Shown: one piece after another, positions 1-64,000 of the stretch | How the letters are laid out: each line of letters begins with the position of its first letter | Numbering within the stretch: the first letter of the stretch is position 1 | DNA from: Escherichia phage BB1 | Sequence record: NC_106597.1 | Reading direction: 5' to 3' (one strand) | DNA: 64,000 nucleotides | Program-made: the position numbers and the translations under genes | The notes under the pieces: model-generated | Database searches by the model: none | What the model was told of the DNA's origin: nothing | What the model saw: only the letters and a program-made list of their open reading frames with translations

Positions 1-99
1 CCCCACGGCTGACAAAGAAGTTTGCGAGACTTCTCTTAACTGCCAGAATAGACCCGCCGATCTATCGGAACCTACTCAATAAGTAAACTTTATAGTATC

Positions 100-220
100 A
101 TTCTAGACAGGACTCGAACCTGCTATCACTTGTGCGGACTTACGAGAACCATTCTTTCACTCGAATCGAACGAGCTTCTGCCCTAGCCAAGCTGGTTTCC
201 CCATCAACCACGCTAGAATG
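100..220 (-). other. tRNA-like element(s), not foldable into a canonical cloverleaf by hand
   Basis: Two T-arm-like motifs in minus sense (GCAGG-TTCGAGT-CCTGT at 107-123; GCTCG-TTCGATT-CGAGT at 159-175); terminal 7-mers complementary about 120 nt apart; no clean anticodon arm. Confidence 0.25.
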
Positions 221-404
221 TTTGATTGTTTTCAGTGCAAGAGTCCGAGTCTTGGACACGACCGCTTTGCAAGTACATAGGCAGCTTATCATGAGTCAGC
301 ACTTCCGAATTGCTAGCTCCGTGTTCTGCACTGAAATTTTGTTTAAAGAGTCCGGTGTAGCAGTCCGTAAGGGTGCACCTACTGTAGCCTTTACTCTTTA
401 AATT

Positions 405-480
405 TGGTACACCCACTAGGACTTGAACCTAGAACCCTCCGCTTAAGAGGCGGTAGCTCTAACCATTGAGCTATGGATGT
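405..480 (-). tRNA. tRNA-Lys (anticodon CUU)
   Basis: Manual cloverleaf in minus sense: acceptor ACATCCA/TGGGTGT, D-stem GCTC/GAGC, anticodon loop CTCTTAA, T-arm CTAGG-TTCAAGT-CCTAG, encoded CCA. Confidence 0.7.
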
Positions 481-556
481 ATTATTATGCTTTGCAGTGC
501 TCTAAATATAGATACTTCCCACGCGGTGGTTATCTATACCAGCGTCCTGCAAAAAT

Positions 557-633
557 TGGCGCGACCGATGGGATTTGAACCCACATTCCCTCCCGTGACA
601 GGGGAGTACCATTACCAAGCCAGCCCCGGTCGC
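557..633 (-). tRNA. tRNA-Asp (anticodon GUC)
   Basis: Manual fold: perfectly complementary acceptor (rc of gcgaccg/cggtcgc), 5-bp anticodon stem with loop rc of gtgacag, T-loop TTCAAAT, encoded CCA. Confidence 0.75.
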
Positions 634-642
634 ATAATTCAT

Positions 643-828
643 TTACTCAGCTTTGAGTTTTTCAATAGCTGCATTAAGTTCTTTAAGAAACTCTTTTCGT
701 ACATTAAGACGGTTGAGACTTACTAGTATATCATGTTTAAGTTCTTCGATGTATTTCTTCTCAACTTCAATATTGTTGAGAGTGCTATCACGATGAACTT
801 CTAGCTGTGCAATTACATTCTTGGACAT
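643..828 (-). CDS. hypothetical small protein (61 aa, coiled-coil-like)
   Basis: ORF with GAGGAAAC RBS-like motif upstream of ATG; no recognisable domain. Confidence 0.4.
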   Translation of the reverse strand: MSKNVIAQLEVHRDSTLNNIEVEKKYIEELKHDILVSLNRLNVRKEFLKELNAAIEKLKAE

Positions 829-855
829 GCTTGTTTCCTCAGTTATTAATGAAAA

Positions 856-927
856 TGGTATCTGTGGCTGAATTCGATGTCAGCAATGATAGCTGGTTGG
901 CTACCGGTTTACTTAACTCTACACAGA
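856..927 (-). tRNA. tRNA-like element (possible degenerate tRNA)
   Basis: TGG (rc CCA) followed by 6-bp complementary termini (tctgtg/cacaga); T-arm-like gctga-attcgatg-tcagc; anticodon arm not canonical. Confidence 0.3.
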
Positions 928-930
928 ATT

Positions 931-1013
931 TGGCGGGCCGTGTAGGATTCGAACCTACGTTGTCTTTCGACATGGATTAACAGTCCACCGCCAAACCGCT
1001 TGGCTAACGACCC
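931..1013 (-). tRNA. tRNA-Asn (anticodon GUU) with unusually long 13-nt variable arm
   Basis: Manual fold: acceptor GGGTCGT/ACGGCCC, D-arm GCCA-AGCGGTT-TGGC, anticodon arm GTGGA-CTGTTAA-TCCAT, variable GTCGAAAGACAAC (GAAA tetraloop hairpin), T-arm GTAGG-TTCGAAT-CCTAC, CCA encoded. Confidence 0.65.
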
Positions 1014-1165
1014 TGAATTTGTATTGCTGACTAGGATTTTCACCTAGACGGAGTTAGCACCGTAGCGTGTAGCGGCATACCTCTCCAAACCGTGCCTCAT
1101 CTTTCAATTACGGAGACAGTGTTCCTACGCGTGCCTGAATTGATTTAACAATTCTTTCAGCAAAT

Positions 1166-1241
1166 TGGACGACCGCATGAGATTTGAACTCACATAAAAA
1201 GGATTTGCAATCCTTCGCCTAAGCCATTCAGCCAACGGTCG
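1166..1241 (-). tRNA. tRNA-Cys (anticodon GCA)
   Basis: Manual fold: anticodon stem aagga/tcctt with loop rc of tttgcaa, T-loop TTCAAAT, acceptor pairs with one G-U, encoded CCA. Confidence 0.75.
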
Positions 1242-1289
1242 ATTTATCTTGTTCTGTCATGTTGCTTCTCCAGTTCAATTTATGTAATT

Positions 1290-1318
1290 ATTATACAGAA
1301 CTTTTGGAAACTAAGCAA
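1290..1318 (-). promoter_or_regulatory. early promoter, sigma70-like (minus sense TTGCTT-17 bp-TATAAT)
   Basis: Plus-strand attata at 1290-1295 and aagcaa at 1313-1318 with 17-bp spacer; member of the repeated promoter family. Confidence 0.6.
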
Positions 1319-1583
1319 CTACATTTTTTAAGAATTTGATGCCTTTCTTTTTCTTCTTATATTTCCACGTTAATGGATTCTGTCGATTATGAACGCTTGA
1401 GATCTTTGTCTCGTCAAAGTTCTTCAATATCATGTAATCACAAGATAATTGTTCTAATGGAATGTGATCACCGTCAAAAGCATATACATAAGGCTGTTGA
1501 CTAGCACGATAATGATAGACTTTGTTAATTCTACGTTTCAGCGACTTATCCGCGCAGTAAATAAAGAAATTTTCAGGATGCAT
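1311..1583 (-). CDS. hypothetical protein (90 aa)
   Basis: ORF with AAAGGAG RBS before ATG. Confidence 0.5.
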   Translation of the reverse strand: MHPENFFIYCADKSLKRRINKVYHYRASQQPYVYAFDGDHIPLEQLSCDYMILKNFDETKISSVHNRQNPLTWKYKKKKKGIKFLKNVVA

Positions 1584-1600
1584 CAGCAGCTCCTTTAAAT

Positions 1601-1675
1601 TGGTGCACCCCGTTGGTAACGATCCAACCTCTCAAGCTCTTCAGGCAAGCGCTAATCCATCTCAGCTAAAGGTGC
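1601..1675 (-). tRNA. tRNA, tentative anticodon GAA (Phe); non-canonical (U-U mismatches in anticodon stem, T-loop ATCGTTA)
   Basis: Manual fold: acceptor GCACCTT/GGGGTGC, T-stem GGTTG/CCAAC, anticodon loop CTGAAGA; anticodon stem has only 3 of 5 pairs. Confidence 0.45.
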
Positions 1676-1681
1676 AAATTT

Positions 1682-1758
1682 TGGCAAACCTACTAGGACT
1701 CGAACCTAGACCGTACGGTTTTGGAGACCGACATGCTGTCCAGTAACACTCTAGGAAT
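1682..1758 (-). tRNA. tRNA-Trp (anticodon CCA), tentative
   Basis: T-arm CTAGG-TTCGAGT-CCTAG, anticodon loop CTCCAAA, encoded CCA; acceptor and D-arm pair poorly. Confidence 0.5.
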
Positions 1759-1766
1759 GCAGAAAT

Positions 1767-1843
1767 TGGCGTCCTGTGCGGGGATCGAACCCACAAATCC
1801 TACCTTGAAAGGGTAGTGACTTTACCAGTTTGTCTAACAGGAC
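1767..1843 (-). tRNA. tRNA-Glu (anticodon UUC)
   Basis: Manual fold: perfect acceptor (gtcctgt/acaggac), anticodon stem ctacc/ggtag with loop rc of ttgaaag, T-loop TTCGATC, encoded CCA. Confidence 0.75.
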
Positions 1844-2325
1844 TTAAATTGCTTATTGGATAGATTGTTAAACTCGGAAAGTATTTCGTTTACACCTCTG
1901 TCTAACACTACCCATTCATTAAGCCGTTCAGGAAAGCTATTATGAAGCATTTTCTCCGCTTCTCTAGCATTAAACCAAAATGACCAATGTATTAACTTAT
2001 AATCACGTAAAGGAGAATAGGTTTGGTAATTTCCTAATCTTGTTTTAGGATCAGAAGACATACCAATTTTTACATAGTTATCCCAAGCTGGGTTAGTTAT
2101 TGCGTAAATAAAACCACAGCTGGATTTTTCTCCAATACTTTTGTTATACTTGATAAAAGATAGTGCAGATAACTTCAAGCTATATCGACGATTACTATCG
2201 CGACCAAAGTTAGCTGTACCGAATGTGAGGCTTTCTAACATTAGATCTTTGTTTATATCAGCTGGTGAACCCAACTGTATAATACCCCTATTTGCAGCTT
2301 CTTGAATTATCCGATCAATATACAT
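1834..2325 (-). CDS. T5orf172-type GIY-YIG-like domain protein (putative homing-type endonuclease)
   Basis: 163 aa; motif CGFIYAITNPAWDNYVKIGMSSDPKTRL resembles the GIY-YIG/T5orf172 core; AAAGGTAAAGG RBS; stop codon overlaps the 5' end of tRNA-Glu. Confidence 0.55.
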   Translation of the reverse strand: MYIDRIIQEAANRGIIQLGSPADINKDLMLESLTFGTANFGRDSNRRYSLKLSALSFIKYNKSIGEKSSCGFIYAITNPAWDNYVKIGMSSDPKTRLGNYQTYSPLRDYKLIHWSFWFNAREAEKMLHNSFPERLNEWVVLDRGVNEILSEFNNLSNKQFKSC

Positions 2326-2342
2326 ATCCTTTACCTTTAATT

Positions 2343-2430
2343 TGGTGGGCGTTAATGGAGTCGAACCACTCGAGTCGCAATGACCAGGGATTTACAATCC
2401 CCTCCGCTACCACTTACGGAATAAACGCCC
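2343..2430 (-). tRNA. tRNA-Tyr (anticodon GUA), long variable arm
   Basis: Manual fold: acceptor GGGCGTT/AACGCCC, anticodon loop TTGTAAA, long variable region, T-arm AGTGG-TTCGACT-CCATT, CCA encoded. Confidence 0.75.
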
Positions 2431-2558
2431 ATATTTAAAAGTATTCAAATACTAGTTTAAACACTTTTAAATATGTTTCCAAATTAGATAACTATTATAC
2501 CAAGTTTTAAGGCACTGAGCAAGTCAAATTTTAAAGAACTTGCTCAGTGCTGTATTAG

Positions 2559-2834
2559 TTAGTCGAACTTAGGAGTGACAGTTAAGGAGAATGGAAGTTC
2601 GAAGACTTCTTCGCCCTCATCACTAACAGTAATTACACGACCTTTAAGTTCAGACATTGAAATATCAATATCAGCTTTTGCATCTGGAGCCATGCCAGCT
2701 TCAACACATTTAGCTTTAATTTCCGGCAGAAGTTCTACATCGTAGAAATAAAGCCATTCAATCTCACCTTCCCAGCCTTCCCAGGATTTACAGATTGCAC
2801 TTTCAATACCAGTTGCTATAACACGATTTTGCAT
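2559..2834 (-). CDS. hypothetical protein (91 aa)
   Basis: ORF with GAAGGAG RBS. Confidence 0.5.
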   Translation of the reverse strand: MQNRVIATGIESAICKSWEGWEGEIEWLYFYDVELLPEIKAKCVEAGMAPDAKADIDISMSELKGRVITVSDEGEEVFELPFSLTVTPKFD

Positions 2835-2924
2835 TCGTTAACTCCTTCATCAATTTATATAACTATTATACCAGAAATTTAAAGCAAAAGGCAAGTACAT
2901 TTTTAAAAATTCTGTTTGGAGGAG

Positions 2925-3131
2925 CTAAACTCCAGATTCTTCAGCTAAGTCTAGGCTAATAAGAGATATAGCCATAATTGCTGCTCCGTGTTCTCTTTCT
3001 CCTGTCTCTTTAGCTAGGGTTATAATATCAAGAAATTGCTTATGAAAGTCTGCAACCTCTTGAGTCATACCTGCCTCAGCAATCATGCCTTTAAGCATGA
3101 AACGTTGTGCGGTAATTTCGGGATTAGCCAT
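2925..3131 (-). CDS. hypothetical protein (68 aa)
   Basis: ORF with GGAG RBS. Confidence 0.45.
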   Translation of the reverse strand: MANPEITAQRFMLKGMIAEAGMTQEVADFHKQFLDIITLAKETGEREHGAAIMAISLISLDLAEESGV

Positions 3132-3291
3132 GTTGTTTCTCCAGTTTCATGTTTAATAGTCTACAAATAAAATCAATGTCTTCATCTGTGCCTAGATCTC
3201 TATCTTCAAGAGTTGCCTTGAAGTTTTTCGTCAATTCCATGAGGATAACTTCTCTAGAACGACGTGTTGGCGGAGGTGGATGTCTATACAT
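3124..3291 (-). CDS. hypothetical small protein (about 55 aa, proline-rich N-terminus), below ORF-track size cutoff
   Basis: Hand-translated MYRHPPPPTRRSREVIL...; AAGGAAATAAG RBS; stop overlaps start of downstream gene. Confidence 0.4.
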   Translation of the reverse strand: MYRHPPPPTRRSREVILMELTKNFKATLEDRDLGTDEDIDFICRLLNMKLEKQHG

Positions 3292-3305
3292 CTTATTTCC
3301 TTAAG

Positions 3306-3382
3306 TTGGTAGGGGTGGTGGGATTCGAACCCACAAAACCTGAATTTTAAGTCCAGTACCTATGCCAATTCGATTACACCCC
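3306..3382 (-). tRNA. tRNA with anticodon UAA (Leu-type) but short class-I variable loop
   Basis: Manual fold: acceptor GGGGGTG/CACCCCT, anticodon arm CTGGA-CTTAAAA-TTCAG, variable GTTTT, T-arm GTGGG-TTCGAAT-CCCAC, A73, CCA encoded; D-arm does not pair canonically. Confidence 0.55.
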
Positions 3383-3484
3383 CATGTAATCAGTTTATTA
3401 GTTGGTACATATTATAGCCTAGTGAAAATCCTACTACTAGTCCCACAAACCAACCAATATAATAATCTTTTAGTTTCACAGGTA

Positions 3485-3670
3485 TTATCCTCGTTCAATA
3501 TCTAGGGAAATACCGCAGTTAGGATTAATACCTGTACCGTTGCAATTTGAACAAATCCAGATATTGCAAAAAGTATCTCCTGCTTCTGCATCAGAACTTT
3601 CACCAATTCCCCTACATTCAGGGCAGGCACATTCTTCTAGCTCTTGCTTGAGTTCTTGAAACTTAGACAT
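3485..3670 (-). CDS. small Cys-rich zinc-ribbon-like protein (61 aa)
   Basis: CxxC...C...CxxC pattern (CACPECRG...CNIWICSNCNG); AAGGAG RBS. Confidence 0.5.
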   Translation of the reverse strand: MSKFQELKQELEECACPECRGIGESSDAEAGDTFCNIWICSNCNGTGINPNCGISLDIERG

Positions 3671-3679
3671 ATAGTCTCC

Positions 3680-3868
3680 TTAGTCAATTACTTTTGAGGC
3701 TTCAAGGGAGTCGATATAGTATACGTTTTCTACCATAATCATATAATCTGCCACTTTATCCATAGCTTGGGCCTCAGAGGTAGCTCTGGCTAACCTATAT
3801 CCTTTTTTATATTCATCCGGGTATTCTCTATCTTGAATAAACACAACATAAACTATGTATAATTCCAC
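3680..3868 (-). CDS. hypothetical small protein; start uncertain (GTG at 3868 or ATG at 3763)
   Basis: Track ORF 3680-4015 overlaps tRNA 3888-3965, so truncated to the first plausible start after the tRNA with a GGGGA RBS. Confidence 0.3.
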   Translation of the reverse strand: MELYIVYVVFIQDREYPDEYKKGYRLARATSEAQAMDKVADYMIMVENVYYIDSLEASKVID

Positions 3869-3887
3869 TTGTAATCCCCTAATTAAG

Positions 3888-3965
3888 TTGGTGGCTCCCC
3901 GAGGATTCGAACCTACGTACCTTCCGGTTATGAGCCGGGTGCTCATACCATATGAGCTTGAGAAC
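3888..3965 (-). tRNA. tRNA-Met or tRNA-Ile (anticodon CAU)
   Basis: Manual fold: acceptor GGTTCTC/GGGAGCC (with G-U), D-arm GCTC/GAGC, anticodon arm CCGG-CTCATAA-CCGG; T-stem only 3 bp; CCA encoded. Confidence 0.55.
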
Positions 3966-3971
3966 CAAAAT

Positions 3972-4065
3972 CTGGAGGAAGATGCCAGACTCGAACTGGC
4001 ACACCATGTTTCCACAGTTACTGGCTGTTTAGCAAACAGCTCCCTTACCTTTAGGGTTAATCTTC
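3972..4065 (-). tRNA. tRNA-Ser (anticodon GCU)
   Basis: Manual fold: perfect acceptor GGAAGAT/ATCTTCC, 3-bp D-stem, anticodon arm GCTGT-TTGCTAA-ACAGC, long variable arm, T-arm GCCAG-TTCGAGT-CTGGC, CCA encoded. Confidence 0.65.
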
Positions 4066-4087
4066 CGAATTTATAAGATATATTATA

Positions 4088-4609
4088 TTAGAAATTTAGC
4101 TTCATAGCAAGAAAATTTTTCAAGTTTTCGGTAGACATCTCATCTACATCTACAGGAGAAACAAAGCCGTTTAATTTTCTAGCAAATTTTTCACCATCGG
4201 GATCATTGTCTCCAACAGCTACCAATTTAAAAGGTAGTAATTTCAGTTGCTTTAATAACGCTTTTCCTGGAGAAGAACCCAACATTGCTAGGGCTGGATA
4301 ACCAGCGTTATGTAACGCAACTGCCTTAAATACAGATTCAGCAATCAATACTACTTTTTCATCTCCATTGAGAGTTTCTAGTCCCCATACACACTGGGTA
4401 GTAGAATAAGTAAAGTATTTAGCTTCAAAGGGGCACTTACCATGACCTTTTGGAGCAGAAGGATTATAAGTTTGATAGCCCCTCAACATCCCAGAGAAGT
4501 CATACAACGGGACTGTTAGCCATCCTTCTGGACTTAACCAGCAATGATATTTATCTGTATCAAATCCCCTAGATAAGAGGTGCTGTGTTAGCTCATCAAC
4601 ATTCATATT
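4088..4609 (-). CDS. Toprim-domain-like protein (about 173 aa)
   Basis: Conserved-looking E (IAESVF) and DxD (VGDNDPDGEKF) resembling the Toprim fold; start moved to MNVDELTQ with GAGAGGAACC RBS downstream of promoter 4637-4665. Confidence 0.45.
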   Translation of the reverse strand, partial: NMNVDELTQHLLSRGFDTDKYHCWLSPEGWLTVPLYDFSGMLRGYQTYNPSAPKGHGKCPFEAKYFTYSTTQCVWGLETLNGDEKVVLIAESVFKAVALHNAGYPALAMLGSSPGKALLKQLKLLPFKLVAVGDNDPDGEKFARKLNGFVSPVDVDEMSTENLKNFLAMKLNF

Positions 4610-4636
4610 TGGTTCCTCTCTCAAATTTATAGATAT

Positions 4637-4665
4637 ATTATACAGAGAATTTAGCATTCAAGCAA
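4637..4665 (-). promoter_or_regulatory. early promoter (minus sense TTGCTT-17-TATAAT)
   Basis: attata 4637-4642, 17-bp spacer, aagcaa 4660-4665. Confidence 0.6.
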
Positions 4666-4781
4666 TCAAATTTTTTAACTTTTTAGAGGAAAATCATAGG
4701 GCACTTAAGGGTAGCAGATAAGTGGTGAGGACCAAAATTTGTGACCCCACTAAAAATCCGGGGGCAATTTTTAAAGACCCC

Positions 4782-4810
4782 TTGACATTTTCGCTGGGGT
4801 AGTGTAAAGT
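4782..4810 (+). promoter_or_regulatory. sigma70-type promoter (TTGACA-17-TAAAGT) sharing the 13-mer TTGACATTTTCGC with the element at 34512
   Basis: Consensus -35 at 4782-4787; 17-bp spacer; -10-like TAAAGT at 4805-4810. Confidence 0.5.
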
Positions 4811-4872
4811 ATATGTTATGGATGAGTGATCAAAGAGACACACATTTTCTATATACTAGGAGGTGTCAAAAA

Positions 4873-5859
4873 ATGACAGAAGAAGTAGCTAAGAGTCCTG
4901 AGACCGTCGCTAGCGTTGCAGCAGAACTGCACCGTCACGAGGAATCAGATAAGAAAAAGTGGGAGAAGGTCAGAGCCTACGAAGAAAAACATCGTGAACA
5001 CGATGATGAAGAAGATGACGATGATGAACATTGTCATAAATATGGAAAACATAAAATGCAAGAACCAGTAAACGTATTCACTAGTGGCTTCCCTGGCCTA
5101 CTGGGTGGTTACCCAGCAAACGCAGGTGCTTTCGGTGGTGAAGGTATGGGACTATTCGGAGCTATCCTAATCGGTGCTCTATTAACAGGCGGATTCGGTG
5201 GTTTCGGTGGATTCGGTGGACGTGGTGTAGTTGGTGAAGGTACCGCAGTTGATGCGGTACTTCAGAACCAAGATACCGCTAGTATTCTAGCAGCTATTAA
5301 CACTACTCGTACAGAAGCTAATCAGGGTACTGGGGCTGTGTTAAGCGCAGTTAACAATGGTTTTAGCCAGACATCCCAAAACCAGAGCCGTGATACTCAG
5401 TCTGTACTAACTACGATTTATGGTACAGGTGCTAATCTGTCTAATCAGATCTGCCAGGAAACTCGCAACGTTATTCAGGGTCAGTTCGATCTTTCTCGCC
5501 AGATTGATCAATCTTTCGCAGCTAACCAGATAGCTCGTGCACAAGATAAATTTGATTCTGCACAGATCGCTTTCCAGCAGACTTTACAAACTAATAACCA
5601 GTTTGCCGCTGTTCAGGCTCAGATGTGTGCTAACCAGAACTCTCTGGAACGTCAGATCGCTGAATGTTGCTGTGAACTTCAGACTGCGATCGCTGGTGTA
5701 ACTACTGCGCGTATCCAGGATGAGTTAGATGCATGTCGCCTACGTGAGGCAATCGCTGCGGGTAATGGTGCTAACGGTCAGGTAATTAATCAAATCGCTG
5801 TAAGTCTTGGTGCAATCACTCAGACTCTGGCTGGTCTGCAGGCTAAACTGCCGGCTTAA
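4873..5859 (+). CDS. low-complexity protein: acidic/His-rich N-terminus, Gly-zipper hydrophobic segment (GGFGGFGGFGG), Q/N/S/T-rich C-terminal region
   Basis: AGGAGGTG RBS 7 nt before ATG at 4873 (track ORF starts earlier at 4813); by eye GC and codon choice look higher than neighbours. Confidence 0.6.
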   Translation: MTEEVAKSPETVASVAAELHRHEESDKKKWEKVRAYEEKHREHDDEEDDDDEHCHKYGKHKMQEPVNVFTSGFPGLLGGYPANAGAFGGEGMGLFGAILIGALLTGGFGGFGGFGGRGVVGEGTAVDAVLQNQDTASILAAINTTRTEANQGTGAVLSAVNNGFSQTSQNQSRDTQSVLTTIYGTGANLSNQICQETRNVIQGQFDLSRQIDQSFAANQIARAQDKFDSAQIAFQQTLQTNNQFAAVQAQMCANQNSLERQIAECCCELQTAIAGVTTARIQDELDACRLREAIAAGNGANGQVINQIAVSLGAITQTLAGLQAKLPA

Positions 5860-5880
5860 TATTAAGGGGAGGAGCCCATT

Positions 5881-6297
5881 ATGAGTAAATATGGTTTTGT
5901 AAATAACGGACTTAATCAAAGTATGGGCTCCCAGCAGCCCATTCCGGGTCTGGATAACCCCTACTTACAACAGTTGCAACAGCGTTTAGCAGAAGCGCAA
6001 CAGATGCAGCAACAACTCCAGCAAAACCCTGGAAGTGTGAGTCCTATGCAAATGATGCAGCAAATGAGCGGGCAGTCGCAAATGCCTCAACAAATGCAGC
6101 AACAGGTGCCTCAGCAGCAAGTTCAGCAACAAACCCAACAACCGCAGGTTTCTGCGGAAGGACAGGCAGTACTAGCCCTTTTCGAAGACTTCGCAAAGAC
6201 AGAGGATGGGAAACAGCTTGTATCACTTATGGGTAAGTTTAATAGCTTCTGCCAAAGCCAAGTTGCAAAAGCTCAAAATGGGGGTAGTAACTCCTAA
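5881..6297 (+). CDS. glutamine-rich low-complexity protein (138 aa)
   Basis: GGGGAGGAG RBS; long poly-Q/QM stretches. Confidence 0.55.
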   Translation: MSKYGFVNNGLNQSMGSQQPIPGLDNPYLQQLQQRLAEAQQMQQQLQQNPGSVSPMQMMQQMSGQSQMPQQMQQQVPQQQVQQQTQQPQVSAEGQAVLALFEDFAKTEDGKQLVSLMGKFNSFCQSQVAKAQNGGSNS

Positions 6298-6306
6298 GGA
6301 GGAAAT

Positions 6307-6501
6307 ATGTGTTGCAGAAAATCTGTTTCGTGCTGCCCAATGCCTGTAGCACGTTGTTGCTCTCCAGCAATGTTTACACAAATACCGGCGTTCAATCCCT
6401 TTGCCTTTAAGCCTACTCTTATCCTGCCCCCTAGAGTAGATTTTCAGTCAAGATTGGCCTCCCGTATGGGTGGTTGCTGTACACCGAGAGTATGGTTCTA
6501 A
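6307..6501 (+). CDS. small Cys-rich protein (64 aa, four CC dipeptides)
   Basis: TAAGGAGG RBS 5 nt upstream of ATG; followed by intrinsic terminator. Confidence 0.45.
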   Translation: MCCRKSVSCCPMPVARCCSPAMFTQIPAFNPFAFKPTLILPPRVDFQSRLASRMGGCCTPRVWF

Positions 6502-6511
6502 ACCAAAAACA

Positions 6512-6548
6512 AAAGCCCCTGCCGAAAGGTAAGGGGCTTTTTCTTTTG
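6512..6548 (+). terminator. rho-independent terminator
   Basis: Hairpin aaagcccct...aaggggcttt followed by T-run. Confidence 0.65.
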
Positions 6549-6556
6549 CCTTAAAT

Positions 6557-6592
6557 ACAGAAAAGCCCGCGCTCTCGTAGGAAACGCGGGCT
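6557..6592 (-). terminator. rho-independent terminator (minus sense), downstream of SPFH gene
   Basis: GC-rich hairpin gcccgcg...cgcgggc with T-run in minus sense. Confidence 0.55.
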
Positions 6593-6616
6593 TGGTTCGA
6601 AGATTACGTGTAACTA

Positions 6617-7564
6617 TTACTTGTTACGCATATCCATGATCATTTGACCATCGTAGCCAGTACCTACCACAGTCTGAGGTACACCACCTTGATACTTCTG
6701 AGCACGGATCATTTCAACTTCCAATTGCTTCCAACGAATCATCTCAGGAGTAATGGTACGTTGCAATGCGGCGTTAGCTTCAGCTTCTTTCTTAGCTGCG
6801 TACAGTTTAGCATCTGCGTCACGTTCATTAGCAATAGCTTGGTTGTTACGAGCTTCACGATCTGCTTCTGCTTGTTTAACTTTTTGCTGTGCTTCCTGTT
6901 CAACGCGAGCAAGTTCAGCTTTCGCAGCATTAACTTGCTCTTCACGAACTTTGGTATTCTGTACCTGTTCCATGATTACTGGCGGCAAAGTAATATCCTG
7001 AAGGAACACCTGCTTAACTGTGTAACCATATGGGCGTGCATACTCTTCAACTTCCTGTTGAATTGCAGTTTGCAATTGAGCCTGAATTTTAGCATCAAAT
7101 AAATCTTGTGCTTTAGGTACAGACTTACCAAACTCACGAATAGTAGACAGTAATTTTTCAGTTACATACTTGTCTAGTGCCTGATCCTGAGTACCTGCGT
7201 TAATACGGTTAATCGGTGCTTTAGAACCATCAAACTGCAACATAACAGTCAGGTCAACAGTGGATTTAAACTTATCCTGGCTAGGAACCTGAAGTTTATC
7301 TAATTTTACAGCAATATCTTTTGTACTAAAAGTATCGAAAGATGCAAACGGGTTTACAAGATGGAAACCCGGCAATACTGGATTAGGGTCTACTTTACCC
7401 AGGAATGTTTGGGTTTTAACCGTACCATCAGAAACAATAGTATATGAATTAAAAGCTAGGATTAAACCTGCTAAACCAACTACAGCACCAATACCCCAAC
7501 GTTTAATAGTACGAATTACTTTCTGCTCAGAAGTCAGTTCTTTCATATTTTTAGTAGCAAACAT
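6617..7564 (-). CDS. SPFH/band-7 (prohibitin/HflK-HflC-like) membrane protein
   Basis: N-terminal TM helix (IGAVVGLAGLILAF), SPFH-like core, C-terminal Ala/Glu-rich coiled coil; AAAGGAAAT RBS. Confidence 0.75.
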   Translation of the reverse strand: MFATKNMKELTSEQKVIRTIKRWGIGAVVGLAGLILAFNSYTIVSDGTVKTQTFLGKVDPNPVLPGFHLVNPFASFDTFSTKDIAVKLDKLQVPSQDKFKSTVDLTVMLQFDGSKAPINRINAGTQDQALDKYVTEKLLSTIREFGKSVPKAQDLFDAKIQAQLQTAIQQEVEEYARPYGYTVKQVFLQDITLPPVIMEQVQNTKVREEQVNAAKAELARVEQEAQQKVKQAEADREARNNQAIANERDADAKLYAAKKEAEANAALQRTITPEMIRWKQLEVEMIRAQKYQGGVPQTVVGTGYDGQMIMDMRNK

Positions 7565-7598
7565 ATATTTCCTTTGTTTTAGTTACAGTTAATAAAAT

Positions 7599-7673
7599 TG
7601 GCCGAGGTGACAGGATTCGAACCTGCATAAAGGAATTTAGAAGACTCCTGCCTCTCCCTTAGACTACACCCCG
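7599..7673 (-). tRNA. tRNA-Arg (anticodon UCU)
   Basis: Manual fold: T-arm GCAGG-TTCGAAT-CCTGT, anticodon stem with loop rc of ttagaag, acceptor pairs with one G-U, CCA encoded. Confidence 0.7.
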
Positions 7674-8172
7674 TTTAAGTATTTTTAAGAACTCTCGTAA
7701 AAACTCTTAAAAATACAGACGATACCGGGAGAGTCATAAGTCTCACTCATTAAGTATTTCAAGACAAAATACGGTAACGTCTATTATTTTCCAGTTTAAG
7801 TCAGGGTGACTTAGTGGTTATGTCCTGCGGTATATTGAGGACTCGGTTAGGCTTGGGGTCATGACTTCCCGCCTTTTGCTGCTACTCAACAGGAGTTATC
7901 GCGAATTACCTGTGCTATTGTGCACCATTAGTGACATCTCTCATGTCAGCATTTCCCACTTTGTGGATAGCTTGAAAAACTACTCCGATATGGAGAAAGA
8001 ACTTCACTATCCTAGAATACCTTCTAAAGTTCTTCTTTAGCCTGGACATAGTTAAATCGTAATAAAACTATTCAGCAGACTGGTTGGTTAGTCTGGAACC
8101 AACTACCGCGTGGTTTAGGCAGTGCGCAACTAACCTAGGAAGCTTTTACGTTAAAAGCATCAGTTATCCAGT

Positions 8173-8250
8173 TCTTACCGACCGTAGGATTCGAACCTAC
8201 ATCTTCCACCAGTTACGGCTTGATAATACCAATTATACTAGGACGGCAGT
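8173..8250 (-). tRNA. tRNA-like element (possible pseudo-tRNA)
   Basis: Canonical T-arm GTAGG-TTCGAAT-CCTAC but no CCA, mismatched acceptor and no clean anticodon arm. Confidence 0.3.
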
Positions 8251-8470
8251 GTTACTACATAAGTGATTTCCACACCCCACTATTTATAAATCAGAGAAGA
8301 GTTTAGGGGAGAGGTTTCAGACGCCTCATTTTACACGTTCTAGCCACTAACCGGGATTGCCGCCCCCTGTGTACTAGTTTTACAACTAACCCACCGACTC
8401 TATTCAATGCGCTCCGGTTGGGATTCTGCACTCAGCGTAATCGGCTCGCTGTTCCCTAATTTATGAATAT

Positions 8471-8499
8471 ATTATACAGAATTTATAAGCATTTAGCAA
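8471..8499 (-). promoter_or_regulatory. early promoter (minus sense TTGCTA-17-TATAAT)
   Basis: attata 8471-8476, 17-bp spacer, tagcaa 8494-8499; conserved caatttatgaa downstream. Confidence 0.65.
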
Positions 8500-8507
8500 A
8501 TGAATTT

Positions 8508-8942
8508 TTAGAAAAATTCACTAGCAATCAAAGCAGTTGTTTTACCGTCATAACGTCCTGGAAACTCTGCCTTAATGGTTTTCATTAAGAGAGCTTTGGT
8601 AATGCCGGGGTTTAGCTTAACCAGTTCTGCAAAGTATTTACGAATTTCAGTTTCAGTCAGTTGACTTGGCTGATACTCTTGCAGCATGGAATAAAGCAGT
8701 TGCTCATAGTCTACATCAGTAGGGACTTTCGTACCAACTTTAATAGCGCGCTGTTTTGCATTTTCTAGAGCCTTAATCTGAGCTTTCAGATAGGCTACAA
8801 ACTCGGTTCGAGTAACAATGTCTTTATCAATACGTTGCAGGTCGCCAATCATGGTCTGAAGATTAAGTGCCCGCTCTTTATCACCGTGAGTACGTGCTAG
8901 ACTAAGCAGTCCACGAAGGGTCGTTAGGATATTTTCACCCAT
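8508..8942 (-). CDS. hypothetical protein (144 aa)
   Basis: ORF; start overlaps stop of upstream small ORF (TAATG). Confidence 0.5.
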   Translation of the reverse strand: MGENILTTLRGLLSLARTHGDKERALNLQTMIGDLQRIDKDIVTRTEFVAYLKAQIKALENAKQRAIKVGTKVPTDVDYEQLLYSMLQEYQPSQLTETEIRKYFAELVKLNPGITKALLMKTIKAEFPGRYDGKTTALIASEFF

Positions 8943-9112
8943 TATTTCATCCCCAATGCTTGGTTAAAAGATTGTTCTGTCATAACTGCTGAGACTTTGG
9001 CGAAATCAAACTTTTTAGGGTTCGTAGTGATTTCAGCAACGTTAGAAGTTTTAACAGTTTTCGTAGTACGAATACCGCGAGTGTTAACACCAATAATTAC
9101 AACTGATTTCAT
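8942..9112 (-). CDS. hypothetical small protein (about 56 aa), below ORF-track cutoff
   Basis: Hand-translated MKSVVIIGVNTRGIRTTK...; strong RBS AATGAGAGGAAGCGAAAT before ATG. Confidence 0.45.
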   Translation of the reverse strand: MKSVVIIGVNTRGIRTTKTVKTSNVAEITTNPKKFDFAKVSAVMTEQSFNQALGMK

Positions 9113-9143
9113 ATTTCGCTTCCTCTCATTAATTTATGAAAGT

Positions 9144-9172
9144 ATTATACAGAAATTTAAGTATTTAAGCAA
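9144..9172 (-). promoter_or_regulatory. early promoter (minus sense TTGCTT-17-TATAAT)
   Basis: attata 9144-9149, aagcaa 9167-9172. Confidence 0.6.
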
Positions 9173-9180
9173 ATAAATTT

Positions 9181-9648
9181 TTAAGTTTTAGTGACAACAG
9201 GTTTATAAAATGTATGTCCCTTAATCTTAGTTGTTTTCTTAAACTTCTTTGTCCAGTAAGGTTTATCTTTACCGCTATGAAAGTATAACGCTCCATATGT
9301 GGGATCTTGCGGTAAATCAACGTAGTATATCACTCTAGCTAAATTCTTAGCGGTTTGCCAAGCCTCATCAGTTTTATCAACTTTTGGTCTCTTAGATACC
9401 CAAGAGAACTGGTTAGACTGATATACTACTTTACAGTAGGAATCCGGGAATTTACCGGAGTTTACACGGTTTTTAGTAACATGTGCAATCGCCGTCATTC
9501 CCTTTATGCCCTCACCACGACTTTCGAAATAGATATTTTTAGCAATGCAATCTATTTCTTTTGCATCGTGCGATGCCTGACTACTAAAGCTGAAGGTAAG
9601 GGCAGCTACTAAAAGCAAAGCTGCCTTCATTCTTTTTACTCCTGCCAA
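9181..9648 (-). CDS. secreted cell-wall hydrolase, SleB-like
   Basis: N-terminal signal peptide (MKAALLLVAALTFSFSSQA); motif IAKNIYFESRGEG...VYQSNQFSW typical of the SleB/cell-wall hydrolase family. Confidence 0.65.
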   Translation of the reverse strand: MAGVKRMKAALLLVAALTFSFSSQASHDAKEIDCIAKNIYFESRGEGIKGMTAIAHVTKNRVNSGKFPDSYCKVVYQSNQFSWVSKRPKVDKTDEAWQTAKNLARVIYYVDLPQDPTYGALYFHSGKDKPYWTKKFKKTTKIKGHTFYKPVVTKT

Positions 9649-9953
9649 TCATATTCAACACGATTGGGATTTTCTTTATACCCTAAGTCAAGCAAATCAT
9701 TACGCATATTTTGCTTAGCTACTGGGTTCGAGGTTACTAGTACCACTTTCTTTGGTCTCTGCCCAAATTCTAAGAGTAAACGAAGAATTTGATAACCTTC
9801 CATACCATCTACCGCCAAGTCATTATCCATATAAACGAAGTGGCCTGTGGTATCAGTTTTATTCAGAAACTCTACAGCGGCTTCTGGGGTTCGAATGATA
9901 ATGTCCATTCCGTGAAGATTACGCACATCATCAATCAAAATATGAAAAGTCAT
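9636..9953 (-). CDS. stand-alone receiver (REC/CheY-like) domain protein, tentative
   Basis: 105 aa with alternating beta-alpha pattern, acidic pocket (ILIDD...MDNDL) and KKVVLVTS motif; ACGAGG RBS. Confidence 0.4.
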   Translation of the reverse strand: MTFHILIDDVRNLHGMDIIIRTPEAAVEFLNKTDTTGHFVYMDNDLAVDGMEGYQILRLLLEFGQRPKKVVLVTSNPVAKQNMRNDLLDLGYKENPNRVEYDWQE

Positions 9954-9982
9954 AATAGCCTCGTTTCATCAATTTAAAAATA

Positions 9983-10011
9983 TATTATACAGATAACTTA
10001 GTAAATTAGCA
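9983..10011 (-). promoter_or_regulatory. early promoter (minus sense TTGCTA-17-TATAAT)
   Basis: attata 9983-9988, tagcaa 10006-10011. Confidence 0.6.
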
Positions 10012-10395
10012 AATACATTTTTAAATTGTGAAACTAGTAAACCGATAAACAGCCTAGAGGCGCCACAGGCCATATCTTATGAGCCATGTACCTTTGATCT
10101 AGGGTTTGAATCATCAACGAATACTTTGCATCTTTTAGCTTTAGAAGTTTAGAAGTTTGAGTTCTTTAAACTTTTCAGCTTTCATACTTAAATGTTGATC
10201 TTTGAAGTTGTGTCGGTAATATCAACGACGCTTTGTTCTTACGTGTCAGCTTAAAAGGCTGGTGTAATAAACATAATCTCCAATAGATTATACTTTATAG
10301 TATGGTCAGCGGTCTTATTTAACCTCGTATTTCAACCGCTGCTGCGAGGTAAGATGCTTGGGCTTTCGTCTACCGATTTACTAGCTTTTAAATTA

Positions 10396-11034
10396 TTACT
10401 CTACTTCAATGAAGGTAGAGGCGTTAGACTCGGACAGAACAAAGTCAACATTTGTTGCAAAGTCCTGATATTCCTCGTCATGCTGCTTAATCAGCTTTTC
10501 CAGTTCCAGCGGATCAATCAAGAATGGGGTATTCTTGAGTTCTAGCAGGTTGAGCTGCATTTTAACTTCATCTTCGGAAGTTTTCTTATCGCGGGTAGCC
10601 ATGCTATCCTGCAAACGCTCATATTTAGCATCAAACTGTGCTTTCTGCGTATTAAACTTAACCGTAGCGGCATGGAACTGCTTACGCATGTTAGCCAGCA
10701 GTTGGGCTTTAAGTTCCATAGAACGCTTAGCTTCAATTGCTTCCGCAACAGTCATCTTACGAGAGCCAATCTCAACGATTGTTTCCGCATTGCTTTTAAT
10801 CAGAGCAGCTTTGATACGATCACGCTGGGACATCATATCCAGCAGAGACTGGAAATCAGTCTTAATACGAGTAGACAGATCAGCTACTTCGATTGCAGCG
10901 CCAACTACAACCTGGTTTTTATCCTTACCTTCACCAACAGCGATCAGAAGCTGCTGTTCAGTAGCTTTACGGATTTTAGCTTCCAGAGATTTGATAGTTG
11001 CCAGAGCGCGAGTTTTAGAAATACGAGTAGTCAT
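10396..11034 (-). CDS. hypothetical protein (212 aa, coiled-coil-rich)
   Basis: ORF with AAGGAAG RBS. Confidence 0.55.
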   Translation of the reverse strand: MTTRISKTRALATIKSLEAKIRKATEQQLLIAVGEGKDKNQVVVGAAIEVADLSTRIKTDFQSLLDMMSQRDRIKAALIKSNAETIVEIGSRKMTVAEAIEAKRSMELKAQLLANMRKQFHAATVKFNTQKAQFDAKYERLQDSMATRDKKTSEDEVKMQLNLLELKNTPFLIDPLELEKLIKQHDEEYQDFATNVDFVLSESNASTFIEVE

Positions 11035-11087
11035 TATTTGCTTCCTTATATGAAGTTTGAGATTTGAATTTGTTTAAAGTTGGTCTA

Positions 11088-11270
11088 TTACAGACCAATT
11101 GCCAGCAGAGTGCGTAGAACAGTATCGTTACTGTTATCAATTTTAGGATTAGCACGATTTAGCAGATCAAAGATTTTCTGGACACCTGATTGACGTTCAG
11201 CCATACGACGGATACCCAGATTACGAGTAGCTTTCTTACCATTTTTACGAACATTTTTAGATACTGGCAT
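11088..11270 (-). CDS. hypothetical small basic protein (60 aa)
   Basis: ORF with AAAGGAAAA RBS. Confidence 0.45.
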   Translation of the reverse strand: MPVSKNVRKNGKKATRNLGIRRMAERQSGVQKIFDLLNRANPKIDNSNDTVLRTLLAIGL

Positions 11271-11310
11271 ATTTGTTTTCCTTTTATTGTTTTCTCAAAT
11301 TTATGAATAT

Positions 11311-11339
11311 ATTATACAGAATTTTGGAGCCGGAAGCAA
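11311..11339 (-). promoter_or_regulatory. early promoter (minus sense TTGCTT-17-TATAAT)
   Basis: attata 11311-11316, aagcaa 11334-11339. Confidence 0.6.
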
Positions 11340-11340
11340 A

Positions 11341-12042
11341 TCAAATTTTCATTTTTTCGATCATAGCTGCAACACAATAGCTCTCAACTAAGGCATCAAA
11401 TGCTGGGTCGTGCTTAACCGGATAGATCCCATAACGAATGGTGTCCATCTTCTCCATTTTAGCTTTTGCCCAGCTAATACCCTCAGCCTCTAGATCTTTG
11501 TAACTATAACCAGCTTGCATCCAGAGATTACGAAGAGATCTAACATTGCCCAAATTCCAGAATTTCCACGGAACTACCTCTTCATTGGTTCCAGCATGGA
11601 ACGTGTTTGCAGAGTAGATAGTCATATCAAACTCTGGGCCATTGCCATAATACAGAGCATTTTCGCCTAGAGCCAACTCCATAATATTTTGAGCCATAGA
11701 GAAGGCAGCATAGTTTGAGCCAAATTTATTAGTGCAATGATGTTTACCATTTTGGAAGGCAATCAGTTTTGGATTACGCTCCTTCATAGCTTCCATAATG
11801 TGGATAGCAGACGGGCTATTTTTAGCTTGATCCATCCAGAATGCTAGAGTAGATGCTGTAACTTTGGCACCAGAATTAAGCTGATCCTGCACATCCAAAG
11901 TAACAAATACTAAGTCAGGGTCTTTATCAATCCCATGCATAGCCACAAAAGCGAAAGAAGGCATTGCGATATGAGTAGTACCACAATCTCCTGGAGTTCC
12001 CAGAGATTCAATATCTAGCATACCAAATGGTTTTACTTTCAT
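11341..12042 (-). CDS. DEDDh-type 3'-5' exonuclease (DnaQ-like fold)
   Basis: Exo motifs LDIES (D-x-E), FD, and H-x4-D (HDPAFDA); AAAGGATAAG RBS. Confidence 0.65.
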   Translation of the reverse strand: MKVKPFGMLDIESLGTPGDCGTTHIAMPSFAFVAMHGIDKDPDLVFVTLDVQDQLNSGAKVTASTLAFWMDQAKNSPSAIHIMEAMKERNPKLIAFQNGKHHCTNKFGSNYAAFSMAQNIMELALGENALYYGNGPEFDMTIYSANTFHAGTNEEVVPWKFWNLGNVRSLRNLWMQAGYSYKDLEAEGISWAKAKMEKMDTIRYGIYPVKHDPAFDALVESYCVAAMIEKMKI

Positions 12043-12070
12043 AACTTATCCTTTATTGTGTAGAAAACTA

Positions 12071-12307
12071 TTAAAGAGCTGTCTCTTTAATAGACTCCCA
12101 CTTCTTGGGGTCTTTAAAACCAGGAAGCATATCCTCACTGACATCCCAGTTTTCTTCCATAGAGAAGTCGGGCCATTCATTCCAGCTACCTTCCAGCTCT
12201 TCATAACAGGTGTCCATTACCTCATGACTAGAAAGTCGTGTATAATCTCTAGCGGACTTATGTGTGCTAGCACGGTTAAAATTGTTCTTTGCTACAAAAT
12301 TACGCAT
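12071..12307 (-). CDS. hypothetical protein (78 aa)
   Basis: ORF with GGAGAAAC RBS. Confidence 0.5.
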   Translation of the reverse strand: MRNFVAKNNFNRASTHKSARDYTRLSSHEVMDTCYEELEGSWNEWPDFSMEENWDVSEDMLPGFKDPKKWESIKETAL

Positions 12308-12319
12308 AGTTTCTCCAAA

Positions 12320-12341
12320 TAAGAGGGGCTTTCGCCCCCTG
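12320..12341 (-). terminator. intrinsic terminator-like hairpin (minus sense)
   Basis: gaggggc-tttc-gccccct hairpin with T-rich tract in minus sense. Confidence 0.5.
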
Positions 12342-12348
12342 ATTTAAA

Positions 12349-12564
12349 TCACTTGCCCAGCAGTTTAAGGATATTTTCCATAATAGTTTGGGCAGATTTT
12401 TCGCTCTTGTTGGTTTCAGCCAACTTTAAAGCGAGTTCTTCCTGCTGTTTCTGAATATCCGCAGCAATTTTTTGATCAGCCTCAATACGAGCTTGAAGCT
12501 CATCAGTGATAGTGGTAAAGGAAGCAACGATTTCAGTAACGGAACGTGGTTTCTTAGAGAACAT
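12349..12564 (-). CDS. hypothetical protein (71 aa)
   Basis: ORF with AAGGATA RBS. Confidence 0.5.
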   Translation of the reverse strand: MFSKKPRSVTEIVASFTTITDELQARIEADQKIAADIQKQQEELALKLAETNKSEKSAQTIMENILKLLGK

Positions 12565-12627
12565 AAAAGTATCCTTGATTAGTTAGAGAATTAGTAGATT
12601 GTAGGGGCTTCTGCCCCTATTTATCTA

Positions 12628-13143
12628 TTACTTCGCTTTACGCTTGCGAGCTGGTTTAGTAGATTTACGAGCAGAATCACCCGTGAACTTAATGCCTACA
12701 CCGTAACACAGAGCACGAACATTATCTTTACTATACTCTACGCCAAAGATATTTGGCTTAACAGAACCAAACTGTCCACGAGTATCACGCAATACATCTG
12801 CTGTTGGTTTACGCTTCTGGTTAACTGCCTTCTCATAGTCTTTCATAGACATACCATTACGAGAGAACAATTCAGCCCCAGCGTTGAAGCTCAGGGAAAC
12901 TGGGACAGATTTGTGGCCGTAATTTTCTACATACATAACCATTTTGTAGGATTTACGGGTGGCATTTTTAGCTTTAGGCTTCTGACGAATCGGAGCCGGA
13001 TTATTCAGTGCTTGCGCAGCCTGAGCATCGGTAGGATGCTTACGCAAGTGACGTTCCAGACGAGCTTTGCGATTAGCCTCAGTCTTCGGGAAAGTTTTAA
13101 CTGCCGGAGCTGCTTGAGTTTTTGCGTTTTTCTGCTTAGCCAT
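12628..13143 (-). CDS. hypothetical basic protein (171 aa; Lys/Arg-rich termini, possibly nucleic-acid binding)
   Basis: ORF with AAAGGAAAA RBS; composition only. Confidence 0.5.
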   Translation of the reverse strand: MAKQKNAKTQAAPAVKTFPKTEANRKARLERHLRKHPTDAQAAQALNNPAPIRQKPKAKNATRKSYKMVMYVENYGHKSVPVSLSFNAGAELFSRNGMSMKDYEKAVNQKRKPTADVLRDTRGQFGSVKPNIFGVEYSKDNVRALCYGVGIKFTGDSARKSTKPARKRKAK

Positions 13144-13181
13144 TATTTATTTTCCTTTTTGTTTATCAATTTATGAAGTAT

Positions 13182-13210
13182 ATTATACGAGAATTTGAAG
13201 CGTTTAGCAA
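13182..13210 (-). promoter_or_regulatory. early promoter (minus sense TTGCTA-17-TATAAT)
   Basis: attata 13182-13187, tagcaa 13205-13210. Confidence 0.6.
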
Positions 13211-13218
13211 ATGAATTT

Positions 13219-13668
13219 TTAATTTATTAACTGTAAGCTTCTTTTAATTTCAGACCTTACCTGCATCAAAAGAACTCCTAAAGTATTGTCCCCGATGCCT
13301 CGGCAAACACCCCAATATGTATCTCCCCAGGTATTTCCTTCGATCAAAGTTACATTTTTTGTTGCTAACAGTTTGTCTCTCAAATCAGGGATTGCAAACT
13401 TTAACCGTAAAAGCTCTAGCATTACATCATCTTTTACCTTATCCCAGTCAGAGCGTAGAGTTAATTTACGTCCTCTACGTTTGGCAACTCCTGCATTTAG
13501 GGAGCGTAGTACATGAGCTACATCATCTTTTTGGTCGGATTTCATAGCCTGAAAAGCATGTTCTACAGTATCAGCATGCCATATTTCATTTAGATATTCG
13601 AAAGTAATTGGTGATAAGTAAAAGTTAGATAAAAAACTATAAGTACCTTTAAATTCAGTAATCTTCAT
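13219..13668 (-). CDS. NADAR (YbiA-like) family protein
   Basis: Motifs YSFLSNFY and EHAFQAMK characteristic of the NADAR/DUF1768 family. Confidence 0.7.
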   Translation of the reverse strand: MKITEFKGTYSFLSNFYLSPITFEYLNEIWHADTVEHAFQAMKSDQKDDVAHVLRSLNAGVAKRRGRKLTLRSDWDKVKDDVMLELLRLKFAIPDLRDKLLATKNVTLIEGNTWGDTYWGVCRGIGDNTLGVLLMQVRSEIKRSLQLIN

Positions 13669-13949
13669 TTTTTACGCCCCGCATCTTTAGCCTCCTCGGC
13701 TGTATAGATATACTGATAAGCCCCTTTGGAGTAGGCTGGAGCAGTACACATTTTCTTACGCTCAATCTCTTCTTGAGCTTTTCTTTCGCGTTCCGCTAAT
13801 TCTTCGTCCAAATAAACTAAACGTTGTTCTGGAGGGGGTGGAAGACGTGTTTCTGGCTCGCCAATATTAGCCTTTCTTATTTGACGAGGTGATTGTGCAC
13901 GTTTTCTCAATGGTTTAAATCCTAATGAATTTGAGTTATAAATCCGCAT
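13665..13949 (-). CDS. hypothetical protein (94 aa)
   Basis: ORF with GAGGAGGG RBS. Confidence 0.5.
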   Translation of the reverse strand: MRIYNSNSLGFKPLRKRAQSPRQIRKANIGEPETRLPPPPEQRLVYLDEELAERERKAQEEIERKKMCTAPAYSKGAYQYIYTAEEAKDAGRKK

Positions 13950-13976
13950 AAAGCCCTCCTCACTTTCAATACGAAT

Positions 13977-14005
13977 ATTATACTAAATTAGAGGGCTTTA
14001 AGCAA
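13977..14005 (-). promoter_or_regulatory. early promoter (minus sense TTGCTT-17-TATAAT)
   Basis: attata 13977-13982, aagcaa 14000-14005. Confidence 0.6.
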
Positions 14006-14025
14006 GAAAATTTTTAATTTATTTA

Positions 14026-14502
14026 TCACATCTCAGCCATTTCAGCTTCAGTAATAACTGTATTACATAAGGCATCTACAGCTTCATTACCACTAATACC
14101 AGAGTGTCCTTTAACCTTAATAAAGGTAGGGTTAGTATTATGAAAGTTGATATACTGCTGTGTTAATTTAAATGCTTCCTGCCAAAGTTCTAGATTAAGA
14201 GGAACTTCACCATCTGCTTTCTTCCAGCCTTTCCTTTGCCAAGAAAACATCCAACTTTCCATACCATTTTTGCAGTAAGCAGAATCAGTATAGATAGCAA
14301 TTGGTCTATTATCTTTTTTAACAGACCAACGTAGAGCTTCTACAATAGCTGTGAGTTCCATCTCATTATTTGTAGTTTTAGGATTATAGCCAGATTTAGA
14401 ACCTAAACGATCGTCGTTATCATCATAGACAATAAAACCCCAAGCACCTGGACCTGGGTTAGACTTACAAGCACCATCTGTGTAAATGTGGAAAACCGAC
14501 AT
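14026..14502 (-). CDS. rnhA: ribonuclease H
   Basis: RNase H catalytic motifs (YTDGA, EMELTA, YTDSAY, HSG...NE..D); start set at MSVFHIY with GGGAGG RBS. Confidence 0.85.
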   Translation of the reverse strand: MSVFHIYTDGACKSNPGPGAWGFIVYDDNDDRLGSKSGYNPKTTNNEMELTAIVEALRWSVKKDNRPIAIYTDSAYCKNGMESWMFSWQRKGWKKADGEVPLNLELWQEAFKLTQQYINFHNTNPTFIKVKGHSGISGNEAVDALCNTVITEAEMAEM

Positions 14503-14783
14503 TATACCTCCCAACTAATTTTAAGACCCATATCTACAAAGGCGGCTTCTCTGTAGTATTGTGAGAGATGATACCCCTTATCCGATAAGGTTTTTAGTAC
14601 CGATTTAGCGGCTCCTGGCATTTCTCTAGGATTATATAGCCACCTAGCGTAAGGATTATCTCGAATAATTACTTCTGTATTTCCAGACTTAGCAGCTTCT
14701 ACAATCTTTTCTTCTATAAACTTTAGAAATGCGGGTACTTCTGTTAACCCTGCAAGTTCTTGGGCTTCTTTGGCTGAAATCAT
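14502..14783 (-). CDS. hypothetical protein (93 aa)
   Basis: ORF with GGAGGT RBS; stop overlaps rnh start (TAATG). Confidence 0.5.
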   Translation of the reverse strand: MISAKEAQELAGLTEVPAFLKFIEEKIVEAAKSGNTEVIIRDNPYARWLYNPREMPGAAKSVLKTLSDKGYHLSQYYREAAFVDMGLKISWEV

Positions 14784-14808
14784 TATATACCTCCAATTTA
14801 TAAAATAT

Positions 14809-14837
14809 ATTATATTTAAATTTCACTAAATAAGCAA
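14809..14837 (-). promoter_or_regulatory. early promoter (minus sense TTGCTT-17-TATAAT)
   Basis: attata 14809-14814, aagcaa 14832-14837. Confidence 0.55.
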
Positions 14838-14852
14838 ATGAAATTTAAATAT

Positions 14853-14874
14853 AATAGCCCCGAAGGGCTATTTA
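14853..14874 (-). terminator. intrinsic terminator-like hairpin after thyA (minus sense)
   Basis: tagcccc-gaa-ggggcta hairpin followed by T-rich tract in minus sense. Confidence 0.5.
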
Positions 14875-14876
14875 AA

Positions 14877-15731
14877 TTACACAGTGAATGGATATGCAAT
14901 AGCAGGATGGTGTTCGTAACCACGAACAGTAAAATCATCCTTGCTTACCCAGGTCAATACATCCTCCAGAGTTCTGATATTTGGATTGATTTCTAGGGTA
15001 GGAGGTGCAAAAGGTTCACGATCGAATTGCTTATGCTCCATCAAAACATTATACTGATCCTCATAGATATGAAGATTGATAATCTTCTGGCGTGCAATCC
15101 CTGGTTTAAGGCCTGTAATCTGTGCCATTAATGCTAGAAGCGTGTAGCACTGAACCATGTTAAATACTTGGCCTAATAGGAAGTCATTAGATCTCTGGAA
15201 AGAGTTCAGGTATAATGTATCCCCCAAAATAGAGAACTGATGAGTATGCATACATGGACGTAAGCAACCCTTTGAGAACTCTCCCGGATTCCAGAAGGTT
15301 AGAATTTCCCCACGATCATCAATGCCCTTTTTCAGATTATGATAAATCTTGGCTAGTTGGTCAAACATAAGACCATCGGAATTAGTCCACTGACGTCCTT
15401 GAACACCATAGACTCGTCCCATATCATCCTCACCTTTACGGTATGGATTGTCTAACCAAGCTAAGTTTTCATTTGCATTAGCATTCCATGTGTTAACACC
15501 AATAGCGCGGAATTGTGCTGCTGAATCATACCCACGTAGATACCCAATCATTTCCATTATTGCTTGTTTTGCAAACGCCTTACGAGTAGTAATAAGGGGA
15601 AATTCACCTGCACCTACGTTAAAAGTAAAATCTGCGTCAATAATGGTGAGGCAACGAACCCCTGTTCTAGGATTCGTTACCCACTGACCTTCTGATAGAA
15701 TACGTTTTCCAACTTCGATATACTGATCCAT
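14877..15731 (-). CDS. thyA: thymidylate synthase
   Basis: ThyA signatures incl. active-site region ([10 protein letters not shown]) and [12 protein letters not shown]-terminus. Confidence 0.95.
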
Positions 15732-16264
15732 TAATAAGTAACCAATTCCTGTACAAATCGCAGGCTGTTATCACTGTTTGCGCCAGTTGCGTAAACTAAA
15801 CGAGTAGATTCATAGTTGTAATCTAGAATCGTATTATCCAGATGTACATCTGCCTCTAGTTTTTGATTACTAAAGATTGTGGATACGAAAGCACTTTCAA
15901 TATGCCCATGTTGGTACATTTCTAGAAGAAGACTAGCACCACCTAGAACTACTGTTTGCTGATCTTTTAGAAAAGTAGGTAATGTATCACCTATCATTGA
16001 TATGGGAGTGTAAATATCGTGTGTAATATCGTCTGGCAGTGGACGATCAGCACGAATAAATAGGTCAGAAGCTCCAATCATACGTTCTCTAACGGCATAT
16101 GGAAGAGCTAAATAAGTACCTGCTCCAATAATAATATTATCAGGATTTAGTACATCTAATTGTGAATAAAAAGCATCTAGCTCTTCTTTAAAAGAGCCCC
16201 AGGGAAGCTTACCCCGGAGGCCGAACTCCCCATTCGGCCCAACTGCATACATTGCTGTAATCAT
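15731..16264 (-). CDS. folA: dihydrofolate reductase
   Basis: DHFR fold signature ([15 protein letters not shown]...LPW); translationally coupled to thyA and nrdB. Confidence 0.85.
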
Positions 16265-17406
16265 AGGAAATCTCCAAATTCATTGCCCAGATCTTTCAGA
16301 GTATCAGTAGAGGTCTCAGTTACCTGACCTACACGGTAAGCTGCACCAATCTGGATTTCTTGTGGAGCAGGCTGTAGAGAGGTAGTATCCAACCAGTTCA
16401 TAATCCACGGAATAGGGTTTTTGGTAATTACTGGTAAATGACTAGGCCATTCTACACCGATGTGCATAAATGCATTACGCCCCACAAAGTACAGATATTC
16501 TTCTAGAAGTTCTGCATTCAAGCCAATCAGACTACGACCTTTGAAAATGAAATGACCCCATTCAATTTCAGTTTTCAGAGTTTTCAGGAGCTGTGCTGGT
16601 GCTTTAGCCACTGCTTCATCCACCAGGTCTTTGTCAAACTGCTGGAACATAATCTGGATGATTGCTTTAGACATCTGGGTGTGCAGAGCTTCATCTTTAG
16701 CGATTAATTGCAGATTTTTAGCAATACCTTGCAGAATATCGTTCTCTGCTAATGCAAAGGTACATGCAAAGGATGCGTAAAACTGCATTGCTTCCAGACC
16801 ATAGATCGCAAAGTACGCGTCTAATAGTTTAGCCTGAGTTTCACGTTTAACTTCAGGGAACTCAGTTTCTGGATATGTATTGTCGCCACGATGATCGCGT
16901 ACTGCGATGAAATACTGACCTAACTGGTACAGTTCATCGAATAGTTCAACAGAATCAGCGATGCGTGCGAATGCTTCTTGGTTTTTGGTTACAGAATCAA
17001 TAAATTCTGCTGGATCAGTCAGCACATTACGAATAATATTGCTATAAGCACGACTATGTAGGTCTTCAAAATAGCTCCACTGTTTGAGCATACCTTCCAA
17101 TTCTGGACGACTTACAAGCGGCATAATAGCTGCTTCAGGGGCACGACTGATAAAAGAGTCTGTTTGGGTCTGCCATGCTAAGTTCAGGAGTGTGATTTCC
17201 TGAATTTCACGCGGGAGATTAGGCCATTGTTTCTTATCTGCTTCCAGACTGATTTCAGTTTCAGTCCAAAATTGAGAGCGTTGCAGAAGTGCCAGACGTT
17301 CTAGTTCTGGATGTGCTACACGTACATAATCTGCGATACCGAGAGAATCTCCCAGGAAAAGGTCAGCGTTAGTATGGTCCCAATTCAGGTTTAGTAAAGT
17401 AGTCAT
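16261..17406 (-). CDS. nrdB: ribonucleotide reductase class I small (beta) subunit
   Basis: Di-iron/tyrosyl radical protein pattern (E...H, FACTFALAEND); AAGAGGAAAA RBS. Confidence 0.9.
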   Translation of the reverse strand: MTTLLNLNWDHTNADLFLGDSLGIADYVRVAHPELERLALLQRSQFWTETEISLEADKKQWPNLPREIQEITLLNLAWQTQTDSFISRAPEAAIMPLVSRPELEGMLKQWSYFEDLHSRAYSNIIRNVLTDPAEFIDSVTKNQEAFARIADSVELFDELYQLGQYFIAVRDHRGDNTYPETEFPEVKRETQAKLLDAYFAIYGLEAMQFYASFACTFALAENDILQGIAKNLQLIAKDEALHTQMSKAIIQIMFQQFDKDLVDEAVAKAPAQLLKTLKTEIEWGHFIFKGRSLIGLNAELLEEYLYFVGRNAFMHIGVEWPSHLPVITKNPIPWIMNWLDTTSLQPAPQEIQIGAAYRVGQVTETSTDTLKDLGNEFGDFL

Positions 17407-17437
17407 TGATTTTCCTCTTTCTCACTATTTCAGGAAT

Positions 17438-17466
17438 ATTATAACAAATCTGGTAGCGATTAGCAA
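17438..17466 (-). promoter_or_regulatory. early promoter upstream of nrdB (minus sense TTGCTA-17-TATAAT)
   Basis: attata 17438-17443, tagcaa 17461-17466. Confidence 0.6.
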
Positions 17467-17482
17467 GTAAAATTTCAAAGAA

Positions 17483-17508
17483 AAAGGAGACCCGAAGATC
17501 TCCTTATT
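17483..17508 (-). terminator. rho-independent terminator after nrdA (minus sense)
   Basis: Hairpin ggagatcttcgggtctcc followed by TTTTTCTTT in minus sense. Confidence 0.6.
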
Positions 17509-17510
17509 TA

Positions 17511-19844
17511 TTATAATTGGCAACCACCTGATACGCATCCAGCAGCAGCTTCCTCTCCTGCACCTCCACCGTTTGCGGTGTTGAAGTTAGCATAATAGAA
17601 AGTTTTCCACCCGTATTTAACAGCAGTCATGAAATCACGAACTACTACTGGGCCAGGAATAATTTCATTCTCAAACTTGGTGTAGTCATAGTACATATTC
17701 GTACTGATAGACTGACTGAAGAATTTCTGCATAGTTGCTACCCATTTGATCCACTCGATACGATCCACATCATAAGCCAATTTATAGCTCATTAACGTTT
17801 CCCAATCGGTTGCACCTGGAGCAATTGCAATTACTTTATTCACTGCACTACCTTTGATAGATACAATCTTACGAGGCGGTTCAATAGAGTTAGTAACTCC
17901 TAGCAGAACAGAAGAACTTTCTCCCGGCATCTGAGCAGTCAGAACAGAGTTACGCATACCATATTTCAGAATATCTGCACGCAGAGACTCCCAATCCATT
18001 TCTAGACCTACGGATACCAGTTCATCAACAGTTTTCTTATACGTGTCGATTACCAGAGTTCCCTTAGATGGTTTAGTACGATCAAACCACTCACAGGCAC
18101 CCTGCTCTTTAGCCAGGCGTACAGAGGCTTTATGCAGGAAGTAAGACAGTTTTTCAGCCTCACGGTGAATCCAGTTACGGGCTTCAATACCTTCATAAGC
18201 CAGACCTTCTGCTGCCATTGCACCTGCTGCGTTCATTAGGCCAATACCAACATTACGACGTTTCTTAGCCGTATATTCCATAGTTGGGAACGGATAATCC
18301 TGAATTTCAATAATTGTATCAACGAATTTCAGAAGGATGTAGCAAGTTTTTTCCCACTCAGCTAGAGATTCCATGCGTCCAAGTACAACACCACCTAAGT
18401 TACATAGAGATACTTCACCAATATCCTCCGGCTTCATTTGATCAAGCTGCTCTTTTGTCTTATACAGCTCTGTAATATGATGGAACGGGCGTGTAGGCTG
18501 AGTAATTTCAACACAAAGGTTTGTCATACGGATCGGATCAAGGAAGTTACCGTGACGATTAGATTCCCCGATGTGATGAGCATACATACGTCCTGTTTCC
18601 ATTCGGATACGTAGCCAAGTATCTAGGATTTCTTTTGCAGAGACTTTAGGAGCTGCTGGAACTGTTTTTCCTTCATGGTCGATCTTTGTAAGAGATGCCA
18701 CACGTTTCTCCGCTGCCACGTAGATTTCTTCAAATTTAGCCTCGTCATCACTATAAAACGCTTCATGAACTTCTGGAGCATAGAAGTATGACATTAGCGT
18801 AATATCTTCGTTTTTAAGATAACGTTTTAACAAAAGATTGTTAAAGCTCAGAGAATAATCCATCTTATCGATTTTATTCTCATCTGTAGCACGTTGTTGC
18901 TTAACCTGCATCAATTGAATGATTTCAGGGTCGAAGTATGGATAAGACACTGTAGCAGAACCACCACGAGTTTGCTGAGTATTGGCCTTTACTGAGCGGT
19001 CAATGTGTCGATAATATGGCAGTTTTCCGGAATGCGGGAATGCCCCATTTCGCACCGGATCAGCAATTGATCGGCTTTCAAGATGATACCCGATTCCCGC
19101 TCTGGCTGCGACCATTTTGAAGACGATGTGCTCGGCGGTGTCGATTGAATCCAACGTGTCAGTGGAATCCACGAGACAGCAACTAGCAAATCCACGGTCA
19201 CTAGAGCGCAGACCAACCAGTGGCGGCGTAGGAACGTTGATTTTGTGGAGTGACATTGCGTTGTAGAGGTCGATTGCATCTAGAATTGTCCAGTTAGGTT
19301 GAGATAGCATCGCCATTGCCATACCCATGTAGGCAAACTGCGGGGTTTCATAAATTTCACCAGTGGCTATATTACGACGGGAATACTTATCAAAGAACTG
19401 CTTCAGCCCACCACTAGTAAAAAGACGGTCACGATCATGGTCGATAACCTGATTCAGAGCTTCAAATTGCTCATCGGTAATCCATGCACTCATGTCTTCC
19501 CATGCACCTACGCTAACCATGTGGTCATGGAAGAAGCGTAGAGAAGGTGGTTCGAAAGAGTCATAAAGGCGTTTACGCATTTGCGCAAGACGTAATTCCT
19601 TTGCTGGCACATCGTATGCTGGGTTATCTTTGATAAGACTTTCAGCAGCTTTAATTAATGCGTCCATCAGAGTGTCGGAATCTACAACCCCTTTAGGTAG
19701 AGTTTTTTGAGCAGCCATAGTAATGGCGGACCAACTTACATCAACTGTTTTGCAACCATACTCTGCCCAACCATTGAGTTTTTCAGGAGCAAAGTCTTCT
19801 ACAGTACCGTCACGTTTAATTACTTTTTCAATGCGATGGCTCAT
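17511..19844 (-). CDS. nrdA: ribonucleotide reductase class I large (alpha) subunit
   Basis: ATP-cone N-terminus (VIKRDGTVEDF), catalytic core (NLCVEI, CxxxxGxC tail); start moved to MSHRIEKV with AAAAAGGAAAG RBS because a promoter-like element lies inside the longer track ORF. Confidence 0.9.
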   Translation of the reverse strand: MSHRIEKVIKRDGTVEDFAPEKLNGWAEYGCKTVDVSWSAITMAAQKTLPKGVVDSDTLMDALIKAAESLIKDNPAYDVPAKELRLAQMRKRLYDSFEPPSLRFFHDHMVSVGAWEDMSAWITDEQFEALNQVIDHDRDRLFTSGGLKQFFDKYSRRNIATGEIYETPQFAYMGMAMAMLSQPNWTILDAIDLYNAMSLHKINVPTPPLVGLRSSDRGFASCCLVDSTDTLDSIDTAEHIVFKMVAARAGIGYHLESRSIADPVRNGAFPHSGKLPYYRHIDRSVKANTQQTRGGSATVSYPYFDPEIIQLMQVKQQRATDENKIDKMDYSLSFNNLLLKRYLKNEDITLMSYFYAPEVHEAFYSDDEAKFEEIYVAAEKRVASLTKIDHEGKTVPAAPKVSAKEILDTWLRIRMETGRMYAHHIGESNRHGNFLDPIRMTNLCVEITQPTRPFHHITELYKTKEQLDQMKPEDIGEVSLCNLGGVVLGRMESLAEWEKTCYILLKFVDTIIEIQDYPFPTMEYTAKKRRNVGIGLMNAAGAMAAEGLAYEGIEARNWIHREAEKLSYFLHKASVRLAKEQGACEWFDRTKPSKGTLVIDTYKKTVDELVSVGLEMDWESLRADILKYGMRNSVLTAQMPGESSSVLLGVTNSIEPPRKIVSIKGSAVNKVIAIAPGATDWETLMSYKLAYDVDRIEWIKWVATMQKFFSQSISTNMYYDYTKFENEIIPGPVVVRDFMTAVKYGWKTFYYANFNTANGGGAGEEAAAGCVSGGCQL

Positions 19845-19986
19845 TTGGCTTTCCTTTTTATAGTTATCAGGATTTAAGGAATATTCTACTTTATTATCGG
19901 TCATTAGGCAAATAAAATTTTCTGATAGAAAAGGCCCGAGTATTTTCATACCCAGGCCCTGTATATTACCAGTCTAGCTTTTTAGC

Positions 19987-20208
19987 TTATTCAATTACTT
20001 TAGCTCTAGCTACTTCTTTTAATAGAATATCTATGGAGGTGCTCAGCTCGTTATAATTGAATGGTTTATTTGGATTTGAGGTTACAATTTTCCACGCTAG
20101 GGTTGTCTTAGGACTTTCTTCCCCTTCCTTACGTGTAATTATATTAGCAGCACTCAGTGAAGTACGATGTATTTTAGTTTTACGGCTCAGATGAACGACG
20201 TTTCCCAT
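19987..20208 (-). CDS. hypothetical protein (73 aa)
   Basis: Start set at MGNVVHL with GGGGAAGGTG RBS immediately after phoH stop. Confidence 0.45.
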   Translation of the reverse strand: MGNVVHLSRKTKIHRTSLSAANIITRKEGEESPKTTLAWKIVTSNPNKPFNYNELSTSIDILLKEVARAKVIE

Positions 20209-20209
20209 A

Positions 20210-20962
20210 TTACACCTTCCCCATGTCTTTAAAAATGTCATAGAATGCTTTAGACTCAACAGAACGAACGTTATCAATCAATTCGATCATTGAGAATGGA
20301 GCATTTTCATATTTCTCATAAACTTCCATAAGAAGTGCTAGACCTGAGTCACCTTTAATGTCTTTCTGAGCTATATCTCCGCAGATAATTAAACGGCAGT
20401 CTTGTCCTACACGAGTTAGGAGACAAATCATTGCCTCAACGGAAATATTCTGAGCTTCATCGACAATTACATAGGAGTTGTTGAAAGTTCTGCCACGAGC
20501 ATGTTCGATAGCCAAAAATTTAATTTTCTGACGTTCGACATATCCTTTATATGCATGATCGCCGATGGCCCATTTCATACCATCGGCTATTGGCTCCAAC
20601 CAAGGCTCTAGCTTTTCCGCTAGATCACCAGGAAGCATACCAAGAGACTTACCTAGAGGTTCATTAGGACGTACGAGAATCACTTGCTCAATATCTGAGT
20701 GAATGTCTACTAGTTCCTGAGCTGCAAGAACGGACGGAATAAAGGTTTTACCAGTACCTGGCTCACCGATACCCACAGTCACTGTGTTGTTCTTGATCAT
20801 ATTGATATATGATTTTTGCTCGCGGTTTTTACCTACTAGGGATTTAGCAACTGGGTTAGCGTAATCATTAGAAAAATCAGCCTGAATTACGTTATTCTCA
20901 TATTTGTTGCCACGCTTTCTTGAACCATTGCGGTTCTCTCTTTTTTGACGTGCTTTTCCCAT
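20210..20962 (-). CDS. phoH: PhoH-like ATPase
   Basis: Walker A GEPGTGKT, Walker B IVDEAQN; start set at ATG 20962 after AGGAGTG RBS. Confidence 0.9.
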   Translation of the reverse strand: MGKARQKRENRNGSRKRGNKYENNVIQADFSNDYANPVAKSLVGKNREQKSYINMIKNNTVTVGIGEPGTGKTFIPSVLAAQELVDIHSDIEQVILVRPNEPLGKSLGMLPGDLAEKLEPWLEPIADGMKWAIGDHAYKGYVERQKIKFLAIEHARGRTFNNSYVIVDEAQNISVEAMICLLTRVGQDCRLIICGDIAQKDIKGDSGLALLMEVYEKYENAPFSMIELIDNVRSVESKAFYDIFKDMGKV

Positions 20963-21037
20963 AAATAACACTCCTATAGTGTACTTCGCTAACAGAGGAT
21001 CAACAAAAAGATCTTGTTTATCAACTTACAAATATAT

Positions 21038-21066
21038 TATACCAATATATACAGTAAAAAGCAACT
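21038..21066 (-). promoter_or_regulatory. early promoter upstream of phoH (minus sense TTGCTT-17-TATAAT)
   Basis: attata 21038-21043, aagcaa 21061-21066. Confidence 0.6.
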
Positions 21067-21177
21067 ACAATTTTAAATAAGCCTATGATATTGCATTTAA
21101 ATAAAAAATTTGCTTGCTTTTAATGGAAATGTATGGTATTAGATAATCATTTTATACCGCGTACATAGGCGCGTGAT

Positions 21178-21206
21178 TATACTATTTTAAGTACAAAATA
21201 GCAAAT
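21178..21206 (-). promoter_or_regulatory. second early promoter in divergent region (minus sense TTGCTA-17-TATAAT)
   Basis: attata 21178-21183, tagcaa 21201-21206. Confidence 0.55.
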
Positions 21207-21275
21207 AAATTTTTTAACAATTTGCTAACCTTTTAGCACAGATCAAAATACAATATCTAAGAGAAAAATTATATT

Positions 21276-21304
21276 GACATCCGCCCTCGAATGAGTTATA
21301 ATAG
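21276..21304 (+). promoter_or_regulatory. consensus sigma70 promoter (TTGACA-17-TATAAT) upstream of nrdD
   Basis: Perfect -35 and -10 hexamers with 17-bp spacer, about 28 nt upstream of the nrdD start. Confidence 0.7.
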
Positions 21305-21331
21305 TAGTCTTAGTTAGAGAAGGAGGGTGTA

Positions 21332-23206
21332 ATGAATCGTAATGAAGAACTAAAATATAAAGAAATGCAGGCGTTAATTAGAAACTGCAAAGAGATTATC
21401 GAAGGGTCAGCAGACGAAGAACTGCTATTTAATAATGCCAATAAACCCTCAGAACGTTTCCCTACACAAAGGGATATGCTTGCAGGTGAATTGAGTAAGT
21501 ATCTAATTCTAGAAGAAATGCCGATTCAGATTCGAAATGCCCATATGATTGGGGATATTCATTTCCATGATGCTGATTATGCTGCATTAGGTATGACTAA
21601 CTGTTGTCTGGTAGCTCTGGAAGATATGTTGAAGAATGGTATGAAAGTTGGTAATGCTGAAATTAGCACTCCAAACTCTATCACTACTGCGGCGGCTATT
21701 ACTGCTCAGATTATCACTCAAGTTAGCTCCCATCAGTATGGTGGTACTTCTGTAGATCGCCTTGATGAAGTATTAGCCCCTTATGTTCGTAAATCCTATG
21801 ACAAAAATCATGCGTTTGCAAAACGTTGGACTAAGGATGAAGCCAAAGCATCCGTAATGGCTACGGAGATGACTGAGAAAGAAGTCTATGACGCTTGTCA
21901 GGGTTTAGAATATGAAATCAATACCATGTTCAACTCTAATGGTCAGAGTCCATTTATTACCTTTGGTTTTGGTCTAGGAACTTCCTGGGAAGCACGTCTA
22001 GTACAGAAAGCAATACTGAAAGTACGCATGGATGGCTTAGGTATCAATAAACGTACAGCTATCTTCCCGAAACTGGTATTTGTTCTGCGTGATGGCGTAA
22101 ATATGAAACCAGGAGATGTTAATTATGACATCAAGAAGTTAGCTATGAAATGTACTGCTGAACGTATGTATCCAGATTATATCAGCTATGACAAGGTTGT
22201 AGAAGTTACTGGAGACTATAAAGTTTCTATGGGCTGCCGTTCATTCCTAGCTGCTACAGAAGATGGTGAAACTGCTGGTCGTAATAACTTAGGTGTTGTT
22301 TCTGTAAACTTGCCTAGAATTGCTATCGAAGCTGAAGGAAATATTGATCTATTCTTTGATTTGCTTGAGCTACGTGTGGATACAGCGTTAAAAGCATTGG
22401 AGTGGAGAGTTGATCGCTTAAAATACATCCAAGCTAAAGCTGCACCCATCCTCTATATGTCAGGAGCCTTTGGGTTACGCTTGGAGCCTGATGAATATGT
22501 ATTCGATCATTTCTATAACCGTGCTTCTGTATCTCTAGGGTATATTGGTTGCCATGAAATGCTACAGTTCATGTTTGGCAAAGATGTAGACACAATGTCC
22601 GAGACCTGCATCAAGTTTGTTCAGCGTGTATTGCAGTACATGCGAGATAGGGTCGATCAGAAGAAGGAGGAGACTAAGTTAGGTTATAGCCTGTATGCTA
22701 CACCGTCGGAATCCCTATGCGATCGTTTTTGTCGTCTAGACCGTGAATATTTCCCGGAGCATGAAGATATTCTGTCCAAAGGATACTACACTAACTCTCA
22801 CCACCTTGATGTGGAACGTAAAGTTGCTCCCAATGTGAAATTTGATTATGAATCTAACTTTACTCCGATTGCTTCTGGTGGATGTATTTCCTATGTAGAA
22901 CTACCGGATATGAAACGATTCCCAGATGCACTAGAATGGGTTATTAATTATGCTGCTAGTAAAGTTCATTACTTCGGTATTAATACTCCAGTGGATTCTT
23001 GTGGTAAATGTGGATTCTTAGGTGAAACAATAGCATCCGAAGATGGATTTAAGTGCCCTATCTGTGGTAATCATGACCCCGAAACTCTTGAAGTAACTCG
23101 TCGAGTTTGTGGGTATCTTGGAAATCCAGGTGCTCGTCCATTTAACCCAGGCAAACAGCATGAGGTTATGGGCAGGGTGAAACATCAGGATATTCGAGCT
23201 AAATAA
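21332..23206 (+). CDS. nrdD: anaerobic ribonucleoside-triphosphate reductase (class III)
   Basis: C-terminal glycyl-radical motif (RVCGYLG) preceded by Cys cluster (CGKCG...CPICG); AGAAGGAGGGTG RBS. Confidence 0.9.
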   Translation: MNRNEELKYKEMQALIRNCKEIIEGSADEELLFNNANKPSERFPTQRDMLAGELSKYLILEEMPIQIRNAHMIGDIHFHDADYAALGMTNCCLVALEDMLKNGMKVGNAEISTPNSITTAAAITAQIITQVSSHQYGGTSVDRLDEVLAPYVRKSYDKNHAFAKRWTKDEAKASVMATEMTEKEVYDACQGLEYEINTMFNSNGQSPFITFGFGLGTSWEARLVQKAILKVRMDGLGINKRTAIFPKLVFVLRDGVNMKPGDVNYDIKKLAMKCTAERMYPDYISYDKVVEVTGDYKVSMGCRSFLAATEDGETAGRNNLGVVSVNLPRIAIEAEGNIDLFFDLLELRVDTALKALEWRVDRLKYIQAKAAPILYMSGAFGLRLEPDEYVFDHFYNRASVSLGYIGCHEMLQFMFGKDVDTMSETCIKFVQRVLQYMRDRVDQKKEETKLGYSLYATPSESLCDRFCRLDREYFPEHEDILSKGYYTNSHHLDVERKVAPNVKFDYESNFTPIASGGCISYVELPDMKRFPDALEWVINYAASKVHYFGINTPVDSCGKCGFLGETIASEDGFKCPICGNHDPETLEVTRRVCGYLGNPGARPFNPGKQHEVMGRVKHQDIRAK

Positions 23207-23213
23207 GCTAATC

Positions 23214-23246
23214 AGCCAGGTTGCTAGTCGACCTGGCTTTTATTTT
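23214..23246 (+). terminator. rho-independent terminator after nrdD
   Basis: Hairpin agccaggt...acctggct followed by TTTTATTTTATTT. Confidence 0.65.
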
Positions 23247-23248
23247 AT

Positions 23249-23277
23249 TTGCTTTCAGCCAAAAATTTATGTATAAT
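23249..23277 (+). promoter_or_regulatory. early promoter (TTGCTT-17-TATAAT)
   Basis: -35 23249-23254, -10 23272-23277, followed by conserved tttataaatttgagagg leader and RBS. Confidence 0.7.
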
Positions 23278-23305
23278 AGATTTATAAATTTGAGAGGAGA
23301 AAGAT

Positions 23306-23686
23306 ATGGAATTAAAGCCCTATATAGTTGAGTCTACGTGTGGTGGTTTCCATCTTGGTGTAGACGATCTTAGAGAAGCTATTTTTGCATCTACTGGAGA
23401 TTATTCCCATTTAGAGGGTATTGGATATTCATCAATTATTGGTGATTGGGTAGAAACAAATCTAGATGTATCACCGTATAGCTCAGATTGCTTGTTTGAC
23501 GAGGATGAGGATGAAGTAGAACATACTATTGAATTTGTCTATAATAGAGTACTAAAAGTATACCAACGTAGTCCCAAGGGATACGAAGATATTACTAAAG
23601 ATATTAAACAATATCTTAAAGATATATACTCTAGTTTTTCTGACGAAGACCTAGAAACAGTTGCAGTGGAGTTTAATAATGACTAA
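23306..23686 (+). CDS. hypothetical acidic protein (126 aa)
   Basis: ORF with GAGAGGAGAAAG RBS. Confidence 0.55.
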   Translation: MELKPYIVESTCGGFHLGVDDLREAIFASTGDYSHLEGIGYSSIIGDWVETNLDVSPYSSDCLFDEDEDEVEHTIEFVYNRVLKVYQRSPKGYEDITKDIKQYLKDIYSSFSDEDLETVAVEFNND

Positions 23687-23885
23687 GAATGTAAAACACC
23701 TTAAATATCGCTTAATTTACAACGGACGTATGGAAACAGAAGATCTGGCCCAATTAGCTATTAATTCTAATGAGGTTACAGTGCGTGCGCTGGCAATTGA
23801 AAAGTTGCGTGCCTCTTATGAAAATCGTGTTATGGAACTAGAGGAGAAACTTTATGGCATTCTCGAAGCCGATGCTACCAGATAA
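23679..23885 (+). CDS. hypothetical small protein (68 aa)
   Basis: Start set at MTKNVKH with GGAG RBS. Confidence 0.4.
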   Translation: MTKNVKHLKYRLIYNGRMETEDLAQLAINSNEVTVRALAIEKLRASYENRVMELEEKLYGILEADATR

Positions 23886-24075
23886 GGGTTTAAACGCCGC
23901 TTTGGAAAACGCATTAATGCAGCGCTGGGAAACTGGCTATAAGGATGGTGTTGAATCCTGCGCTACTATGCTAGAAGTTATTGCTAATACCTTAAGGGAG
24001 AAAGGCAATAAAGAATTAGCTGAGCTATTAGACAGTATTGGGCAAAACTTCAGAGAACAGGTGAAAAATGCGTAG
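23854..24075 (+). CDS. hypothetical small protein (73 aa)
   Basis: ORF with GAGGAGAAAC RBS. Confidence 0.5.
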   Translation: MAFSKPMLPDKGLNAALENALMQRWETGYKDGVESCATMLEVIANTLREKGNKELAELLDSIGQNFREQVKNA

Positions 24076-24883
24076 ATTAATTATTATTAGCGGTGCAGGT
24101 TTGAGTGTTGAAAGTGGTGTACGAGCTTTTCGTACTGATACTGCTAGTGGTAAAGCATTGTGGGATGATTATGATCTAGAAGAAGTATGTAATATTCATG
24201 CCTTTCGTGGTAATTTTTATCATAAAACCCATATGTTTTACAACAAGCGTCGTGAAGAGCTAAAAACTGTTGAACCCAATCTTGCGCATTTGCGTATTGG
24301 TGAATGGTATAAACAATATCCAGGTCAAGTAGTAAACTTGACTACCAACGTTGATGACCTTATTGAGCGTGCTGGAGTATCAAAAGAAGACATACTCCAT
24401 ATTCATGGGTACCTGAAAGAAATTATAGTAGAGCACGCATTCGACCAGACACGTGATATTATTGATATTGGGTATAGCTCTATTGACCCCGATGACTTTG
24501 ACTGGGTTAAACCTAATGTAATCTTCTTTGGAGAGCATGCTCCAGCGTACAAAACAATGTATGAGATTTTTGATGGCATTACCGGTCAAGATATGATCAT
24601 TGTGGTTGGTTGCTCTAACCAAGTAATTAACTTCTACTGGGAATTATTTCCTGTTCTTAATTTGACTGCTGCGAAACTTATGGTTGTTAACTACTATGAT
24701 AGTGCCCTCGCGGCGGAACCGGGCTATCAAGGTATGACTCGTAGTGAGATGTACCAGCTGGAAGAACGCGGTATACCTTACTGGAGTAAAGGTGCGGTAG
24801 ATGCTTTCAGTGATCCTGATTTTATTGCTCGTGTAGAAGCTCATTTAGAGGGTAGACCCTATGTGTCGGGAAGCAAGAAATAA
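24068..24883 (+). CDS. Sir2 (sirtuin)-family NAD-binding protein, no zinc ribbon
   Basis: Sirtuin motifs GAGLSVESGVRAFR, TTNVDDL, HIHG, PNVIFFGE; no CxxC...CxxC zinc module. Confidence 0.7.
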   Translation: MRRLIIISGAGLSVESGVRAFRTDTASGKALWDDYDLEEVCNIHAFRGNFYHKTHMFYNKRREELKTVEPNLAHLRIGEWYKQYPGQVVNLTTNVDDLIERAGVSKEDILHIHGYLKEIIVEHAFDQTRDIIDIGYSSIDPDDFDWVKPNVIFFGEHAPAYKTMYEIFDGITGQDMIIVVGCSNQVINFYWELFPVLNLTAAKLMVVNYYDSALAAEPGYQGMTRSEMYQLEERGIPYWSKGAVDAFSDPDFIARVEAHLEGRPYVSGSKK

Positions 24884-25036
24884 TGAATGGGATATTTTTA
24901 TAACTGAGTCTGGCACTTGGTGTTATAGGTTTGCCTACAGATTTCCCAGTGTAAGAAAACGGTTGGGATACACGTATAAAATTATCTATACTACTGATAA
25001 TATATGGTTATCATCTGGGGAAGAGGAGAAACAGAT

Positions 25037-25219
25037 ATGTCCATAGTTAAATCTGTGTATACACATCCCGAGGATATATTTGTATGGGCAGATGGTAGTT
25101 GGTGCTATAGATGTGAGTTATGGGAAATGGACTATAAATCTGATGACTATGGTGTCATATATGTTGATACGGTTGAGTATGATACGTTCTTAGAAAGGAA
25201 CAAAAATGGAAATAAGTAA
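25037..25219 (+). CDS. hypothetical small protein (60 aa)
   Basis: Start set at MSIVKSVY with GAAGAGGAGAAAC RBS. Confidence 0.45.
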   Translation: MSIVKSVYTHPEDIFVWADGSWCYRCELWEMDYKSDDYGVIYVDTVEYDTFLERNKNGNK

Positions 25220-25712
25220 TACTCCAATTATTTTTCTAGATATTGATGGGGTGCTCAATTCGAGCATCTCCCACCATCATGCACCTGATGACGAAAAGAT
25301 TTTCTTTGGAAGTGACTGGGTTTTCAAACCGCTTCTCAAGGCTTTTCAGGACTTTATTCGTCCTTCTCCGATAATGATTGTTGGAGTATCCTCATGGTTC
25401 TCTGTCAGGAATGAGATGGAGAACGTTCAGATTATGACCGGATTAGGCCTTATTGATCGTTTTCTTGGTACAACGGATTTTACTGGTGGTGGGCTATCTA
25501 GGGGTAATTCTGTTCTTCGCTTCGTTGAAAAGCACAAGCTCAAACACTGGTGTGTGCTGGATGATGCTGGTGCTATGATGTATCAGTATCCAACAGTTAT
25601 AGTTAATGGTAGAACTGGGATAAATCTTCAAGATTTAAGAGCTGTTAGCTATATGTTAGAATTTAGTCCAGATCTTGAAATGTGTAAAGCCCTACAACAA
25701 TTTAAGGTGTAA
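25206..25712 (+). CDS. HAD-superfamily phosphatase-like protein
   Basis: HAD motif I FLDIDGVLN and downstream VLDD; AAAGGAAC RBS. Confidence 0.65.
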   Translation: MEISNTPIIFLDIDGVLNSSISHHHAPDDEKIFFGSDWVFKPLLKAFQDFIRPSPIMIVGVSSWFSVRNEMENVQIMTGLGLIDRFLGTTDFTGGGLSRGNSVLRFVEKHKLKHWCVLDDAGAMMYQYPTVIVNGRTGINLQDLRAVSYMLEFSPDLEMCKALQQFKV

Positions 25713-25714
25713 AT

Positions 25715-26143
25715 ATGTTCAATAATGTATTTTCTAAAGAAGCTAACCCAATATTGGTTAATTTTTGGCGTACTCTTCCAGCCAACCTGTACAACGAGGC
25801 TATTAATGCTCTGAAAATATGGTGTGAGAATAATGAAATCTCCTTTGCTTTTAAAGGTGAGATTGAAGAGGCTCCCTGTATTGGTTTAATTGTGCAGGTA
25901 GAGGATGGTCTTGAAGAGATTGTCGGCTGGAAAGAGCTAGATGAAATGGGCTTGGTTTTTGCGTTAAACTATAAGCTGTTTATGCCTAATAAACACCGTA
26001 TTGTTGTTAACTATAAAACCAATGAATCTCCTGGTTTTCAAGTTAATGAACATTACGGTTGGTCTTACTCACCGGAAGAGGTAAATGATGGTATCCAGAA
26101 ACTTCGTCGTTTTGGTTATCAGATTCCTGGTTTAACTGCCTAA
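25715..26143 (+). CDS. hypothetical protein, paralog A of a tandem pair
   Basis: Shares pattern PCIG...W.EL.EMGL.FALN..LF.P...Y.PE...L.R.GY.IPGL with 26153-26545. Confidence 0.55.
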   Translation: MFNNVFSKEANPILVNFWRTLPANLYNEAINALKIWCENNEISFAFKGEIEEAPCIGLIVQVEDGLEEIVGWKELDEMGLVFALNYKLFMPNKHRIVVNYKTNESPGFQVNEHYGWSYSPEEVNDGIQKLRRFGYQIPGLTA

Positions 26144-26152
26144 GGGGGCACA

Positions 26153-26545
26153 ATGGAACAAGTATATTGGCGTCAGATTGATCCTAGTTTGGTGAAGCGT
26201 GCGGAGAAGCTGCTACAACGTTGGTTGGGGGTAAGACAAGCCTCCTTCACTTTTCCGGAGCAGCAAATAGACGATCCCTGTATTGGTGTTTTCCTATCAG
26301 GCTACGCTAGGGAATGGGAATTGGATTGGAATGAGTTGTCTGCTATGGGTTTAATTGTTGCACTAAATTTCTCTTTGTTCCATCCACGTGGTTTGGCCAT
26401 ATGTCGTGTGCCTGATGACGGTTGTTCGCCCCATCTTTTACAGGTGGAGGATGATATTTGGGAGTACACTCCAGATATTCTCAAAGAAGCTAAAGAACAG
26501 TTAAACCGTGTTGGGATCTATGTTCCAGGCCTGAATGATGAATGA
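26153..26545 (+). CDS. hypothetical protein, paralog B of a tandem pair
   Basis: Alignable by eye to 25715-26143 over most of its length. Confidence 0.55.
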   Translation: MEQVYWRQIDPSLVKRAEKLLQRWLGVRQASFTFPEQQIDDPCIGVFLSGYAREWELDWNELSAMGLIVALNFSLFHPRGLAICRVPDDGCSPHLLQVEDDIWEYTPDILKEAKEQLNRVGIYVPGLNDE

Positions 26546-26636
26546 TTTTTATTAGCTGAAATTTGTAATCCGGGCTATTAGTGCTCGGATTATTACATAA
26601 TCTTTCCAGTCGATTAACAGTCAAAATAAATTGTCG

Positions 26637-26665
26637 TTGACAATTTGGATGGATTATGTAATAAT
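26637..26665 (+). promoter_or_regulatory. sigma70-type promoter (TTGACA -35) upstream of HNH endonuclease
   Basis: TTGACA 26637-26642, 17-bp spacer, AATAAT -10. Confidence 0.5.
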
Positions 26666-26684
26666 ATATGTATTGGAGGTGAGG

Positions 26685-27137
26685 ATGTCATTCACACAGC
26701 AAGAACTTTTAGATAACTTCCGATATGAAGATGGTAAGTTATTTAGAACTACAGGAAGAAATGCAGGGAAAGAATGTTGTGTTTCTACGGGTAACGGATA
26801 TTATCGTATATCTCTAGGGAATAGGACTATGCTTCGGCATAGAGCAATATTTTTAATGCATCATGGATACTTACCTGATTTAGTAGATCATGTGAACACT
26901 ATAAAAGGTGATGATCGTATTGAAAACCTTAGAGAGCAGACAGTATCTGGTAATCTAAGAAATATCAAATATAAGAAAGGAATGCATGTTTACCCTTCTG
27001 GTAGTAAGAACTGGCAAGTAGTATTTACTATTAACCGTAAACGTATAGTTAAAGGAACATATGACAACTATGAGGTTGCATGTTCTATGGCCAAGATGTT
27101 TAGAGGTCAATTATACGGTAGGGAATCAATCCAGTAA
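26685..27137 (+). CDS. HNH homing endonuclease (HNH_3 + AP2-like DNA-binding domain)
   Basis: HRAIFLMHHGYLP...VDHVNTIKGDDRIENLREQT motif; start set at MSFTQQ after GGAGGTGAGG RBS. Confidence 0.8.
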   Translation: MSFTQQELLDNFRYEDGKLFRTTGRNAGKECCVSTGNGYYRISLGNRTMLRHRAIFLMHHGYLPDLVDHVNTIKGDDRIENLREQTVSGNLRNIKYKKGMHVYPSGSKNWQVVFTINRKRIVKGTYDNYEVACSMAKMFRGQLYGRESIQ

Positions 27138-27145
27138 AATTTCAT

Positions 27146-27175
27146 TTGCAAGGGAGTATTATTTTATAGTATAAT
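27146..27175 (+). promoter_or_regulatory. early-type promoter (TTGCAA-18-TATAAT) without an adjacent ORF
   Basis: -35 27146-27151, -10 27170-27175; followed by degenerate leader and no start codon for about 500 nt. Confidence 0.5.
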
Positions 27176-27672
27176 ATTCCCATAAATGAGAGACATTAGT
27201 AAAAATTGATTTTGCTAATTTTTCTTGTTTACAATCCGCGATACGGAACAGTTAGGCTGCCCCATTAAGGGTTGTTTTAACTGTTACGTGTTAGTTTTTA
27301 AACAAATAGTTAATAGAATACTTAGCGATCTGCGTCCCGTAGGAACCCTGGTAAGGCCTCGAAGCAACCTAGATAGAGGTGGTTGTGAAGTGAGACGGGA
27401 GGAGTGAAAAACTCCGAGACGTGATTCTGTAAGTTATATTGCATCTAGTATGAGCTAGTATATGAAGCATTAGGTGAGCAAATCTGGCTTAGCGGCCATC
27501 CTCAAGGATTTGTGCGGTATAGCAAAGCAGCAGCGCAGCGTGAAAGTGGAAGTTGCCACCCCACTTCAGTATTTGCAATTAATTTGTTGAGAAATTGACA
27601 GTAACAGTTGTTCTATTCTTTCTGAATAGTCCTAAAGAAAACTTATTTCATTTCCAACACAGGAGTATTGTT
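27176..27672 (+). other. long untranslated segment; candidate structured RNA or regulatory leader
   Basis: About 500 nt without a credible RBS+ORF, several GC-rich hairpins (e.g. ggagt-gaaaa-actcc at 27401-27415), GC-richer than typical intergenic DNA here. Confidence 0.3.
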
Positions 27673-30459
27673 GTGTTTTCAATCCTACAAGGTCATGCAG
27701 GATTTCATCGCGATTTAGCCACAGGCAATTGGCGAGAAGTTAAGGCAGAAGATTATCTTTTTGCTAAAAGATTTTCCTCAAAGCATCCTGAAGGTAAACC
27801 AGCTTCAATGCCCTTCAAGTTTGATGTAATTGATGAAGTTGATCCTCAAACCCTAGTAGAAATGCTTCCTCTTATGAGACGTTTAACGTCTGACCCTCAT
27901 ATCGTTGCGGTACGAGGTCGATGTCTTGCACCTAAAAATAATGTGCGACGTAAGAAGGGCAACTTTAATGTATCTAACCCAAGTCATATAATTGCAATGG
28001 ACGTGGATGGTATTGTAGATACAGGTGGTTGTAACAAGTTTGATCTTGTTGGCATGGCTCGACATATTATTAGGATGTTAAATAGTATTAGTGAGGATAT
28101 GTTTCCTCTTGATGCAGGGTTTATTGCTCATGCATCGTCTTCGGCCGGACTAAAACCAGGTATCCGAATGCACTTAATACTAGAATCTAATGTTAAAGTA
28201 ACTCAGGGTCAAATCAAATTCTTATTTACATCTATCAACGAAAGTAGTAGACAAAAGTATGGCTTTGATATTGCCGACTTAGCTTATTACTCTTCTGTAC
28301 AGCTCCATTACTTTGCAGATCCTTTATTTATTGATGGTATAGTTGATCCGTTTAAAGCGGAGGGTGCTTCACGTCTGGTATTTGTTAAAGGCTCAAAAGT
28401 AAATTTACCTAATAATCTAGTTGACTATGAAACAACTAGAGGAGAGTTTAAAGAGGAATTCTACTCCCTACTCGATCAAATTAAAGGTAAAAAAGCTGCC
28501 TCTGATAAAGTAGAAGAAACCATCAGCGAATTAGAAGAAGCTGAGGATGGTGTATATCTACGTATTATTCCTAAACTCTATCACCGAGCACTAGAGGATG
28601 GTGTAGATTTTGGCTGGCTAGAGAAGGAGATCCGCCCAGCTTTATCTGAGTATATTGCAACTAAAGATAATAGTCGTAATATTCAAGATTACTTTAATAA
28701 CGGTCGAAAACAGGCTCTGAAAGCATTTGTTAATAATTCTAAACGTGATATACCTGATGTTTTAAAAGGTATTCCGCTTAAAAAGCTAGAAACTAACTCT
28801 CTAGAAACAGATAATTTCCTGAAATTAAACACTGTACCACCAGAAGGTTACATGACTTTTGTAAAAGCAAGTCTAGGCACAGGTAAAACCACGGCGGTTG
28901 TGCGTTGGTTAGATTCAGGGGTTATTAAAGGTAATTTCTTAGCAATTACCAATACTAGAGCACTGGTATCTTCAAATGCCAAGAAATTTAGTGCAGGACA
29001 ATATGATAAGTCTGTAGATATGCTTAATTTTAAGCGTGGTGCTATTGACCGTATGTCCACAACTATCCACTCTTTACATAAGTTTAAGAGTTTTATTGGC
29101 CAAATTGATGCAATCTTTATCGATGAATGTGATGCAGTAATGAATGACCTATTATTCGCCCCGGTTGTTAAGCAACGTCGCGAGTGTATTCAGGTTCTTC
29201 GGGATATTCTTGCAACTGCGAAAATAATTATATTATCTGATGGGGATATTAGTGCAGAAACAATTGAAGCATATGGTTCTTTGATTGAATTTGATAAACC
29301 GGTCGCATTTTATAATCATCATCGTAAGATGCTGTCAAAAGCTCATGCTTATGAGTTCCCTGATGAATCCAGTATTTGGGTTGCACTCCAGACTTCTCTA
29401 GAGATGGGTGAGAAATCTATTCTAGTATCTGATTGTGGTCCTGATGAGCTGAATGAGAAGGGTATGGCACTGCGTCGTAATACGGGTGCGTTAGTTAAGG
29501 AAATCCATTCAAACTCCACCTCAGATGTGGATATTCGACGTATTCTGGATTATACAACTAATGAGCTAATTGATCAACAAATTGATTGCTTATTATGTAG
29601 TCCATCCGTAACGAGTGGCGTTGACTTTAACTATTTCGATAATGTATTTGTTATTACTAGAACCAGTAATCAAGCGCCAAACATGCGTTTTCAAGCAATC
29701 AGGCGCGACCGTGGTGCTCAGAATATCTATTATTTTATTGATAAATCTACGAGTGGATTCTCCGCAGGTTCTGAACAATATAACATTGATGAAGGTTGGC
29801 TGGAGTTAGCACAGCAATTATACGCACGTCGCAGGGAGCTGGAATCTAGGAACTATACTAGTACTTTACGTTATTACTTGCTTGATCAGGGTGCAACTAT
29901 TGATATTTTCAGCGAAAGCTGGGGAACTATTGAAGGTGCTGGTAAAGAATATACAGAAGAGCGAATCAAAGCTATTCTGCATTCAACTCCAGATTATTGT
30001 GCTCCACGTCATGCGGATGCATATGAAGCTAAACTACTTCTTGTTCGCTATTACCATCTTGAGTCTATTAAAGATGTAACAGTTGAGCATGTTGAACAAT
30101 ATATCAAAGATAAACCAAATGATCGAGCTGCATTCTTCCATAAGATGCACGAGATGTTCTGGGAAGACATTAAGAAGTGTTCAAATGTAACCATTAAACC
30201 ATTCATAGAAGCTCTGAAAGGTAAGAAGAAAGACTTCTTCCTTAAAACAGGTCAGAGTGCTAACCCAAAATATGCTAGAATGTATCTTGGTATGATGGGT
30301 ATTGGTAAGGATATGAACACTGAAAATATCGTAGACTGGTACAGAACCTATTGTAAAATCGAATGTATGCCAATTCCTTTCAAATTCATGACAGAGGAAG
30401 AGAAAGCTATGGCAGAAGAAGTAATGTCCGAACTTGGAGCAACTAATGAAGATGCATAA
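27673..30459 (+). CDS. putative primase-polymerase (AEP-like N-domain) fused to P-loop NTPase/helicase
   Basis: N-terminal IIAMDVDG and SSSAGLKPGIRMHL resemble AEP motifs; Walker A LGTGKTT, Walker B IFIDECD; start set at GTG 27673 7 nt after AGGAG. Confidence 0.6.
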   Translation: MFSILQGHAGFHRDLATGNWREVKAEDYLFAKRFSSKHPEGKPASMPFKFDVIDEVDPQTLVEMLPLMRRLTSDPHIVAVRGRCLAPKNNVRRKKGNFNVSNPSHIIAMDVDGIVDTGGCNKFDLVGMARHIIRMLNSISEDMFPLDAGFIAHASSSAGLKPGIRMHLILESNVKVTQGQIKFLFTSINESSRQKYGFDIADLAYYSSVQLHYFADPLFIDGIVDPFKAEGASRLVFVKGSKVNLPNNLVDYETTRGEFKEEFYSLLDQIKGKKAASDKVEETISELEEAEDGVYLRIIPKLYHRALEDGVDFGWLEKEIRPALSEYIATKDNSRNIQDYFNNGRKQALKAFVNNSKRDIPDVLKGIPLKKLETNSLETDNFLKLNTVPPEGYMTFVKASLGTGKTTAVVRWLDSGVIKGNFLAITNTRALVSSNAKKFSAGQYDKSVDMLNFKRGAIDRMSTTIHSLHKFKSFIGQIDAIFIDECDAVMNDLLFAPVVKQRRECIQVLRDILATAKIIILSDGDISAETIEAYGSLIEFDKPVAFYNHHRKMLSKAHAYEFPDESSIWVALQTSLEMGEKSILVSDCGPDELNEKGMALRRNTGALVKEIHSNSTSDVDIRRILDYTTNELIDQQIDCLLCSPSVTSGVDFNYFDNVFVITRTSNQAPNMRFQAIRRDRGAQNIYYFIDKSTSGFSAGSEQYNIDEGWLELAQQLYARRRELESRNYTSTLRYYLLDQGATIDIFSESWGTIEGAGKEYTEERIKAILHSTPDYCAPRHADAYEAKLLLVRYYHLESIKDVTVEHVEQYIKDKPNDRAAFFHKMHEMFWEDIKKCSNVTIKPFIEALKGKKKDFFLKTGQSANPKYARMYLGMMGIGKDMNTENIVDWYRTYCKIECMPIPFKFMTEEEKAMAEEVMSELGATNEDA

Positions 30460-30964
30460 ACCAATGCCTCCTATGGAATTTATCCTAGAAAAGCTTAGGT
30501 ATGACGAAAGTACTGGGGACTTAATTTGGTTATCTGGCCCAAGGAAGGGAAAGGTAGCGGGCTCCAAAATGAAAACTGGGAGACAGCTAGAGTTTACGAT
30601 AAATGGGGAGCGGACAGCTTACTTAGCCCATAGAATAATCTGGTTTATAAAGACAGGCGAAGATCCTGGAGATAAAACTATCGACCATAAAGACGGTGAT
30701 AGTTTAAACAACTTGTGGGATAATTTACGTAAGGCTACCTATTCCGAAAATGGAAAGAATAAGAAGTGTTCTACTAATTCTACCGGATTCACTGGAGTTG
30801 TAAAACGAGGTAATAGGTATATGGCCTACGCTTACTGCGATGGAAAGCAGCATATTTTTGGTAGACGAGATACCCCGGAAGAAGCCCATCAGCTATACCT
30901 TAGGGGAGTTAAAGAGCTGTTTGGTGAATTTAATCCCTCGGAGAGATATGACAGTGAAGAATAA
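30446..30964 (+). CDS. HNH homing endonuclease (second copy, HNH_3 + AP2-like)
   Basis: AHRIIWFIKTGEDPGDKTIDHKDGDSLNNLWDNLR motif and GFTGV...AY AP2-like region; GGAG RBS; overlaps 3' end of upstream gene. Confidence 0.75.
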   Translation: MKMHKPMPPMEFILEKLRYDESTGDLIWLSGPRKGKVAGSKMKTGRQLEFTINGERTAYLAHRIIWFIKTGEDPGDKTIDHKDGDSLNNLWDNLRKATYSENGKNKKCSTNSTGFTGVVKRGNRYMAYAYCDGKQHIFGRRDTPEEAHQLYLRGVKELFGEFNPSERYDSEE

Positions 30965-31181
30965 AAAATGGGAAACAAGGAAGTTCCCAGTAAAAGAGCG
31001 TAAAGTTCCTGTTTACGACACTTCGGAAAAGCTATGTAGGGTGGTACCACATAGATTAGCTGGCATCCCTAACATATCCGAGTGGTTACTTAAACAACGG
31101 AAAACAAACGTGTCTCTTCGCATCGGCTTTGAATTAGATAAAGTCTATGCTGAACTTGCTTCTTTGCTCAAGGAATCGTAA
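30948..31181 (+). CDS. hypothetical small protein (77 aa)
   Basis: Start set at MTVKNKKW with GGAGAGAT RBS; overlaps HNH 3' end in another frame. Confidence 0.45.
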   Translation: MTVKNKKWETRKFPVKERKVPVYDTSEKLCRVVPHRLAGIPNISEWLLKQRKTNVSLRIGFELDKVYAELASLLKES

Positions 31182-31189
31182 AAATTTAT

Positions 31190-31218
31190 TTGCTTTCAGG
31201 AAAATTTTTCTGTATAAT
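31190..31218 (+). promoter_or_regulatory. early promoter (TTGCTT-17-TATAAT)
   Basis: -35 31190-31195, -10 31213-31218; conserved leader attcataaatttgagagagg. Confidence 0.7.
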
Positions 31219-31249
31219 AGATTCATAAATTTGAGAGAGGAGTTTAAAT

Positions 31250-31951
31250 ATGGCTGGTTCTCGCAGAAAGAAACATATCCATGAAATCCCGGATGAAGTC
31301 TTCAAAAAGGTTATAGAGCATCTAGAGAACGGTGGTACTAAGAAAGCAGCATGTGAAATGCTCGGCGTATCATCCAATCCAACTATGGAAAGGATGATTG
31401 AAGAATGGCAAGACCGCCAGATCCAAGTTGCCGAAATGAAGAAAAAGAAACGTGGCACACTCATTGAAGGCATCGAGTTAGCCAACGTTATTGAACAGTA
31501 TTTATCTGGTGATTCTTTTGAAGAGATTGCCGATCGTAATTATCGCTCTGTAGCAATGGTTAAATCTGTTCTGGAACGCTACGGTGCTCTACTTCGTTTG
31601 AATGATATTGTGGATCCATTGAATCCTCCGATTATTCCTGATGATGCTGTAGCAGAAGAATTTGCAGTTGGTGAGCTTGTTTGGGTTCCTGGATACCAGT
31701 GTATTGGTGAAATCAAAAAAGCAATGGATAACCCTGTTGGTTGTTACCGTGTATGGCTTTTATCAGAAGGCAAACAACAGAACGTTCATTATATGAATTA
31801 CGAGCTGGCTTCTGTTAAACATCTGGAAAAGCTAGGGGTTGATGTAAAATCTCTGGGATACAAGTGGACTCGTGAAGAAGTAATTTCGTTGATTAACGAA
31901 GCTGTTAAGGCTGCCCTGAAACTTGATAAAGAAAAAAGGAAAACGCCGTGA
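31250..31951 (+). CDS. putative DNA-binding protein with N-terminal helix-turn-helix
   Basis: HTH-like segment GGTKKAACEMLGVSSNPTMERMI; no other recognisable domain. Confidence 0.5.
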   Translation: MAGSRRKKHIHEIPDEVFKKVIEHLENGGTKKAACEMLGVSSNPTMERMIEEWQDRQIQVAEMKKKKRGTLIEGIELANVIEQYLSGDSFEEIADRNYRSVAMVKSVLERYGALLRLNDIVDPLNPPIIPDDAVAEEFAVGELVWVPGYQCIGEIKKAMDNPVGCYRVWLLSEGKQQNVHYMNYELASVKHLEKLGVDVKSLGYKWTREEVISLINEAVKAALKLDKEKRKTP

Positions 31952-32193
31952 GTAAACTAACAGATTTACTGAAAGCTGGGGACGTAAAATATCTCCAGCG
32001 AGATTGCTGGAAAAACGATAAAAACTTTATGCTTCTTTTTGAGTTTAATGTTGACAATGATACCATCAAAAGTTTTGCACCATTGCCCACAGGTATTTTT
32101 GAAAATTTTAAACGATCACATAAGCAAGATGTGGAGTTAACTTTAGAAGAAATTCTAGCGGATGATTGGGAGATTGTTGAGCTAGATGTGTAG
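31948..32193 (+). CDS. hypothetical protein (81 aa)
   Basis: ORF overlapping upstream stop (ATGA). Confidence 0.5.
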   Translation: MSKLTDLLKAGDVKYLQRDCWKNDKNFMLLFEFNVDNDTIKSFAPLPTGIFENFKRSHKQDVELTLEEILADDWEIVELDV

Positions 32194-32213
32194 CAATTAC
32201 CGAAAAATTTCAG

Positions 32214-32242
32214 TTGCTTAATCCTATAATTCTTGATATAAT
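32214..32242 (+). promoter_or_regulatory. early promoter (TTGCTT-17-TATAAT)
   Basis: -35 32214-32219, -10 32237-32242. Confidence 0.6.
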
Positions 32243-32299
32243 ATTCTCATAGTTTGAAAGAACTATTCTGTTTAATTCTTAATTAAGGAAATATAAAAT

Positions 32300-32710
32300 A
32301 TGACTACTCCAACTCAGTGGACTGATGAACTGTTCGAAAAAATGTCTTCCGAATACGTTGCTCGTATGGAGCAATTCCCAGAGGATGAACGTCCGGGTGT
32401 TAGCATGGAAATTGTTAGCGAAATTGCTCAGGAAAATGGTGTAACTCCGAACGGTTTTCGTATGAAGTTGACCAAAGCAGGTGTATATATCAAGAAAGCT
32501 GCTGGCTCTGCTTCTAAATCTAGCGCATCTACTGGAGAAAAGGCTTCTGGTGGTTCTCGTACTTCCAAAGCCCAAGCTCATGCCGACCTTCGTTCAGCAT
32601 TCTCTGATGCTGGCTTAGCCCCAGATTTTCTGGATGATGCAATTATCGACAAACTGACCGGTAAAGCGGCTGCTCATCTGGCAGAAGCAATCCGAGCTAT
32701 CACTAAGTAA
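32300..32710 (+). CDS. hypothetical protein (136 aa)
   Basis: ORF with AAGGAAAT RBS. Confidence 0.55.
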   Translation: MTTPTQWTDELFEKMSSEYVARMEQFPEDERPGVSMEIVSEIAQENGVTPNGFRMKLTKAGVYIKKAAGSASKSSASTGEKASGGSRTSKAQAHADLRSAFSDAGLAPDFLDDAIIDKLTGKAAAHLAEAIRAITK

Positions 32711-32746
32711 TTTTAGATAAATCCACCAACAAAAGGAACTACAGTT

Positions 32747-33043
32747 ATGACCAAAGCTGAAATTATCGCACAATGTGAAAAATTTGGTGAGTTTTATCTT
32801 CATTACGAGAAACTTCGTCAGAAAGGAACCACGTACCTTCAGGGTACGATGGAATTTGATCCAGCCCAAGATAAATATCTGGCTGAGCGTATTAAACGTG
32901 AACGTATTCGTAAAGCGAAAGATGATGAGATCCTTGTCTTCTCTCGTACTAATGATAGCTTCCGTTTTATTCCTGTCGAAAAAGTCCGTCGTGTGACTAG
33001 CCTCCAATCAGAGTTAGATCGTGCTTCTCCAGTAGGCCGATAA
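32747..33043 (+). CDS. hypothetical protein (98 aa)
   Basis: ORF with AAAAGGAAC RBS. Confidence 0.5.
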   Translation: MTKAEIIAQCEKFGEFYLHYEKLRQKGTTYLQGTMEFDPAQDKYLAERIKRERIRKAKDDEILVFSRTNDSFRFIPVEKVRRVTSLQSELDRASPVGR

Positions 33044-33053
33044 GAAACCAATT

Positions 33054-33077
33054 AGCCCCTATATGGGGCTTTTTGTG
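33054..33077 (+). terminator. rho-independent terminator
   Basis: agcccct-atat-ggggct hairpin followed by TTTTTGTG. Confidence 0.65.
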
Positions 33078-33093
33078 TATTTGGGATATGTAA

Positions 33094-33402
33094 ATGAGCG
33101 AACAGGTAAATCAAAACTATGAAGGACACGTTGATGACCAGTCCATCATACTTTGGGAGAAGGAGGGAGAACAAGTAAGACTAACAGTATCTGAATTTCG
33201 TGGGAATCTATACATGGGTATTCGTTACTGGCTTCTTGATATTAATGATGAATGGTTTCCAACGAAATCTGGCTTCTCTTTTCCTTACACCCTAGAAACA
33301 ACATCACAGCTTTTCTATGCGTTTACACAGATTCTTAGCGAATCTGAGGTTTTACATGAAGTACAGAAACGAGCTGAAGAACTCAAAGCCAAGAATGCCT
33401 AG
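33094..33402 (+). CDS. PC4-like (transcriptional coactivator p15 fold) ssDNA-binding protein
   Basis: Segment VRLTVSEFRGNLYMGIRYW...FPTKSGFSF matches the PC4/YdbC pattern (...FKGK.LIDIREYW...KGIS). Confidence 0.55.
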   Translation: MSEQVNQNYEGHVDDQSIILWEKEGEQVRLTVSEFRGNLYMGIRYWLLDINDEWFPTKSGFSFPYTLETTSQLFYAFTQILSESEVLHEVQKRAEELKAKNA

Positions 33403-33419
33403 TTCTTGGCTTTTTCTTT
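33388..33419 (+). terminator. rho-independent terminator
   Basis: gccaagaa...ttcttggc hairpin followed by TTTTTCTTT. Confidence 0.65.
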
Positions 33420-33429
33420 ATAAATGTAT

Positions 33430-33458
33430 TTGCTTTCAACTCAGTTTTATTATATAAT
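33430..33458 (+). promoter_or_regulatory. early promoter (TTGCTT-17-TATAAT)
   Basis: -35 33430-33435, -10 33453-33458. Confidence 0.65.
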
Positions 33459-33489
33459 ATTTATATAAATTGATGAGAGATATAAATAA

Positions 33490-34461
33490 ATGACTAATGT
33501 AAAAGACTTTATTAAACGCTGTCAAGAAGCATATTATCAAGGTATGTCTTTAATCTCTGATGAGGAGTATGATTGCCTGGTAAAACGCTTCCCATTAGAA
33601 GAAGAGATCGGACCTAAGGGTGATATTCCACATCTATATCGTATGTATTCTTTACAGAAAGTTTATTATAATCGTGGAGATAAACCCCCATTCAACCCAT
33701 TAGGTCAGGTAGAAACTGATAAGTTAGATGGTTGTGCGATTTCTCTGTTATATATTAATGGAGAATTTGTTCAAGCACTAACTCGTGGCAATGGTATTCT
33801 GGGAAATGATGTCACAAGCAACGTAAGATTGCTGAATATCCCTAAAAAGATTTCCCAAAAAATACCTACTCAAATCACTGGTGAAGTTCTAATTACAAAA
33901 GAAGTAGAAAATAAACGTAACTTTGCCTCTGGTGCTATTAACCTCAAAGATAGCGATGATTTCGTACAGCGTATCGGGGAAGGTGGTTTAATCTTCGTCG
34001 CATATGGCATTCAGTGTTCTGCTGAATCTGTAGGTATTACAGAAGCATATTTAAAAGATATGCTTTGGCTGGAGAATGAGAACTTCTTAACAGTTGTTAA
34101 TGTACGTTCCTTCTTTAAATGGATTCCGACGGACGGTAAAGTTGTTCGTATTAATGACAACAACAAATTCTTCCGTGAAGGCTGGACTAATAAATTCCCT
34201 CGCGGGGCGTTCGCTATTAAAGAGGATGAAGAAGGCGAGATTACAACTCTTACTAAAGTTGAATGGCAGGTAGGGGCTTCTGGTAAAGTAACTCCAGTTG
34301 GTTATTTCGAACCGGTAATTATTGATGATGCTACAATTGTTAAAGCGACTCTTAATAACGTTGATTATATTAACTCTCTCGATCTAGAGATCGGTTGCCA
34401 GATTCGAGTGATTCGTGCTGGTGGTGTAATCCCGTGCATAGTAGAGCGAGTATACGATTAA
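33490..34461 (+). CDS. ligA: NAD-dependent DNA ligase, N-terminal (adenylation/OB) subunit
   Basis: KxDG adenylation motif (ETDKLDGCAISLLY), TRGNGILGNDVT; ends before the zinc-finger/HhH/BRCT part. Confidence 0.8.
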   Translation: MTNVKDFIKRCQEAYYQGMSLISDEEYDCLVKRFPLEEEIGPKGDIPHLYRMYSLQKVYYNRGDKPPFNPLGQVETDKLDGCAISLLYINGEFVQALTRGNGILGNDVTSNVRLLNIPKKISQKIPTQITGEVLITKEVENKRNFASGAINLKDSDDFVQRIGEGGLIFVAYGIQCSAESVGITEAYLKDMLWLENENFLTVVNVRSFFKWIPTDGKVVRINDNNKFFREGWTNKFPRGAFAIKEDEEGEITTLTKVEWQVGASGKVTPVGYFEPVIIDDATIVKATLNNVDYINSLDLEIGCQIRVIRAGGVIPCIVERVYD

Positions 34462-34511
34462 TACATAACCCTTTGCTACCCATCTACCATATCGGAATTA
34501 TAAAGTGGTTA

Positions 34512-34540
34512 TTGACATTTTCGCCGCTTAGGTATATACT
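34512..34540 (+). promoter_or_regulatory. sigma70-type promoter (TTGACA-17-TATACT) within the ligase split
   Basis: -35 34512-34517, -10 34535-34540; shares TTGACATTTTCGC with 4782-4794. Confidence 0.5.
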
Positions 34541-34604
34541 ATTATCATTCAGTTGAGGGATAGAAAGTTATGGCGAGGGTAAGCAAAGTTAGTTAAAATT
34601 GTAG

Positions 34605-34633
34605 TTGCTAAATGCTTAAATACTTGCTATAAT
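34605..34633 (+). promoter_or_regulatory. early promoter (TTGCTA-17-TATAAT) upstream of ligase C-terminal subunit
   Basis: -35 34605-34610, -10 34628-34633. Confidence 0.65.
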
Positions 34634-34660
34634 ATTTATATAAATTGATAAGGAAGAAAT

Positions 34661-35443
34661 TTGATGAAAATCGAAATTCCAACACAATGTCCCTCTTGTG
34701 GTTCTAAGCTAGATCTTGTCAACGGACAATTATTCTGTCGGAATAAGTCCAACTGTCCAGCGCAATCAAGCAAGTTAATTGAGAACTTCTGTTCAAAAAT
34801 GAAGTTAAAGGGCTTTGGCCCAAAAACTATTGAGAAGCTGGAGCTGACGAAGATTTCAGAACTATTTTACCTAACCGAAGAAGATTTGGTTAGAGCCGTG
34901 GGTAGCAAGGTTGCCGCTAAGTTAATTAGCGAATTAAATACTAAAGTTCGCGGAGACATTGACTTTGGTTCAGTTCTCGGTTCTTTAGGAATCCCTCTAA
35001 TTGGAGAGGTTGCAGCAAAGAAATTATCCCAAAATTGCACTAGCTTCCATGATGTGAAGGCTGACGGCAAGGCTGGAGAAAATTATAAAGCCTGGCTAAA
35101 TTCCCCACAAGGCAAGGATGTTATCGAATTACCGTGGAAATTTTCAACTGGTATTAAGGGCACTAAAGCTGACGTCATCATTACAGATGAATTAGTTGCC
35201 CAGCCAAATGGAATCGCGGTATGTATTACCGGATCTTTGCAAGATTTTGCAAATCGAACGGATGCAACAAACTATTTAGAAAGTCTAGGGTATACGGTTA
35301 AGAAATCCGTTACCAAAGACGTCAAATACCTAATCTGTGAGGATGAATCGAAGCGTTCTTCCTCATCTTATAAGAAAGCCGAAACGAATGGGATAGAAAT
35401 CCTGTCGATTAAAGAACTATTGGAGAAAAATAATAATGTCTAA
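34661..35443 (+). CDS. ligB: NAD-dependent DNA ligase, C-terminal (Zn-finger/HhH/BRCT) subunit
   Basis: Cys4 zinc finger (CPSCGSKL...CRNKSNCPAQ), HhH-like GIPLIGEVAAKKL, BRCT-like C-terminus. Confidence 0.8.
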   Translation: MMKIEIPTQCPSCGSKLDLVNGQLFCRNKSNCPAQSSKLIENFCSKMKLKGFGPKTIEKLELTKISELFYLTEEDLVRAVGSKVAAKLISELNTKVRGDIDFGSVLGSLGIPLIGEVAAKKLSQNCTSFHDVKADGKAGENYKAWLNSPQGKDVIELPWKFSTGIKGTKADVIITDELVAQPNGIAVCITGSLQDFANRTDATNYLESLGYTVKKSVTKDVKYLICEDESKRSSSSYKKAETNGIEILSIKELLEKNNNV

Positions 35444-36203
35444 ACTGAACTGGAACGTAGAAGGTGTAACCGAGTCTCTGAAAGCAAAAGCCACTGCTCT
35501 GGGTGTTTCTGTAATCTCTCAAGAACAAGTAGCTGCTATCGCTACTGAACTGGCTGCTGAAACTGGCAAAGATGTTACTGCTCGCTCTGTTGGCTCTAAA
35601 CTGCGTAAAGAAGGTTTTGAAGTACAGAAAGCTAACGAAGTACAGAAATCCCCGTGGACTCCTGAGCAGGAAGCTGAACTGGTTGATTTCCTGAACGCTC
35701 ATGCTGGTCAGTATACCTATGCTGAAATCGCTGCTGCTGTAGCTGGTGGTCAGTTCGGTGCTAAACAGGTACAGGGTAAGATCCTGAGTCTGGAAATGAC
35801 TGCTTCTGTTAAACCAACTGAAAAAGCTGCTGCTGTTCGTTCCTTTACTCCGGATGAAGAAACTGATTTTGTTAATCAGGTTGTTGCTGGTGCTACTATT
35901 GAAGCTATCGCTGCTCACTTCGGTCGTAATATCAAGCAGATCCGTGGTAAAGCTCTGAGCCTGCTTCGTGAAGGTCGTATCGCTGCTATGCCGGTACAGG
36001 AAACCTCAAGTGCTAAAACTCGTGAAGATCTGTTAGAAGGTCTGGATCTGGCTAACATGACTGTTGCTGAGATCGCTGAGAAAACTGGTAAATCTGAGCG
36101 CGGTGTTAAATCTATGCTGTCTCGTCGTGGTCTGGTTGCTAAGGACTATGATGGTGCCGCTAAGCGTGCTAAACTGGATGCAAAAGCTGCGGCTGCTGAA
36201 TAA
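35436..36203 (+). CDS. Ala-rich protein with four internal HTH-like repeats; putative abundant DNA-binding protein
   Basis: Four repeats of about 30 aa (e.g. YTYAEIAAAVAGGQFGAKQVQGKILSLE / ATIEAIAAHFGRNIKQIRGKALSLL); by eye codon choice resembles highly expressed genes. Confidence 0.55.
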   Translation: MSKLNWNVEGVTESLKAKATALGVSVISQEQVAAIATELAAETGKDVTARSVGSKLRKEGFEVQKANEVQKSPWTPEQEAELVDFLNAHAGQYTYAEIAAAVAGGQFGAKQVQGKILSLEMTASVKPTEKAAAVRSFTPDEETDFVNQVVAGATIEAIAAHFGRNIKQIRGKALSLLREGRIAAMPVQETSSAKTREDLLEGLDLANMTVAEIAEKTGKSERGVKSMLSRRGLVAKDYDGAAKRAKLDAKAAAAE

Positions 36204-36220
36204 TCTGGTAAATTAAACCT

Positions 36221-36253
36221 AAGGGGAGGGGGCTATGCTCCTTCCCCTTTTTG
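36221..36253 (+). terminator. rho-independent terminator
   Basis: aaggggaggggg...ccttcccctt hairpin followed by TTTTG; overlaps the first track-ORF start at 36235. Confidence 0.6.
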
Positions 36254-36285
36254 CATTTAGAAGGCACGAAAGCGTGCAAAGGAGA

Positions 36286-37758
36286 ATGACCTTGTTTAAC
36301 GTGCAAGCTGTAGTGTTGAAGATGCTTCTAGCTTCTGAACAGAAGCAAATAGCATTGGAAACATTCTCAAAACTGCATAAAGATCATTTTAATGACGCTT
36401 TCTCCTCAATTTACCAAGCCGTCCAGAATTATTATAAAAAATATAACACAATGCCGTCCATTGATGCACTGATGCTTGAGGCTAATAGGAACGCCCGCCT
36501 TTCTCAAGCTCTAGTCGTCTTAGCTAACACTCAAATTCCAGAAGTGAGCATGGAACAGGCACTTGAAGTCCTAGAGGCCGAATATACACAGGATTTATTC
36601 CTGAAGCTTCTAGAAACAGACGTGCTTCAAGATTTAACAATGCTGGATCAGGGAGAAATTCTCAACCGAGTTGCCTCCCTTCACTTAAAATTAGAAGAGA
36701 AAGTAACGAATACTGGAAAAGTATTCAACGCAGATAACATGCGTATTTTCCAGAGAGAAGAAGATACCAAACTGAACCTAATCGCTCTTGGTATTTGTAA
36801 TGAGTTCGACGCTCAAATTGGTTTAGCTCGCACAGAAACGTTACTGCTTGGTGGTTGGCGTGGTACTGGTAAATCCATTATCTGTTCAAACATACAGGTT
36901 CAGCAATATTTGAATGGAGATATTGCTCCATACTTCTCAATTGAGATGAAAGAACATGAAGTATTTAGACGTAATCTAGCCATGTTAGCTGGTGTATCAG
37001 CATTAGCAATGCGTAATAATACTCTAGAAGGTGCAGCTCTGTTGAGATTGGCCAGAACTAGAGCTAGAATGTTTAATGGGGGTGAAGAGCTTTTTGATAA
37101 CTTCGTTAAACAGTACACAATGGCTAAGATGAGTGATTTCTACGATATGGAGAGTAAGCTAATAGAGGGATATGAACTACATACTCCCATGATTATTGTT
37201 TATGATCCTGAACTGTCCATTACAACAGTTGACGTAGAATTAAATAAATTAGTTGCTAGATACGGAGATAAAGTTACAGTAGCTTTACTGGACTATATTA
37301 ACCAAACCCGACTTCCAGACTCTAAAACCATTGATATGTATGACTGGAAAGAACAGATGGTTGTTAGCTCGTCTTTCAAATCTATCTGCCAGAAACATAA
37401 CGTGGCTGGCGTAGCTCCTTACCAGATCGATCAAGATGGTAGAACACGTATGTCAAAGGGGATTCTTGATTCTGCAGACATGGCTGCTAATCTTAATGCT
37501 GCAAAAGCTGATAATGGTCAAGGTGCTATTATGTTTGACTTCGTTAAGACTCGTTCTTCTGATAGCGTGAAGTTTATGCCTAAAATGAACTGGGAAACCC
37601 TGCGGATGGATAACACTACCAACCTAGCAATGGAAGATATATCTCAAATGGAAGCTGAGTTCGTTATCCCTATTGAGAAGGATAAGCCGGCTCAACCTAA
37701 ACGTGCTAAGAAAGACAAAGCTGAAAATTCAACAGGTGAACAGGCCAGCGATATATGA
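36286..37758 (+). CDS. replicative helicase-like P-loop ATPase (DnaB/RecA-fold), tentative
   Basis: Walker A GGWRGTGKS, Walker B-like region; start moved to MTLFNV (AAAGGAG RBS) downstream of terminator. Confidence 0.6.
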   Translation: MTLFNVQAVVLKMLLASEQKQIALETFSKLHKDHFNDAFSSIYQAVQNYYKKYNTMPSIDALMLEANRNARLSQALVVLANTQIPEVSMEQALEVLEAEYTQDLFLKLLETDVLQDLTMLDQGEILNRVASLHLKLEEKVTNTGKVFNADNMRIFQREEDTKLNLIALGICNEFDAQIGLARTETLLLGGWRGTGKSIICSNIQVQQYLNGDIAPYFSIEMKEHEVFRRNLAMLAGVSALAMRNNTLEGAALLRLARTRARMFNGGEELFDNFVKQYTMAKMSDFYDMESKLIEGYELHTPMIIVYDPELSITTVDVELNKLVARYGDKVTVALLDYINQTRLPDSKTIDMYDWKEQMVVSSSFKSICQKHNVAGVAPYQIDQDGRTRMSKGILDSADMAANLNAAKADNGQGAIMFDFVKTRSSDSVKFMPKMNWETLRMDNTTNLAMEDISQMEAEFVIPIEKDKPAQPKRAKKDKAENSTGEQASDI

Positions 37759-38645
37759 GTAGAATAACAGAACTACTTGATCTGAAAGGCATTGAATATA
37801 AAGACACAGGTGGGGACATCCTCATCTGTTGTCTCAATCCAGATCATGACGATAAACACCCAAGTTTGCGTATTGATCCTGAAACAGGTATTATGCACTG
37901 CTTGAGTTGTGGCTTCGGTAAAGGTATACCGAGCATTTACCATTATTTTAATGAGACTCAGTACCGACAGTCCCCAAGACTATCACAGGTACGTAAAAAG
38001 ATTTCAGAGATTAGGAATGGATCTACGAATCTTGCAATTCCTGAATCTGCTTACCTTTTCGAAGGTGATTTCCGAGGTATAAGTTCTAAGACCTTGAAGA
38101 AATATTTTGCTTTCCAACACCAAGCAGACTGGGAAGGCAGAATTGTATTCCCAATCACAGATGCTGTTGGACGCAATATCCTATTTTTGGGTCGTTCTAT
38201 AAACAGTTCTGCCCCTCCTAAATACCTAGTAAAACCAAAACAAGTTTCACCGCCAATTTTTCCTGTACGATATAATACTCCAGTTCTTATTCTAGTTGAA
38301 GGTATCTTTGATATGCTGAATCTAGAGGATAATGGTATAGACTATGCTTCTTGTTGCTTTGGTACACATCAGTTTACTTCAGACAACATTGCAGATAAGT
38401 TCAGTCCGTATATTATTGCTGGTGTTAAAGTTGTTGTTATCTTACTAGATAATGATGCTTCTGGTAATAAAGCTGCACAAGCACTGGCTAAGCTAATTCG
38501 TACAAAAACGCGTTTAACACCTGTAGTTGCTAACTTTCTTCTGCCTGAAGGTAAAGACCCAGGTGACTTAAATAAAGAAGAAATTGATATGTTAGCAAAA
38601 CGTATTGAAATTTTAGTTGCTGAATCGCTTAAAGATTTGGTATAA
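37755..38645 (+). CDS. DNA primase (DnaG-type: zinc-binding + Toprim)
   Basis: Zinc ribbon CCLNPDHDDKHPSLRIDPETGIMHCLSCG; Toprim motifs LVEGIFDMLNL and ILLDNDASG. Confidence 0.8.
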   Translation: MSRITELLDLKGIEYKDTGGDILICCLNPDHDDKHPSLRIDPETGIMHCLSCGFGKGIPSIYHYFNETQYRQSPRLSQVRKKISEIRNGSTNLAIPESAYLFEGDFRGISSKTLKKYFAFQHQADWEGRIVFPITDAVGRNILFLGRSINSSAPPKYLVKPKQVSPPIFPVRYNTPVLILVEGIFDMLNLEDNGIDYASCCFGTHQFTSDNIADKFSPYIIAGVKVVVILLDNDASGNKAAQALAKLIRTKTRLTPVVANFLLPEGKDPGDLNKEEIDMLAKRIEILVAESLKDLV

Positions 38646-38671
38646 TAGTCCTAAATAACTGAGGAGCTACT

Positions 38672-39001
38672 ATGGAATATGTATATATTTATGCGGATGT
38701 TCCAGTGTATGATAGTATAACACACAAAGAGGTTAAACTAGAGCGGTTTACAACACTGGAGTCCCTTAATAAACGAAAGAATTTCCATTTATTTGGTGAT
38801 CCTAAATTACCTGCATCTTATATTTACTTTAAAGTAAAAGATACAGGTCAAGAGGTATACCTAACATATGATTGGGCTGTTGTAGAAAATACTGAGCAAT
38901 CTATGAAAGCGCTAGATGCTTTTCTGCGTATAGATGAAGAATTTCGGGTACTAGAAAAGCAGCGCAATGAAATGCGTAAATTACTTCACACCTATAAATA
39001 G
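38672..39001 (+). CDS. hypothetical protein (109 aa)
   Basis: ORF with GAGGAG RBS. Confidence 0.5.
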   Translation: MEYVYIYADVPVYDSITHKEVKLERFTTLESLNKRKNFHLFGDPKLPASYIYFKVKDTGQEVYLTYDWAVVENTEQSMKALDAFLRIDEEFRVLEKQRNEMRKLLHTYK

Positions 39002-39004
39002 TAT

Positions 39005-39033
39005 TTGCTATTATCCCAATATTTTGATATAAT
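39005..39033 (+). promoter_or_regulatory. early promoter (TTGCTA-17-TATAAT) upstream of DNA polymerase
   Basis: -35 39005-39010, -10 39028-39033; leader contains inverted repeat ggtaagt...acttacc. Confidence 0.65.
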
Positions 39034-39094
39034 ATATTGGTAAGTTAGAGAAGAAACACTGAAGTTATACTTACTTACCAAGAGGAGATTAAAT

Positions 39095-41662
39095 TTGAAA
39101 ATCGCAGTAGTTGATAAAGCTCTAAACAACACTCGTTATGATAAACATTTCCAGCTATACGGCGAGGAAGTTGATGTATTCCATATGTGTAACGAGAAGT
39201 TATCTGGTCGTTTGCTTAAAAAGCACATTACTATTGGAACACCAGAAAACCCATTTGATCCTAATGATTATGATTTTGTTATACTAGTAGGTGCCGAACC
39301 TTTCCTGTACTTTGCAGGTAAGAAAGGTATTGGTGATTATACCGGTAAACGTGTAGAGTATAATGGATATGCTAACTGGATTGCGAGTATCAGCCCAGCC
39401 CAGTTACATTTTAAACCTGAAATGAAACCAGTTTTTGATGCAACAGTAGAGAATATCCACGATATTATCAATGGTCGTGAGAAGATTGCAAAAGCTGGTG
39501 ATTACCGTCCTATTACTGACCCTGATGAGGCGGAAGAATATATCAAGATGGTGTATAATATGGTTATCGGACCTGTCGCATTCGACTCCGAAACCTCAGC
39601 ACTATACTGTCGAGATGGTTATCTGCTTGGTGTTTCTATGTCTCACCAAGAATATCAGGGTGTATATATCGATTCTGATTGTCTCACAGAGGTTGCAGTA
39701 TATTATCTCCAGAAAATTCTGGATAGTGAAAACCACACTATTGTTTTTCACAACTTGAAGTTTGATATGCACTTTTATAAGTACCATCTGGGACTTGCTT
39801 TTGATAAAGCGCATAAAGAACGCAGGCTCCATGATACCATGTTGCAGCACTATGTTCTAGATGAACGTCGTGGTACTCATGGCTTGAAATCTCTAGCGAT
39901 GAAGTACACCGATATGGGTGACTATGACTTCGAACTAGATAAGTTCAAAGATGATTACTGCAAAGCACATAAAATCAAGAAAGAAGATTTCACCTATGAT
40001 TTAATTCCGTTTGATATTATGTGGCCTTACGCTGCGAAAGATACAGATGCTACCATACGTTTGCACAACTTCTTCTTACCAAAAATTGAGAAGAATGAAA
40101 AACTTTGCAGTCTGTATTACGATGTTCTAATGCCTGGTTGTGTATTCCTACAGCGTGTTGAAGATCGTGGTGTACCTATTTCTGTTGATCGTTTAAAAGA
40201 AGCTCAGTATCAGTTAACCCATAATCTGAATAAAGCCCGTGAGAAACTGTATACTTATCCAGAAGTCGTTCAGCTAGAAAAAGACCAGAACGAAGCATTT
40301 AACCCAAACTCTGTTAAGCAGCTACGTGTTCTTCTGTTTGATTATGTTGGTTTAACTCCAACAGGTAAACTGACGGATACTGGAGCAGATTCTACGGATG
40401 CAGAAGCTCTGAATGAACTGGCTACGCAGCATCCAATTGCTAAAACTCTGCTAGAGATTCGTAAGCTGACTAAGCTAATTTCTACTTATGTTGAGAAAAT
40501 TCTTCTGAGTATTGATGCAGATGGTTGCATTCGTACTGGTTTCCACGAACATATGACTACTTCTGGTCGTCTGAGTTCTTCTGGTAAACTGAACCTGCAA
40601 CAGTTACCTCGTGATGAATCTATTATCAAGGGTTGTGTAGTAGCTCCTCCTGGGTACCGTGTAATCGCGTGGGACTTAACAACTGCGGAAGTTTACTATG
40701 CTGCTGTTCTATCTGGTGATAGAAATATGCAACAGGTATTTATCAACATGAGAAATGAACCTGATAAATACCCTGACTTCCACTCTAACATCGCACACAT
40801 GGTATTTAAGCTCCAATGCGAGCCTCGTGATGTTAAAAAGTTATTCCCAGCTCTGCGTCAGGCTGCTAAGGCAATTACCTTCGGTATTTTGTATGGTTCT
40901 GGTCCGGCTAAAGTAGCTCATTCTGTTAACGAAGCTCTTCTGGAACAGGCTGCTAAGACAGGAGAACCGTTTGTTGAGTGTACTGTTGCTGATGCGAAGG
41001 ACTATATCGAAACTTACTTCGGTCAGTTCCCGCAGCTTAAGCGTTGGATTGATAAGTGCCACGATCAGATCAAGAATCATGGATTTATCTATAGTCACTT
41101 TGGTCGTAAACGTCGTCTGCATAATATCCATTCAGAAGACCGTGGCGTTCAGGGTGAAGAAATTCGTTCTGGGTTTAACGCAATCATTCAGTCTGCTTCT
41201 TCTGATAGCCTACTTTTAGGTGCTGTAGATGCAGATAATGAGATCATTTCTCTTGGCCTAGAACAAGAGATGAAGATTGTTATGCTGGTTCACGACTCCG
41301 TAGTTGCTATTGTTCGTGAGGATTTGATCGACCAATACAATGAAATCCTGATTCGTAATATTCAGAAAGACCGTGGTATTAGTATTCCTGGCTGTCCGAT
41401 TGGTATTGATTCAGATTCTGAAGCTGGAGGTTCTCGTGACTACTCTTGTGGTAAGATGAAGAAACAGCACCCATCAATCGCTTGTATTGATGATGATGAA
41501 TATACTCGTTATGTCAAGGGTGTATTACTTGATGCAGAGTTCGAGTATAAGAAACTAGCTGCAATGGATAAAGAGCATCCAGATCATAGCAAATACAAGG
41601 ATGATAAGTTTATTGCTGTATGTAAAGATTTGGATAACGTGAGAAGGATTCTCGGTGCTTAA
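39095..41662 (+). CDS. DNA polymerase, family A (Pol I-like, with 3'-5' exonuclease domain)
   Basis: Motif B RQAAKAITFGILYG, motif C VHDS, exonuclease FDSET; apparent TTG start 8 nt after AGAGGAG. Confidence 0.95.
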   Translation: MKIAVVDKALNNTRYDKHFQLYGEEVDVFHMCNEKLSGRLLKKHITIGTPENPFDPNDYDFVILVGAEPFLYFAGKKGIGDYTGKRVEYNGYANWIASISPAQLHFKPEMKPVFDATVENIHDIINGREKIAKAGDYRPITDPDEAEEYIKMVYNMVIGPVAFDSETSALYCRDGYLLGVSMSHQEYQGVYIDSDCLTEVAVYYLQKILDSENHTIVFHNLKFDMHFYKYHLGLAFDKAHKERRLHDTMLQHYVLDERRGTHGLKSLAMKYTDMGDYDFELDKFKDDYCKAHKIKKEDFTYDLIPFDIMWPYAAKDTDATIRLHNFFLPKIEKNEKLCSLYYDVLMPGCVFLQRVEDRGVPISVDRLKEAQYQLTHNLNKAREKLYTYPEVVQLEKDQNEAFNPNSVKQLRVLLFDYVGLTPTGKLTDTGADSTDAEALNELATQHPIAKTLLEIRKLTKLISTYVEKILLSIDADGCIRTGFHEHMTTSGRLSSSGKLNLQQLPRDESIIKGCVVAPPGYRVIAWDLTTAEVYYAAVLSGDRNMQQVFINMRNEPDKYPDFHSNIAHMVFKLQCEPRDVKKLFPALRQAAKAITFGILYGSGPAKVAHSVNEALLEQAAKTGEPFVECTVADAKDYIETYFGQFPQLKRWIDKCHDQIKNHGFIYSHFGRKRRLHNIHSEDRGVQGEEIRSGFNAIIQSASSDSLLLGAVDADNEIISLGLEQEMKIVMLVHDSVVAIVREDLIDQYNEILIRNIQKDRGISIPGCPIGIDSDSEAGGSRDYSCGKMKKQHPSIACIDDDEYTRYVKGVLLDAEFEYKKLAAMDKEHPDHSKYKDDKFIAVCKDLDNVRRILGA

Positions 41663-42152
41663 TTTCAAATTGCCCGTATATGCTTTACGGGCGTTTGTAT
41701 CAATTGAGCAAGAAGGTGATTATTCCGTAATTACAACAAGATATAATAAATATGTGCTAGATAATAGGAAGTTGCCTGGCACATTTTCTCAACGTAGGCT
41801 TATTCTATTTGAGAAACGGAAAGAATTACCATACAAGCTCTATCCTATTAGAGGTAGAATATCAATGTTGTCCCAATTAGTTGGGTCAAAGCGTAGCCAA
41901 TTTATAGATTCTGATGGAAATCTTATTAACTGGAAGAAAACTACGTTCTATGATGTTGTCACCTCTAAAGTTTTGCATTCAGCTAGAATCTATAACGGAA
42001 AATACCAATGCTATGTAGCTAAAGTTCCATATCCATTTGTATTATCCTATGTTCCAGCTTATATAAGCTATATTCTGGTAAATAATAGCCCTGTTATTTA
42101 TCAAGTCCATCAAGAGGAGCCTGAAATTCCTAGACTTAGAATAAAATTATGA
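41655..42152 (+). CDS. hypothetical protein (165 aa)
   Basis: ORF overlapping polymerase stop. Confidence 0.5.
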   Translation: MLNFKLPVYALRAFVSIEQEGDYSVITTRYNKYVLDNRKLPGTFSQRRLILFEKRKELPYKLYPIRGRISMLSQLVGSKRSQFIDSDGNLINWKKTTFYDVVTSKVLHSARIYNGKYQCYVAKVPYPFVLSYVPAYISYILVNNSPVIYQVHQEEPEIPRLRIKL

Positions 42153-43501
42153 AGGTTGTTATATCTAATAAAGCCTATTTCAAGCCCGATGATGAACTTT
42201 GGGATTACTGTAGTAAGCAAACCACTTATCACATAGAGACAATGACTAGTAAATACCCTATTATGTATAAGAATAGTGGTGTTGTTGCCAAAGAGATTAA
42301 GTGGATTCCTATTACGCGTCTGGACTTACTAGATGCTAAAGGAGTAAAATACGAATTAGTCGATAAACGCACATTAGCTCCAGTAGATATACCAAAACCT
42401 AAGTTCAAGCTGCGTGAAGAAGACCAGCTCCCAATATATGAAGAGTGCGATGATACCTGTATTATTAATGGTAAGCCTGGATTTGGCAAAACTATCCTAG
42501 CTCTTGCACTTGCATATAAATTTGGCCAGAAAACTTTGGTAATTTGTACCAACACATCTATTCGTGAAATGTGGGCGGCAGAAGTTCGTAAATGGTTTGG
42601 GTTTGAACCAGGTATCATAGGTTCTGGGAAATACAATATTGATCCACCAATTGTGGTCAGTAATATTCAAACAGTGAATAAACATGCGAATAATCTTTCT
42701 AAAGTATTCGGTACTGTTATAGTTGATGAAGTTCACCATTGTGTGGCTACAACTTTCACTAACTTCCTAGAAATATCATGTGCCCGCTATAAGATTGGAC
42801 TATCCGGTACATTAAAACGAAAAGATGGTCTACAAGTTATGTTCAAAGATTTCTTTGGATATAAGATCTTTAGTCCGCCGGTTAATAATACTGTTGCACC
42901 TACAATCCATAGGTACTCCGTGCCTGTTGAGTTATCGGGTAACCAAAACGTACCATGGGCATTACGTGCTAATGATGTGTATAATCATCCTGAATATCGA
43001 GAGACTATTATAAACCTGGCGCATTTATATGTGAATATGGGGCATAAAGTGCTCATTGTAAGTGACAGAACAGAGTTGATCCAAACAGTACTAGAAGCTC
43101 TTGCACAGCGTGGTGTTACAACATACGAAATTATAGGGGCAACCCACTTGGATGACCGATTAAAAATTCAGGAAGATATAGCAAAAGGTGGACCTTGTGT
43201 ACTTGCAGCAGCTCAAAGTATCTTCTCTGAAGGTATTTCCCTTAATGAGCTGTCTTGTTTAATAATGGGAAGTCTCATTAATAATGAATCTCTAATCGAA
43301 CAGCTTGCAGGACGTGTTCAACGTATTGTCGATGGTAAACTCGACCCTATTGTTGTAGATCTAATTATGAAAGGTGGCACTGGACTAAGACAGGCTTCCG
43401 GACGTATGGCAGTATATCGTAACAACGGGTGGAAAACTATTACCATGACTCCGGAAAAAGCAGTTCAATTAGCTAAAATTGCATTTGGCAACAGCTCATA
43501 A
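42149..43501 (+). CDS. SF2 (DEAH-type) helicase
   Basis: Walker A GKPGFGKT, Walker B VIVDEVHH, C-terminal helicase motifs. Confidence 0.85.
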   Translation: MKVVISNKAYFKPDDELWDYCSKQTTYHIETMTSKYPIMYKNSGVVAKEIKWIPITRLDLLDAKGVKYELVDKRTLAPVDIPKPKFKLREEDQLPIYEECDDTCIINGKPGFGKTILALALAYKFGQKTLVICTNTSIREMWAAEVRKWFGFEPGIIGSGKYNIDPPIVVSNIQTVNKHANNLSKVFGTVIVDEVHHCVATTFTNFLEISCARYKIGLSGTLKRKDGLQVMFKDFFGYKIFSPPVNNTVAPTIHRYSVPVELSGNQNVPWALRANDVYNHPEYRETIINLAHLYVNMGHKVLIVSDRTELIQTVLEALAQRGVTTYEIIGATHLDDRLKIQEDIAKGGPCVLAAAQSIFSEGISLNELSCLIMGSLINNESLIEQLAGRVQRIVDGKLDPIVVDLIMKGGTGLRQASGRMAVYRNNGWKTITMTPEKAVQLAKIAFGNSS

Positions 43502-43513
43502 ATGATGTATAAT
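43485..43513 (+). promoter_or_regulatory. early promoter (TTGGCA-17-TATAAT) at 3' end of helicase gene
   Basis: -35 43485-43490, -10 43508-43513, followed by conserved ataaatttgagagag leader. Confidence 0.55.
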
Positions 43514-43584
43514 ATATACATAAATTTGAGAGAGAAAGTTTCGGATTGATAAGAAAGTCCGAAGCAGAAAAATAAAAATTTTAG

Positions 43585-43614
43585 TTGCTAAATTCTCTCG
43601 AAATCTAGTATAAT
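43585..43614 (+). promoter_or_regulatory. early promoter (TTGCTA-18-TATAAT)
   Basis: -35 43585-43590, -10 43609-43614. Confidence 0.6.
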
Positions 43615-43998
43615 ATATACATAAATTCGAGGAGAAAACAAAAATTAAATTCTTCGATTATGAAAAGCTATACTTACTAGCTAGAGGAAATTCCGACCTA
43701 ATTATTAAGCTATTCAAAAGAATGCTTACAGAGCCTGATGCTCACCAATTATTGGTCGGTTCTTCATTCATTTTGAATGAATCAACAATAGTTGATAATC
43801 CAAATAAATTGTCTAATAGACAACTGGCAGAATATCTAGGAATTTTAAGTCTACGAAATTATGCCGAATACAAGTTTACAAACGATCCTAGTTTGGACAT
43901 ACAATATGTTCCAGTATGGATACCACGTTTAGTAATCGACACTAACCCACTAATCGCAATTAACAAATCGAAATTAATCTTTAAAGAGGAAATAAAAT

Positions 43999-44772
43999 AT
44001 GGCTAAGTCTTGGGGCGAAACTACTGGCGGTTCTAATGATAAAATCGAATTCCTGAAGTTCAACAACGGTATCACTCGTGTTCGTATCGTTTCTGGTGTT
44101 CTTCCACGTTATGTCTATTGGCTGACTAATAAAGAGGGTAGCGTAGCTCCTTTCGAATGTCTCCGTTTTAACCGTGACAAAGAGAGCTTTGTTCGTGGTA
44201 AAGCCGATCCGGTTCATGAGATGGGCTTCTTCGAGAAAGAGCTGGATAAAGATGGTAATCGTGTTCCGCTGAAACCGAAGAAAAACTATATCGCTTTTGT
44301 TATCGACCGTTCTGATAACAAACTGAAAGTAATGGAAGTCAAGGCTACTATTCTGAAAGGCATCCAGTCTATCATGAAGCAGTTGAATCTGGCAACCCCA
44401 TTTGATATTGATATTTCTATCGAGAAAAAAGGTAAAGGTTTCGATACTGAGTATGACGTACAGCAGATTGCTGCTATGCAGTTCCAGATTAAGCTGCAAG
44501 ATCCTAACAGTGCAGAATCTAAGCAATATGCTGCAGACGTAGATCTAATCGGTGAAGCTATGTGTGACGAAGATGGCGACATCATTAAGTTCGAAAAAGT
44601 TCCTTCTCTGGAACAAACCTATCCGGTTCCTACCTATGAAGAGCAGAAAGAAGCGATTCAAGCCTTCATGGAAGGTCGTGAGAATAAAGATGATGATGCC
44701 AAATCTGGTAATAGCAATGCGGGCTCCCAGAAAGGTATTGACTCAGAAGCTGCAAGCGATCTGGACGACTAA
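43999..44772 (+). CDS. hypothetical protein with acidic C-terminal tail (SSB-like feature); function uncertain
   Basis: 257 aa, AAAGAGGAAAT RBS, C-terminus DSEAASDLDD; by eye codon choice resembles highly expressed genes. Confidence 0.45.
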   Translation: MAKSWGETTGGSNDKIEFLKFNNGITRVRIVSGVLPRYVYWLTNKEGSVAPFECLRFNRDKESFVRGKADPVHEMGFFEKELDKDGNRVPLKPKKNYIAFVIDRSDNKLKVMEVKATILKGIQSIMKQLNLATPFDIDISIEKKGKGFDTEYDVQQIAAMQFQIKLQDPNSAESKQYAADVDLIGEAMCDEDGDIIKFEKVPSLEQTYPVPTYEEQKEAIQAFMEGRENKDDDAKSGNSNAGSQKGIDSEAASDLDD

Positions 44773-44778
44773 TAAATA

Positions 44779-44805
44779 GAGGGGCTTCGGCCCCTTTCTT
44801 TTTAA
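44779..44805 (+). terminator. rho-independent terminator
   Basis: gaggggc-ttcg-gcccct hairpin followed by TTCTTTTT. Confidence 0.65.
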
Positions 44806-44808
44806 CCA

Positions 44809-45786
44809 ATGAGAATATTATTTAGTGCTGATCATCATATCAAACTAGGACAAGATAAAGTTCCAAAGGAATGGCAGAAGCGTCGCTTCCTGATGCTAGG
44901 AGAACGGTTAAATGATATATTCCATAATCATAACTGTGATCTTCATATTGCTGGTGGTGATATACTTGATGTTGCCGACCCGTCGTCAGAAGAAATAGAG
45001 CTGCTTGAACAGTTCATGTCAAGACTCGACCATCCAGGCAAAATCTTTACTGGAAATCATGAAATGTTAACTAAAACCATTTCATGTCTATATCACTATG
45101 CAGGAGTTATTAATAAAGTAACTAGTGGAAAGTGGGAAGTAATTACCAAACCATATCGTTCTCCTGAATTTGATATTGTTCCGTATGATGAGATCCATAA
45201 ATCTAAGTGGAAACCATCTGAATCAAAACTATGTTTCACGCATGTTCGCGGTGAAATCCCTCCGCATGTAAAACCAGAAATTGATCTAACTAAGTACAAC
45301 TGTTATGATACTGTAATTGCTGGCGATTTACATTCTTATACTAATAGCCAGACTATCGGATCTACTAGACTCCTCTACCCAGGGTCTCCATTAACTACAT
45401 CGTTCCATAGAGAACGCACAAAAGGTACAAATGGTTGCTTTATCATTGATACCGACACATTAAAAGTAGAATGGATTGAACTCGGTGATTTACCACAACT
45501 GATTCGTAAAACAATCGGAGCTGGTGAAGAGATGGAACCTAGTGATTATGATCGTGTAGTCTATGAAGTTACTGGTGACGTTGTTCAATTAAAGTCTATC
45601 AAAGACTCTGATTTATTAGATAAGAAGATTAACCATCGAGTTACTAAAGACGCTAAGTTAAATCTTGTTGATCTTGATATGTTAGGCGAACTTGAACTTT
45701 ACTTCCGTGAAGTCGAGAAGCTATCTCAAGGCGACATTGATAGAATCTTGGCTAGAGCTGCGAAATATGTCAAAGATTACAATTAA
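44809..45786 (+). CDS. SbcD/Mre11-like nuclease (calcineurin-like phosphoesterase)
   Basis: Metallophosphatase motifs SADHH, GGDILD, GNHE. Confidence 0.8.
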   Translation: MRILFSADHHIKLGQDKVPKEWQKRRFLMLGERLNDIFHNHNCDLHIAGGDILDVADPSSEEIELLEQFMSRLDHPGKIFTGNHEMLTKTISCLYHYAGVINKVTSGKWEVITKPYRSPEFDIVPYDEIHKSKWKPSESKLCFTHVRGEIPPHVKPEIDLTKYNCYDTVIAGDLHSYTNSQTIGSTRLLYPGSPLTTSFHRERTKGTNGCFIIDTDTLKVEWIELGDLPQLIRKTIGAGEEMEPSDYDRVVYEVTGDVVQLKSIKDSDLLDKKINHRVTKDAKLNLVDLDMLGELELYFREVEKLSQGDIDRILARAAKYVKDYN

Positions 45787-47605
45787 GACACTAAAATTTA
45801 GTAACGTTATGTCTTACGGTAAGGACATCGTAATTCATTTCGATAAGAATCCAGTTACTCAACTAATTGGTGGCAATGGGCTAGGGAAATCCACCATTGC
45901 TACTGTTATTGAAGAACTATTTTATAATAAGAACTCACGCGGTATTAAGAAAGATGCTCTGTTCTCTTGGTCTTCTCCGAAAAAAGAGTATGATATGCAC
46001 GCTTATTTCTCGAAAGATGAAGATGAGTATGAACTGCATAAAGTAGTTAAGTCAACTGCTAAAGTAACTCTTATTAAGAATGGGGAAGATATTAGTGGAC
46101 ACACGGCAACCCAAACATACAAGATGATTGAAGAGATTATGGGTGGTGACTTCCAAACATTCACCAAACTAATTTATCAATCAGTGGGTTCCAATCTAGA
46201 CTTTCTAAAAGCAACAGATGCAACACGTAAGGCTTTTCTTGTTAACTTGTTCAATCAAGAACAGTACAAAGAAATGTCAGAAACTATTAAGGCTGACCGT
46301 AAAGAAATAGCAAATACCTTAAATAATTTGCAGGGCCAAATGGCTGTAATTACGAAAATCCTTAATGGAAAGAATAACTTGGGAACCTTACAAGAACCAG
46401 TCGAAGTGCCGGAGTTTGATGAAGAGCCATTAGCACAAGAACTTACTGAATCGAAAATTAAGGCGGCATTAGCCAAGTCTCAAGAGGCTAATATTACTAA
46501 ATTGCGTAATTTGGACAAAGCTGTACAAGTTGCCGAACAATCTTTCGAGCCTTTTAAAAATTTGCCTGCGCCCACTGACCAAAACGAAGAGATCTCAAGT
46601 GTTACGCGTGACCTAACGATTGTGACCTCACGTGCGGGCGAAGTTAAGAAACGTTATCAGAAGTTCAAGCAAGAGGCTTCAAATACTGAATGCCCTACCT
46701 GTGGTACTCATCTAGATACAACTGCTGCTCAAAAAGCAATGGATATGGCTAGAACAGAATATGATCCTCTGTTCAAAGAGAAGCAATCTCTTGAAGCTAA
46801 GCTAGAACAGTTGAAGAAAGAACAACTTGAGTATGTTGCGTATACTAGAGCAAAGGATGCTTTGGATAAAGCAGTGGTAGCTAGAGACGAGTTCAAAAAT
46901 TCAATGAGTGATGCTTCTTTTGAAGAACTCAATGTGCAAATCCTACAGGTGCAAATCCGACAATTAGAACAGGAAATCGCTGATGGGCGTTCTAAGGTTG
47001 CAATTGCTAAAGAACATAATGCAAATGTTGAGTTAGCCAATGCAAAATATAAAGCGAAACTAGAGCAGATTGAGAAAGCTGAAGCAGAAATGTCCGAGAT
47101 TACTTCTAAACTGGATGGAGTATCCGAAGCTGTTGCTGATCTCGATATTCTGATTGCTGCATTAAAGAATCTAGTAGGGTATAAACTAGAGCATAGTGTG
47201 AAAGTATTTGAAGAGCTAATTAATAAATACCTTTCAATTATGACTGGTGGTAAATTCGCACTTGGATTTGAACTTGATGAAACAAAATTACAAGTAGTAA
47301 TCTTCAATGATGGAAACCGTACCAGTATGGAGAACTGCTCTACTGGTCAGCAAAGTCGAATTAATCTAGCAACCCTGTTAGCTATTCGGATGCTGTTAAC
47401 ATCTATTAGTAAAGTTAATATTAATCTTCTATTCCTTGATGAAGTAATTAGCTTTATTGATACAAAAGGACTTGATACTCTCGTTGAACTATTAAATGAG
47501 GAAGAGAGTCTAAATTCTATCATTGTTTCTCATGGGCATACGCATCCACTAGCTCATAAGATTACTGTCAAAAAAGATGCAGAAGGATTTTCCTACTTAG
47601 AATAA
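45767..47605 (+). CDS. SbcC/Rad50-like ATPase
   Basis: Walker A GGNGLGKST, long coiled coil with CPTCG zinc hook, C-terminal LLFLDEV Walker B; start set at MSKITIK. Confidence 0.8.
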   Translation: MSKITIKTLKFSNVMSYGKDIVIHFDKNPVTQLIGGNGLGKSTIATVIEELFYNKNSRGIKKDALFSWSSPKKEYDMHAYFSKDEDEYELHKVVKSTAKVTLIKNGEDISGHTATQTYKMIEEIMGGDFQTFTKLIYQSVGSNLDFLKATDATRKAFLVNLFNQEQYKEMSETIKADRKEIANTLNNLQGQMAVITKILNGKNNLGTLQEPVEVPEFDEEPLAQELTESKIKAALAKSQEANITKLRNLDKAVQVAEQSFEPFKNLPAPTDQNEEISSVTRDLTIVTSRAGEVKKRYQKFKQEASNTECPTCGTHLDTTAAQKAMDMARTEYDPLFKEKQSLEAKLEQLKKEQLEYVAYTRAKDALDKAVVARDEFKNSMSDASFEELNVQILQVQIRQLEQEIADGRSKVAIAKEHNANVELANAKYKAKLEQIEKAEAEMSEITSKLDGVSEAVADLDILIAALKNLVGYKLEHSVKVFEELINKYLSIMTGGKFALGFELDETKLQVVIFNDGNRTSMENCSTGQQSRINLATLLAIRMLLTSISKVNINLLFLDEVISFIDTKGLDTLVELLNEEESLNSIIVSHGHTHPLAHKITVKKDAEGFSYLE

Positions 47606-47608
47606 AAC

Positions 47609-48091
47609 ATGGCTGTAGATAGTAGAGAGAAAGGTAAACGTGGCGAATATCAGGTAAGAGATATTTTACGTGAACGTACAGGTCTTGAGTGGGAACGTGT
47701 TCCTGGTTCTGGTGCTTTTGGCCAGAGCCACGGACTGAAAGGTGACATCTACCTTCCACCACAAAGCGGGCACATTAGTAAATACTGCTTCGAAGTTAAG
47801 TGGTATAAAGATGATAATATATCAAGTAATTTATTTAATGTTGGTGAATCCACTCTAGAGAAATGGTGGCAGCAGTGCTCACGTGAAGGTGAGCAGATGA
47901 ACTCCAAGCCTGCATTAATATTCAAAAAAGACAGAGGACAGTGGTTAATAGCTTTGGATAGCTCAGACCCGATGGTTGACAACTTAATGAGTCGTACCCA
48001 TATGGTGTTAAATAAGAAAGACATGGAAATCGTAATTGGCTTATTTGAACCGTGGCTACATCATGCATCTGTTGAGGACTTAATTAAATAA
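47609..48091 (+). CDS. putative PD-(D/E)xK nuclease, Holliday-junction-resolvase-like (tentative)
   Basis: Pattern KGKRGEYQVRDIL...SG...GDI...EVK resembles Hjc-type resolvases. Confidence 0.4.
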   Translation: MAVDSREKGKRGEYQVRDILRERTGLEWERVPGSGAFGQSHGLKGDIYLPPQSGHISKYCFEVKWYKDDNISSNLFNVGESTLEKWWQQCSREGEQMNSKPALIFKKDRGQWLIALDSSDPMVDNLMSRTHMVLNKKDMEIVIGLFEPWLHHASVEDLIK

Positions 48092-48966
48092 TGAGTAAAT
48101 CCTGGGGAAAATTTATTGAAGAAGAGGAAGCTGAAATGGCTTCCCGTCGTAACCTAATGATTGTCGATGGAACTAACTTAGGCTTTCGCTTCAAGCATAA
48201 CAATAGTAAAAAACCATTTGCCTCAAGTTATGTTTCCACTATTCAGTCTCTTGCAAAATCTTATTCTGCTAGAACTACAATAGTTTTAGGAGATAAAGGG
48301 AAGTCTGCATTCCGCTTAGAGCATCTTCCCGAGTATAAAGGGAATCGAGATGAGAAATACTCACAGCGTACGGAAGAGGAGAAAGCATTAGATGAGCAGT
48401 TCTTCGAGTATTTGAAAGATGCTTTCGAATTATGTGAAACTACATTCCCAACTTTCACTATTCGTGGTGTAGAAGCAGATGATATGGCAGCTTATATTGT
48501 TAAGTTGATCGGACATCTATATGATCACGTTTGGCTGATTTCTACTGACGGTGACTGGGATACTTTATTAACTGATAAAGTATCTCGCTTCTCTTTCACA
48601 ACACGTCGTGAATATCATCTTCGTGATATGTATGAGCATCATAATGTTGACGATGTAGAGCAGTTTATCTCTCTAAAAGCAATTATGGGTGATTTAGGGG
48701 ATAATATCCGTGGTGTTGAAGGTATTGGGGCAAAACGCGGGTATAACATTATTCGTGAATTTGGTAACGTTCTGGATATTATTGATCAGCTTCCACTGCC
48801 TGGAAAACAGAAATATATACAGAATTTAAATGCTTCGGAAGAATTGCTTTATCGAAACCTAATTCTGGTTGATTTACCTACCTACTGTGTGGATGCTATT
48901 GCTGCAGTGGGTCAAGACGTATTAGATAAGTTTACAAAAGATATTTTGGAGATTGCAGGACAATGA
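48091..48966 (+). CDS. 5'-3' exonuclease / flap endonuclease (FEN family)
   Basis: FEN motifs LMIVDGTNLGFRF, STDGDWDTL, helix-3-turn-helix GIGAKRG. Confidence 0.9.
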   Translation: MSKSWGKFIEEEEAEMASRRNLMIVDGTNLGFRFKHNNSKKPFASSYVSTIQSLAKSYSARTTIVLGDKGKSAFRLEHLPEYKGNRDEKYSQRTEEEKALDEQFFEYLKDAFELCETTFPTFTIRGVEADDMAAYIVKLIGHLYDHVWLISTDGDWDTLLTDKVSRFSFTTRREYHLRDMYEHHNVDDVEQFISLKAIMGDLGDNIRGVEGIGAKRGYNIIREFGNVLDIIDQLPLPGKQKYIQNLNASEELLYRNLILVDLPTYCVDAIAAVGQDVLDKFTKDILEIAGQ

Positions 48967-49409
48967 TTAAAATTAAATTAACCCATCCAGATTGTATGCC
49001 TAAGATTGGCTCCGAAGATGCCGCAGGTATGGATCTGCGAGCGTTCTTTGGTACTAACCCTGCTGCAGATTTACGTGCTATTGCACCAGGCAAATCTCTT
49101 ATGATTGACACCGGTGTCGCGGTAGAAATTCCGCGAGGTTGGTTCGGTTTGGTGGTCCCTCGTAGCTCCTTAGGTAAACGTCATCTGATGATTGCAAACA
49201 CCGCAGGAGTGATTGACTCAGACTATCGTGGAACTATTAAGATGAACCTTTATAACTATGGTTCTGAAATTCAAACTCTGGAAAATTTTGAAAGACTTTG
49301 TCAGCTAGTAGTAGTACCGCACTACTCAACTCATAATTTTGAAATCGTTGACGAACTAGGGGAGACTGGTCGTGGGGAAGGCGGATTTGGAAGTTCAGGA
49401 AGCAAATAA
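48963..49409 (+). CDS. dut: dUTP pyrophosphatase
   Basis: dUTPase motifs AAGMDLRA, GVIDSDYRG, GRGEGGFGSSG. Confidence 0.9.
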   Translation: MIKIKLTHPDCMPKIGSEDAAGMDLRAFFGTNPAADLRAIAPGKSLMIDTGVAVEIPRGWFGLVVPRSSLGKRHLMIANTAGVIDSDYRGTIKMNLYNYGSEIQTLENFERLCQLVVVPHYSTHNFEIVDELGETGRGEGGFGSSGSK

Positions 49410-49638
49410 TTTTACCGATCCTAATATGGTAGGTATTAATACTAATACGTCAACTTATCAGATTAAAACTACTGAACCAGAAACGGTTGTACTAAAAACA
49501 GATAAAGAAGGTAATGTTATTTTCTGGGATCCTGAAGGTTTTGTAGAGCTTTGTACTAATACGGATAATGAGCAGTTAAAAATATTATTAACTATTTATA
49601 ATCTTGGTATTATAGAAGGTTGTAGAAGTGAATAATAG

Positions 49639-49678
49639 AAAACCCCAGTGGATTTTGTCCACTGGGGTTTCTTTTTAG
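49639..49678. terminator. bidirectional rho-independent terminator between convergent early (+) and late (-) units
   Basis: Hairpin aaaaccccagtgga...tccactggggttt flanked by A-run upstream and T-run downstream. Confidence 0.7.
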
Positions 49679-49681
49679 CTA

Positions 49682-52600
49682 TTATCTATTCGCTAGTAGA
49701 GAGTTAACTACTATGGTTAGATCTGCAATTTGCTTTTTAAGATCAGATACTTCTGATTCTAGAGCTGTGATCCTGCTATCAGATTCTCTGCTTACCTGTA
49801 CTAACAACCCGGTAATGGCCCCATAATCTACCGAATAGAATCGTTCCTCTCCAACGAGAGGCTCACCGTTTAGGGTGGCACCTGCGAGATCTGTATATTT
49901 TGTAAATCCACTTACAGCCTCCGGTAGCGCTTCCATCACTTCCTGGGCTATAACTCCCGCGTACGGCATACCGTTTTCTTTAAGGGTATATGTATATCCT
50001 TTCATTTTACGGAGAGATTCTGTAGCATTGGGTATCTCTACTATGTTATCTTTTAGATCCCTATCAGAAGCTTGGTTAAATGCGATTGCTTGAGCAGCCC
50101 CATTTACTTGGAGAACACGAGATCCATCAGTATTTTGTTGCGCATAAAATAAGTATCCATCAGTTAATTTACACTCAATAACAGAAGGTCTTCCAGTAGT
50201 ATTACCCCATAATTGAAGTATAGCATCTTTAGCTGCATTTGATGTATTTTCAATTCTAAACTGTCGATTATTTGAACGACGTACAACTATAGCAGTACTA
50301 TCTGCAAAAACTCCACCACCATAATTAGGGGTCCTTATTGAAGTATTACCATCCTCCCCTAAACTTAATGAACTGCCCATCATCTCATTAGCTATAACAA
50401 CAGATTTTCCAGCTCCGGTTTTACCAAAATACCACATTCTAGTATTATTAGCTGTTCTACCTGCTAAATAACCACTTTCAGAAGTATCATCAACACTAGA
50501 TTTTAGGGTTAATGCCTCTCCATTTTTATTTATAAAAAGAGGGACTTTAAAATCAGCATATTGATCCGTAATTATACGATTCCATGCACCTATAGTGCCA
50601 GATTCAATACTTCTCAGATAATATTTATTACCCCTACCGGCTAGTTGAGTAGCATAGTTACCACTAAAACCTATATGTACCCCACCATATACAACATTGT
50701 TTTCAGGACTATTAACTTGACCAGCAATACCATAAAACTTATTGATAGTGTTATGTTGTGTATTCCAGTCTACACCAGTAGAAGATAACATACCTGAAGG
50801 AGCTGAGAAGGTCCCATCCTTATTAAAATTAAAGAATTTATGACTAGCAGAACTAGTCATATCCCTAACAATAATCTGTCCAGCTTCTTCTGTTGCCCTA
50901 AACTCACTTTGTCCTAATATGGTATCAGCACTATTTACTAACTGAGATGTGTATGTATTTTTTGTTACAGCATCGCCTCTAGCAGAAAAACTATTAGCAC
51001 CAACAACACTACCATTAAAAGTAAAAGAAGGTGCAGTAGCAGAAAAGGCGTTACCAGAGTTAAGATTATTAGTTAAAGCAAAATTAGGAGATAATCCCTG
51101 ACGGAAAGGATGATTAGAGTAAAAGCCAGAACCGCCACCAGTAAAGTTCAAGAGGTTGCTAACATTACCCTCAGCATTTCCATCACCCGCATCTGTTACT
51201 CCAAATTTAAATTTAACCCCGTTAGTTCCTAATACATAGTCTTCCGTTGGAACATTTATAACAACCTTTGGGTCTGTCATAATGTTCACAGGAAATGCTT
51301 TATAGTGCACATAAACTGCTATGTGTTGAGCATAGTCCTTGTTACTTCCTTTTATGCATAGAATACCCAACTCATTGGGGTCATACGTTGTGAATACTCC
51401 ATATGCTATACTAGGGCTATCGCTCCAGCCACCACAAGTTACGTAGCCAGAAAAAACATTATTATTCATCTCATGGCCGGCCGATCTACCAGGAGTACGA
51501 ATAGATATAGGTACTGGCATAACCCCATTACCATTAACACCTCCAGTATAAAATATAACTGGATAGTATTTCCCATCAACAGCACCTGAAGGCGCATTAA
51601 TAGTTTGGTAAGTACCTATAAATCCTGTAGTAGGTATACCTAAATTTTGTTGAGTTACAGTAAGATTCCTAACAGCTATAGTATCCGTATTAATCTCATT
51701 TGGTACGAATAGTTGACCATTATGTTTAAAATGGAATGTTTTATAAGATGGGCCAGTATCTTCTCCCATAATCTGCAGAGTTGCAGCAGCAGTACCATCA
51801 GAAAGTTTTTCAGGGTATAAGCGCATACGCGCTCTTTGAGTACCATTCACAGCTCTTAAGTAACTATTAATAATACCTCCAGCAGCTGCCGTACTATCAC
51901 TATATCCAGTTAATGATAGACCAGCAAATAATGGTGCATGCTGGGAACCTAGCTCAATAAGCTGTCTACAGTAGCTAGGATCGTAACTATTAAGGATAGA
52001 TCCCCAGGCAGACCATGTTGAGGTACCTGGGTTATAACTACGTTCGTATATCCTATTAGTACTAAAGGTAATGTATATCTGACAACATCCAGCAACCCCA
52101 TTAGCACTATTTTGTAGTACCATTAAGTTTCCCGCTTCTTGAATAGGATAATTACGGGCTATAGTTGCATTAGCAGATAGATTCTGGTAATAGAAACCTG
52201 CAGACTCACCCGTAAGATCATTCAAGTTCTGATCTGTTAAGGTAGAAAATCTACGATACATTACTTCCAGATTTCTACGTGCGTCAGAAGTATTAAGAGC
52301 ACCAGTGCCGCCCTGAGCTATTGCGAGAGGTTGCCACCTACTAGTTGTAGGATTAAATGCTCCCCACTGACCACCAGCATCAACCTGTAAGTAACAGCCA
52401 TCCGACTGAATATCTGTTGAACAAACGATGGTTCTTGTATCACTGGAACGTTGGAAGCGGTTTAGCTGTAGATTAGTTCTCGCTTCAGCAGCTGATCTAC
52501 CTCCGGTACCACCCTGTCCTACTGCAAGAGGTATGTATGTCCTATTCTCTATATCATAAGCTCCCCAGAGTTTATTGGAAGTAATAATTATTTTTGCACC

Positions 52601-53584
52601 TTCATTAGGGTTTAATAGTTGAGTTTCAGAATTTAGTTGGACGAGCTTATCAACCTCATTCTTACGTGCATGACGTGTCCACTGCGGGCCAGTAGATGTA
52701 CTCCAACGATAGGTGTATAATGAGCGAGACGCCCATCCTTGGAAAACACCAGTGTACGCTGGACTACCATCCACTTGACTAATAAACCCTGTAAGACTAC
52801 TCTCACCAGAGGCTATTGATGGGAAGCCTACTGCATTACTCATGATACGCATAAAGCCAATATACGCAGAAGGATTACCAGAAATATCAGGACAATCACG
52901 AGGGGCATTACCTAAACCTATAGAGGCTTTCATGCCGGAAGCTACATTTTCAGCTTTAGTAGCTGAAGCAGCCGCATTAGTTTCCGAAGTTTTAGCATTA
53001 GTTTCTGATACTTTAGCAGCATTAGCACTGTTAGCAGCAGCAGTTTTACTACTATTAGCGTTAGTTTCAGAAGTTTTAGCGGCAGAAGCAGATGCAGCAG
53101 CATTAGTTTCTGAGGTTTTTGCTGCGGAAGCAGATGCAGCAGCAGCAGTTTTGCTACTATTAGCATTGGTCTCAGAAGTTTTAGCCGCTGTTTCACTAGC
53201 TTTTGCATTGGTTTCTGAAGTTTTTGCAGCCGTCTCACTAGCTTTTGCGTTAGTCTCAGAAGTCTTAGCAGCTTTAGCGCTATTAGCAGAAGTAGTAGCA
53301 GAAGAGGCAGACTGAGTTGCAGATTGCTGGGAAGATGCTGCGGAAATTTCTGCTTCATTCTCAGAGTCTTTAGCGTTTAGCTCTGACTGTTTAGCATTAA
53401 TCTCTGATTGTTTAGCTGCTGCAGCAGAAGCTTTAGAGGATTCTATAGCAGTAGTTAGTTCTCCTGCCGTAATAGAGCTAATGGAATTAGAAAGCACAAC
53501 TGTATACTTAGGATACTTACTTGCAGTTATGCTATTCTGGTCCATAATGACCATTTGCTGTAAAATTATTTTAGTTATAGCCAT
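49682..53584 (-). CDS. ltf: L-shaped tail fibre protein with C-terminal intramolecular chaperone domain
   Basis: 1300 aa; N-terminal AKTSETNA repeats; C-terminal SDRDLKDNIVEI...GYTYTLKENG chaperone-type domain. Confidence 0.85.
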   Translation of the reverse strand: MAITKIILQQMVIMDQNSITASKYPKYTVVLSNSISSITAGELTTAIESSKASAAAAKQSEINAKQSELNAKDSENEAEISAASSQQSATQSASSATTSANSAKAAKTSETNAKASETAAKTSETNAKASETAAKTSETNANSSKTAAAASASAAKTSETNAAASASAAKTSETNANSSKTAAANSANAAKVSETNAKTSETNAAASATKAENVASGMKASIGLGNAPRDCPDISGNPSAYIGFMRIMSNAVGFPSIASGESSLTGFISQVDGSPAYTGVFQGWASRSLYTYRWSTSTGPQWTRHARKNEVDKLVQLNSETQLLNPNEGAKIIITSNKLWGAYDIENRTYIPLAVGQGGTGGRSAAEARTNLQLNRFQRSSDTRTIVCSTDIQSDGCYLQVDAGGQWGAFNPTTSRWQPLAIAQGGTGALNTSDARRNLEVMYRRFSTLTDQNLNDLTGESAGFYYQNLSANATIARNYPIQEAGNLMVLQNSANGVAGCCQIYITFSTNRIYERSYNPGTSTWSAWGSILNSYDPSYCRQLIELGSQHAPLFAGLSLTGYSDSTAAAGGIINSYLRAVNGTQRARMRLYPEKLSDGTAAATLQIMGEDTGPSYKTFHFKHNGQLFVPNEINTDTIAVRNLTVTQQNLGIPTTGFIGTYQTINAPSGAVDGKYYPVIFYTGGVNGNGVMPVPISIRTPGRSAGHEMNNNVFSGYVTCGGWSDSPSIAYGVFTTYDPNELGILCIKGSNKDYAQHIAVYVHYKAFPVNIMTDPKVVINVPTEDYVLGTNGVKFKFGVTDAGDGNAEGNVSNLLNFTGGGSGFYSNHPFRQGLSPNFALTNNLNSGNAFSATAPSFTFNGSVVGANSFSARGDAVTKNTYTSQLVNSADTILGQSEFRATEEAGQIIVRDMTSSASHKFFNFNKDGTFSAPSGMLSSTGVDWNTQHNTINKFYGIAGQVNSPENNVVYGGVHIGFSGNYATQLAGRGNKYYLRSIESGTIGAWNRIITDQYADFKVPLFINKNGEALTLKSSVDDTSESGYLAGRTANNTRMWYFGKTGAGKSVVIANEMMGSSLSLGEDGNTSIRTPNYGGGVFADSTAIVVRRSNNRQFRIENTSNAAKDAILQLWGNTTGRPSVIECKLTDGYLFYAQQNTDGSRVLQVNGAAQAIAFNQASDRDLKDNIVEIPNATESLRKMKGYTYTLKENGMPYAGVIAQEVMEALPEAVSGFTKYTDLAGATLNGEPLVGEERFYSVDYGAITGLLVQVSRESDSRITALESEVSDLKKQIADLTIVVNSLLANR
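52940..53305 (-). repeat. in-frame tandem repeats inside the tail-fibre gene (AKTSETNA/AKASETAA heptad-like units)
   Basis: Repeated tttctgaagtttt/agcagcattag DNA units; produces spurious antisense ORFs 52842-53315 and 52942-53358. Confidence 0.75.
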
Positions 53585-54006
53585 TATTGAGTTACCCCAT
53601 CGCTAATATAAACTTTGCCTTCCATAATACGGAAAGAGCTAGCAGCGCTACCAACAGCTGTTCTAGTAATTATAACATCGTAGTATCCAGCTAACCTTTG
53701 TCTAGGATTATACCTATCTCTTTCTTTAGATGCTTTAGATGCAATAGTAGTTACAGCATTAACAGGTAAACTTATAGATGCTACACCTTGTTTAGCATCT
53801 ATAATAGAAGTGGTAAAGGATGCTAAATTTTCAGCCCCATCCTCTAAACTACTCTTAATACTTCCTCTAAGAGAGAAGCCAGTAAGATCTACTGGCTTAG
53901 ATGTAGCAGGATAAACACTATCATCTACATCCATAAATTGCATAAGTAAACCATAAGGTACGTTTTCGTCTACTACTAAATCAATAACTCTATTTTCTGT
54001 ACTCAT
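53584..54006 (-). CDS. tail collar protein (p132-like), by size and synteny
   Basis: 140 aa, directly upstream of ltf in a T5-like tail cluster; no domain confirmed. Confidence 0.5.
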
Positions 54007-54011
54007 TATTT

Positions 54012-56150
54012 TTACCTTATATGGATATACCCGTTTTGCAGGTCTATCTTCATTTTGTAAGATCCCTCTGGATTAGAGGATAGTGCGGCTGCACGATCAT
54101 ATATAATATTTACACCAATTTGTGATAAGAAAGCGTTATTAGCAACAATTTTACTAGCAGTTACCGTACCATTAACTATCATATCACCATGTAAAACCAT
54201 TGCAGGGCTAGCCCATGCTGAACCATTCCACTGCCTAGTGAATGCTGTTCCTGGTGCCCCACTTTTATACTCGGTTAATACATCATATTTAACAGGACCA
54301 GTACCAAAATTAGATGTAAAAAACGAATTAGCCTGAGAATCATTCCATGCCGTTAAGTTAGCAATAGCAAGAGAATACATTCCAGGACCACGTTGTCCGT
54401 CTGCTCCTGGCCGCCCATCAGCACCTGGTTTTCCATCGGCACCTGGTTTTCCATCAGCACCTGGTAGTCCATCAGCTCCCGGCTTACCATCTACCCCTTC
54501 TGTACCGCTCCATTGAACTACATCTGACCAACTAGTTCCGGATACTAATTGATTAGTAACAGGGTCCAGAGTACCCGTAGAACAGTAAATATTCTGAGTA
54601 TTAGATATTCTATTCGGCGGAGTTTTAGACCAACCAGAAGGTGGGTATGCAGGGCTTGTTGGTTTAGCAGGTAATGAAGTACCTAGAATATAAATAAATA
54701 CTGTTTGCTTACCTTGTATACCTGTTTCTATATCAATATCGCCATTAGGTGTACCAATTACAACTCCACTAGAAATTCTTAATGTATCACCATCGAAACG
54801 AATATATTGCGTAGCATTACCAATATCTACTTTTGGCTTCGCAGTAGCATTATCCATGCCCATCCAAATACCAGATTTTGTATCTCCCCAAGTTTTACCT
54901 TGAGTATAAATTGCTGGGTTGTCTTGACCAGTTAAGTTAGTCATTACAAAGTTCGCAGCATTAATGGTTTTAGTTATTACACTTCCATCAACGTTAATTA
55001 TCTTTTTAATAGGGTCAAAAGATATTGGTGCTTTTCCTTCTGCATCTAGAAGACCTATATTAATAGCACCTGTAGCAGCATCTATTAGGAAGGTTTGTTT
55101 CCAGGTAGATCCATCTTTGATCTTACCCTTAATGTACGCGTAATTTACTTCGATACCAGTTTCATTAACAAAACTATTATCTAATGGAGTACTCTCATTT
55201 AATATAAATGTCTGTACTGCGGAATCAGTAACATCTTGAGCATCTGGTCCCCAGGCAATAGATGACACTTTAAATTTATGCTCTACTTTCCATGGAAATG
55301 ATATAATTGTTGCTGACTGAGCAGCACCCACGTTGATTTTTTGTGCCTTAGTCCATCCAGTTCTAGCAAATTCTGCTGAATCTATATATGATAGAACGAA
55401 TTCACGAACGTTGGCGCCTGTCCCTCTATTCCAATCCCATTGCACACGTAAATCATAGCGTTCTTTACCATCCGCTATACGCGCAGCTTTAAACACAATA
55501 TTAACAGGAGCTGTAGGAGGTACAAAGTTATATCTAACTTCAAAGACAGTAGGATACTCATAGTATCCAGATGAATCAATAGTTACTCCGTCTGGCAGGG
55601 ATACTTGTCCAGAAATTCTTACCTTATAGGATCCGATTGGCACACCACCAAACATAATAGTTGGCATCAACGCACCAACATAATATTTAACCCACGGATT
55701 ATTAGCATTAGAATTATTTTTTAATTCTATAGTACAATAATCAGCTTCTCCTGTAGTATCTATATAAACTATTGGCGCTCCAACACCTACGTCTACAGGC
55801 TCTGATTCACATCTAACACCTGTAATTCTAGGTGCTGACTTCATTTTAAAAGTTTGTTTATCAGATAGATTAATACCTATCTGAGCATTAAGTAGTTCAG
55901 AGTCTATTATAGAATCATAAAATGCACCCTGAACTTCATAAGTTGTTGTAGGTTTTAAGTTATTAATAGTTACAGAAAAGGTATCAACTCCAGTAAAATC
56001 TCTACGAGTAACGTTGCTACCTTCTTTAAGCCAAAAAGATCTACCTATAACGTCATAATCAGAATAGATAGAATGCTGGATATACGCCAACGTATATCCA
56101 GTTAAGACGCTATTTAGAACCATTTTAGCTGGTGCATTATTTGAAATCAT
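54012..56150 (-). CDS. baseplate/central-fibre protein (pb4-like) with collagen-like repeat
   Basis: 712 aa; GKPGADG x5 Gly-X-Y tract; position between hub and collar genes. Confidence 0.6.
54380..54490 (-). repeat. collagen-like Gly-X-Y repeat ([31 protein letters not shown]) coding tract
   Basis: Repeated 15-18-nt DNA unit ccatc(a/g)gcacctggtt. Confidence 0.7.
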
Positions 56151-59000
56151 TTAAATAGTAGCCCAACCAACAGATTGCTCACCATTTTCCCCTTCTGCTC
56201 TAATCCTGAATCGTAGTTTACGATTAATTCCTAAAGCACCAGAGTTTAATAGTGCAAAATCCGCCTTATTATATGTTAATAGATAGTCATAGGTATAGGC
56301 ATCCTCTATCCTAATACTACGAAGCATTCTATCCTGAGAATCATGTATTTCTAGAGTATAATAAATTTCTGGAATTATTTCTTCCTCGGGTATCTTATCC
56401 CAAGCAAGTTTCACGTCTGGTCCAACAAATTCAGTCACGTCTCCAGAAGCTGTATTAGTTACTCTAAAGTTACTAACTACACTTAAGTTTCTAGCAGAGT
56501 TAAGATCCACGGAAAGGGTAACAGGAGAACTACGTCTACCATTAATATCAACAGCACGTAACTCAAAAATAGCTAAACCAGCAGGCTCACCTATAATCTC
56601 CTGAACCATCCTTTCATTAGGATTATTCTCTAATTGCTGAATTATGTAAGGATCTACATGACCTGAATGAGCTATAGAATAATATACTACGTTATTAGTA
56701 AGACTAGGTAGCCAAGATAGTTCCCCATTTTTACCTATAGCACCTATCATACCACCAGGAGTTGGTGTATACTTAAAGTCCCTAGGAGGAAGTACATTAT
56801 TACTAATATCTGGAATATCATTACCACTGTTATCCACTTGATCAGAGTTGATAAATACATCTTCACCATACTCTTGTAGTGTTAAGTTAATCTTACCATC
56901 ACGAGTATTTTCTACTTCATCTACTAGGAAGAACTTATCCTTCCACCCATAACGCTCATAAGTAAAAGCAATCGGATCATTTGGCTCTATACCAATAAAC
57001 TTATAAGGTACTGAGAAGCTAAGTGTACGTGAGTATCTAGATTTTTTAAGTTCCCTATCTGCATAACTACGAGCAGTGTAGTAGTTAGTAATATTTGCAA
57101 AAGATAGCTGAAGTTTTTTATCCAAACCCTTATCTTGTTCTTTAAACTTAGAGTTATAGAATGTAATAGAGTTTGTTTTCCAACTTAGCGCAGGATCTAC
57201 TAGGGATGCTTGTACTGAGTTAAACTTATTTCTACCAGTAGTATCAGATAAGTCTAAGTCCCCGTAAGTATCTAGAAAACCTATCTTCAAAGGAGTTGTA
57301 GAATGCTTCTCTACAGTTATTCTATACTCACCAGATAAGTTATTTATAGCTCCGCCAAAAGAATCCAGTACTCCTTGAACATTTTTAAATACTGATTCGG
57401 AGGTATCTAATATAGTGTTTAACTGAACTACTTGGCGATGTTCAGAAATAGAATCACTCCAACCAACATATCTCCAATAGGGTTGCCAGCTAATCTGATA
57501 AGATTCATCAATTATATCTAGAATTTTTGCTTCTGATATAATCTTTTGTAGCGGGAACTGATCCAGAGTTATATTAGCCCCATAACGTTCAGAGGTTAGA
57601 TAGTCCATGAGCTGCCAGATACCGTTAAGGCTAGTTTTATCAGCTTTAACAGACCCATCAGAGCTATATACTTTGACTTTCTTACCTTGTACTTCAGCAC
57701 TAATTTCTGGAATTTCAGTTCTATTCTCATTAATAGTAAATCTAACTACAGCGTAGGCTGTGTCTAAGAGCTTATAACGAGAATCCCAGTATTCTGGGCC
57801 ATTGCCATTTTGATTTTGTAAATAGAAACCCTTTCTTTTAGCGATATCCACTAATACTTGAGCTGCTGTCTGATCTGGTTTGCCATGAAAAGTCCATATT
57901 CTTATGTCACCATTACCATCATTATACTTATACTCCTGACCATGAACAGAAGGTTGAGAAGTGCTTGTACCAGCAGCTAGTCTATGCATTGTATCACCTA
58001 CTAGTTTCTTACGACCGAAGCAGGTTCTAGTATTGGAATCTGCTTCATCGAAACAGATCATTGGGCTGTCCCCAATATAGAAATCTAGGAATCCATCAAT
58101 TTCTCCTTCCGAAAAAGCATAGACTACATACACTATATTAGGGTTATTTAGCTCAGTATCTGCAAAAATAGGGATACCAGGGATTTTCTGAACCCCATAT
58201 ACAACAGGTATAAATTTAGCAGCTAAGTTAAAGTCTAAATCAACTTCTTTAGTTACAGTCTCATAATACTTTTTAAGACTGTAACTTCTTGATAGCCCAA
58301 AAAGTTTCTTCTTGGACTGAAGTTTATAACGCTCTTCTTTTACTTGATATTTAGCTAATATAGTGGTACTTTTATTAGAGTGGAAGAAGCCATAGTCTTC
58401 TTGGTACTCAGGACGTTTAGCACCATTAGAAGGTTGTAATTGTCCATTAACAACTTCAAGCCCTCGGTGGGAAGCATCATCGGTATAACGACCGTTCACT
58501 CTATCAAAATCATAGAACTGATTAGAACAGTTCCATGTTATAACAGAGGTTCCTATACCGGAAGTACTAACGTTGTCCTTTATTCCGCCGCCAGTAATTT
58601 TACCACGAAAGAATAGTAAAGGTCCATTAGTATCAGGATCTACAGGAAGAATATTACCTTCTTCATCAATTATAGCTTGATGTATAGTGATAGTTCTATC
58701 TAAGAAAGATACTCCATTTTGAACTAGTTTTAATACTTCATCTTCTGCTGTACCAGTTATGGTAAAAGATAGACTACCAATAGATAGTTCACGGTTTTGC
58801 TTATGGGAGCCGATACTTTTTACTTTACCAGATCTATATAAGATTCCATTATAGGTAACATCTCTAAAGTAGTCAGTTAAATAAACATAAGTAGCAGCAG
58901 AGCCTGATGAACTAGGAAGCTCTAAAGCTATAAGACAAGCTGTTTTTAGCTTGTCATGAGTATTAAGATATGTTTTAGCACTATCGAGTATCTGCTTCAT
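56151..59000 (-). CDS. baseplate hub / tail tip protein (pb3-like)
   Basis: 949 aa protein between Dit and pb4-like genes; assignment by size and synteny. Confidence 0.6.
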   Translation of the reverse strand: MKQILDSAKTYLNTHDKLKTACLIALELPSSSGSAATYVYLTDYFRDVTYNGILYRSGKVKSIGSHKQNRELSIGSLSFTITGTAEDEVLKLVQNGVSFLDRTITIHQAIIDEEGNILPVDPDTNGPLLFFRGKITGGGIKDNVSTSGIGTSVITWNCSNQFYDFDRVNGRYTDDASHRGLEVVNGQLQPSNGAKRPEYQEDYGFFHSNKSTTILAKYQVKEERYKLQSKKKLFGLSRSYSLKKYYETVTKEVDLDFNLAAKFIPVVYGVQKIPGIPIFADTELNNPNIVYVVYAFSEGEIDGFLDFYIGDSPMICFDEADSNTRTCFGRKKLVGDTMHRLAAGTSTSQPSVHGQEYKYNDGNGDIRIWTFHGKPDQTAAQVLVDIAKRKGFYLQNQNGNGPEYWDSRYKLLDTAYAVVRFTINENRTEIPEISAEVQGKKVKVYSSDGSVKADKTSLNGIWQLMDYLTSERYGANITLDQFPLQKIISEAKILDIIDESYQISWQPYWRYVGWSDSISEHRQVVQLNTILDTSESVFKNVQGVLDSFGGAINNLSGEYRITVEKHSTTPLKIGFLDTYGDLDLSDTTGRNKFNSVQASLVDPALSWKTNSITFYNSKFKEQDKGLDKKLQLSFANITNYYTARSYADRELKKSRYSRTLSFSVPYKFIGIEPNDPIAFTYERYGWKDKFFLVDEVENTRDGKINLTLQEYGEDVFINSDQVDNSGNDIPDISNNVLPPRDFKYTPTPGGMIGAIGKNGELSWLPSLTNNVVYYSIAHSGHVDPYIIQQLENNPNERMVQEIIGEPAGLAIFELRAVDINGRRSSPVTLSVDLNSARNLSVVSNFRVTNTASGDVTEFVGPDVKLAWDKIPEEEIIPEIYYTLEIHDSQDRMLRSIRIEDAYTYDYLLTYNKADFALLNSGALGINRKLRFRIRAEGENGEQSVGWATI

Positions 59001-59611
59001 AGACTTTCCCTCAAGGAAAGTGAAATACCAGAGTAAGTACCATTGTTATTTAATGTAGAACCAAAAGAATCAGCATTCATTAGCTTAGTTCTAAATAAGA
59101 TACCATTAAAAACTGGTTTTTCACTACCCGTAGTAGTAATAAATAGGTCAGGGTATAAGGATAAGTTCCATACATTTCCTGAGCTAGTAAAATTTGTTAT
59201 TTTATAGACTTTTGGGTGATTGGATAATTTAAATAGATCTCCAGCTTTTGGTAGTCCTGTCAAAGTTCCATTAGTATTTAGTATAATCTGAGAACCTTTC
59301 TGGCCTGCTGGTATAGTAACACTTTTAGTATCACCACGTACTCTAAATGCTTCATACTGAGGTAGAAGTACTTCTAGATAATCTCCAGTTCTTTTATATT
59401 CTAAAATTTTAGAATCTAGGAATGCATATTCATCTGGGAAAAGTTCCGGGTATGAGATATTAATTCCCCAGTATTGAGCAGATATTTTAACCTCTTTGAC
59501 TTTACCATTAGGTAATTCATCACGAATCATAGGGTCATTATCTACTACGTTGACGCTTTCAAAACCTAACCCTGGGTACTCTGGGTTCGTGTATGGATCT
59601 GGTAGTCTCAT
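58997..59611 (-). CDS. distal tail protein (Dit, pb9-like)
   Basis: 204 aa, immediately downstream of tape measure gene; synteny-based. Confidence 0.6.
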   Translation of the reverse strand: MRLPDPYTNPEYPGLGFESVNVVDNDPMIRDELPNGKVKEVKISAQYWGINISYPELFPDEYAFLDSKILEYKRTGDYLEVLLPQYEAFRVRGDTKSVTIPAGQKGSQIILNTNGTLTGLPKAGDLFKLSNHPKVYKITNFTSSGNVWNLSLYPDLFITTTGSEKPVFNGILFRTKLMNADSFGSTLNNNGTYSGISLSLRESL

Positions 59612-59689
59612 AGTTAATTTCTCCTCTTTAATAACAATATTATAATAGTATTGGAAAATTTTATCAAGAAATTTTTATTTTTCCATAAA

Positions 59690-59716
59690 GAAAAGGAGGA
59701 CATAAAGTCCTCCTCC
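59690..59716 (-). terminator. intrinsic terminator-like hairpin between tape-measure and Dit genes (minus sense)
   Basis: ggaggac-tttat-gtcctcc hairpin followed by TTTTCTTTATGG in minus sense. Confidence 0.45.
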
Positions 59717-59720
59717 AATA

Positions 59721-62700
59721 TTACATATTACCAAGAGATTTAAGGGTGGATCCATTCTCATTAAGAGCCAGTTCCACGGCATCTCTTAAAGCAGTGCTGT
59801 TATTCGATGCAAAATCTCTAAAGCTAGCAGCATCCATTGTGCTAATATTCAGAATGATTGGTCTTCCAGAGGTAGTCTTTGATCCATCAGAAAGCTGATC
59901 ATTAGGTGTGGCTTTCATAGGAACCATAGGAGTTACTACTTCGGTACCATGCTCACCCATTTGATAACTAACCCCAGGGTACATCATACCACCTTCAGCA
60001 CGAGGAACAAATGAGTTGGCATTACCAATACCTTTATCACCACGTAGGTAGGATAATTCTCCTGAGCTAGCTTGCATAGATACATCAACGTTCTTCTGTC
60101 GCTCACCTAGGGTTAGGTACTGAGTAGTATCTGCTCCAGAATCTGCAATAGAAGACATACCAGATGCAGAAGATGCTTGAGCAAGAGCTAAGGCACCTGC
60201 TAAACCTGCCGCCACCATCAAAGGAATAGAGAACGGGTATGGTACAGCTGTTGCTGCCTGCATTACTGCCACTGCTGTCTGGATAATAATTTGTTTCTTT
60301 GCTGCGTCTTGCTGGATTTTTAACTTTTCAGCTTCTAACTTTTTCAGTTTAGCTTTAGATGCTTCAGATTTACCATCTCGTTTCTGTTCTGCTGCAATAG
60401 CCTGATCAATTGCACTAACCTGTTGACTAGTACTATATTGAATCATAGAGGCCACAGTCTGCATACCAGAAGCAATCATAGACGTAGTATCTAGAGATCC
60501 CTGTGAGAATTGAATCATAGAGTTAGTTAAATTACCCATGCTTTGAGCTACAGCAGTTGCTTCGGAATTTAACTCAGATAGTTTAGAGATTGCCTGATCA
60601 TATGAAGACATCCTATTCTGCATATCAGCAAAATCTTTATCTGCTCCAGATAGACCAGTTGTAGGAGTATAAGTAGCTCCAACAGAAGAACCTACCTGTT
60701 GCTGCATCTGAGCATTACGTTGTGCTGTTAAAGCTGACATCTGGGCCCTTGTCTTGGCTATTTCGGCATTCCAGCGCATTTGCTCGTTAGCATTACCTTT
60801 GGTAAGTTCTTTCATCTGAGTATAAAAATCTAACTGCATTTCCATTTTTTGCATTTCCCCTGCCAGAGGGAACATGGAAGTTAGAGTATTTTCAAAGGCT
60901 TCTTGCCTTTTACTGGTCATTTCAGCTTGCTGATCCTGACGGAATTTCCATATTTCACGTTCAATTTGGGCTTGAGAACGTCTAGACTGTTCAGCCTCTT
61001 TCTGTTTATCAGCTTGTTTTGTATACCATTCGTACTTCTCTTTTTCAATGGTCAATTCAAGATTTAACTGTGCTAGACGATACTGAGTATCTGTCATAGT
61101 ACGGTTATTTAAGAGAGCTATCTCACGATCTACACCAAGAATTTTATCTGTGTAATCCTTGACCTTCTTCTGAGCTTCCATACCATGATTGGTAAGTTTA
61201 AGTTTCTCCAGCTGAATTTTTTCAATTTCTTTCTCAACAGCTTTATTTCCCTGGTTTGTTTGAAGAACACGGCGTAAAGCAGTTTCTTGCTCTTCTAACT
61301 GTTGCAACTCTAAACGTCTACCAGCTTCCTGAGCTTTTTCCTTATCCTTAGTTTGATTATACACATCAGCTATTTTCTGTTGAACTGCTAACTGATTTTT
61401 AGTTTCATTACCCGTTAGTTTAACGTACTCGGATAAGGCTTGGGAAGCAGTTTTCATCTCAGATAGGGTGTTAAACCCTAAGTTGAGACTTTTAACATAC
61501 TCATCCGCACTCTTACCAGTTCCTGCGGAGAGAGATTCTACATTTCTAATTACCTCTTCAAAAGTTGCACTAGTTTTAGCAGCGGTATCTGTACTACTAG
61601 CTATATTTTGAAAGTCATTAGCTAAATCACTAGCCGTTTTCTTAGTCTGATTATATGCTTTTTGTTGTTCTGTCAGGCTCTTTAGAGCAGCAGAATTAAA
61701 GTCGTATACAGCATCTGGGTCATACACATCTTTCTGTAGATTAATCTGTTTCTGGAACTCTGGATTAGCTTTTGCAGCAGCAGCTCCAGCAGCTTGATAA
61801 GCCGATTTCCAAGCATTGAGGTTCTCTGTAGAATCCTCTACTTCCTTACCAAGTCTAGTTACTTGTAGACCCATAGCCGCTGTTTCTTCTACAAACTTTT
61901 TATTAGCTTCGGAAGCGCCCGCGGCTGCAATACCAACAGGAATACCTTCACCAACTTGACGTATAGCTAGTTTTGTATAGAAATCTGCTTGTTCCATTCG
62001 TTTATCGAACTCAGATTTTAGCTTATTACGCTTATCAAGAGATTCCTTATACATATCTAGAGCTTTATTATAGCCTTCTTCAGAAGCGGCCAAACTTAAA
62101 GCAACAGCACCAACGTTGGTAGGATCTATCTGTCTATTAGTTTTTTCTTGAGCTCTAGCTGCTTCAGCAGATACAGAAGCCTGAGAAGTATAAAATACTG
62201 TGTTGATAGCATCAATTACTGGCCCTAAGTACTTAGCAGCAGCTTGTTGTATTGTTCTTAGTGCAGCATCTGCGTTAGCAGCAAATTGCTCCCACGGAGT
62301 AGCACGTAAAACTTCATCTAAGTAACCAAAACGTTTAGTAGATTCTGCTATAACAGCATTAGCATACGCTTGCTGTTTCTGGAAGGTAGTAAGGCTATTA
62401 ATATTATATGTTATACCCGTGTTTGCAGCATTTAACTGTTTAACGTAATCAGCATAAGCATCGTTAAGACGAATAGTAACACCAAGTTCATCCAGAAGTT
62501 CGATTTCTTGTTTAGATACACCCTTAATTACACGGTTAAGTGCGTCAGTCATATCAACGCCAAGAACAGCAGCAGCACGACGAGCTACTAGACCAAACTT
62601 ATTAAGTTGTTCAGCATCAAATCCATAAGCGGACGCTGAGGATGCTTGTCTCATAGCTTCTTCAAAAGAGATTGCATAGCCAGCTGCCTCTTGCAGTGAT

Positions 62701-63404
62701 CTAGCAAGGGACTGAACAGGAGTACCTGTCTGAGTACCTACTATAACACCAAATTTTTCTAGACGATTTAGCTGATCACCTAGTTTAAGTTGTTCGAATG
62801 CAGATTGCAAAACGAAGATGTTGGAAGCAAGAGCTGCGTACATAATAGGTAAACTACCACCTATCTTAGCCATTGCTGCAAAATCACGAGTTGCACCGCG
62901 TGCTGAACCAGAAGTATTACCAATAGCTCTAGAAGCTCTACCAGCAGCACCAGCAGTATCATTAAAACCTCTAGCTGTACCGCCTAAAACTCTATTGGTA
63001 TCATACAATCTATCTTGAACTTTCTCTGTTGCAGCTGCAACATCATTACCCATTGCTTTAACAGATCTAGAAACTCCATCGAATCCAATTTCTAGTTTAT
63101 CTGTTACTTCAATAAGTTGGATAGCCAGGTAATCTAGCTTATCACCAATACCATCAATGGATTTAGTGATACCAGCCATACCCCTACTAGCTTGCATTTT
63201 AGTAAGACTTTTTGCTGCTCTATCTGCTGCCCTCTCAATGGAGTATAGAGTTCTGGGCATTTTACCTAACTGTTCATTTGTTAGTTCAGAAGCAGCAGCA
63301 GCGTTCTCTAATGCATCAGCTACGTTTTCAATAGACTTTGCAGTACGAGTTGCCCCCTTCTGTTTAACGTCTATTAGTAATTCTCGTATTAGCTTATCAG
63401 TCAT
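59721..63404 (-). CDS. tail tape measure protein (pb2-like)
   Basis: 1227 aa, long coiled coil, hydrophobic TM-like segment near the C-terminus (IIIQTAVAVMQAATAV...LAGALALAQA). Confidence 0.85.
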   Translation of the reverse strand: MTDKLIRELLIDVKQKGATRTAKSIENVADALENAAAASELTNEQLGKMPRTLYSIERAADRAAKSLTKMQASRGMAGITKSIDGIGDKLDYLAIQLIEVTDKLEIGFDGVSRSVKAMGNDVAAATEKVQDRLYDTNRVLGGTARGFNDTAGAAGRASRAIGNTSGSARGATRDFAAMAKIGGSLPIMYAALASNIFVLQSAFEQLKLGDQLNRLEKFGVIVGTQTGTPVQSLARSLQEAAGYAISFEEAMRQASSASAYGFDAEQLNKFGLVARRAAAVLGVDMTDALNRVIKGVSKQEIELLDELGVTIRLNDAYADYVKQLNAANTGITYNINSLTTFQKQQAYANAVIAESTKRFGYLDEVLRATPWEQFAANADAALRTIQQAAAKYLGPVIDAINTVFYTSQASVSAEAARAQEKTNRQIDPTNVGAVALSLAASEEGYNKALDMYKESLDKRNKLKSEFDKRMEQADFYTKLAIRQVGEGIPVGIAAAGASEANKKFVEETAAMGLQVTRLGKEVEDSTENLNAWKSAYQAAGAAAAKANPEFQKQINLQKDVYDPDAVYDFNSAALKSLTEQQKAYNQTKKTASDLANDFQNIASSTDTAAKTSATFEEVIRNVESLSAGTGKSADEYVKSLNLGFNTLSEMKTASQALSEYVKLTGNETKNQLAVQQKIADVYNQTKDKEKAQEAGRRLELQQLEEQETALRRVLQTNQGNKAVEKEIEKIQLEKLKLTNHGMEAQKKVKDYTDKILGVDREIALLNNRTMTDTQYRLAQLNLELTIEKEKYEWYTKQADKQKEAEQSRRSQAQIEREIWKFRQDQQAEMTSKRQEAFENTLTSMFPLAGEMQKMEMQLDFYTQMKELTKGNANEQMRWNAEIAKTRAQMSALTAQRNAQMQQQVGSSVGATYTPTTGLSGADKDFADMQNRMSSYDQAISKLSELNSEATAVAQSMGNLTNSMIQFSQGSLDTTSMIASGMQTVASMIQYSTSQQVSAIDQAIAAEQKRDGKSEASKAKLKKLEAEKLKIQQDAAKKQIIIQTAVAVMQAATAVPYPFSIPLMVAAGLAGALALAQASSASGMSSIADSGADTTQYLTLGERQKNVDVSMQASSGELSYLRGDKGIGNANSFVPRAEGGMMYPGVSYQMGEHGTEVVTPMVPMKATPNDQLSDGSKTTSGRPIILNISTMDAASFRDFASNNSTALRDAVELALNENGSTLKSLGNM

Positions 63405-63423
63405 ATTTTATTTTTCCCAATAA

Positions 63424-63455
63424 AAAAGGCTCTGGGCAAATCACCCAGAGCCAAG
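63424..63455 (-). terminator. intrinsic terminator-like hairpin (minus sense)
   Basis: ggctctggg-tgatttg-cccagagcc followed by TTTTTT in minus sense. Confidence 0.5.
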
Positions 63456-63487
63456 CCTCATCGTGGAACGCCCATTGGAGGAAACTT

Positions 63488-63856
63488 TTACCGTGCACGA
63501 GATCTAGCATGTGGCTTAACGTTAGGAATCCTTCCGTTTTGCGGTTTATGCTTCTCGGCACGTTTACGTGCAGCATCTACAGCTTTAGCATCAAATATAT
63601 TGATAATGTGTAGAACAAATTCTTTTTCTATAGGATCAGTAATCCCATAAATATCAAATAAAACACCTAAAGCAGCTTTGTCTTTACCTATAAAAATAGG
63701 AAAGTCACCAGGTATGAAACAGTCAATTAGACTATTATAAATATTCATACTAATAGCTACAATAGGTGGAAAGTCTTCAAGTTCAACAGGCATAGCCTTA
63801 GGATCAGGCTCTATACCCATTGATTCACAAAGTATTAAATATTGTTGTTTAGTCAT
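63488..63856 (-). CDS. putative tail assembly chaperone (synteny with tape measure)
   Basis: 122 aa ORF immediately upstream of tape measure gene. Confidence 0.45.
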   Translation of the reverse strand: MTKQQYLILCESMGIEPDPKAMPVELEDFPPIVAISMNIYNSLIDCFIPGDFPIFIGKDKAALGVLFDIYGITDPIEKEFVLHIINIFDAKAVDAARKRAEKHKPQNGRIPNVKPHARSRAR

Positions 63857-63917
63857 TTTAGATGCTGAGCTTTTAATACACTTATCTGCAAAATCAGCAA
63901 CAGCATCTAGTAATTCT

Positions 63918-64000
63918 TTACGCTTTTGAGCTACGAAAAGTGTCTAAGTGGAACACTGTCTGGTTGATCCAAGAATCAAACGCGGCGGAGTTCTGCATAA
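63918..64000 (-). CDS. 3' end of a minus-strand gene continuing beyond the window (likely tail component)
   Basis: Open frame from window edge to TAA (minus sense ...FDSWINQTVFHLDTFRSSKA*); partial. Confidence 0.4.
   Translation of the reverse strand, partial: MQNSAAFDSWINQTVFHLDTFRSSKA

Follow-up and report, generated by a model that had tools for sequence, protein, structure and literature searches.

RNase III cleaves rRNA precursors, the early mRNAs of phage T7 and the N leader of phage lambda, and in all of these the sequences on either side of a folded domain form a long imperfect duplex. ColE1 RNA II and the T4 oriF and oriG RNAs are origin transcripts: in a replication context, a promoter gives rise to an untranslated, structured RNA of ~0.5 kb and conserved length. 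Rfam also holds large structured RNAs of unknown function (GOLLD, ROOL, HEARO, raiA, and OLE). We describe here a locus of Escherichia phage BB1, a T5-like phage (Tequintavirus), that can be compared with each of these systems. T5 has long served as a model phage, and phages of its kind are widely isolated for use in biocontrol and therapy. The window analyzed is a 64,000-nt stretch of sequence record NC_106597.1, and the features of the locus, including the elements of a predicted RNA, are as follows.

26561-27169, + strand: HNH1 mobile cassette of 609 bp, comprising a terminator-like hairpin, the HNH gene with its own promoter, and the -35 half of the promoter that follows
26637-26665, + strand: promoter-like site of HNH gene 1 (TTGACA, 17 nt, AATAAT; 11/12 matches)
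26685-27137, + strand: HNH gene 1, ATG to TAA, 150 aa, a free-standing HNH_3 endonuclease
27146-27175, + strand: early promoter, T5P32 counterpart (TTGCAA, 18 nt, TATAAT; 10/12 matches)
27196-27218, + strand: leader hairpin P0 (UUAGUAAAA / UUUUGCUAA), present in the minimum-free-energy fold
27241-27265, + strand: motif M1 (AUACGGAACAGUUAGGCUGCCCCAU), including the small hairpin CAG[UUAGG]CUG, inside an ultra-conserved block
27280-27325, + strand: 5' arm of the predicted P1 stalk, A+U-rich, pairing with 27568-27609
27326-27568, + strand: predicted head with helices P2, P3, P3a-c, P4, P7', P7, P8, P5, P5a, and P6 (covariance model R1)
27568-27609, + strand: 3' arm of the P1 stalk, partner of 27280-27325
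27613-27629, + strand: hairpin P9 (CUAUUC UUUCU GAAUAG), 3' of the stalk and 5' of the ribosome-binding site
27673-30459, + strand: large replication gene, 928 aa, T5 D2/"obp", encoding a fusion of an AEP-like primase-polymerase domain and a UL9-like SF2 helicase
30446-30964, + strand: HNH gene 2, 172 aa, an HNH_3 endonuclease (cassette ~30450-30943)
30969-31181, + strand: small conserved gene 3' of HNH gene 2, 70 aa (PHROG 5291, E 8e-41)

As mobile insertions, the two HNH genes are ordinary; they are already annotated publicly and unrelated to the RNA element. Both matched Pfam HNH_3 (PF13392; E 2.3e-11 for gene 1 and 1.3e-12 for gene 2) with scores exceeding the curated cut-off, as well as PHROG 99 (E 1.5e-41 and 1.9e-53, respectively). 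HNH gene 1 is missing from this site in T5. In T5 and in phages L007, L008, L009, and L012 (L-numbers are labels of the related phage sequences compared), about 99 bp comprising a terminator and a -35 region stand in place of 26561-27169, and homology with the phages lacking this gene restarts exactly at 27170. The HNH1 cassette took the place of these ~99 bp, which lie 5' of the -10 element, and left the RNA intact. The promoter at 27146-27175 is composite, its -35 half coming from the cassette and its -10 half being common to T5. HNH gene 2 is present in T5 (96.5% identity across 30200-31400), where the homologue is annotated as a putative endonuclease, and is missing in L004, L005, L007, L010, L012, AKFV33, and Shivani. 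In phages without it, the counterpart of the 70-aa gene, which by its position corresponds to T5.110, directly overlaps the 3' end of the large gene; HNH gene 2 was inserted at this junction and likewise leaves the RNA intact. Like the free-standing HNH genes of T5-like and T4-like phages (HNH_3, PHROG 99), both are small, intergenic, and present or absent with sharp boundaries. HNH gene 1 differs in that it carries its own promoter and supplanted the native terminator and -35 region; otherwise, nothing unusual was seen.

All the sequence features described in the sequence-only reading of this DNA were present where it had placed them, including the TTGACA promoter of HNH gene 1 and the overlap of HNH gene 2 with the 3' end of the large gene, which amounts to 14 nt. 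Its suggestion of past homing events is in line with the mobile behavior of both genes, which come and go with sharp boundaries among near-identical phages, and the comparison with relatives lacking them, which it had proposed, placed these boundaries at 26561-27169 and ~30450-30943. The downstream promoter, which it had called an orphan, did not turn out to be one: it is the counterpart of T5 P32, and a promoter is annotated at the equivalent place in T5 (early promoter T5P32) and in AKFV33. Nor is the gap a by-product of HNH insertion, as T5 and all examined relatives without HNH genes have the promoter, the leader, and the ~500-nt gap. It should be noted that the promoter scan as a whole was only mildly above chance (8 sites versus 5.0 +/- 2.0 in shuffles), and the promoter calls therefore rest on conservation and not on the scan alone.

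The gap itself (27176-27672) is predicted to encode a + strand non-coding structured RNA that is ancestral in T5-like phages. No credible ORF was found in it, with 6-15 stops per + strand frame, and the same gap in eleven relatives contained 5-17 stops per + strand frame. The longest gap ORFs are 21-39 aa long, and their positions differ from phage to phage. The public records examined contain no annotated RNA in the gap, which is left blank or filled with short "hypothetical proteins"; as these small ORFs are not conserved, the annotation needs to be corrected. The gap was found in all 444 matching T5-like records, regardless of their HNH content (59.14-59.61 kb in T5), and the RNA always lies upstream of D2/obp on the same strand. 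Its upstream neighbor varies (DUF7415, Sir2, NrdD, or HNH), while D2/obp is constant. More distant relatives, whose D2 is 42-51% identical, lack the RNA. In 12 variants with cores that can no longer be aligned by BLAST, M1 and the start codon lie 408-432 nt apart. Conservation is uneven: the window and T5 show 100% identity in the block 27220-27269 and about 85% in the coding sequence, whereas the head shows 28-57% identity.

A covariance model (R1, 61 base pairs) trained on six window-type sequences only recovered full-length + strand matches at the expected place in divergent types, T5 included. The scores were 153 bits for L056, 142 for L050, 89 for L036, 55 for L037, 41 for L030, and 30 for L057, and the weakest matches were those of T5 (19 bits, E 4e-4) and L055 (14 bits, E 0.009). 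In the R1 alignment, 94.9% of the cells were paired, compared with 37-46% in slid controls; both sides had changed in 53 of the 61 pairs, and the covariation score was 0.474 versus 0.05-0.11 with slid partners. The observed pair counts were reached by none of 500 shuffles, with the reservation that this main alignment was fitted to R1 itself and is thus biased towards the structure. A model-free alignment that included Providencia-type and L038-type sequences gave 74.8% paired cells for P5 and P5a against 37-52%. T5-type sequences could be aligned only partially in the P3, P7, and P8 region. G:U made up 11.1% of the pairs and A:C 1.5%, and the fold energy was -101.1 kcal/mol on the + strand (z -3.66) versus -78.6 kcal/mol on the - strand (z -2.26). 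The sequence-only reading had found no credible ORF in the gap and had suggested a structured 5' untranslated region or non-coding RNA, to be checked by covariance and structure prediction. The stop counts, the lack of a conserved ORF among relatives, the covariance model, and the pair counts all favor a structured + strand RNA over an overlooked gene.

The covariation-supported part of this RNA would span ~330-430 nt. Its 243-nt head, with about twelve helices and an invariant UUAGCG hexaloop (27489-27494), would be closed by the P1 stalk of ~35-45 bp, whose arms lie some 290 nt apart and are A+T-rich around a G+C-rich core. The P1 duplex energies were -26 to -39 kcal/mol in 11 variants, and cognate arms (mean -31.2 kcal/mol) paired better than non-cognate ones (-16.4 +/- 4.9 kcal/mol), from which we conclude that the arms of the predicted stalk co-evolve. 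The small hairpins outside the stalk also vary in a compensatory manner or recur. The CAG/CUG stem of M1 changes to CGG/CCG in L050, L056, and L057, and by eye, hairpins at the position of P9 covary (CCAUC/GAUGG in L055, ACUAU/AUAGU in L050, and CUUUCC/GGAAAG in L036), and P0-equivalent hairpins of other sequence are seen in L036, L030, and L054.

The gene that follows is the same as T5 D2, described as a bipolar helicase and "replication origin binding protein", for which a role as initiator of replication has been proposed (Wong et al. 2013, PMC3632103). Its first 300 aa are ~90% identical to T5 D2, it matches PHROG 3712 across its full length, and PF02399 covers residues 394-533, compared with 392-532 in T5 D2 (PMC3632103); herpesvirus origin-binding protein chains in the PDB were matched with an E value of 2e-5. 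The GTG at 27673, chosen as the start in the sequence-only reading, is the true start codon, as the N-terminus MFSIL(Q/E)GH is conserved in all homologues. D110, D112, S155, S157, G159, H167, and D202 are invariant in 37 homologues, down to 24% identity, and may be read as AEP motifs I (DxD), II (sxH), and III (hD). The top Foldseek PDB matches of the model of the N-terminal 390 aa (pLDDT 89) were all AEP enzymes, RepB' being among the fold matches, but they were weak (E 1e-3 to 0.1, TM-score 0.24-0.41). With the AEP-like motifs, best fold matches to primase-polymerases, and a UL9-like helicase in the middle of the protein, the name primase-helicase given to it earlier is a fair one. This AEP likeness is not mentioned for T5 D2 in the available part of PMC3632103. 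An RNA at the primase-helicase gene provides a concrete object for studying how T5 DNA replication is controlled or started.

No terminator-like site was detected by the scan of 27176-27672, and we therefore consider that this ancestral RNA, lying between a T5P32-type promoter and D2/obp, is probably the 5' part of the D2 transcript. The mechanism that we prefer, though tentatively, is that of a cis-acting leader setting the amount of primase-helicase. The head would be bound by a protein, possibly D2 itself, or by a small molecule, and D2 output would be set in this way; alternatively, RNase III or another RNase specific for double strands may cut the long stalk, so that a stable, folded RNA would be split off from the D2 message. 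Consistent with these two versions, a conserved folded domain was found in the 5' untranslated region of a single gene family, and the 5' and 3' flanks of the folded RNA can form a long duplex. As in the RNase III-processed leaders, the RNA lies between a promoter and a gene, and the sequences on either side of its folded domain form a long imperfect duplex. In contrast to the lambda and T7 sites, the BB1 head is far larger, there is no sequence or Rfam relation, and cleavage is putative. The search for an expression platform revealed no terminator/antiterminator pair and, by eye, no conserved pairing that would hide the ribosome-binding site. Moreover, a good sigma-70 promoter lies between the RNA and D2 in L036/L037 and in L038/L058, and a small ORF is inserted there in L060, so that physical coupling of the RNA to the start of D2 is not universal.

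Such uncoupling would suit an origin of replication better than a translational operator. An untranslated RNA made from the strong early promoter could persist as an RNA-DNA hybrid beside the initiator gene, or recruit the primase-helicase, so that T5 DNA replication would be started in the manner of the R-loops of ColE1 RNA II or T4 oriF/oriG, with the fast-diverging, fold-keeping head as a type-specific determinant. We regard this as unlikely, even though a promoter and a structured untranslated transcript of ~430-500 nt with conserved length stand directly upstream of the AEP primase/UL9-like helicase gene, A+T-rich stalk arms surround a G+C-rich core, and the initiator role proposed for D2 (PMC3632103) would fit. 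No sequence-mapped T5 origin is given in the literature, as far as the available parts of PMC3632103 and PMC10055335 go, and if this reading were true, the RNA would be the long-sought T5 origin element, programming initiation via the adjacent enzyme. However, the gap contains no iterons, its direct repeats being short two-copy matches, and the GC-skew minimum lies at ~20-22 kb, away from the RNA, although it may mirror a switch in gene orientation. From the strand bias of recombitrons, replication was suggested to run predominantly in one direction, starting at one end of the genome (PMC10055335). In addition, an RNA primer is not needed by a phage with a primase domain of its own, and relatives without the RNA still carry D2. 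The RNA also differs from ColE1 RNA II and T4 oriF/oriG in that it shows no homology to them, no antisense partner was seen, and the locus has no mapped origin.

The separate D2 promoters of some lineages would also fit an independent large non-coding RNA acting in trans once its head has been freed by stalk cleavage; it might, for instance, capture a host or phage protein as a decoy or sponge, or counter a host defense. The 243-nt head, the ~12 helices, and the flank-built stalk resemble stable RNAs more than typical leaders, and a head that has diverged far beyond its flanks while keeping its fold would be compatible with an arms race. Nevertheless, the RNA stays strictly syntenic with D2 even between deeply diverged phages, which argues for a functional link to D2, no terminator of its own was found in the scan of 27176-27672, and the 64-kb window yielded no complementary target. 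A trans-acting RNA is quite improbable. Finally, the long inverted repeats of the region and the appearance of RepB' among the fold matches recall the RSF1010 ssi sites read by that enzyme, and the element could act as DNA, with single-stranded hairpins or a cruciform serving the primase, or be a functionless gene remnant. Both are highly improbable: twelve nested helices, 11% G:U versus 1.5% A:C, and a + strand advantage of 22 kcal/mol point to RNA, and with compensatory changes in 53 of 61 pairs, the sequence cannot be a remnant in decay.

Whichever way it would act, the locus contributes a large, structured phage RNA outside the families of Rfam. No Rfam 15 match was obtained at E <= 1 in 24000-33000, the models compared including those of RNase P, tmRNA, 6S, riboswitches, group I/II introns, GOLLD, and ROOL, nothing relevant was obtained for ten related loci at E <= 5, and we found no description of an RNA in this gap in the literature. 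The predicted RNA shares its size class, many helices, covariation support, and phage association with GOLLD, ROOL, HEARO, raiA, and OLE, but differs from them in being tied to one gene and in its lack of an Rfam 15 match. RNase P RNA was considered because of GAAAGnCC-like and GGCUUA-like strings and was rejected, as the would-be P4 (CR-I/CR-V) fails by eye in L037. In place of an RNase P-type P4 pairing, a GGC/GCC stem around UUAGCG covaries locally to GAC/GUC.

Megablast and blastn searches with positions 26560-27700 of the Escherichia phage BB1 sequence matched 436-444 phage records. All of them were T5-like (Tequintavirus and relatives), and the closest matches were 99% identical. The annotated records, including T5, share a common gene order in which small early genes are followed by a promoter, a ~470-500 nt gap, and a gene named "replication origin binding protein" (obp). 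In BB1, this large gene (D2/obp) encodes a 928-aa product, and the locus is organized as follows.

Features of the D2/obp locus of phage BB1
26637-26665: promoter-like site upstream of HNH gene 1
26685-27137: HNH gene 1
27146-27175: promoter-like site before the gap, counterpart of the annotated T5 early promoter T5P32
27176-27672, + strand: untranslated gap
27673..30459: D2/obp
30446-30964: HNH gene 2

Elsewhere in the window, ten tRNA genes (Lys, Asp, Asn, Cys, Trp, Glu, Tyr, Leu, Ser, and Arg) are clustered at 405-7673 on the - strand, presumably corresponding to the T5-type tRNA region. Just upstream of the HNH gene 1 cassette are two adjacent, mostly stop-free ORFs (25715-26143 and 26153-26545), probably paralogs of unknown function, with a DUF7415 match in the second and an alignment of the first to the same T5.106/T5.107 pair of phage AKFV33.

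The two HNH genes and both promoter-like sites were found where a sequence-only reading had placed them. Both genes scored above the Pfam cut-off for HNH_3 and matched PHROG 99, although they are only ~31% identical to each other; their annotation as HNH endonucleases is already in public records. That they are past insertions around D2/obp is borne out by sharp cassette boundaries. In T5 and four HNH-less relatives, ~99 bp comprising a terminator and a -35 region stand in place of 26561-27169 (609 bp), and homology restarts exactly at the -10 element (27170). In Shigella phage SHSML-45, a repeat of the promoter and leader comes after the same HNH gene 1 cassette, and phage Shivani gives the same three-piece match; we infer that the BB1 arrangement arose by recombination between such copies. 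The HNH gene 2 insert (~30450-30943) lies exactly at the junction of D2/obp with the small gene that follows. T5 carries this insert (96.5% identity), but AKFV33, Shivani, and the related loci L004, L005, L007, L010, and L012 lack it. On sequence grounds, both HNH genes are mobile insertions of an ordinary kind.

The same reading had called the second promoter an orphan, but it is the regular early promoter of this region. The gap occurs in every T5-like genome examined, with or without HNH genes; in T5, it lies at 59.14-59.61 kb. The distance from M1, a conserved leader motif at 27241-27265, to the start codon was 408-432 nt in twelve variants. Identity to T5 is 100% across the leader and M1 and ~85% in the coding sequence, but in the middle 300 nt of the gap it drops to 28-57%, beyond the reach of BLAST. 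Within this middle part, the string CUUAGCGG is invariant, and its flanking arms vary in sequence but stay complementary. Judged by these comparisons, the gap is an old conserved feature and not a side effect of homing. In three loci of the BB1 type (L013, L025, and L034, at ~1957-2047), an insertion of ~90 bp partly duplicates the leader between the promoter and M1 and leaves the RNA core untouched.

In line with the sequence-only reading, the gap does not seem to encode a protein. Each frame contains 6-15 stops between 27176 and the GTG at 27673. Conservation of the N-terminus MFSIL(Q/E)GH in all D2/obp homologs identifies this GTG as the true start. A missed protein gene was ruled out by the stops in all frames and the lack of a conserved ORF; for the latter reason, the "hypothetical proteins" annotated in the gap in some records are most likely spurious.

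Comparison of the twelve variants gave a set of helices (names are our own) forming a head at 27326-27568.

Helices of the RNA head, window coordinates
27330-34 / 27534-38, + strand: P2
27335-40 / 27395-400, + strand: P3
27347-49 / 27354-56, + strand: P3a
27358-61 / 27391-94, + strand: P3c
27364-69 / 27381-86, + strand: P3b
27401-05 / 27411-15, + strand: P4
27428-30 / 27527-29, + strand: P7'
27435-41 / 27515-21, + strand: P7
27442-47 / 27471-76, + strand: P8
27479-85 / 27506-12, + strand: P5
27486-88 / 27495-97, + strand: P5a, closing the UUAGCG loop
27544-49 / 27561-66, + strand: P6

A covariance model (R1; 243 positions, 61 pairs) built from six BB1-type sequences only gave full-length + strand matches just upstream of D2/obp in every T5-like type searched. 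Scores were 153 bits for L056, 142 for L050, 89 for Pectobacterium phage DU_PP_V (L036), 55 for phage My1 (L037), 41 for L030, 30 for L057, 19 for T5 (E 4e-4), and 14 for phage Eos (L055). L030 matches the D2 of Klebsiella phages at the same identity. In the main pair-count alignment, which is fitted to R1 and covers P3, P7, and P8 only in part for T5-type sequences, standard pairs made up 94.9% of 1030 cells, versus 37-46% with partners slid by 1-3 columns; G:U accounted for 11.1% of cells and A:C for 1.5%. Both sides had changed in 53 of the 61 pairs in this alignment, the covariation score was 0.474 (0.05-0.11 for slid partners), and none of 500 shuffles matched the observed pair statistics. 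An unfitted MAFFT alignment of P5/P5a, which adds the Providencia-type loci L032 and L060 as well as L038, was 74.8% paired versus 37-52%, with a covariation score of 0.53 versus at most 0.22.

An A+U-rich segment separating M1 from P2 forms a duplex with the segment that lies between P6 and the final hairpin; across eleven variants, its energy ranges from -26 to -39 kcal/mol. Tested in a 10 x 10 cross against the 3' arms, every 5' arm paired best with its own (mean -31.2 versus -16.4 +/- 4.9 kcal/mol). These energies and the cross test indicate that the head sits on a long co-evolving stalk, P1 (~27280-27325 with 27568-27609), which was also recovered by a single-sequence fold. The + strand folded at -101.1 kcal/mol (z -3.66; 0/100 shuffles as good) and the - strand at -78.6 kcal/mol (z -2.26). 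The covariance and folding checks thus strongly support the untranslated segment, noted earlier for its hairpins, as a real + strand structured RNA of T5-like phages. A candidate pseudoknot joining AAGGCC (27353-27358) to the 3' strand of the UUAGCG stem was rejected, as it fails in L054, where the local stem is kept.

Searches of Rfam 15 at permissive thresholds with the window and ten related loci matched no family. The GAAAGnCC and GGCUUA strings recall RNase P, but this interpretation was also discarded: by eye, the P4 pairing fails and the local stem covaries. A literature search returned no T5 non-coding RNA, transcriptome or transcript map, or sequence-level origin; this RNA is possibly already an unnamed candidate in a catalog of >10,000 candidate phage RNAs (PMC10690425). 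The structured RNA is apparently undescribed so far.

The gene downstream is T5 D2/obp, with PF02399 at residues 394-533, the same placement as that reported for T5 D2 by Wong et al. 2013 (PMC3632103), who describe a bipolar helicase with a proposed role in initiation. By sequence, herpesvirus origin-binding proteins are the closest solved structures. The N-terminal 390 residues (27673-28842) had no Pfam match. Across an alignment of 37 homologs, D110, D112, S155, S157, G159, H167, and D202 are invariant; in our interpretation, they make up the three archaeo-eukaryotic primase (AEP) motifs, DxD, SxxG..H, and D. An AlphaFold model of this domain was confident (pLDDT 89), and its top PDB matches, with weak scores, were only AEP primase-polymerases (LigD polymerase, ASFV PrimPol, S-2L PrimPol, RepB', and vaccinia D5). 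Together with the PF02399 helicase part, these residues and fold matches make the earlier name "primase-helicase" reasonable. D2/obp thus looks like a PrimPol-helicase fusion, which is not stated in the public records compared.

As a scan of the gap found no terminator between the promoter and D2/obp, in BB1 the RNA most likely forms the 5' portion of the D2 transcript. Among relatives, it stays beside D2 while the upstream neighbor varies, which argues for a functional link. When a conserved folded domain sits in the leaders of just one gene family, it mostly acts in cis, and a long stalk built from flanking sequences is a classic RNase III substrate. For these reasons, we tentatively favor a cis-acting leader that would set the primase-helicase level and may be processed at the stalk, with RNase III as the candidate enzyme. 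No riboswitch-type expression platform was conserved, nor was masking of the ribosome-binding site through P4 or M1.

A strong promoter lies between the RNA and D2 in L036/L037 and in L038/L058, and in L060 (1700-2000) a 56-aa ORF flanked by a ~21-nt direct repeat, CCAACTTTTTGCACCCAAAAT, is inserted there; this insert resembles a small promoter module, either mobile or duplicated. Such intervening elements disfavor a simple translational operator and keep two rivals alive. The RNA could be an origin transcript that works together with the initiator encoded next to it, which we consider unlikely; no iterons or DnaA-type repeats were found in the gap. Less probable still is an RNA that is released and acts in trans; no targets complementary to its conserved loops were found within the window. 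Cumulative GC skew was set aside as an origin marker: its minimum falls at ~20000-22000, upstream of the RNA by 5-7 kb, and may mark where genes switch orientation. In the Pectobacterium phages (L036 2405-2433; L037 ~2420-2440), a TATAAT within the 3' stalk arm has a 13-14 bp perfect complement in the 5' arm, so the same bases may serve as promoter DNA and RNA stalk; in L036, this TATAAT provides the -10 element of a D2 promoter-like site.

In relatives whose D2 is 42-51% identical, the RNA is missing altogether. Unfiltered R1 searches of the Providencia-type, L038-type, and metagenomic L061/L062 loci gave marginal sub-domain matches only, so membership here is by the hallmark hairpin alone. 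Single-sequence folds of these gaps and of those in Vibrio phages Brizo and 70E37-4 gave no decisive z-scores. ORF-poor gaps of ~0.7-1.1 kb precede D2/obp in Vibrio phages JSF10, Brizo, and 70E37-4 (L039 1328-2428, L040 1660-2371, and L041 1773-2500), and one of up to ~1.7 kb in Aeromonas phage AhP_Mru1 (L042 ~60-1750), which contains two UUUAGCGG strings. Two measured gaps were 40-42% G+C, and some are annotated with runs of tiny "hypothetical proteins" of 30-60 aa. These Vibrio and Aeromonas gaps may be larger relatives of the RNA. In L061 (1680-2000) and L062 (1725-2000), whose D2 is 62-64% identical, the G+C-rich gap is shorter (~250-300 nt) and lacks the UUAGCGG hairpin but has GAAUAGGUGG-like and GUUGUGAGCGG-like strings; this gap may hold a reduced form of the RNA.

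Follow-up and report, generated by a model that had tools for sequence, protein, structure and literature searches.

Bacteriophage T5 is one of the classical model phages. Its D2 protein (AAU05245), essential for replication and described as a 'bipolar helicase', has been shown to possess ATPase and bipolar helicase activity as well as a limited, hydrolysis-independent unwinding (Wong et al. 2013, PMC3632103). D2 amber mutants of T5 exhibit no net DNA synthesis, and the protein has already been proposed as a replication initiator (PMC3632103). The published description assigns only a helicase core and a predicted HTH to D2; a primase domain is unmentioned, and the word primase occurs within a reference only (PMC3632103). 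Herpes simplex UL9 origin-binding protein is an initiator with an SF2 helicase, like that of D2, but is devoid of a primase domain, herpesvirus priming being carried out by a separate archaeo-eukaryotic primase (AEP), UL52. N15 RepA and CyRepA1 are mobile-replicon initiators featuring a homologous UL9-like helicase core behind an N-terminal primase-type domain; their priming module is of the Toprim/DUF3854 type, whereas the corresponding domain of D2 is AEP-like. In pRN1 ORF904, poxvirus D5/E5, and ASFV PrimPol, an AEP domain, a helical bundle, and a helicase are combined in one chain, as is predicted for D2, but their helicases are SF3 (D5/AAA+ type) instead of SF2, and their sequence identity to D2 is 10-16%. 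AEPs of the all3500 family, belonging to the PrimPol-PV1 supergroup, are fused to UL9-like (pVOG9714/1685) SF2 helicases and share with D2 the order AEP, accessory region, UL9-like helicase (Kazlauskas et al. 2018, PMC5862659). By their description, they also resemble D2 in a retained motif II histidine and a possible 'Rh' motif IV (PMC5862659). Neither the text of that paper nor its examined supplements mention T5 or its relatives, and literature searches found no paper in which an AEP primase is linked with T5 or Tequintavirus. The combination of an AEP with a UL9-like helicase is known elsewhere, and its report in T5 D2 beside a DnaG is apparently absent.

The window, i.e., the whole stretch of 64,000 nucleotides analysed here, derives from a T5-like phage (Tequintavirus) having 95-97% nucleotide identity with several isolates. 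The features discussed below are collected in Table 1. The mechanical ORF of D2 (27595-30459) opens at TTG, and the start of the gene is the GTG at 27673, with AGGAG (27661-27665) placed 8 nt before it. The TTG start was dropped because the GTG is preceded by a conserved Shine-Dalgarno sequence and agrees with the annotated start in phage DaisyDussoix and T5. The encoded protein shares 93% identity with T5 D2 over 928 aa with zero gaps, and almost all of the 61 substitutions lie N-terminal of aa 540. Moreover, PHROG 3712 matches it over the full length (1-926 of 927, E = 0). The early replication gene block is syntenic with T5 and DaisyDussoix, and the neighbours are those of T5: Sir2, D2, HNH, D3, ligA/B, dnaB, primase, and pol. 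The D2 ORF is a real gene and the ortholog of bacteriophage T5 D2. The first-pass annotation had named a T5-like origin-binding initiator as an alternative to a primase-helicase; the protein is indeed T5 D2, but the two readings are not alternatives and merge as an 'initiator with built-in primase'. Before this analysis, 40% of D2 was without assigned function. GenBank labels for the gene vary among 'helicase', 'replication origin binding protein', 'DNA primase', 'DNA primase C', and 'hypothetical', and the BASEL paper leaves its own 'DNA primase' label undiscussed. These inconsistent labels could be reconciled if D2 is an AEP plus a helicase.

Table 1. Features of the D2 locus and of the separate replication genes in the window
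Feature	Position	Strand	Description
Sigma-70-like promoter of D2 transcription unit	27146..27175	+	TTGCAA-18-TATAAT; consensus scan, 10/12 matches
Long non-coding leader	27176..27672	+	without credible ORF
D2 gene	27673..30459	+	928 aa: AEP-like primase domain, helical bundle, SF2 helicase, C-terminal domain
N-terminal AEP-like catalytic domain	27673..28422	+	aa 1-250; N-terminal alpha/beta unit and beta-alpha-beta-beta-alpha-beta core
AEP motif I candidate	27988..28011	+	IIAMDVDG (D110, D112); aa 106-113, strand E104-114
AEP motif II candidate	28135..28176	+	SSSAGLKPGIRMHL (S155, G159, H167); aa 155-168, H167 on strand E164-176
AEP motif III candidate	28270..28323	+	IAD (D202), then family signature VQxHYxAxP; D202 invariant among 74 sequences
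Possible motif IV ('Rh')	28369..28386	+	R234-L235; R234 at least 90% conserved; candidate register versus known AEPs
Alpha-helical bundle	28435..28752	+	aa 255-360; same place as PriCT-2 of distant relatives
UL9-type SF2 helicase core	28840..29772	+	aa 390-700
Walker A	28873-28893	+	LGTGKTT, aa 401-407
Walker B	29113-29133	+	IFIDECD, aa 481-487
Helicase motif V	29599-29625	+	SPSVTSGVD
Helicase motif VI (Arg finger)	29686-29715	+	QAIRRDRG
C-terminal domain	29773..30456	+	aa 701-928; candidate DNA-binding or partner-binding region
DnaB-like replicative helicase (separate gene)	36235..37758	+	507 aa; Pfam DnaB_C; T5p117 dnaB
DnaG-type primase	37755..38645	+	CHC2 zinc ribbon and Toprim; T5p119

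The helicase part of D2 is the portion that is readily recognised by sequence. Pfam PF02399 (Herpes_ori_bp) matches aa 394-533 with 29.2 bits (cutoff, 20), N15 RepA aligns with aa 394-691, and the closest solved helicase is HSV UL9 (E 2e-5 over the RecA1 domain, with ~145 residues aligned). NCBIfam CyRepA1 (NF042913) matches the helicase part only, at 6e-35 and 121 bits, which is below its curated cutoff of 200. Judged by these scores, D2 is a relative of the CyRepA1 family and not a member. The motifs GTGKT, DECD, SPSVTSGVD, and QAIRRDRG are invariant in the Demerecviridae comparison. The first-pass annotation had placed a P-loop helicase behind the N-terminal domain, and both of its Walker motifs are found exactly there; it had proposed a check for an SF3 helicase, but the core turned out to be SF2. 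No SF3/AAA+ core (D5_N, DUF5906, VapE, Pox_D5) was matched in D2, and such cores occurred solely in proteins distantly related to its N-terminal domain. An SF3 helicase is ruled out, as the core is of the SF2 type of herpes UL9, CyRepA1, and N15 RepA.

Sequence searches with the N-terminal region present a different picture. For aa 1-390, Pfam, NCBIfam, and PHROGs returned no informative match, and Pfam at E up to 5, queried with D2 and 40 distant relatives, revealed no AEP family. Similarly, family HMM profiles gave no AEP match among PDB sequences, and hhalign found no match between the D2 family and cyanophage S-2L PrimPol taken alone. Against a five-sequence S-2L-type PrimPol alignment, the three motifs were collinear over 74 columns at E = 0.13 and a probability below 1%. 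Set beside the all3500-family AEPs, the domain of D2 stands apart in that no AEP sequence model detects it. No sequence profile connects it with any curated AEP family, so its assignment as an AEP depends on the predicted structure, the pattern of motifs, and the domain architecture. A word-indexed homologue search yielded two fragments for the N-terminal query and four proteins for the family profile, and 77 cluster representatives of the N-terminal family were present in 1.8 billion proteins. The domain would seed a small AEP family not covered by the current models of Pfam and NCBIfam.

With an alignment of 74 homologues, the AlphaFold model of the N-terminal region reached a pLDDT of 92.8; the AF2 model from the single sequence (pLDDT 34.5) was uninformative. 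The AEP catalytic fold, consisting of an N-terminal alpha/beta unit and an RRM-like core, is predicted for the D2 N-terminus. This agrees with the AEP-type N-terminal region suspected at first pass. In a Foldseek search against the PDB, 48 of the 50 matches listed were AEPs, representing nine or more families; the best included RepB', LigD-Pol, S-2L PrimPol, ASFV PrimPol, pRN1 ORF904, and MPXV E5. Furthermore, the model matched phage primases in BFVD with a probability of 1.00. AAV Rep68 stood at Foldseek ranks 43 and 50; an HUH/Rep endonuclease was rejected, as D2 contains no HUH or Tyr motif.

In AEPs, motif I provides metal ligands, motif II participates in nucleotide binding, and motif III (hD/E) supplies the third metal ligand. 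Motif I is defined as hhhDhD/E and motif II as sxH, and a motif IV ('Rh') has been described (PMC5862659). In D2, D110xD112, H167, and D202 fit motifs I-III in AEP order and on the expected strands; the motif III residues are A201-D202, and H167 ends the stretch G163-I-R-M-H167 with a conserved SSSAG loop ahead. Six positions (D110, D112, S155, G159, H167, and D202) are invariant across six Demerecviridae genera and at least 90% conserved among the 74 homologues, whose identity falls to ~20%; D202 is the sole invariant column of the 74-sequence alignment. The two strings quoted at first pass as resembling AEP catalytic motifs, IIAMDVDG and SSSAGLKPGIRMHL, lie where they had been placed and coincide with the conserved positions of the family. 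Given this family-wide conservation in the aligned sequences, the quoted motifs are more than chance strings. It is very improbable that the domain is a convergent alpha/beta (RRM-like) sandwich, or kin of HUH Rep or other palm-like proteins, with coincidental motifs: the Foldseek and BFVD matches, the ordered acidic triad and histidine on their strands, the missing HUH and catalytic Tyr patterns, and the PriCT-2, D5_N, and SF3 context of the relatives all argue against it. Residues 1-250 of D2 are thus predicted, on the basis of the model, to form a divergent AEP domain with intact catalytic residues.

The surroundings of the domain in its relatives are also informative. In distant relatives, a D2-type N-terminal domain precedes PriCT-2 and D5/VapE-type helicases, which is the usual primase-helicase layout, and in relatives without any other primase domain it occupies the primase slot of primase-helicase proteins. 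These relatives are located in mobile-element replication modules and not in repair operons. The helical bundle of D2 contains the 'HTH 308-329' predicted in 2013, and hhalign of this bundle against PriCT_2 segments was negative. At the other end of the protein, aa 701-928 have no Pfam match; the C-terminal domain is conserved across Demerecviridae and shows 97% nucleotide identity to T5.

A DnaB-like helicase and a DnaG-type primase are encoded 6 kb downstream of D2, followed by a family A polymerase at 39095-41662. Both genes are present as the first-pass annotation had reported when suggesting two possible priming systems. Its zinc-finger/Toprim primase is found intact: Zn_ribbon_DnaG, DNAG_N, and Toprim (Toprim_2) all exceed Pfam gathering scores, and the CHC2 ribbon, the EG motif (LVEGIFD), and the DND motif (LLDNDASG) are retained. 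Its helicase was correctly recognised, as the DnaB_C match indicates, but the start proposed at 36286 was too far downstream. According to a 2016 global survey, dsDNA viruses encode an AEP or a DnaG but hardly ever the two together, phage RM378 being the one exception (PMC4889955). Together with the intact DnaG/DnaB pair and a divergence too great for any AEP sequence model, this rule would favour an AEP-fold relic without primer synthesis, serving to bind DNA, recognise the origin, or load the helicase while DnaG does all priming. Such a relic is nevertheless unlikely, because paralogues that have become inactive do not usually keep their catalytic residues, whereas D110, D112, H167, and D202 are the best-conserved positions of the family, even in members at ~20% identity, and because the module fills the primase slot of relatives that have no other primase domain. 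An AEP-like fold with its catalytic residues intact implies that T5-like phages probably have a second priming enzyme within the initiator.

The D2 transcription unit is preceded by a promoter site conserved in T5, DaisyDussoix, FZ41, and PR1, and the T5 record carries a putative promoter annotated at the equivalent place. A gap of 600-1600 nt lies ahead of D2 in all Demerecviridae loci examined. The leader RNA folds with z = -3.97, and it contains an invariant block, GCTTAGCGGC, at 27487-27496; the recurrence rate of the 10-mer GCTTAGCGGC is compatible with chance. Rfam gave no significant match to the leader, which was also screened for iterons and for an origin-like AT-rich element, with no convincing repeat family found. 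The leader may be a structured 5'UTR or a DNA element. If the D2 AEP primes at an origin, this conserved 0.5-kb leader just 5' of D2 might be the cognate origin.

The reading that is modestly favoured here is that D2 is a single-chain replication initiator of four modules, which unwinds DNA and primes it through the AEP domain, while DnaB and DnaG run the fork. We infer an active AEP domain that primes at origins and shares the work with DnaG. D2 would be made early from its own promoter, and its helicase would bind and open the phage DNA. The AEP domain would then synthesise the initial primer on the strand thus exposed, with the metal ions bound by D110, D112, and D202 and the nucleotide held by H167, possibly assisted by R234. 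The phage family A polymerase would extend this primer, and the separate DnaB-like helicase and DnaG-type primase would subsequently run the fork and make Okazaki primers. A broader proposal is advanced tentatively, at somewhat short of an even chance: that all Demerecviridae hide an active AEP of an unmodelled family in the D2 N-terminus beside DnaG/DnaB, the AEP making the origin (leading-strand) primer and DnaG the Okazaki primers.

An active D2 might instead, like PrimPol or LigD, act in repriming, in the restart of forks, or in recombination-dependent replication, and not in origin initiation. The repair enzymes LigD-Pol, Prim-PolC, and human PrimPol are among the best structural matches of the N-terminal model, bipolar unwinding is found in some repair helicases (PMC3632103), and replicating T5 DNA has multiple internal origins according to a study as cited in PMC3632103. 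This role is quite unlikely, given that the complete loss of net DNA synthesis in D2 amber mutants is an initiation-type phenotype, that the helicase groups with the initiators UL9, N15 RepA, and CyRepA1, and that the relatives of the N-terminal domain reside away from repair operons.

D2 is the best candidate for the T5 replication initiator, and an AEP domain within it would provide a concrete mechanism in which one polypeptide both opens and primes DNA. Such a domain would also explain why phages of enterobacteria, Vibrio, and Aeromonas all share a conserved N-terminal third. If true, the 'either AEP or DnaG' rule of dsDNA viruses would be broken by a whole family, the T5-like phages, and the possession of both would imply a functional split between two priming systems. 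T5 would, in that case, become a tractable bacterial model of herpes- and pox-like initiator-primase coupling.

Gene D2 of this T5-like phage lies in a 3.1-kb stretch that shares 95-97% identity with many Tequintavirus genomes. Within the mechanical ORF spanning the gene, the GTG at 27673 is the real start, as it is preceded by AGGAG and the same start is annotated in relatives. The product aligns gap-free with T5 D2 (AAU05245) at 93% identity. The gene belongs to the early replication block also present in T5, namely Sir2, small ORFs, D2, HNH, a D3-like HTH protein, split NAD ligase, an HTH protein, a DnaB-like helicase, a DnaG-type primase, and a family A polymerase. On either side of D2 lies an HNH_3 homing-endonuclease gene, the upstream one being absent from T5 and DaisyDussoix. 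Both of these phages carry an HNH gene between dnaB and the primase gene; it is missing from the window, so that the two genes overlap by 4 nt there. Compared with its T5 counterpart, the D2 gene is a mosaic, with 97% nucleotide identity and one amino-acid change over codons 701-928, 84-87% over codons 1-365, and only 64% in the linker (codons 366-389). This uneven identity suggests a recombination breakpoint within the gene.

Coordinates of the features discussed (window nucleotides unless residues, aa, or another record are named)
Feature	Location	Remarks
Upstream HNH_3 gene	26685-27137	
Non-coding leader	27138-27672	~535 nt, between HNH gene and D2
Conserved promoter	27146-27175	in leader
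GCTTAGCGGC block	27487-27496	in leader, invariant
Mechanical ORF	27595-30459	spans D2
AGGAG	27661-27665	
D2	27673-30459 (+)	928 aa
Predicted beta strand	D2 aa 104-114	holds DxD (AlphaFold)
Predicted alpha helix	D2 aa 125-139	AlphaFold
Predicted beta strand	D2 aa 150-154	AlphaFold
Predicted beta strand	D2 aa 164-176	holds H167 (AlphaFold)
Predicted alpha helix	D2 aa 178-196	then D202 (AlphaFold)
Predicted helical bundle	D2 aa 262-356	after core (AlphaFold)
Downstream HNH_3 gene	30434-30964	
Inverted GCTTAGCGGC	36156-36165 (-)	exact; just upstream of dnaB-like gene
DnaB-like helicase	36235-37758	6 kb downstream of D2
DnaG-type primase	37755-38645	CHC2 ribbon, Toprim EG and DxD all intact
dnaB-primase overlap	at 37755	4 nt
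T5 D2	L007 3490-6276	
T5 HNH gene	L007 13575-14108	between dnaB and primase
N15 RepA	L011 9890-13861	
P0044, metagenomic relative	L017 8001-10592	D2-like domain aa 4-263, PriCT_2 246-323, D5_N 414-567, DUF5906 599-711, Pox_D5 775-862

Residues 1-390 of D2 are not recognised by Pfam or NCBIfam, and PHROGs matches only their own family. HMMER, run exhaustively over 1.84 billion cluster representatives, recovered 77 relatives of the N-terminal domain, about 36 of them full-length D2-type proteins (roughly 900-1050 aa) and about 40 distant ones of other lengths (20-30% identity). In a word-indexed search of 5.8 billion proteins, the N-terminal query (window 27673-28842) returned two fragments only and the C-terminal half 118 full-length D2-type proteins; the scant N-terminal result thus reflects an index or candidate limit, not missing homologues. 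Family alignments conserve D110 and D112 (hhhhDhD), S155/G159/H167 (SSSAGxKPGxRxH), the signature VQxHYxAxP, D225-P226, and R234, while D202 (hD) is the sole invariant column of the 74-sequence alignment. Archaeo-eukaryotic primase (AEP) motifs are defined as I hhhDhD/E, II sxH, III hD/E, and IV 'Rh' (PMC5862659), and at the level of sequence pattern the conserved residues of D2 fit motifs I-III and possibly motif IV.

Single-sequence AlphaFold prediction of the N-terminal region yielded no usable model; with the 74-sequence alignment, pLDDT reached 92.8 overall and 95-98 over residues 1-250. In Foldseek searches of the PDB with this model, 48 of the 50 best matches were AEPs of many families, including RepB', LigD-Pol, cyanophage S-2L PrimPol, ASFV PrimPol, Prim-PolC, archaeal NHEJ polymerase, CAPP, human PrimPol, and herpes primase, with marginal E-values (1e-3 to 0.2) and probability up to 0.98. 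Among viral predicted structures (BFVD), dozens of phage proteins past the close homologues were matched at E 1e-8 to 1e-4, under names such as primase, PriCT-2, VapE, DUF927, NrS-1-like, and primase/helicase. Sequence comparison gave no statistically significant link to a known AEP: family profiles against PDB sequences and Pfam at lax thresholds on the relatives found none, and hhalign against a few aligned S-2L-type PrimPols reached only E = 0.13, its single alignment having motifs I, II, and III of both families in register. Comparison of the helical bundle with PriCT-2 lent no support to homology. A non-AEP fold is regarded as very improbable; the predicted structure indicates that the region very probably adopts an AEP-type fold, in which D110/D112/H167/D202 would fit the catalytic residues by pattern and strand position only.

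Domain scans of distant relatives place PriCT_2, D5_N, DUF5906, Pox_D5, or VapE-like modules downstream of the shared domain, which in these proteins fills the catalytic-primase slot of classical primase-helicases. For instance, P0044 sits in a phage-type replication module, next to genes for an Enc34-type ssDNA-binding protein, a PD-(D/E)XK nuclease, and an SNF2 helicase and to YdaS-like genes, with the D2-type domain as the only primase candidate. Conservation is highest at the putative catalytic residues throughout a family spanning Tequintavirus, Sugarlandvirus, Priunavirus, Vibrio and Aeromonas phages, and bacterial mobile-element proteins. Moreover, 59 of the 450 nucleotides in the AEP core differ from T5, but no more than 16 of its 150 residues do. 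Both observations argue for a functional enzyme, and an inactive AEP relic serving DNA binding is considered unlikely.

Purified T5 D2 is an ATP-dependent bipolar helicase with Walker A lysine K405 and SF2-type motifs V and VI; its residues 392-532 match the herpes UL9 origin-binding protein family PF02399 (PMC3632103). Residues 1-388 received no assignment there, save a predicted HTH (308-329), and primase function was not considered (PMC3632103). The PF02399 match of the window D2 exceeds the gathering threshold, solved UL9 structures are its only matches in a PDB sequence search, and residues 393-708 match the NCBIfam CyRepA1 plasmid replication family (6e-35, under the equivalog cutoff). 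By these matches the helicase is assigned to SF2, not SF3. The first-pass annotation, whose four quoted motifs all occur in D2 where it placed them, was right about a P-loop helicase behind the N-terminal domain; the SF3 type, whose profiles it proposed to check, does not apply. The core is homologous to RepA of phage N15 and to CyRepA1 plasmid proteins (L008, L009, L010), which carry a Toprim/DUF3854 domain where D2 has its AEP-like one; primase folds have apparently been swapped in front of one helicase family. Since all3500-family AEPs fused to UL9-like helicases are also described in mobile elements (PMC5862659), a primase module joined to a UL9-like SF2 helicase is a known initiator design with an interchangeable primase fold.

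In each Demerecviridae locus compared, D2 follows a gap of 600-1600 nt. The leader in the window has a predicted RNA fold far below shuffled controls (z = -3.97), weak covariation from four sequences, and no significant Rfam match. The leader may act as a structured 5'UTR that controls D2, or alternatively as a DNA element, for example an origin. The inverted GCTTAGCGGC copy upstream of the dnaB-like gene also occurs in T5 and DaisyDussoix; its recurrence is compatible with chance, three or more one-mismatch matches turning up in 30 of 100 shuffles.

Amber mutants of D2 lack net DNA synthesis, and D2 was proposed as the replication initiator (PMC3632103). As a T5-type initiator, D2 would open DNA by its SF2 helicase; the AEP domain, helped by the helical bundle, would make the initial primer, to be extended by the phage polymerase, and the DnaB/DnaG pair would then work at the fork. 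This chain as a whole is judged moderately probable, the fold assignment being its stronger part and the origin-priming role its weaker. A PrimPol-helicase for restart or repair is quite unlikely.

The separate DnaG-type primase and helicase claimed at first pass are both encoded, so the phage carries primase-type domains of two different kinds. According to a global survey, dsDNA viruses possess either an AEP or a homologue of DnaG, phage RM378 being the sole exception (PMC4889955); it evidently counted T5-like phages among those with DnaG only. In the literature searched, no paper tied T5 or its relatives to an AEP. In some GenBank records D2 carries the unexplained label 'DNA primase' or 'DNA primase C'. 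The proposed AEP-helicase reading is supported with two corrections: the helicase type is SF2, and the gene product is the already known T5 D2. Its architecture is already a known kind, D2 being the AEP version of the primase plus UL9-like helicase design in a classical lytic phage. What is new is the recognition of a probable AEP domain in D2, coexisting with DnaG across a phage family.

Follow-up and report, generated by a model that had tools for sequence, protein, structure and literature searches.

The ligase genes and the break between them

Positions 33490-35443 of the window, a 64,000-nucleotide stretch of Escherichia phage BB1 (sequence record NC_106597.1), hold two ligase reading frames, ligA and ligB, with a promoter-bearing spacer between them. 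The features of the region are as follows.

33094-33402: gene of a PC4-like regulator upstream of ligA (ORF matching Pfam PC4)
33385-33413, +: terminator-like hairpin ending the upstream PC4-like gene (12-pair stem followed by a T run)
33430-33458, +: early-type ligA promoter, TTGCTT-17-TATAAT (sequence; a T5 RefSeq 'promoter' feature lies at the same place)
33490-34461, +: ligA, catalytic subunit, 323 aa (ORF list, Pfam, alignment to E. coli LigA)
34462-34663, +: non-coding spacer, 202 nt (stops in all frames, no ORF, no terminator-like hairpin in a simple pattern scan)
34512-34540, +: promoter corresponding to T5 'P-K 28b', TTGACA-17-TATACT, 11/12 (pattern scan, T5 annotation)
34605-34633, +: promoter corresponding to T5 'P-K 28a', TTGCTA-17-TATAAT with an upstream TG, 10/12 (pattern scan, T5 annotation)
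34664-35443, +: ligB, DNA-binding subunit, 259 aa, starting with ATG (ORF list, Pfam, alignment)
35436-36203, +: gene of a D5-like DNA-binding/transcription factor, whose ATG lies inside the end of ligB (8-nt overlap)
36221-36249, +: first terminator-like hairpin downstream of the spacer promoters (13 pairs, 8 of them G-C, and a T run)

Domain content, catalytic and metal-binding residues, the break point, conservation and promoter sequences were established here by sequence analysis. The product of ligA matches Pfam DNA_ligase_aden (E 2.7e-23; 83.2 bits against a cut-off of 27) and, over residues 252-321, DNA_ligase_OB (E 3.8e-22; 78.4 bits against a cut-off of 32.9), and its KxDG motif, K78-L-D-G at 33721-33732, aligns with K115-L-D-G of E. 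coli LigA, which agrees in both domains and coordinates with the original prediction of an adenylation/OB frame. Domain Ia of the phage protein is short (about residues 1-46); its Y15, D24, Y27, and D28 align with the NMN-binding Y22, D32, Y35, and D36 of E. coli LigA, Y15, Y27, and D28 being invariant in the aligned phage subunits and E. coli, and Y16 occupies the position of E. coli H23.

The downstream frame had been predicted to encode the zinc finger, HhH, and BRCT modules, with a lack of ligase homology as one way in which the prediction could fail. Its product aligns to E. coli LigA residues 401-666 (E 1e-16), contains a BRCT domain at about residues 184-255 (E 5.7e-8; 33.3 bits against a cut-off of 21.3), and has four cysteines (C9, C12, C25, and C31) that align with the zinc-finger cysteines of E. 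coli. Its Pfam HhH matches lie under the curated cut-off (24.5 vs 27); the same region aligns to LigA 402-529 (E 4e-11). The domains and the end of the frame are therefore as predicted, but not its start: the proposed TTG at 34661 is almost certainly not used, and ATG 34664 is to be preferred because the ORF is 780 nt long in all annotated relatives and MKI is the N-terminus of PDB chain 9hu3_B. A Shine-Dalgarno sequence, AAGGAAG at 34650-34656, lies ahead of this ATG. Single-sequence AlphaFold2 modeling of LigB gave a mean pLDDT of 34.

Alignment to full-length LigA, suggested as a check, placed a clean break in the linker that joins the OB fold to the zinc finger, around residues 393-401 of the E. 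coli protein: phage LigA, ending in VERVYD, stops at approximately residue 393, the LigB start maps to residues 394-401, and residue 2 of LigB (N-terminus MKIEIP) aligns with residue 401. Between them, the two proteins comprise every LigA domain and lack about 6 residues of the linker. A typical LigA family member is a single polypeptide, whereas here two ORFs lie 202 nt apart, which defines the T5-type variant (the LigA and LigB subunits of Demerecviridae), characterized by the linker break and by a ribosome-binding site and start codon of the second gene's own.

At the DNA level, ligA is 95.8% and ligB 96.9% identical to the T5 genes. Among 26 relatives, the first, second, and third codon positions are 97.6, 99.2, and 85.9% identical in ligA and 97.2, 99.0, and 92.6% identical in ligB, and third positions are 5-15 times more variable than second positions in both genes; judged by this comparison, both ORFs are under strong purifying selection.

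The spacer, its promoters, and transcription

The gap had been put at about 200 bp; counted to the TTG it is 199 nt long, and counted to the ATG 202 nt. The window and T5 share a 100% identical spacer, and with a mean identity of 99.3% among the 26 relatives the spacer is more conserved than the coding DNA. As originally stated, it holds no intron-like ORF: the ORF list contains none of at least 30 aa wholly within the gap. An Rfam search of 33300-35600 returned zero matches in the gap, the sole match elsewhere being a chance-level miRNA upstream of ligA.

Several other candidate elements were rejected. A small RNA or riboswitch in the spacer found no credible Rfam match and no consensus fold over five lineages (RNAalifold); in the window, the leader that begins at the putative K28b start has an unusually stable fold (z -3.78), but in two of four relatives it folds no better than shuffled sequences. 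A mini-ORF after K28b (34571-34597, MARVSKVS) lacks its ATG in a Klebsiella phage, in which a 53-aa ORF at 34395-34556 is also disrupted, by a 5-nt deletion. Insertions inside the gap were likewise dismissed for close relatives, in which size differences sit upstream of ligA instead.

Both predicted promoters lie exactly where they had been placed and match named T5 promoters, the 75-nt T5 features P-K 28b and P-K 28a mapping to 34492-34566 and 34585-34659, respectively. The names rest on the T5 RefSeq annotation because a literature search for K28a/K28b promoters yielded only unrelated papers. Both are near-consensus sigma-70 promoters; promoter-like matches are not significant by themselves in such AT-rich DNA (5 found vs 8.1 expected), and these two have the top scores in 3.4 kb and are invariant as far as a Klebsiella phage. 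The -10 hexamer and leader of the ligA promoter (33453-33477) recur in the ligB-proximal promoter as a direct repeat of 25 nt, and a 22-nt -10/leader motif occurs five times in the window (0.00 expected). The shared 25-nt stretch suggests that ligA and ligB have the same early-type promoter design. The 3' arm of a hairpin overlaps or adjoins the -35 element of the ligB-proximal promoter, with arm sequences that differ by lineage; such a hairpin could be an added regulatory element.

The hairpin at 33385-33413 probably insulates ligA from upstream transcription, and the early-type promoter would drive ligA. A simple pattern scan revealed no terminator-like hairpin in the gap, although Rho-dependent or weak termination may occur there; transcription from the ligA promoter therefore probably runs on into ligB and D5, in addition to transcripts from the two strong promoters P-K28b and P-K28a. 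Given the 8-nt overlap, ligB and D5 would form one tightly packed unit downstream of these promoters, and the hairpin at 36221-36249 is the probable end of the ligA and ligB-D5 transcripts; in phage EASG3, terminators are annotated at the matching place after D5. A search of the T5 transcriptome literature found no usable data. The possibility of independent regulation of the two halves, raised in the original prediction, is thus borne out in part: ligB has two extra promoters, but the ligA promoter is of the same early-type design and the gap has no terminator. The most that can be inferred is that ligB-D5 is probably transcribed more than ligA, which amounts to different dosage and not to independent timing or control.

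The OB/zinc-finger split is common to every T5-clade relative examined, with the same break in all lineages aligned and gaps of 52-3820 nt; the nearest relatives outside the clade have a fused ligase. A near-consensus promoter follows directly after the stop of the first gene in every short or enterobacterial-type gap read, even in those of 52-74 nt, and the 192-nt gap of the Providencia phage homologue also carries tandem promoters. The record of Salmonella phage INF11 shows ligA as two annotated pieces, apparently owing to a local frameshift there. The suggestion to look for a mobile element at this position in related phages had a divided outcome: in enterobacterial T5-like phages the gap contains only promoters and no ORF, whereas some distant relatives have endonuclease-like gap ORFs (T5orf172 in L072 and L073, TnsA-like in L087). 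NAD/ADP-ribose-related genes (NADAR, DprA-like) are also found in the gap of some distant relatives. Two unrelated lineages (L087 and L089) are apparently split at the same linker. We suggest, as a tentative idea that may well prove wrong, that the OB/zinc-finger linker of NAD+ ligases is a recurrent, tolerated cut-and-insert site in phages, and that the split is kept for an internal promoter boosting ligB and the abundant D5-type factor, perhaps after arising when a cassette carrying a promoter or an endonuclease was inserted.

Probable assembly of the two subunits

Taken together, these features very probably represent the ligA/ligB pair of a T5-like phage (Tequintavirus), encoding one NAD+-dependent DNA ligase as two polypeptides that form a non-covalent clamp, with the break in the OB/zinc-finger linker and with ligB-D5 fed by read-through and by the two spacer promoters. 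LigA (domain Ia, nucleotidyltransferase, and OB) would bind NAD+, adenylylate itself on K78, and carry out the chemistry; LigB (zinc finger, HhH, and BRCT) would supply the grip on nicked DNA that belongs to one-piece LigA; and the two would join non-covalently to rebuild the LigA-type clamp around the nick. The two-subunit ligase of the original prediction agrees with the annotation of T5 and hundreds of relatives and with a solved two-chain homologue. A physical A-B heterodimer is supported indirectly, both homologue chains sharing PDB entries 9hu3 and 9i5i; what is said here of the A-B contact and of the activity relies on the fact that 9HU3 and 9I5I exist and not on a description of them, a literature search (9HU3; split or heterodimeric phage NAD+ ligase) having found no relevant paper. 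It is on these grounds that we infer assembly and ligation by the two proteins of this phage.

The two proteins might instead have separate jobs, LigA being a minimal stand-alone ligase and surplus LigB mainly an independent DNA-binding/BRCT adaptor, which might, for instance, shield or tag the nicks naturally present in T5 DNA or bring in replication proteins. In favor of this, small one-module ligases occur in other viruses, ligB is served by two further strong promoters and is closely linked to D5 rather than to ligA, and in relatives the halves can lie as much as 3.8 kb apart, with unrelated genes in between. We nevertheless consider this division of labor improbable, as both genes co-occur in every T5-clade genome examined, the A and B chains were deposited together in the same PDB entries, and a LigN protein cut at the same boundary (domain Ia, adenylation, and OB) retains normal adenylylation but does not ligate (PMC1684257), so that LigA alone should not ligate. 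An extra role for surplus LigB may exist alongside the two-subunit ligase.

Rejoining of the halves into a one-chain enzyme, by an intron, a split intein (trans-splicing), or ribosomal bypassing, has hardly any probability. Phages do use introns, inteins, and translational bypassing, as exemplified by T4 gene 60, and the cut falls neatly within a linker; against this, the gap has no credible Rfam match and is filled by two promoters, the VERVYD and MKIEIP ends bear no intein-like extension while all LigA domains are present, the PDB lists two separate chains (339 and 248 aa), and the gap of relatives varies over the range given above and contains unrelated genes. A sequencing artefact or a decaying gene, in which a frameshift or recent mutation broke a one-piece ligase and turned one or both halves into pseudogenes, has nothing specific in its favor beyond the INF11 annotation and is already refuted by the comparative data: 202 nt separate the halves, which are in different frames, and each of the three gap frames has several stop codons, so that no single frameshift could merge them; the arrangement recurs in 475 independently sequenced phage records (megablast matches), the annotated ones carrying two ligase genes, and in all 60 or so IMG/VR T5-clade loci; third codon positions vary far more than second positions in both ORFs; ligB has its own Shine-Dalgarno sequence and ATG; and a two-chain homologue has been solved.

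The two-gene ligase is thus real and was rightly interpreted in the original prediction, and it is already known, since the split ligase has been annotated since 2005 and the two-chain enzyme of a relative is in the PDB. The impact on annotation is small: the window should be labeled ligA, P-K28b, P-K28a, and ligB, as in T5. As a naturally occurring essential replication enzyme that works in two chains severed between domains, the split ligase has some relevance to protein engineering and to the question of how phage genes come to be fragmented, but both points are already on record; the comparative additions (the common break point, the gap promoters, spacer conservation, and possible independent splits) are modest leads and not discoveries.

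Comparison with known systems

Phage 'genes in pieces' can arise by insertion of a free-standing endonuclease gene, as reportedly in the nrdA gene of Aeromonas phage Aeh1, split with mobE. As in genes of this type, the cut through an essential enzyme falls between domains, and the separate chains would still function; unlike them, the gap in the window holds promoters only, with no ORF of at least 30 aa, no credible Rfam match, and no intein-like protein ends beside it, and the endonuclease-like gap ORFs of relatives are only candidate homing genes.

One-piece E. coli LigA (PDB 2OWO) has six modules, all of which are found in the same order in the window pair, with about 30% identity, K115 corresponding to K78, and the domain Ia residues and the four zinc-finger cysteines conserved. 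The phage pair is shorter (582 vs 671 aa), consists of two polypeptides in place of one, and has an 18-residue deletion after domain Ia.

The split ligase of Providencia phage PR1/PSTCR5 (PDB 9HU3, 9I5I) has the same two-chain architecture as that in the window, its chains being listed as 'DNA ligase (NAD(+))' (339 aa) and 'DNA ligase subunit B' (248 aa), the latter 100% identical to the PR1/PSTCR5 protein. LigA residues 4-323 match chain A (E 3e-103) and LigB residues 1-255 match chain B (E 3.7e-81) of 9hu3/9i5i, and the concatenated A+B proteins are about 56% identical (MAFFT).

The closest described system is T5 ligA/ligB (T5.116/T5.117; AAU05253/AAU05254), while the best match to the window is Escherichia phage slur09 (98.2%). 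The T5 RefSeq order, namely ligA, promoters 'P-K 28b' and 'P-K 28a', ligB, and D5, is that of the window, and the neighbors are also the same: the PC4-like regulator lies upstream, and D5 and the D6 helicase follow downstream. The window and T5 agree in genes, order, break point, and spacer, and the window differs from T5 only by point differences, most of which are synonymous.

Two ORFs and the site of the split

The NAD-dependent DNA ligase of the window is encoded by two ORFs located on the same strand but in different frames, separated by a 202-nt spacer with several stop codons in each frame. The description of a two-gene ligase in the original prediction proved accurate, and its interpretation essentially right.

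33490-34461, ORF A (ligA), 323 aa, NAD-dependent ligase adenylation domain (Pfam, E 2.7e-23) and OB-fold (E 3.8e-22)
34462-34663, spacer between ligA and ligB
34664-35443, ORF B (ligB), listed as beginning at TTG 34661

In the alignment with E. coli LigA, K78-L-D-G of ORF A lies opposite the active-site K115-L-D-G, and the N-terminus of ORF A corresponds to a shortened domain Ia. E. coli residues Y22, D32, Y35, and D36 contact the NMN moiety of NAD+; their counterparts Y15, D24, Y27, and D28 are kept in ORF A. ORF B aligns with E. coli LigA residues 401-666 (E 1e-16), carries four cysteines at the zinc finger positions, and matches BRCT above the Pfam cut-off and HhH below it. All annotated relatives use the ATG at 34664 as the start codon, and the solved homologue of ORF B begins with MKI, matching this start.

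LigA residue 318 is placed opposite E. coli residue 388, and therefore the LigA end (323) falls at about residue 393, while LigB residue 2 lies opposite residue 401. Multiple alignment with fused ligases locates the cut inside the short linker leading from the last OB strand to the first zinc-finger cysteine, with about six linker residues missing from LigA and LigB together. Judged from these alignments, the split is clean and lies at a domain boundary.

Promoters and transcription of the spacer region

33385-33413, terminator-like hairpin just before the ligA promoter
33430-33458, early-type promoter of ligA, TTGCTT-17-TATAAT
34512-34540, promoter P-K 28b, TTGACA-17-TATACT
34605-34633, promoter P-K 28a (ligB-proximal), TTGCTA-17-TATAAT
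36221-36249, next terminator-like hairpin downstream, after D5

The pattern scan recovered both spacer promoters at exactly the positions originally proposed and found no terminator-like hairpin between them. Promoter-like matches in this AT-rich DNA were not enriched (5 observed vs 8.1 expected), and thus the scan alone proves nothing. The window spacer is 100% identical to that of T5, whose RefSeq record, the source of the names, labels the two sites 'promoter P-K 28b' and 'promoter P-K 28a'; at the level of sequence, it is this comparison, not the scan, that establishes both promoters. We take them to be the T5 early promoters characterised experimentally in the 1980s.

Across 26 Tequintavirus and Epseptimavirus loci, the mean identity to the window was 99.3% for the spacer (91.6% invariant columns), 94.3% for ligA, 96.3% for ligB, and 97.7% for D5. 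The non-coding spacer is thus more conserved than either ligase gene, reaching the level of second codon positions, and ranks among the top two 200-nt segments for conservation over 11 kb. What little variation there is falls within ~30 nt of the ligA stop; from 34492, the point at which the T5 promoter features begin, the spacer is essentially invariant. This conservation is probably explained by two strong promoters with long footprints.

Transcripts from the ligA promoter would extend across ligB-D5, with additional ligB-D5 transcripts starting at the two spacer promoters; the two ligase halves would differ in dosage, not timing. The D5 start overlaps the ligB stop by 8 nt (35436-35443; ATGTCTAA), an arrangement suggesting that translation of ligB is coupled to that of the D5-like factor, a protein with a sigma-70 region 4-like helix-turn-helix.

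The ligA promoter and the ligB-proximal promoter share a 25-nt stretch comprising the -10 hexamer and leader, present as a direct repeat (33453-33477 and 34628-34652, 24/25 identical); this -10/leader motif occurs 5 times in the window vs 0.00 expected. Between the two copies lie ligA and P-K 28b, the first gap promoter. If the copies recombined, ligA would be excised precisely and ligB would come under control of the ligA promoter; none of the relatives showed this deletion.

An 8-codon mini-ORF (MARVSKVS, 34571-34597) with an SD-like GAGGGA lies just 3' of P-K 28b and has the promoter/SD/ATG layout of other early promoters; it is probably a relic, since its ATG is lost in a Klebsiella phage sequence. 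RNA from the likely P-K 28b start (34547-34670) folds at -26.1 kcal/mol (z -3.78, better than 200/200 shuffles). Leader folding was no better than chance in 2 of 4 relatives, and RNAalifold found no shared structure of the leader across lineages. In several lineages, the 3' arm of an inverted repeat overlaps the -35 element of the ligB-proximal promoter, the arm sequences differing between lineages, namely in PM135 (10 nt, CTTAGCAAGT/ACTTGCTAAG, L007 3259-3291) and in the relative L042 (10 nt, AGCAAATACA/TGTATTTGCT, 6079-6106). In Noelle, a 12-nt repeat (AATTTAGCAGTT/AACTGCTAAATT, L009 4251-4302) lies 5' of ligB, its position relative to a -35 being read from sequence, with no promoter mapped in this phage. 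The window repeat is only 6 nt (TAAGCA/TGCTTA), with the 3' arm (34613-34618) just past the -35, in the spacer.

Distribution of the split and gap contents in relatives

The split also occurs in Epseptimavirus, Sugarlandvirus (Klebsiella), Novosibvirus (Proteus), and Vibrio T5-like phages, and in every T5-clade locus among 78 IMG/VR loci where both halves could be located (three T5-clade loci end before ligB).

Length of the gap between the ligase halves
About 20 marine contigs: 52-74 nt
Providencia: 192 nt
Sugarlandvirus: 199 nt
Tequintavirus and Epseptimavirus: 202 nt
Proteus PM135: 344 nt
Other relatives: 443, 684, 802, 932, 1107, 1135-1375 nt
Marine contig L072: 3820 nt

The nearest relatives outside the T5 clade are single ORFs. 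A compact fused group (loci L079-L083; 579-582 aa, 32-35% identity; e.g. L079 4974-6734) has zinc-finger cysteines replaced or lost (e.g. ...IEQRHAEEAVGYALRRVG...), and other phages have ordinary one-ORF ligases of 632-694 aa. In a rough neighbour-joining tree, the split clade is monophyletic and sister to the compact group. L087 and L089, two loci from outside the T5 clade, are also divided at the OB/zinc-finger linker, which suggests independent events on a tree that is weak at 25-30% identity.

Regarding a mobile element at this position, raised in the original prediction, the gap contains only promoters in the window, as it does in all T5-like phages of enterobacteria. A near-consensus promoter lies directly 3' of the ligA stop in all short or enterobacterial-type gaps read (TTGACT-17-TATAAT in L053 and L052, TTGACA-17-TATATT in L089), and Providencia and Proteus phage gaps carry tandem promoters. 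Other gaps contain genes: a 55-aa ORF in PM135; a TnsA-like endonuclease-domain protein exactly between the ligase halves in L087 (6049-6840, E 1e-11); and T5orf172-domain, endonuclease-like ORFs in the marine contigs L072 and L073 (6584-6946), with Pfam scores of 22 bits, just over the cut-off, and PHROG 'endonuclease' matches at E 1e-11 to 1e-12. The gap genes of L072 (5918-9555) further include an oxygenase, a methyltransferase, and a carbamoyltransferase. Because relatives' gaps hold such genes, the split site accepts insertions, some of them nuclease-like; nothing in these gaps demonstrates an origin of the T5 split from such an element.

A Proteus-phage relative (L043) encodes a NADAR-domain protein in the gap (5953-6609, E 1.8e-31), Vibrio phages encode DprA-like proteins (phrog_768), which we suspect to be SLOG-type domains, together with small ORFs without assigned function. 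Besides L043, NAD/ADP-ribose-related gap genes of these two kinds lie in L046 (6093-6785) and L009 (3627-4187). These genes form an NAD/ADP-ribose theme beside an NAD+-consuming enzyme.

The segment 5' of ligA (33403-33489) also varies among relatives (compared segments: L002 1690-1962, L001 1690-2157, L005 1808-2008, and L006 1028-1552). In many of them, the early promoter and ligA are separated by one or two additional small ORFs (phrog_35018, phrog_8267), and in Klebsiella phage FZ41 this segment contains a gene for an HNH-AP2 endonuclease; neither extra ORFs nor an endonuclease gene is found there in the window or T5.

Comparison with known split ligases

By megablast, the 2.3-kb region finds matches in 475 phage records, nearly all of them from T5-like phages of Escherichia, Salmonella, and Klebsiella (best match slur09, 98.2%), and annotated records among them list two ligase genes, often as 'subunit A' and 'subunit B'. 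The split ligase is described in three papers, one of which (PMC4319617) does so for phage Stitch. An NAD+ ligase truncated at the same boundary, LigN, adenylylates normally and cannot ligate (PMC1684257); by analogy, LigA would need LigB. PDB entries 9hu3 and 9i5i each comprise a 339-aa 'DNA ligase (NAD(+))' chain, matching ORF A (E 3e-103), and a 248-aa 'DNA ligase subunit B' chain, matching ORF B (E 3.7e-81) and 100% identical to the protein of the T5-like Providencia phages PR1/PSTCR5. The split ligase of the window is therefore already known, and there is a solved structure of a homologous two-chain enzyme; the arrangement is that of the textbook-annotated T5 split ligase with T5's named promoters.

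Follow-up and report, generated by a model that had tools for sequence, protein, structure and literature searches.

D5 of a T5-like phage: four helix-turn-helix modules and a proposed coat on duplex DNA

The gene that follows ligB in the 64,000-nucleotide stretch of Escherichia phage BB1 DNA analysed here (the window) is, by sequence comparison, D5 of a T5-like phage (Tequintavirus), the orthologue of T5.118. Its product carries four helix-turn-helix (HTH) modules, and probably works as a multivalent, low-specificity coat on duplex DNA that serves both replication and the switch from early to late transcription. D5 is a known protein and not a new object, and the main outcome is that a classic phage protein was correctly recognised from raw sequence.

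Identity and genomic setting of D5

The first-pass annotation, made from the DNA letters, had described an Ala-rich protein of 255 residues, possibly an abundant DNA-coating or transcription-switch protein. The open reading frame is real (plus strand, ATG at 35436 to TAA at 36203), 44 of its 255 residues (17%) are alanines, and 34 Lys and Arg residues are balanced by 34 Asp and Glu residues, which gives the protein a net charge of zero. The functional part of the description is supported because the gene is orthologous to D5 of T5, for which a DNA-binding and late-transcription role is annotated. T5 D5 (T5.118, YP_006946.1) and the window protein are identical at 252 of 255 positions (99%), and the differences are limited to S25D, T37A and A206V (window residue, position, T5 residue). 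The PHROG 323 family ('transcriptional regulator, D5-like') is matched across residues 1–253 with an E-value of 3e-71. At the nucleotide level, the gene matches 506 phage records, the top one of which is 99.7% identical and labelled 'D5 protein'; the remaining labels among these records are 'D5-like transcriptional regulator', 'transcription factor' and 'DNA-binding protein'. The matches to T5.118 and PHROG 323 identify the window as a piece of a Tequintavirus genome. An antisense ORF of 169 residues (35409–35918) was set aside, since homology and codon bias all lie on the plus strand.

D5 is part of an early replication block with the order ligA, ligB, D5, helicase, primase, polymerase. A split NAD-dependent DNA ligase (ORFs 33490–34461 and 34661–35443) stands beside it, and its further neighbours are a DnaB-like helicase (T5 D6) and a primase. 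From ligB to the polymerase, this gene order is common to SPC35, T5, Vibrio phage Ceto and Proteus phage PM135. The window gene and T5 D5 have equal length, the same neighbours, and identical promoters and terminator, and are the same gene in sister phages; T5, however, carries an HNH endonuclease gene (hegJ) between the helicase and the primase, which the window does not have. The ligB stop codon (35441–35443) lies within D5, so that the two genes overlap by 8 nt and are probably co-transcribed and translationally coupled. The coordinates of all features are given in Table 1.

Table 1. Features of the D5 locus in the window (coordinates are window positions; aa, residues of D5)
Feature	Position	Strand	Description or basis
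Sigma-70 promoter TTGACA-17-TATACT (T5 P-K 28b)	34512..34540	+	promoter scan, 11/12 match
Sigma-70 promoter TTGCTA-17-TATAAT, TG upstream (T5 P-K 28a)	34605..34633	+	promoter scan
ligB, NAD-dependent DNA ligase subunit B	34661..35443	+	ORF list, sequence; SPC35 and T5 annotation
GGAG ribosome-binding site	35422..35425	+	10 nt to D5 ATG; read from sequence
D5 coding sequence	35436..36203	+	255 aa plus stop; PHROG 323, T5 D5 identity
Repeat 1 (R1)	35448..35621 (aa 5-62)	+	helices 11-22, 29-43, 49-58
Repeat 2 (R2)	35652..35798 (aa 73-121)	+	helices 76-88, 95-101, 109-118
Repeat 3 (R3)	35841..35981 (aa 136-182)	+	helices 139-150, 155-162, 166-178
Repeat 4 (R4)	36012..36143 (aa 193-236)	+	HTH helices 210-217, 221-231; divergent
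C-terminal Ala/Lys-rich helix	36153..36197 (aa 240-254)	+	AlphaFold2 model
Intrinsic terminator	36221..36254	+	13-bp stem, 3-nt loop, T-rich tail

The family is widespread among T5-like phages. In a tblastn search, 901 phage records contain the protein, and nearly all of the matches are full length. Among the sampled records are T5-like phages of 105–128 kb from Escherichia, Salmonella, Klebsiella, Proteus, Vibrio and Aeromonas, as well as one Klebsiella record of 289 kb; Pectobacterium is a further host in the tally of organisms. Among 1.84 billion cluster representatives, a profile search returns 564 proteins at E ≤ 0.001, of which the best-scoring 50 or so are mostly 233–262 residues long and the remainder are largely shorter fragments. 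A few long metagenomic proteins (500–1570 residues) contain up to 10 separate stretches that match the profile, and have strong matches to Pfam Myb and other HTH families.

Modular anatomy and fold resemblances

The four HTH units begin near residues 5, 73, 136 and 193. The presence of four HTH-like repeats, noted earlier from the sequence, is confirmed by profile–profile comparison (hhalign), by the pattern of helices in an AlphaFold2 model and by a Pfam scan performed repeat by repeat; what does not hold is the proposed length of the unit, about 30 residues. The period is about 60 residues (55–65), and the 30-residue stretch is the conserved helix 2–turn–helix 3 core. The motif quoted in the first-pass annotation is that of Repeat 2.

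Repeats were sought by software in two ways. The four units of the single D5 sequence were compared pairwise by Smith–Waterman scores against 2000 composition-preserving shuffles, and an alignment of 74 homologues (50–81% identity) was split into four segments that were compared with hhalign. R2 and R3 are clearly related: their score of 54 (z 7.6) was reached in 0 of 2000 shuffles, and their profiles match with P 3.4e-9 (probability 96%). R3–R4 (z 2.7, hhalign P 7.6e-5), R1–R4 (z 2.2, P 3.8e-4) and R2–R4 (z 2.3, P 4e-3) follow, and for R1–R3 (z 1.0, P 7e-4) and R1–R2 (z −0.3, P 2.8e-3) the single-sequence scores are not significant. The sequence relationship of R1 and R4 to R2 and R3 is weak, and their likeness lies at the level of profiles and structure. 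There are no repeats inside the gene at the DNA level, where GCT runs give the only matches, which argues that the duplication is ancient and not recent.

The AlphaFold2 model, built from the 74-homologue alignment, has a mean pLDDT of 94 and a pTM of 0.55; the latter makes the relative placement of the modules uncertain. It predicts three 3-helix units, a fourth unit represented by the HTH pair alone, in which the first helix is not predicted, and a C-terminal helix. The BFVD model of D5 from a Vibrio phage superposes on it over the whole protein with a TM-score of 0.75. R2 and R3 open with Myb-like WTPEQE and FTPDEE motifs, respectively, and R4 carries an HTH that resembles region 4 of sigma-70. 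The invariant residues are R50, K55 and R57 in R1 (recognition helix ARSVGSKLRK), Q113, G114, K115 and L117 in R2, G171 and K172 in R3, and G223 and L228 in R4. When scanned alone, each of the four repeats matches HTH families in Pfam: R1 matches HTH_33, R2 matches Myb and HTH_32, R3 matches EutK_C, HTH_28 and HTH_23, and R4 matches Sigma70_r4_2 with 26.9 bits (cut-off 25.7), being the sole repeat above a curated cut-off.

It could be argued that the 'repeats' are a by-product of an Ala-rich, helix-prone composition and not homologous modules. The alanine content, the restriction of DNA-level matches to GCT runs, and the failure of R1–R2 and R1–R3 to rise above shuffles as single sequences are all in line with such an artefact. 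Yet the shuffles that R2–R3 outscores preserve composition, the profile match of this pair is far beyond chance, the helix pattern recurs in the model along the chain, every unit finds HTH families independently, and the conserved columns occupy the same helix-3 positions in the modules. A compositional origin of the repeats is hardly credible.

As to fold, the best match of D5 is the DNA-binding domain of GcrA (PDB id: 5yiu), followed by Myb/SANT domains. A phmmer search of the PDB with the single D5 sequence gives nothing significant (best hits: Myb21 with E 0.58 and c-Myb with E 1.7), and no solved structure of D5 was found in the PDB sequence search. Profiles reach further: the R2/R3 profile matches PDB sequences of SNAPc4 (E 1.5e-3), Timeless (1.6e-3), c-Myb (0.016) and GcrA (0.74), the R1 profile matches designed engrailed homeodomains (E 1.6e-4, marginal), and the R4 profile has no match among PDB sequences. 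These marginal matches place the D5 modules in a broad class of tri-helical HTHs that resemble homeodomains. The Myb-like starts of R2 and R3 (W/F-T-P-[ED]-E-E) and the sigma-region-4-like character of R4 are resemblances and do not amount to membership of either family.

The resemblance to Myb/SANT arrays (c-Myb R1–R3, SNAPc4, Cdc5/Cef1, Timeless) consists of tandem tri-helical HTHs of about 50 residues and a shared module start, W/F-[TS]-x-[ED]-E-[ED]. Like Myb/SANT domains, D5 modules have a three-helix bundle in which helices 2 and 3 form the HTH, but the regular Trp/aromatic triad of Myb is not present in D5. The first aromatic alone is found (W6, W74 and F137), and the later triad positions are Ile, Ala or Leu in both the D5 sequence and the consensus. 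Unlike these arrays, D5 comes from a phage, and linkers of roughly 15–30 residues separate its predicted helical units. The Pfam Myb/SANT models (PF00249/PF13921) give the window protein 17.5 bits against a cut-off of 24.4 (E 0.0044), which is below threshold; Myb_DNA-binding is matched by 16 of 74 homologues at E ≤ 0.01, with the best E-value of 8.6e-7.

The match to Sigma70_r4_2 is found in 65 of the 74 homologues. In full-length D5 it scores 29.3 bits against the 25.7 cut-off and spans residues 204–230, but it covers positions 23–49 of the 54 in the model only. Sigma70_r2 has no Pfam match in D5 even at E ≤ 10, and the absence of region 2 rules out D5 as a sigma factor. The Pfam GcrA family (PF07750) is matched by 5 of 74 homologues at E ≤ 0.01, with the window protein itself unmatched. 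GcrA of Caulobacter consists of one DNA-binding domain and a sigma-70-interacting C-terminal domain, whereas D5 has four modules and ends in an Ala/Lys helix. The sigma-interacting domain was not found: in any homologue examined, the Pfam GcrA model is matched at its N-terminal positions only. Membership of D5 in the GcrA family is rejected, as the two share the fold only and their profile match has an E-value of 0.74. Linker-strung HTHs are also found in transposases (Tc3, Mos1) and in the tails of phage HNH endonucleases, which appear in the PDB and viral fold-search lists. There, the HTHs are appendages of enzymes, whereas D5 has no catalytic domain, and these fold matches are weak (Foldseek against the PDB, E > 0.07, TM about 0.2).

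Expression signals

Two sigma-70 promoters, the equivalents of P-K 28b and P-K 28a, stand upstream of ligB and hence of D5, the former in the gap that separates the two ligase ORFs. The promoter region is 100% identical to that of T5 across 241 nt, and the T5 record annotates P-K 28b and P-K 28a at this place. At the other end of the gene, the strong terminator reported earlier is borne out by a hairpin (36221–36249) that begins 18 nt past the D5 stop codon and has 13 pairs, 8 of them G–C, and a 3-nt loop, followed by TTTGCATTT. The folding energy of the segment 36200–36265 is −25.6 kcal/mol (z −2.9). The terminator is 100% identical in T5, although it is unannotated in the T5 record. Ceto and PM135 carry different GC hairpins with T-runs at the equivalent position after D5.

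The codon choice of D5, earlier judged by eye to be that of a very highly expressed gene, is the most extreme among the 60 ORFs of the window. The fraction of E. coli-preferred codons (Fop, scored with a general list of preferred codons) is the highest, at 0.84 (median 0.47, z 4.2); the effective number of codons (Nc), which is independent of any reference set, is 29.5 against a median of 44.9 and is the lowest. The next strongest bias in the window includes that of the DNA-binding early genes D3 and D11-like SSB. The bias recurs in distant relatives. D5 of Vibrio phage Ceto (51% amino acid identity) has an Nc of 29.0 (median 45.5) and that of Proteus phage PM135 (55% identity) has an Nc of 36.8 (median 46.8), in both cases the lowest among neighbours. 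The favoured Leu codon differs, with the window gene using mainly CTG, Ceto CTA and PM135 TTA. Such a phage-specific choice would be in line with translational selection in the respective hosts.

The codon bias and the strong promoters, both read from the sequence, indicate that D5 is probably abundant. High expression is supported, if indirectly, by the codon bias, by the two T5 early promoters upstream and by mass spectrometry of a virion preparation of the T5-like phage phiR2-01, in which D5 is among the most abundant proteins (PMC8624392). That D5 is a structural protein of the virion, as the phiR2-01 data could be taken to mean, is unlikely: D5 is absent from the T5 virion proteins, and its gene is located in the early block.

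DNA contact and proposed role

In classical work, D5 is reported to be made early and in very large amounts, to bind duplex DNA cooperatively and independently of sequence, and to modulate the T5 DNA polymerase on duplex templates. The cooperative duplex binding and the very high abundance were reportedly described by Rice et al. (J Biol Chem, 1979) and by Fujimura and Roop (J Virol, 1983); the T5 record and the title of a 1979 paper by McCorquodale are the sources for its binding to double-stranded DNA and for its requirement in replication, in late transcription and in early shut-off. In the T5 record, D5 is entered as 'DNA-binding protein; required for DNA replication and late transcription', with an additional part in the shutoff of expression. 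T5 D5 is a 26-kDa monomer in solution and is toxic when expressed alone (PMC13405049). The same work, a 2026 preprint, reports that D5 triggers and remodels the type IX retron-Kva2, a DNA-containing complex, that an AlphaFold3 model places a D5 HTH motif on the msdDNA of the retron, and that an escape phage carried the D5 substitutions G53D, W74*, V149I and G232D (PMC13405049).

Conservation in the family is concentrated in the third helices of the modules. The four third helices make up 17% of the protein and contain 11 of the 15 invariant columns of the alignment (p 1e-6), and 24 of the 49 columns that are invariant or near-invariant (p 4e-9). Three of the four retron escape substitutions (G53D, W74* and G232D) fall at near-invariant columns of the 74-homologue alignment. 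The helix-3 regions of R1–R4 have net charges of +2, +2, +5 and +5, respectively, and helices 1–2 of the modules are neutral to acidic (+1 to −4). The pattern fits the retention of all four recognition helices for nucleic-acid contact, and from the conservation and the positive charge of the third helices DNA contact by all four modules is predicted. The conserved helix-3 residues provide concrete targets for mutagenesis. The zero net charge of the whole protein is unusual for a coating protein.

The explanation that we consider probable is that T5 D5 acts as a multivalent, low-specificity coat on duplex DNA, needed for replication and for the early-to-late switch. D5 would be produced in large amounts from the strong early promoters, and each monomer would dock more than one of its basic recognition helices in consecutive major grooves, largely regardless of sequence. 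By virtue of such multi-helix, low-preference binding, we propose, D5 in large amounts would coat replicating T5 DNA. The coat would restrain the access of DNA polymerase and RNA polymerase to early regions and shut off early transcription, and the coated template would become competent for replication and late transcription. A functional analogue of the job ascribed to D5 is protein p6 of phage phi29, which is produced early and in very large amounts, associates with duplex DNA genome-wide, is indispensable for replication and participates in the early-to-late switch. Unlike D5, p6 is small and is not known to have HTH repeats or to be related to D5; it forms a multimeric nucleoprotein complex that wraps DNA.

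The four HTH modules and the strong conservation of their recognition helices could also be those of a sequence-specific transcription factor, which would bind specific sites in T5 promoters and repress early and/or activate late ones instead of coating the DNA. Many phage records call the protein a 'transcription factor' or 'transcriptional regulator', and T5 early promoters have an ATATT discriminator motif that late promoters are without (PMC7472727) and that a factor of this kind might recognise. The labels, however, stem from annotation transfer, and regulators of this type rarely need an extreme codon bias and two strong promoters. According to the T5 record, D5 is needed for replication too. 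In classical biochemistry, moreover, D5 reportedly binds any duplex DNA cooperatively. We consider a mainly sequence-specific factor unlikely.

The sigma-70 RNA polymerase transcribes all T5 gene classes, and the mechanism of the class switch 'remains unknown' (PMC7472727). D5 could be a GcrA-like or sigma-region-4-like cofactor of RNA polymerase, which tethers the sigma-70 holoenzyme to phage DNA or replaces −35 contacts at late promoters. The score of R4 above the Pfam threshold for Sigma70_r4_2 and the homologues that match Pfam GcrA speak for such a cofactor. D5 has, however, neither a match to sigma region 2 nor a recognisable GcrA-like sigma-interacting C-terminal domain, its profile match to GcrA is not significant, and the RNA polymerase-associated proteins of T5 that PMC7472727 mentions (60, 11, 90 and 15 kDa, and gpT5.026) include none of the size of D5. 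A cofactor role of this kind is improbable.

A further proposal is that D5 is chiefly a genome shield, which keeps T5 DNA out of reach of host nucleases, methylases and defence systems. A DNA-binding protector was proposed to explain the insensitivity of T5 to restriction (Davison 2015, cited in PMC10644984), and D5 does interact with a defence system, as it triggers retron-Kva2. But in this interaction the retron senses D5 and the phage is not protected by it. D5 is also an early gene located on the second-step-transfer DNA, so that the protein is made after that DNA has entered the cell, and the avoidance of methylation could not be traced to the proposed protective protein (PMC10644984). 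We regard shielding as the chief function of D5 as very improbable.

None of these rivals is favoured over the classical role of D5, with which a specific regulator and an RNA polymerase cofactor could coexist. A more speculative picture, to which we give little credence at present, would have D5 as a kind of phage 'chromatin', whose four GcrA/sigma-4-like modules polymerise on T5 DNA and present a sigma-70-compatible surface, and whose DNA-binding surface is what type IX retrons have evolved to sense. If true, the D5-coated template would move host RNA polymerase from early to late promoters and be the missing switch of T5.

Added here to what was known of D5 are its four-module anatomy, the conservation of its recognition helices, and a codon bias and dedicated terminator found again in each of the T5-like phages examined (enterobacterial, Vibrio and Proteus). 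This anatomy gives context for the report of D5 as the trigger of retron-Kva2 (PMC13405049), and concerns a protein that is one of the genetically implicated factors in the early-to-late switch of RNA polymerase in T5.

Gene order around D5

The D5 gene encodes a protein of four helix-turn-helix modules. The split DNA ligase upstream of it occupies two ORFs about 200 nt apart, and the early promoters P-K28b and P-K28a lie inside the gap, as they do in T5. The GC-rich hairpin located directly past ORF 32747–33043 is probably the counterpart of the rho-independent terminator annotated past T5.114. The tRNA cluster is a typical feature of T5-like phages. Unlike T5, in which the HNH homing endonuclease gene hegJ separates the helicase and primase genes, the window lacks this insertion: at 37755 the primase ORF overlaps the end of the helicase ORF by 4 nt, with nothing between them. 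Phage SPC35 also has no insertion at this junction.

Features of the window and their coordinates
Feature	Coordinates	Strand	Remarks
Cluster of 10 tRNA genes	405–7673	−	Lys, Asp, Asn, Cys, Trp, Glu, Tyr, Leu, Ser, Arg
D3 'DNA binding protein' orthologue	32300–32710		Fop 0.70
GC-rich hairpin	33054–33070		AGCCCC-TATAT-GGGGCT; perfect 6-bp stem; terminator score on both strands
NAD-dependent DNA ligase, ORF A	33490–34461		
NAD-dependent DNA ligase, ORF B	34661–35443		
D11-like single-strand DNA-binding protein	43999–44772		Fop 0.645
Fop, fraction of E. coli-preferred codons.

Start codon of the helicase gene D6

The longest ORF of the D6 helicase gene, which is located 3' of D5, opens with ATG 36235, a codon lying in the loop of the hairpin that forms the D5 terminator; the equivalent codon is also the D6 start in the T5 RefSeq annotation. 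For the helicases of Proteus phage PM135 and Vibrio phage Ceto, the alignment begins only at residue 20–21 (NVQAVVLK), and an AAGGAG motif (36279–36284) is positioned upstream of two in-frame codons, ATG 36286 and TTG 36292. The true D6 start is probably 17–19 codons downstream of the annotated one (region 36235–36292).

D5-like sequences in public records

Near-identical copies of D5 (98.8–99% identity) are carried by OR847187.1, an unannotated 4.8-kb record named 'Listeria phage LM 4-11-1', and by two partial proteins deposited as 'Enterococcus faecalis' (P0020 and P0039). These entries most likely represent contamination of the respective datasets by T5-like phages. Four metagenomic proteins of 500–1570 aa (P0242, P0253, P0255 and P0259) each match the D5 profile in 6–10 separate stretches and look like very long arrays of an HTH module of the D5 kind. 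Three of them have strong Pfam matches to Myb; in the exception, P0255, these are replaced by matches to HTH_7, HTH_23 and related HTH families.

Essentiality and codon bias

The classical view of D5, based on conditional-lethal mutants, is that of an essential gene. A viable nonsense mutant would be surprising, or may be a sign of a mixed population. Such a premature stop, W74*, has been reported in D5 of the retron-escape phage T5.1 (PMC13405049).

Ranking below D5 in codon bias, the D3 orthologue and the D11-like protein are among the window's most biased genes. Taken as a group, the early DNA-binding proteins look to be under selection for high expression.
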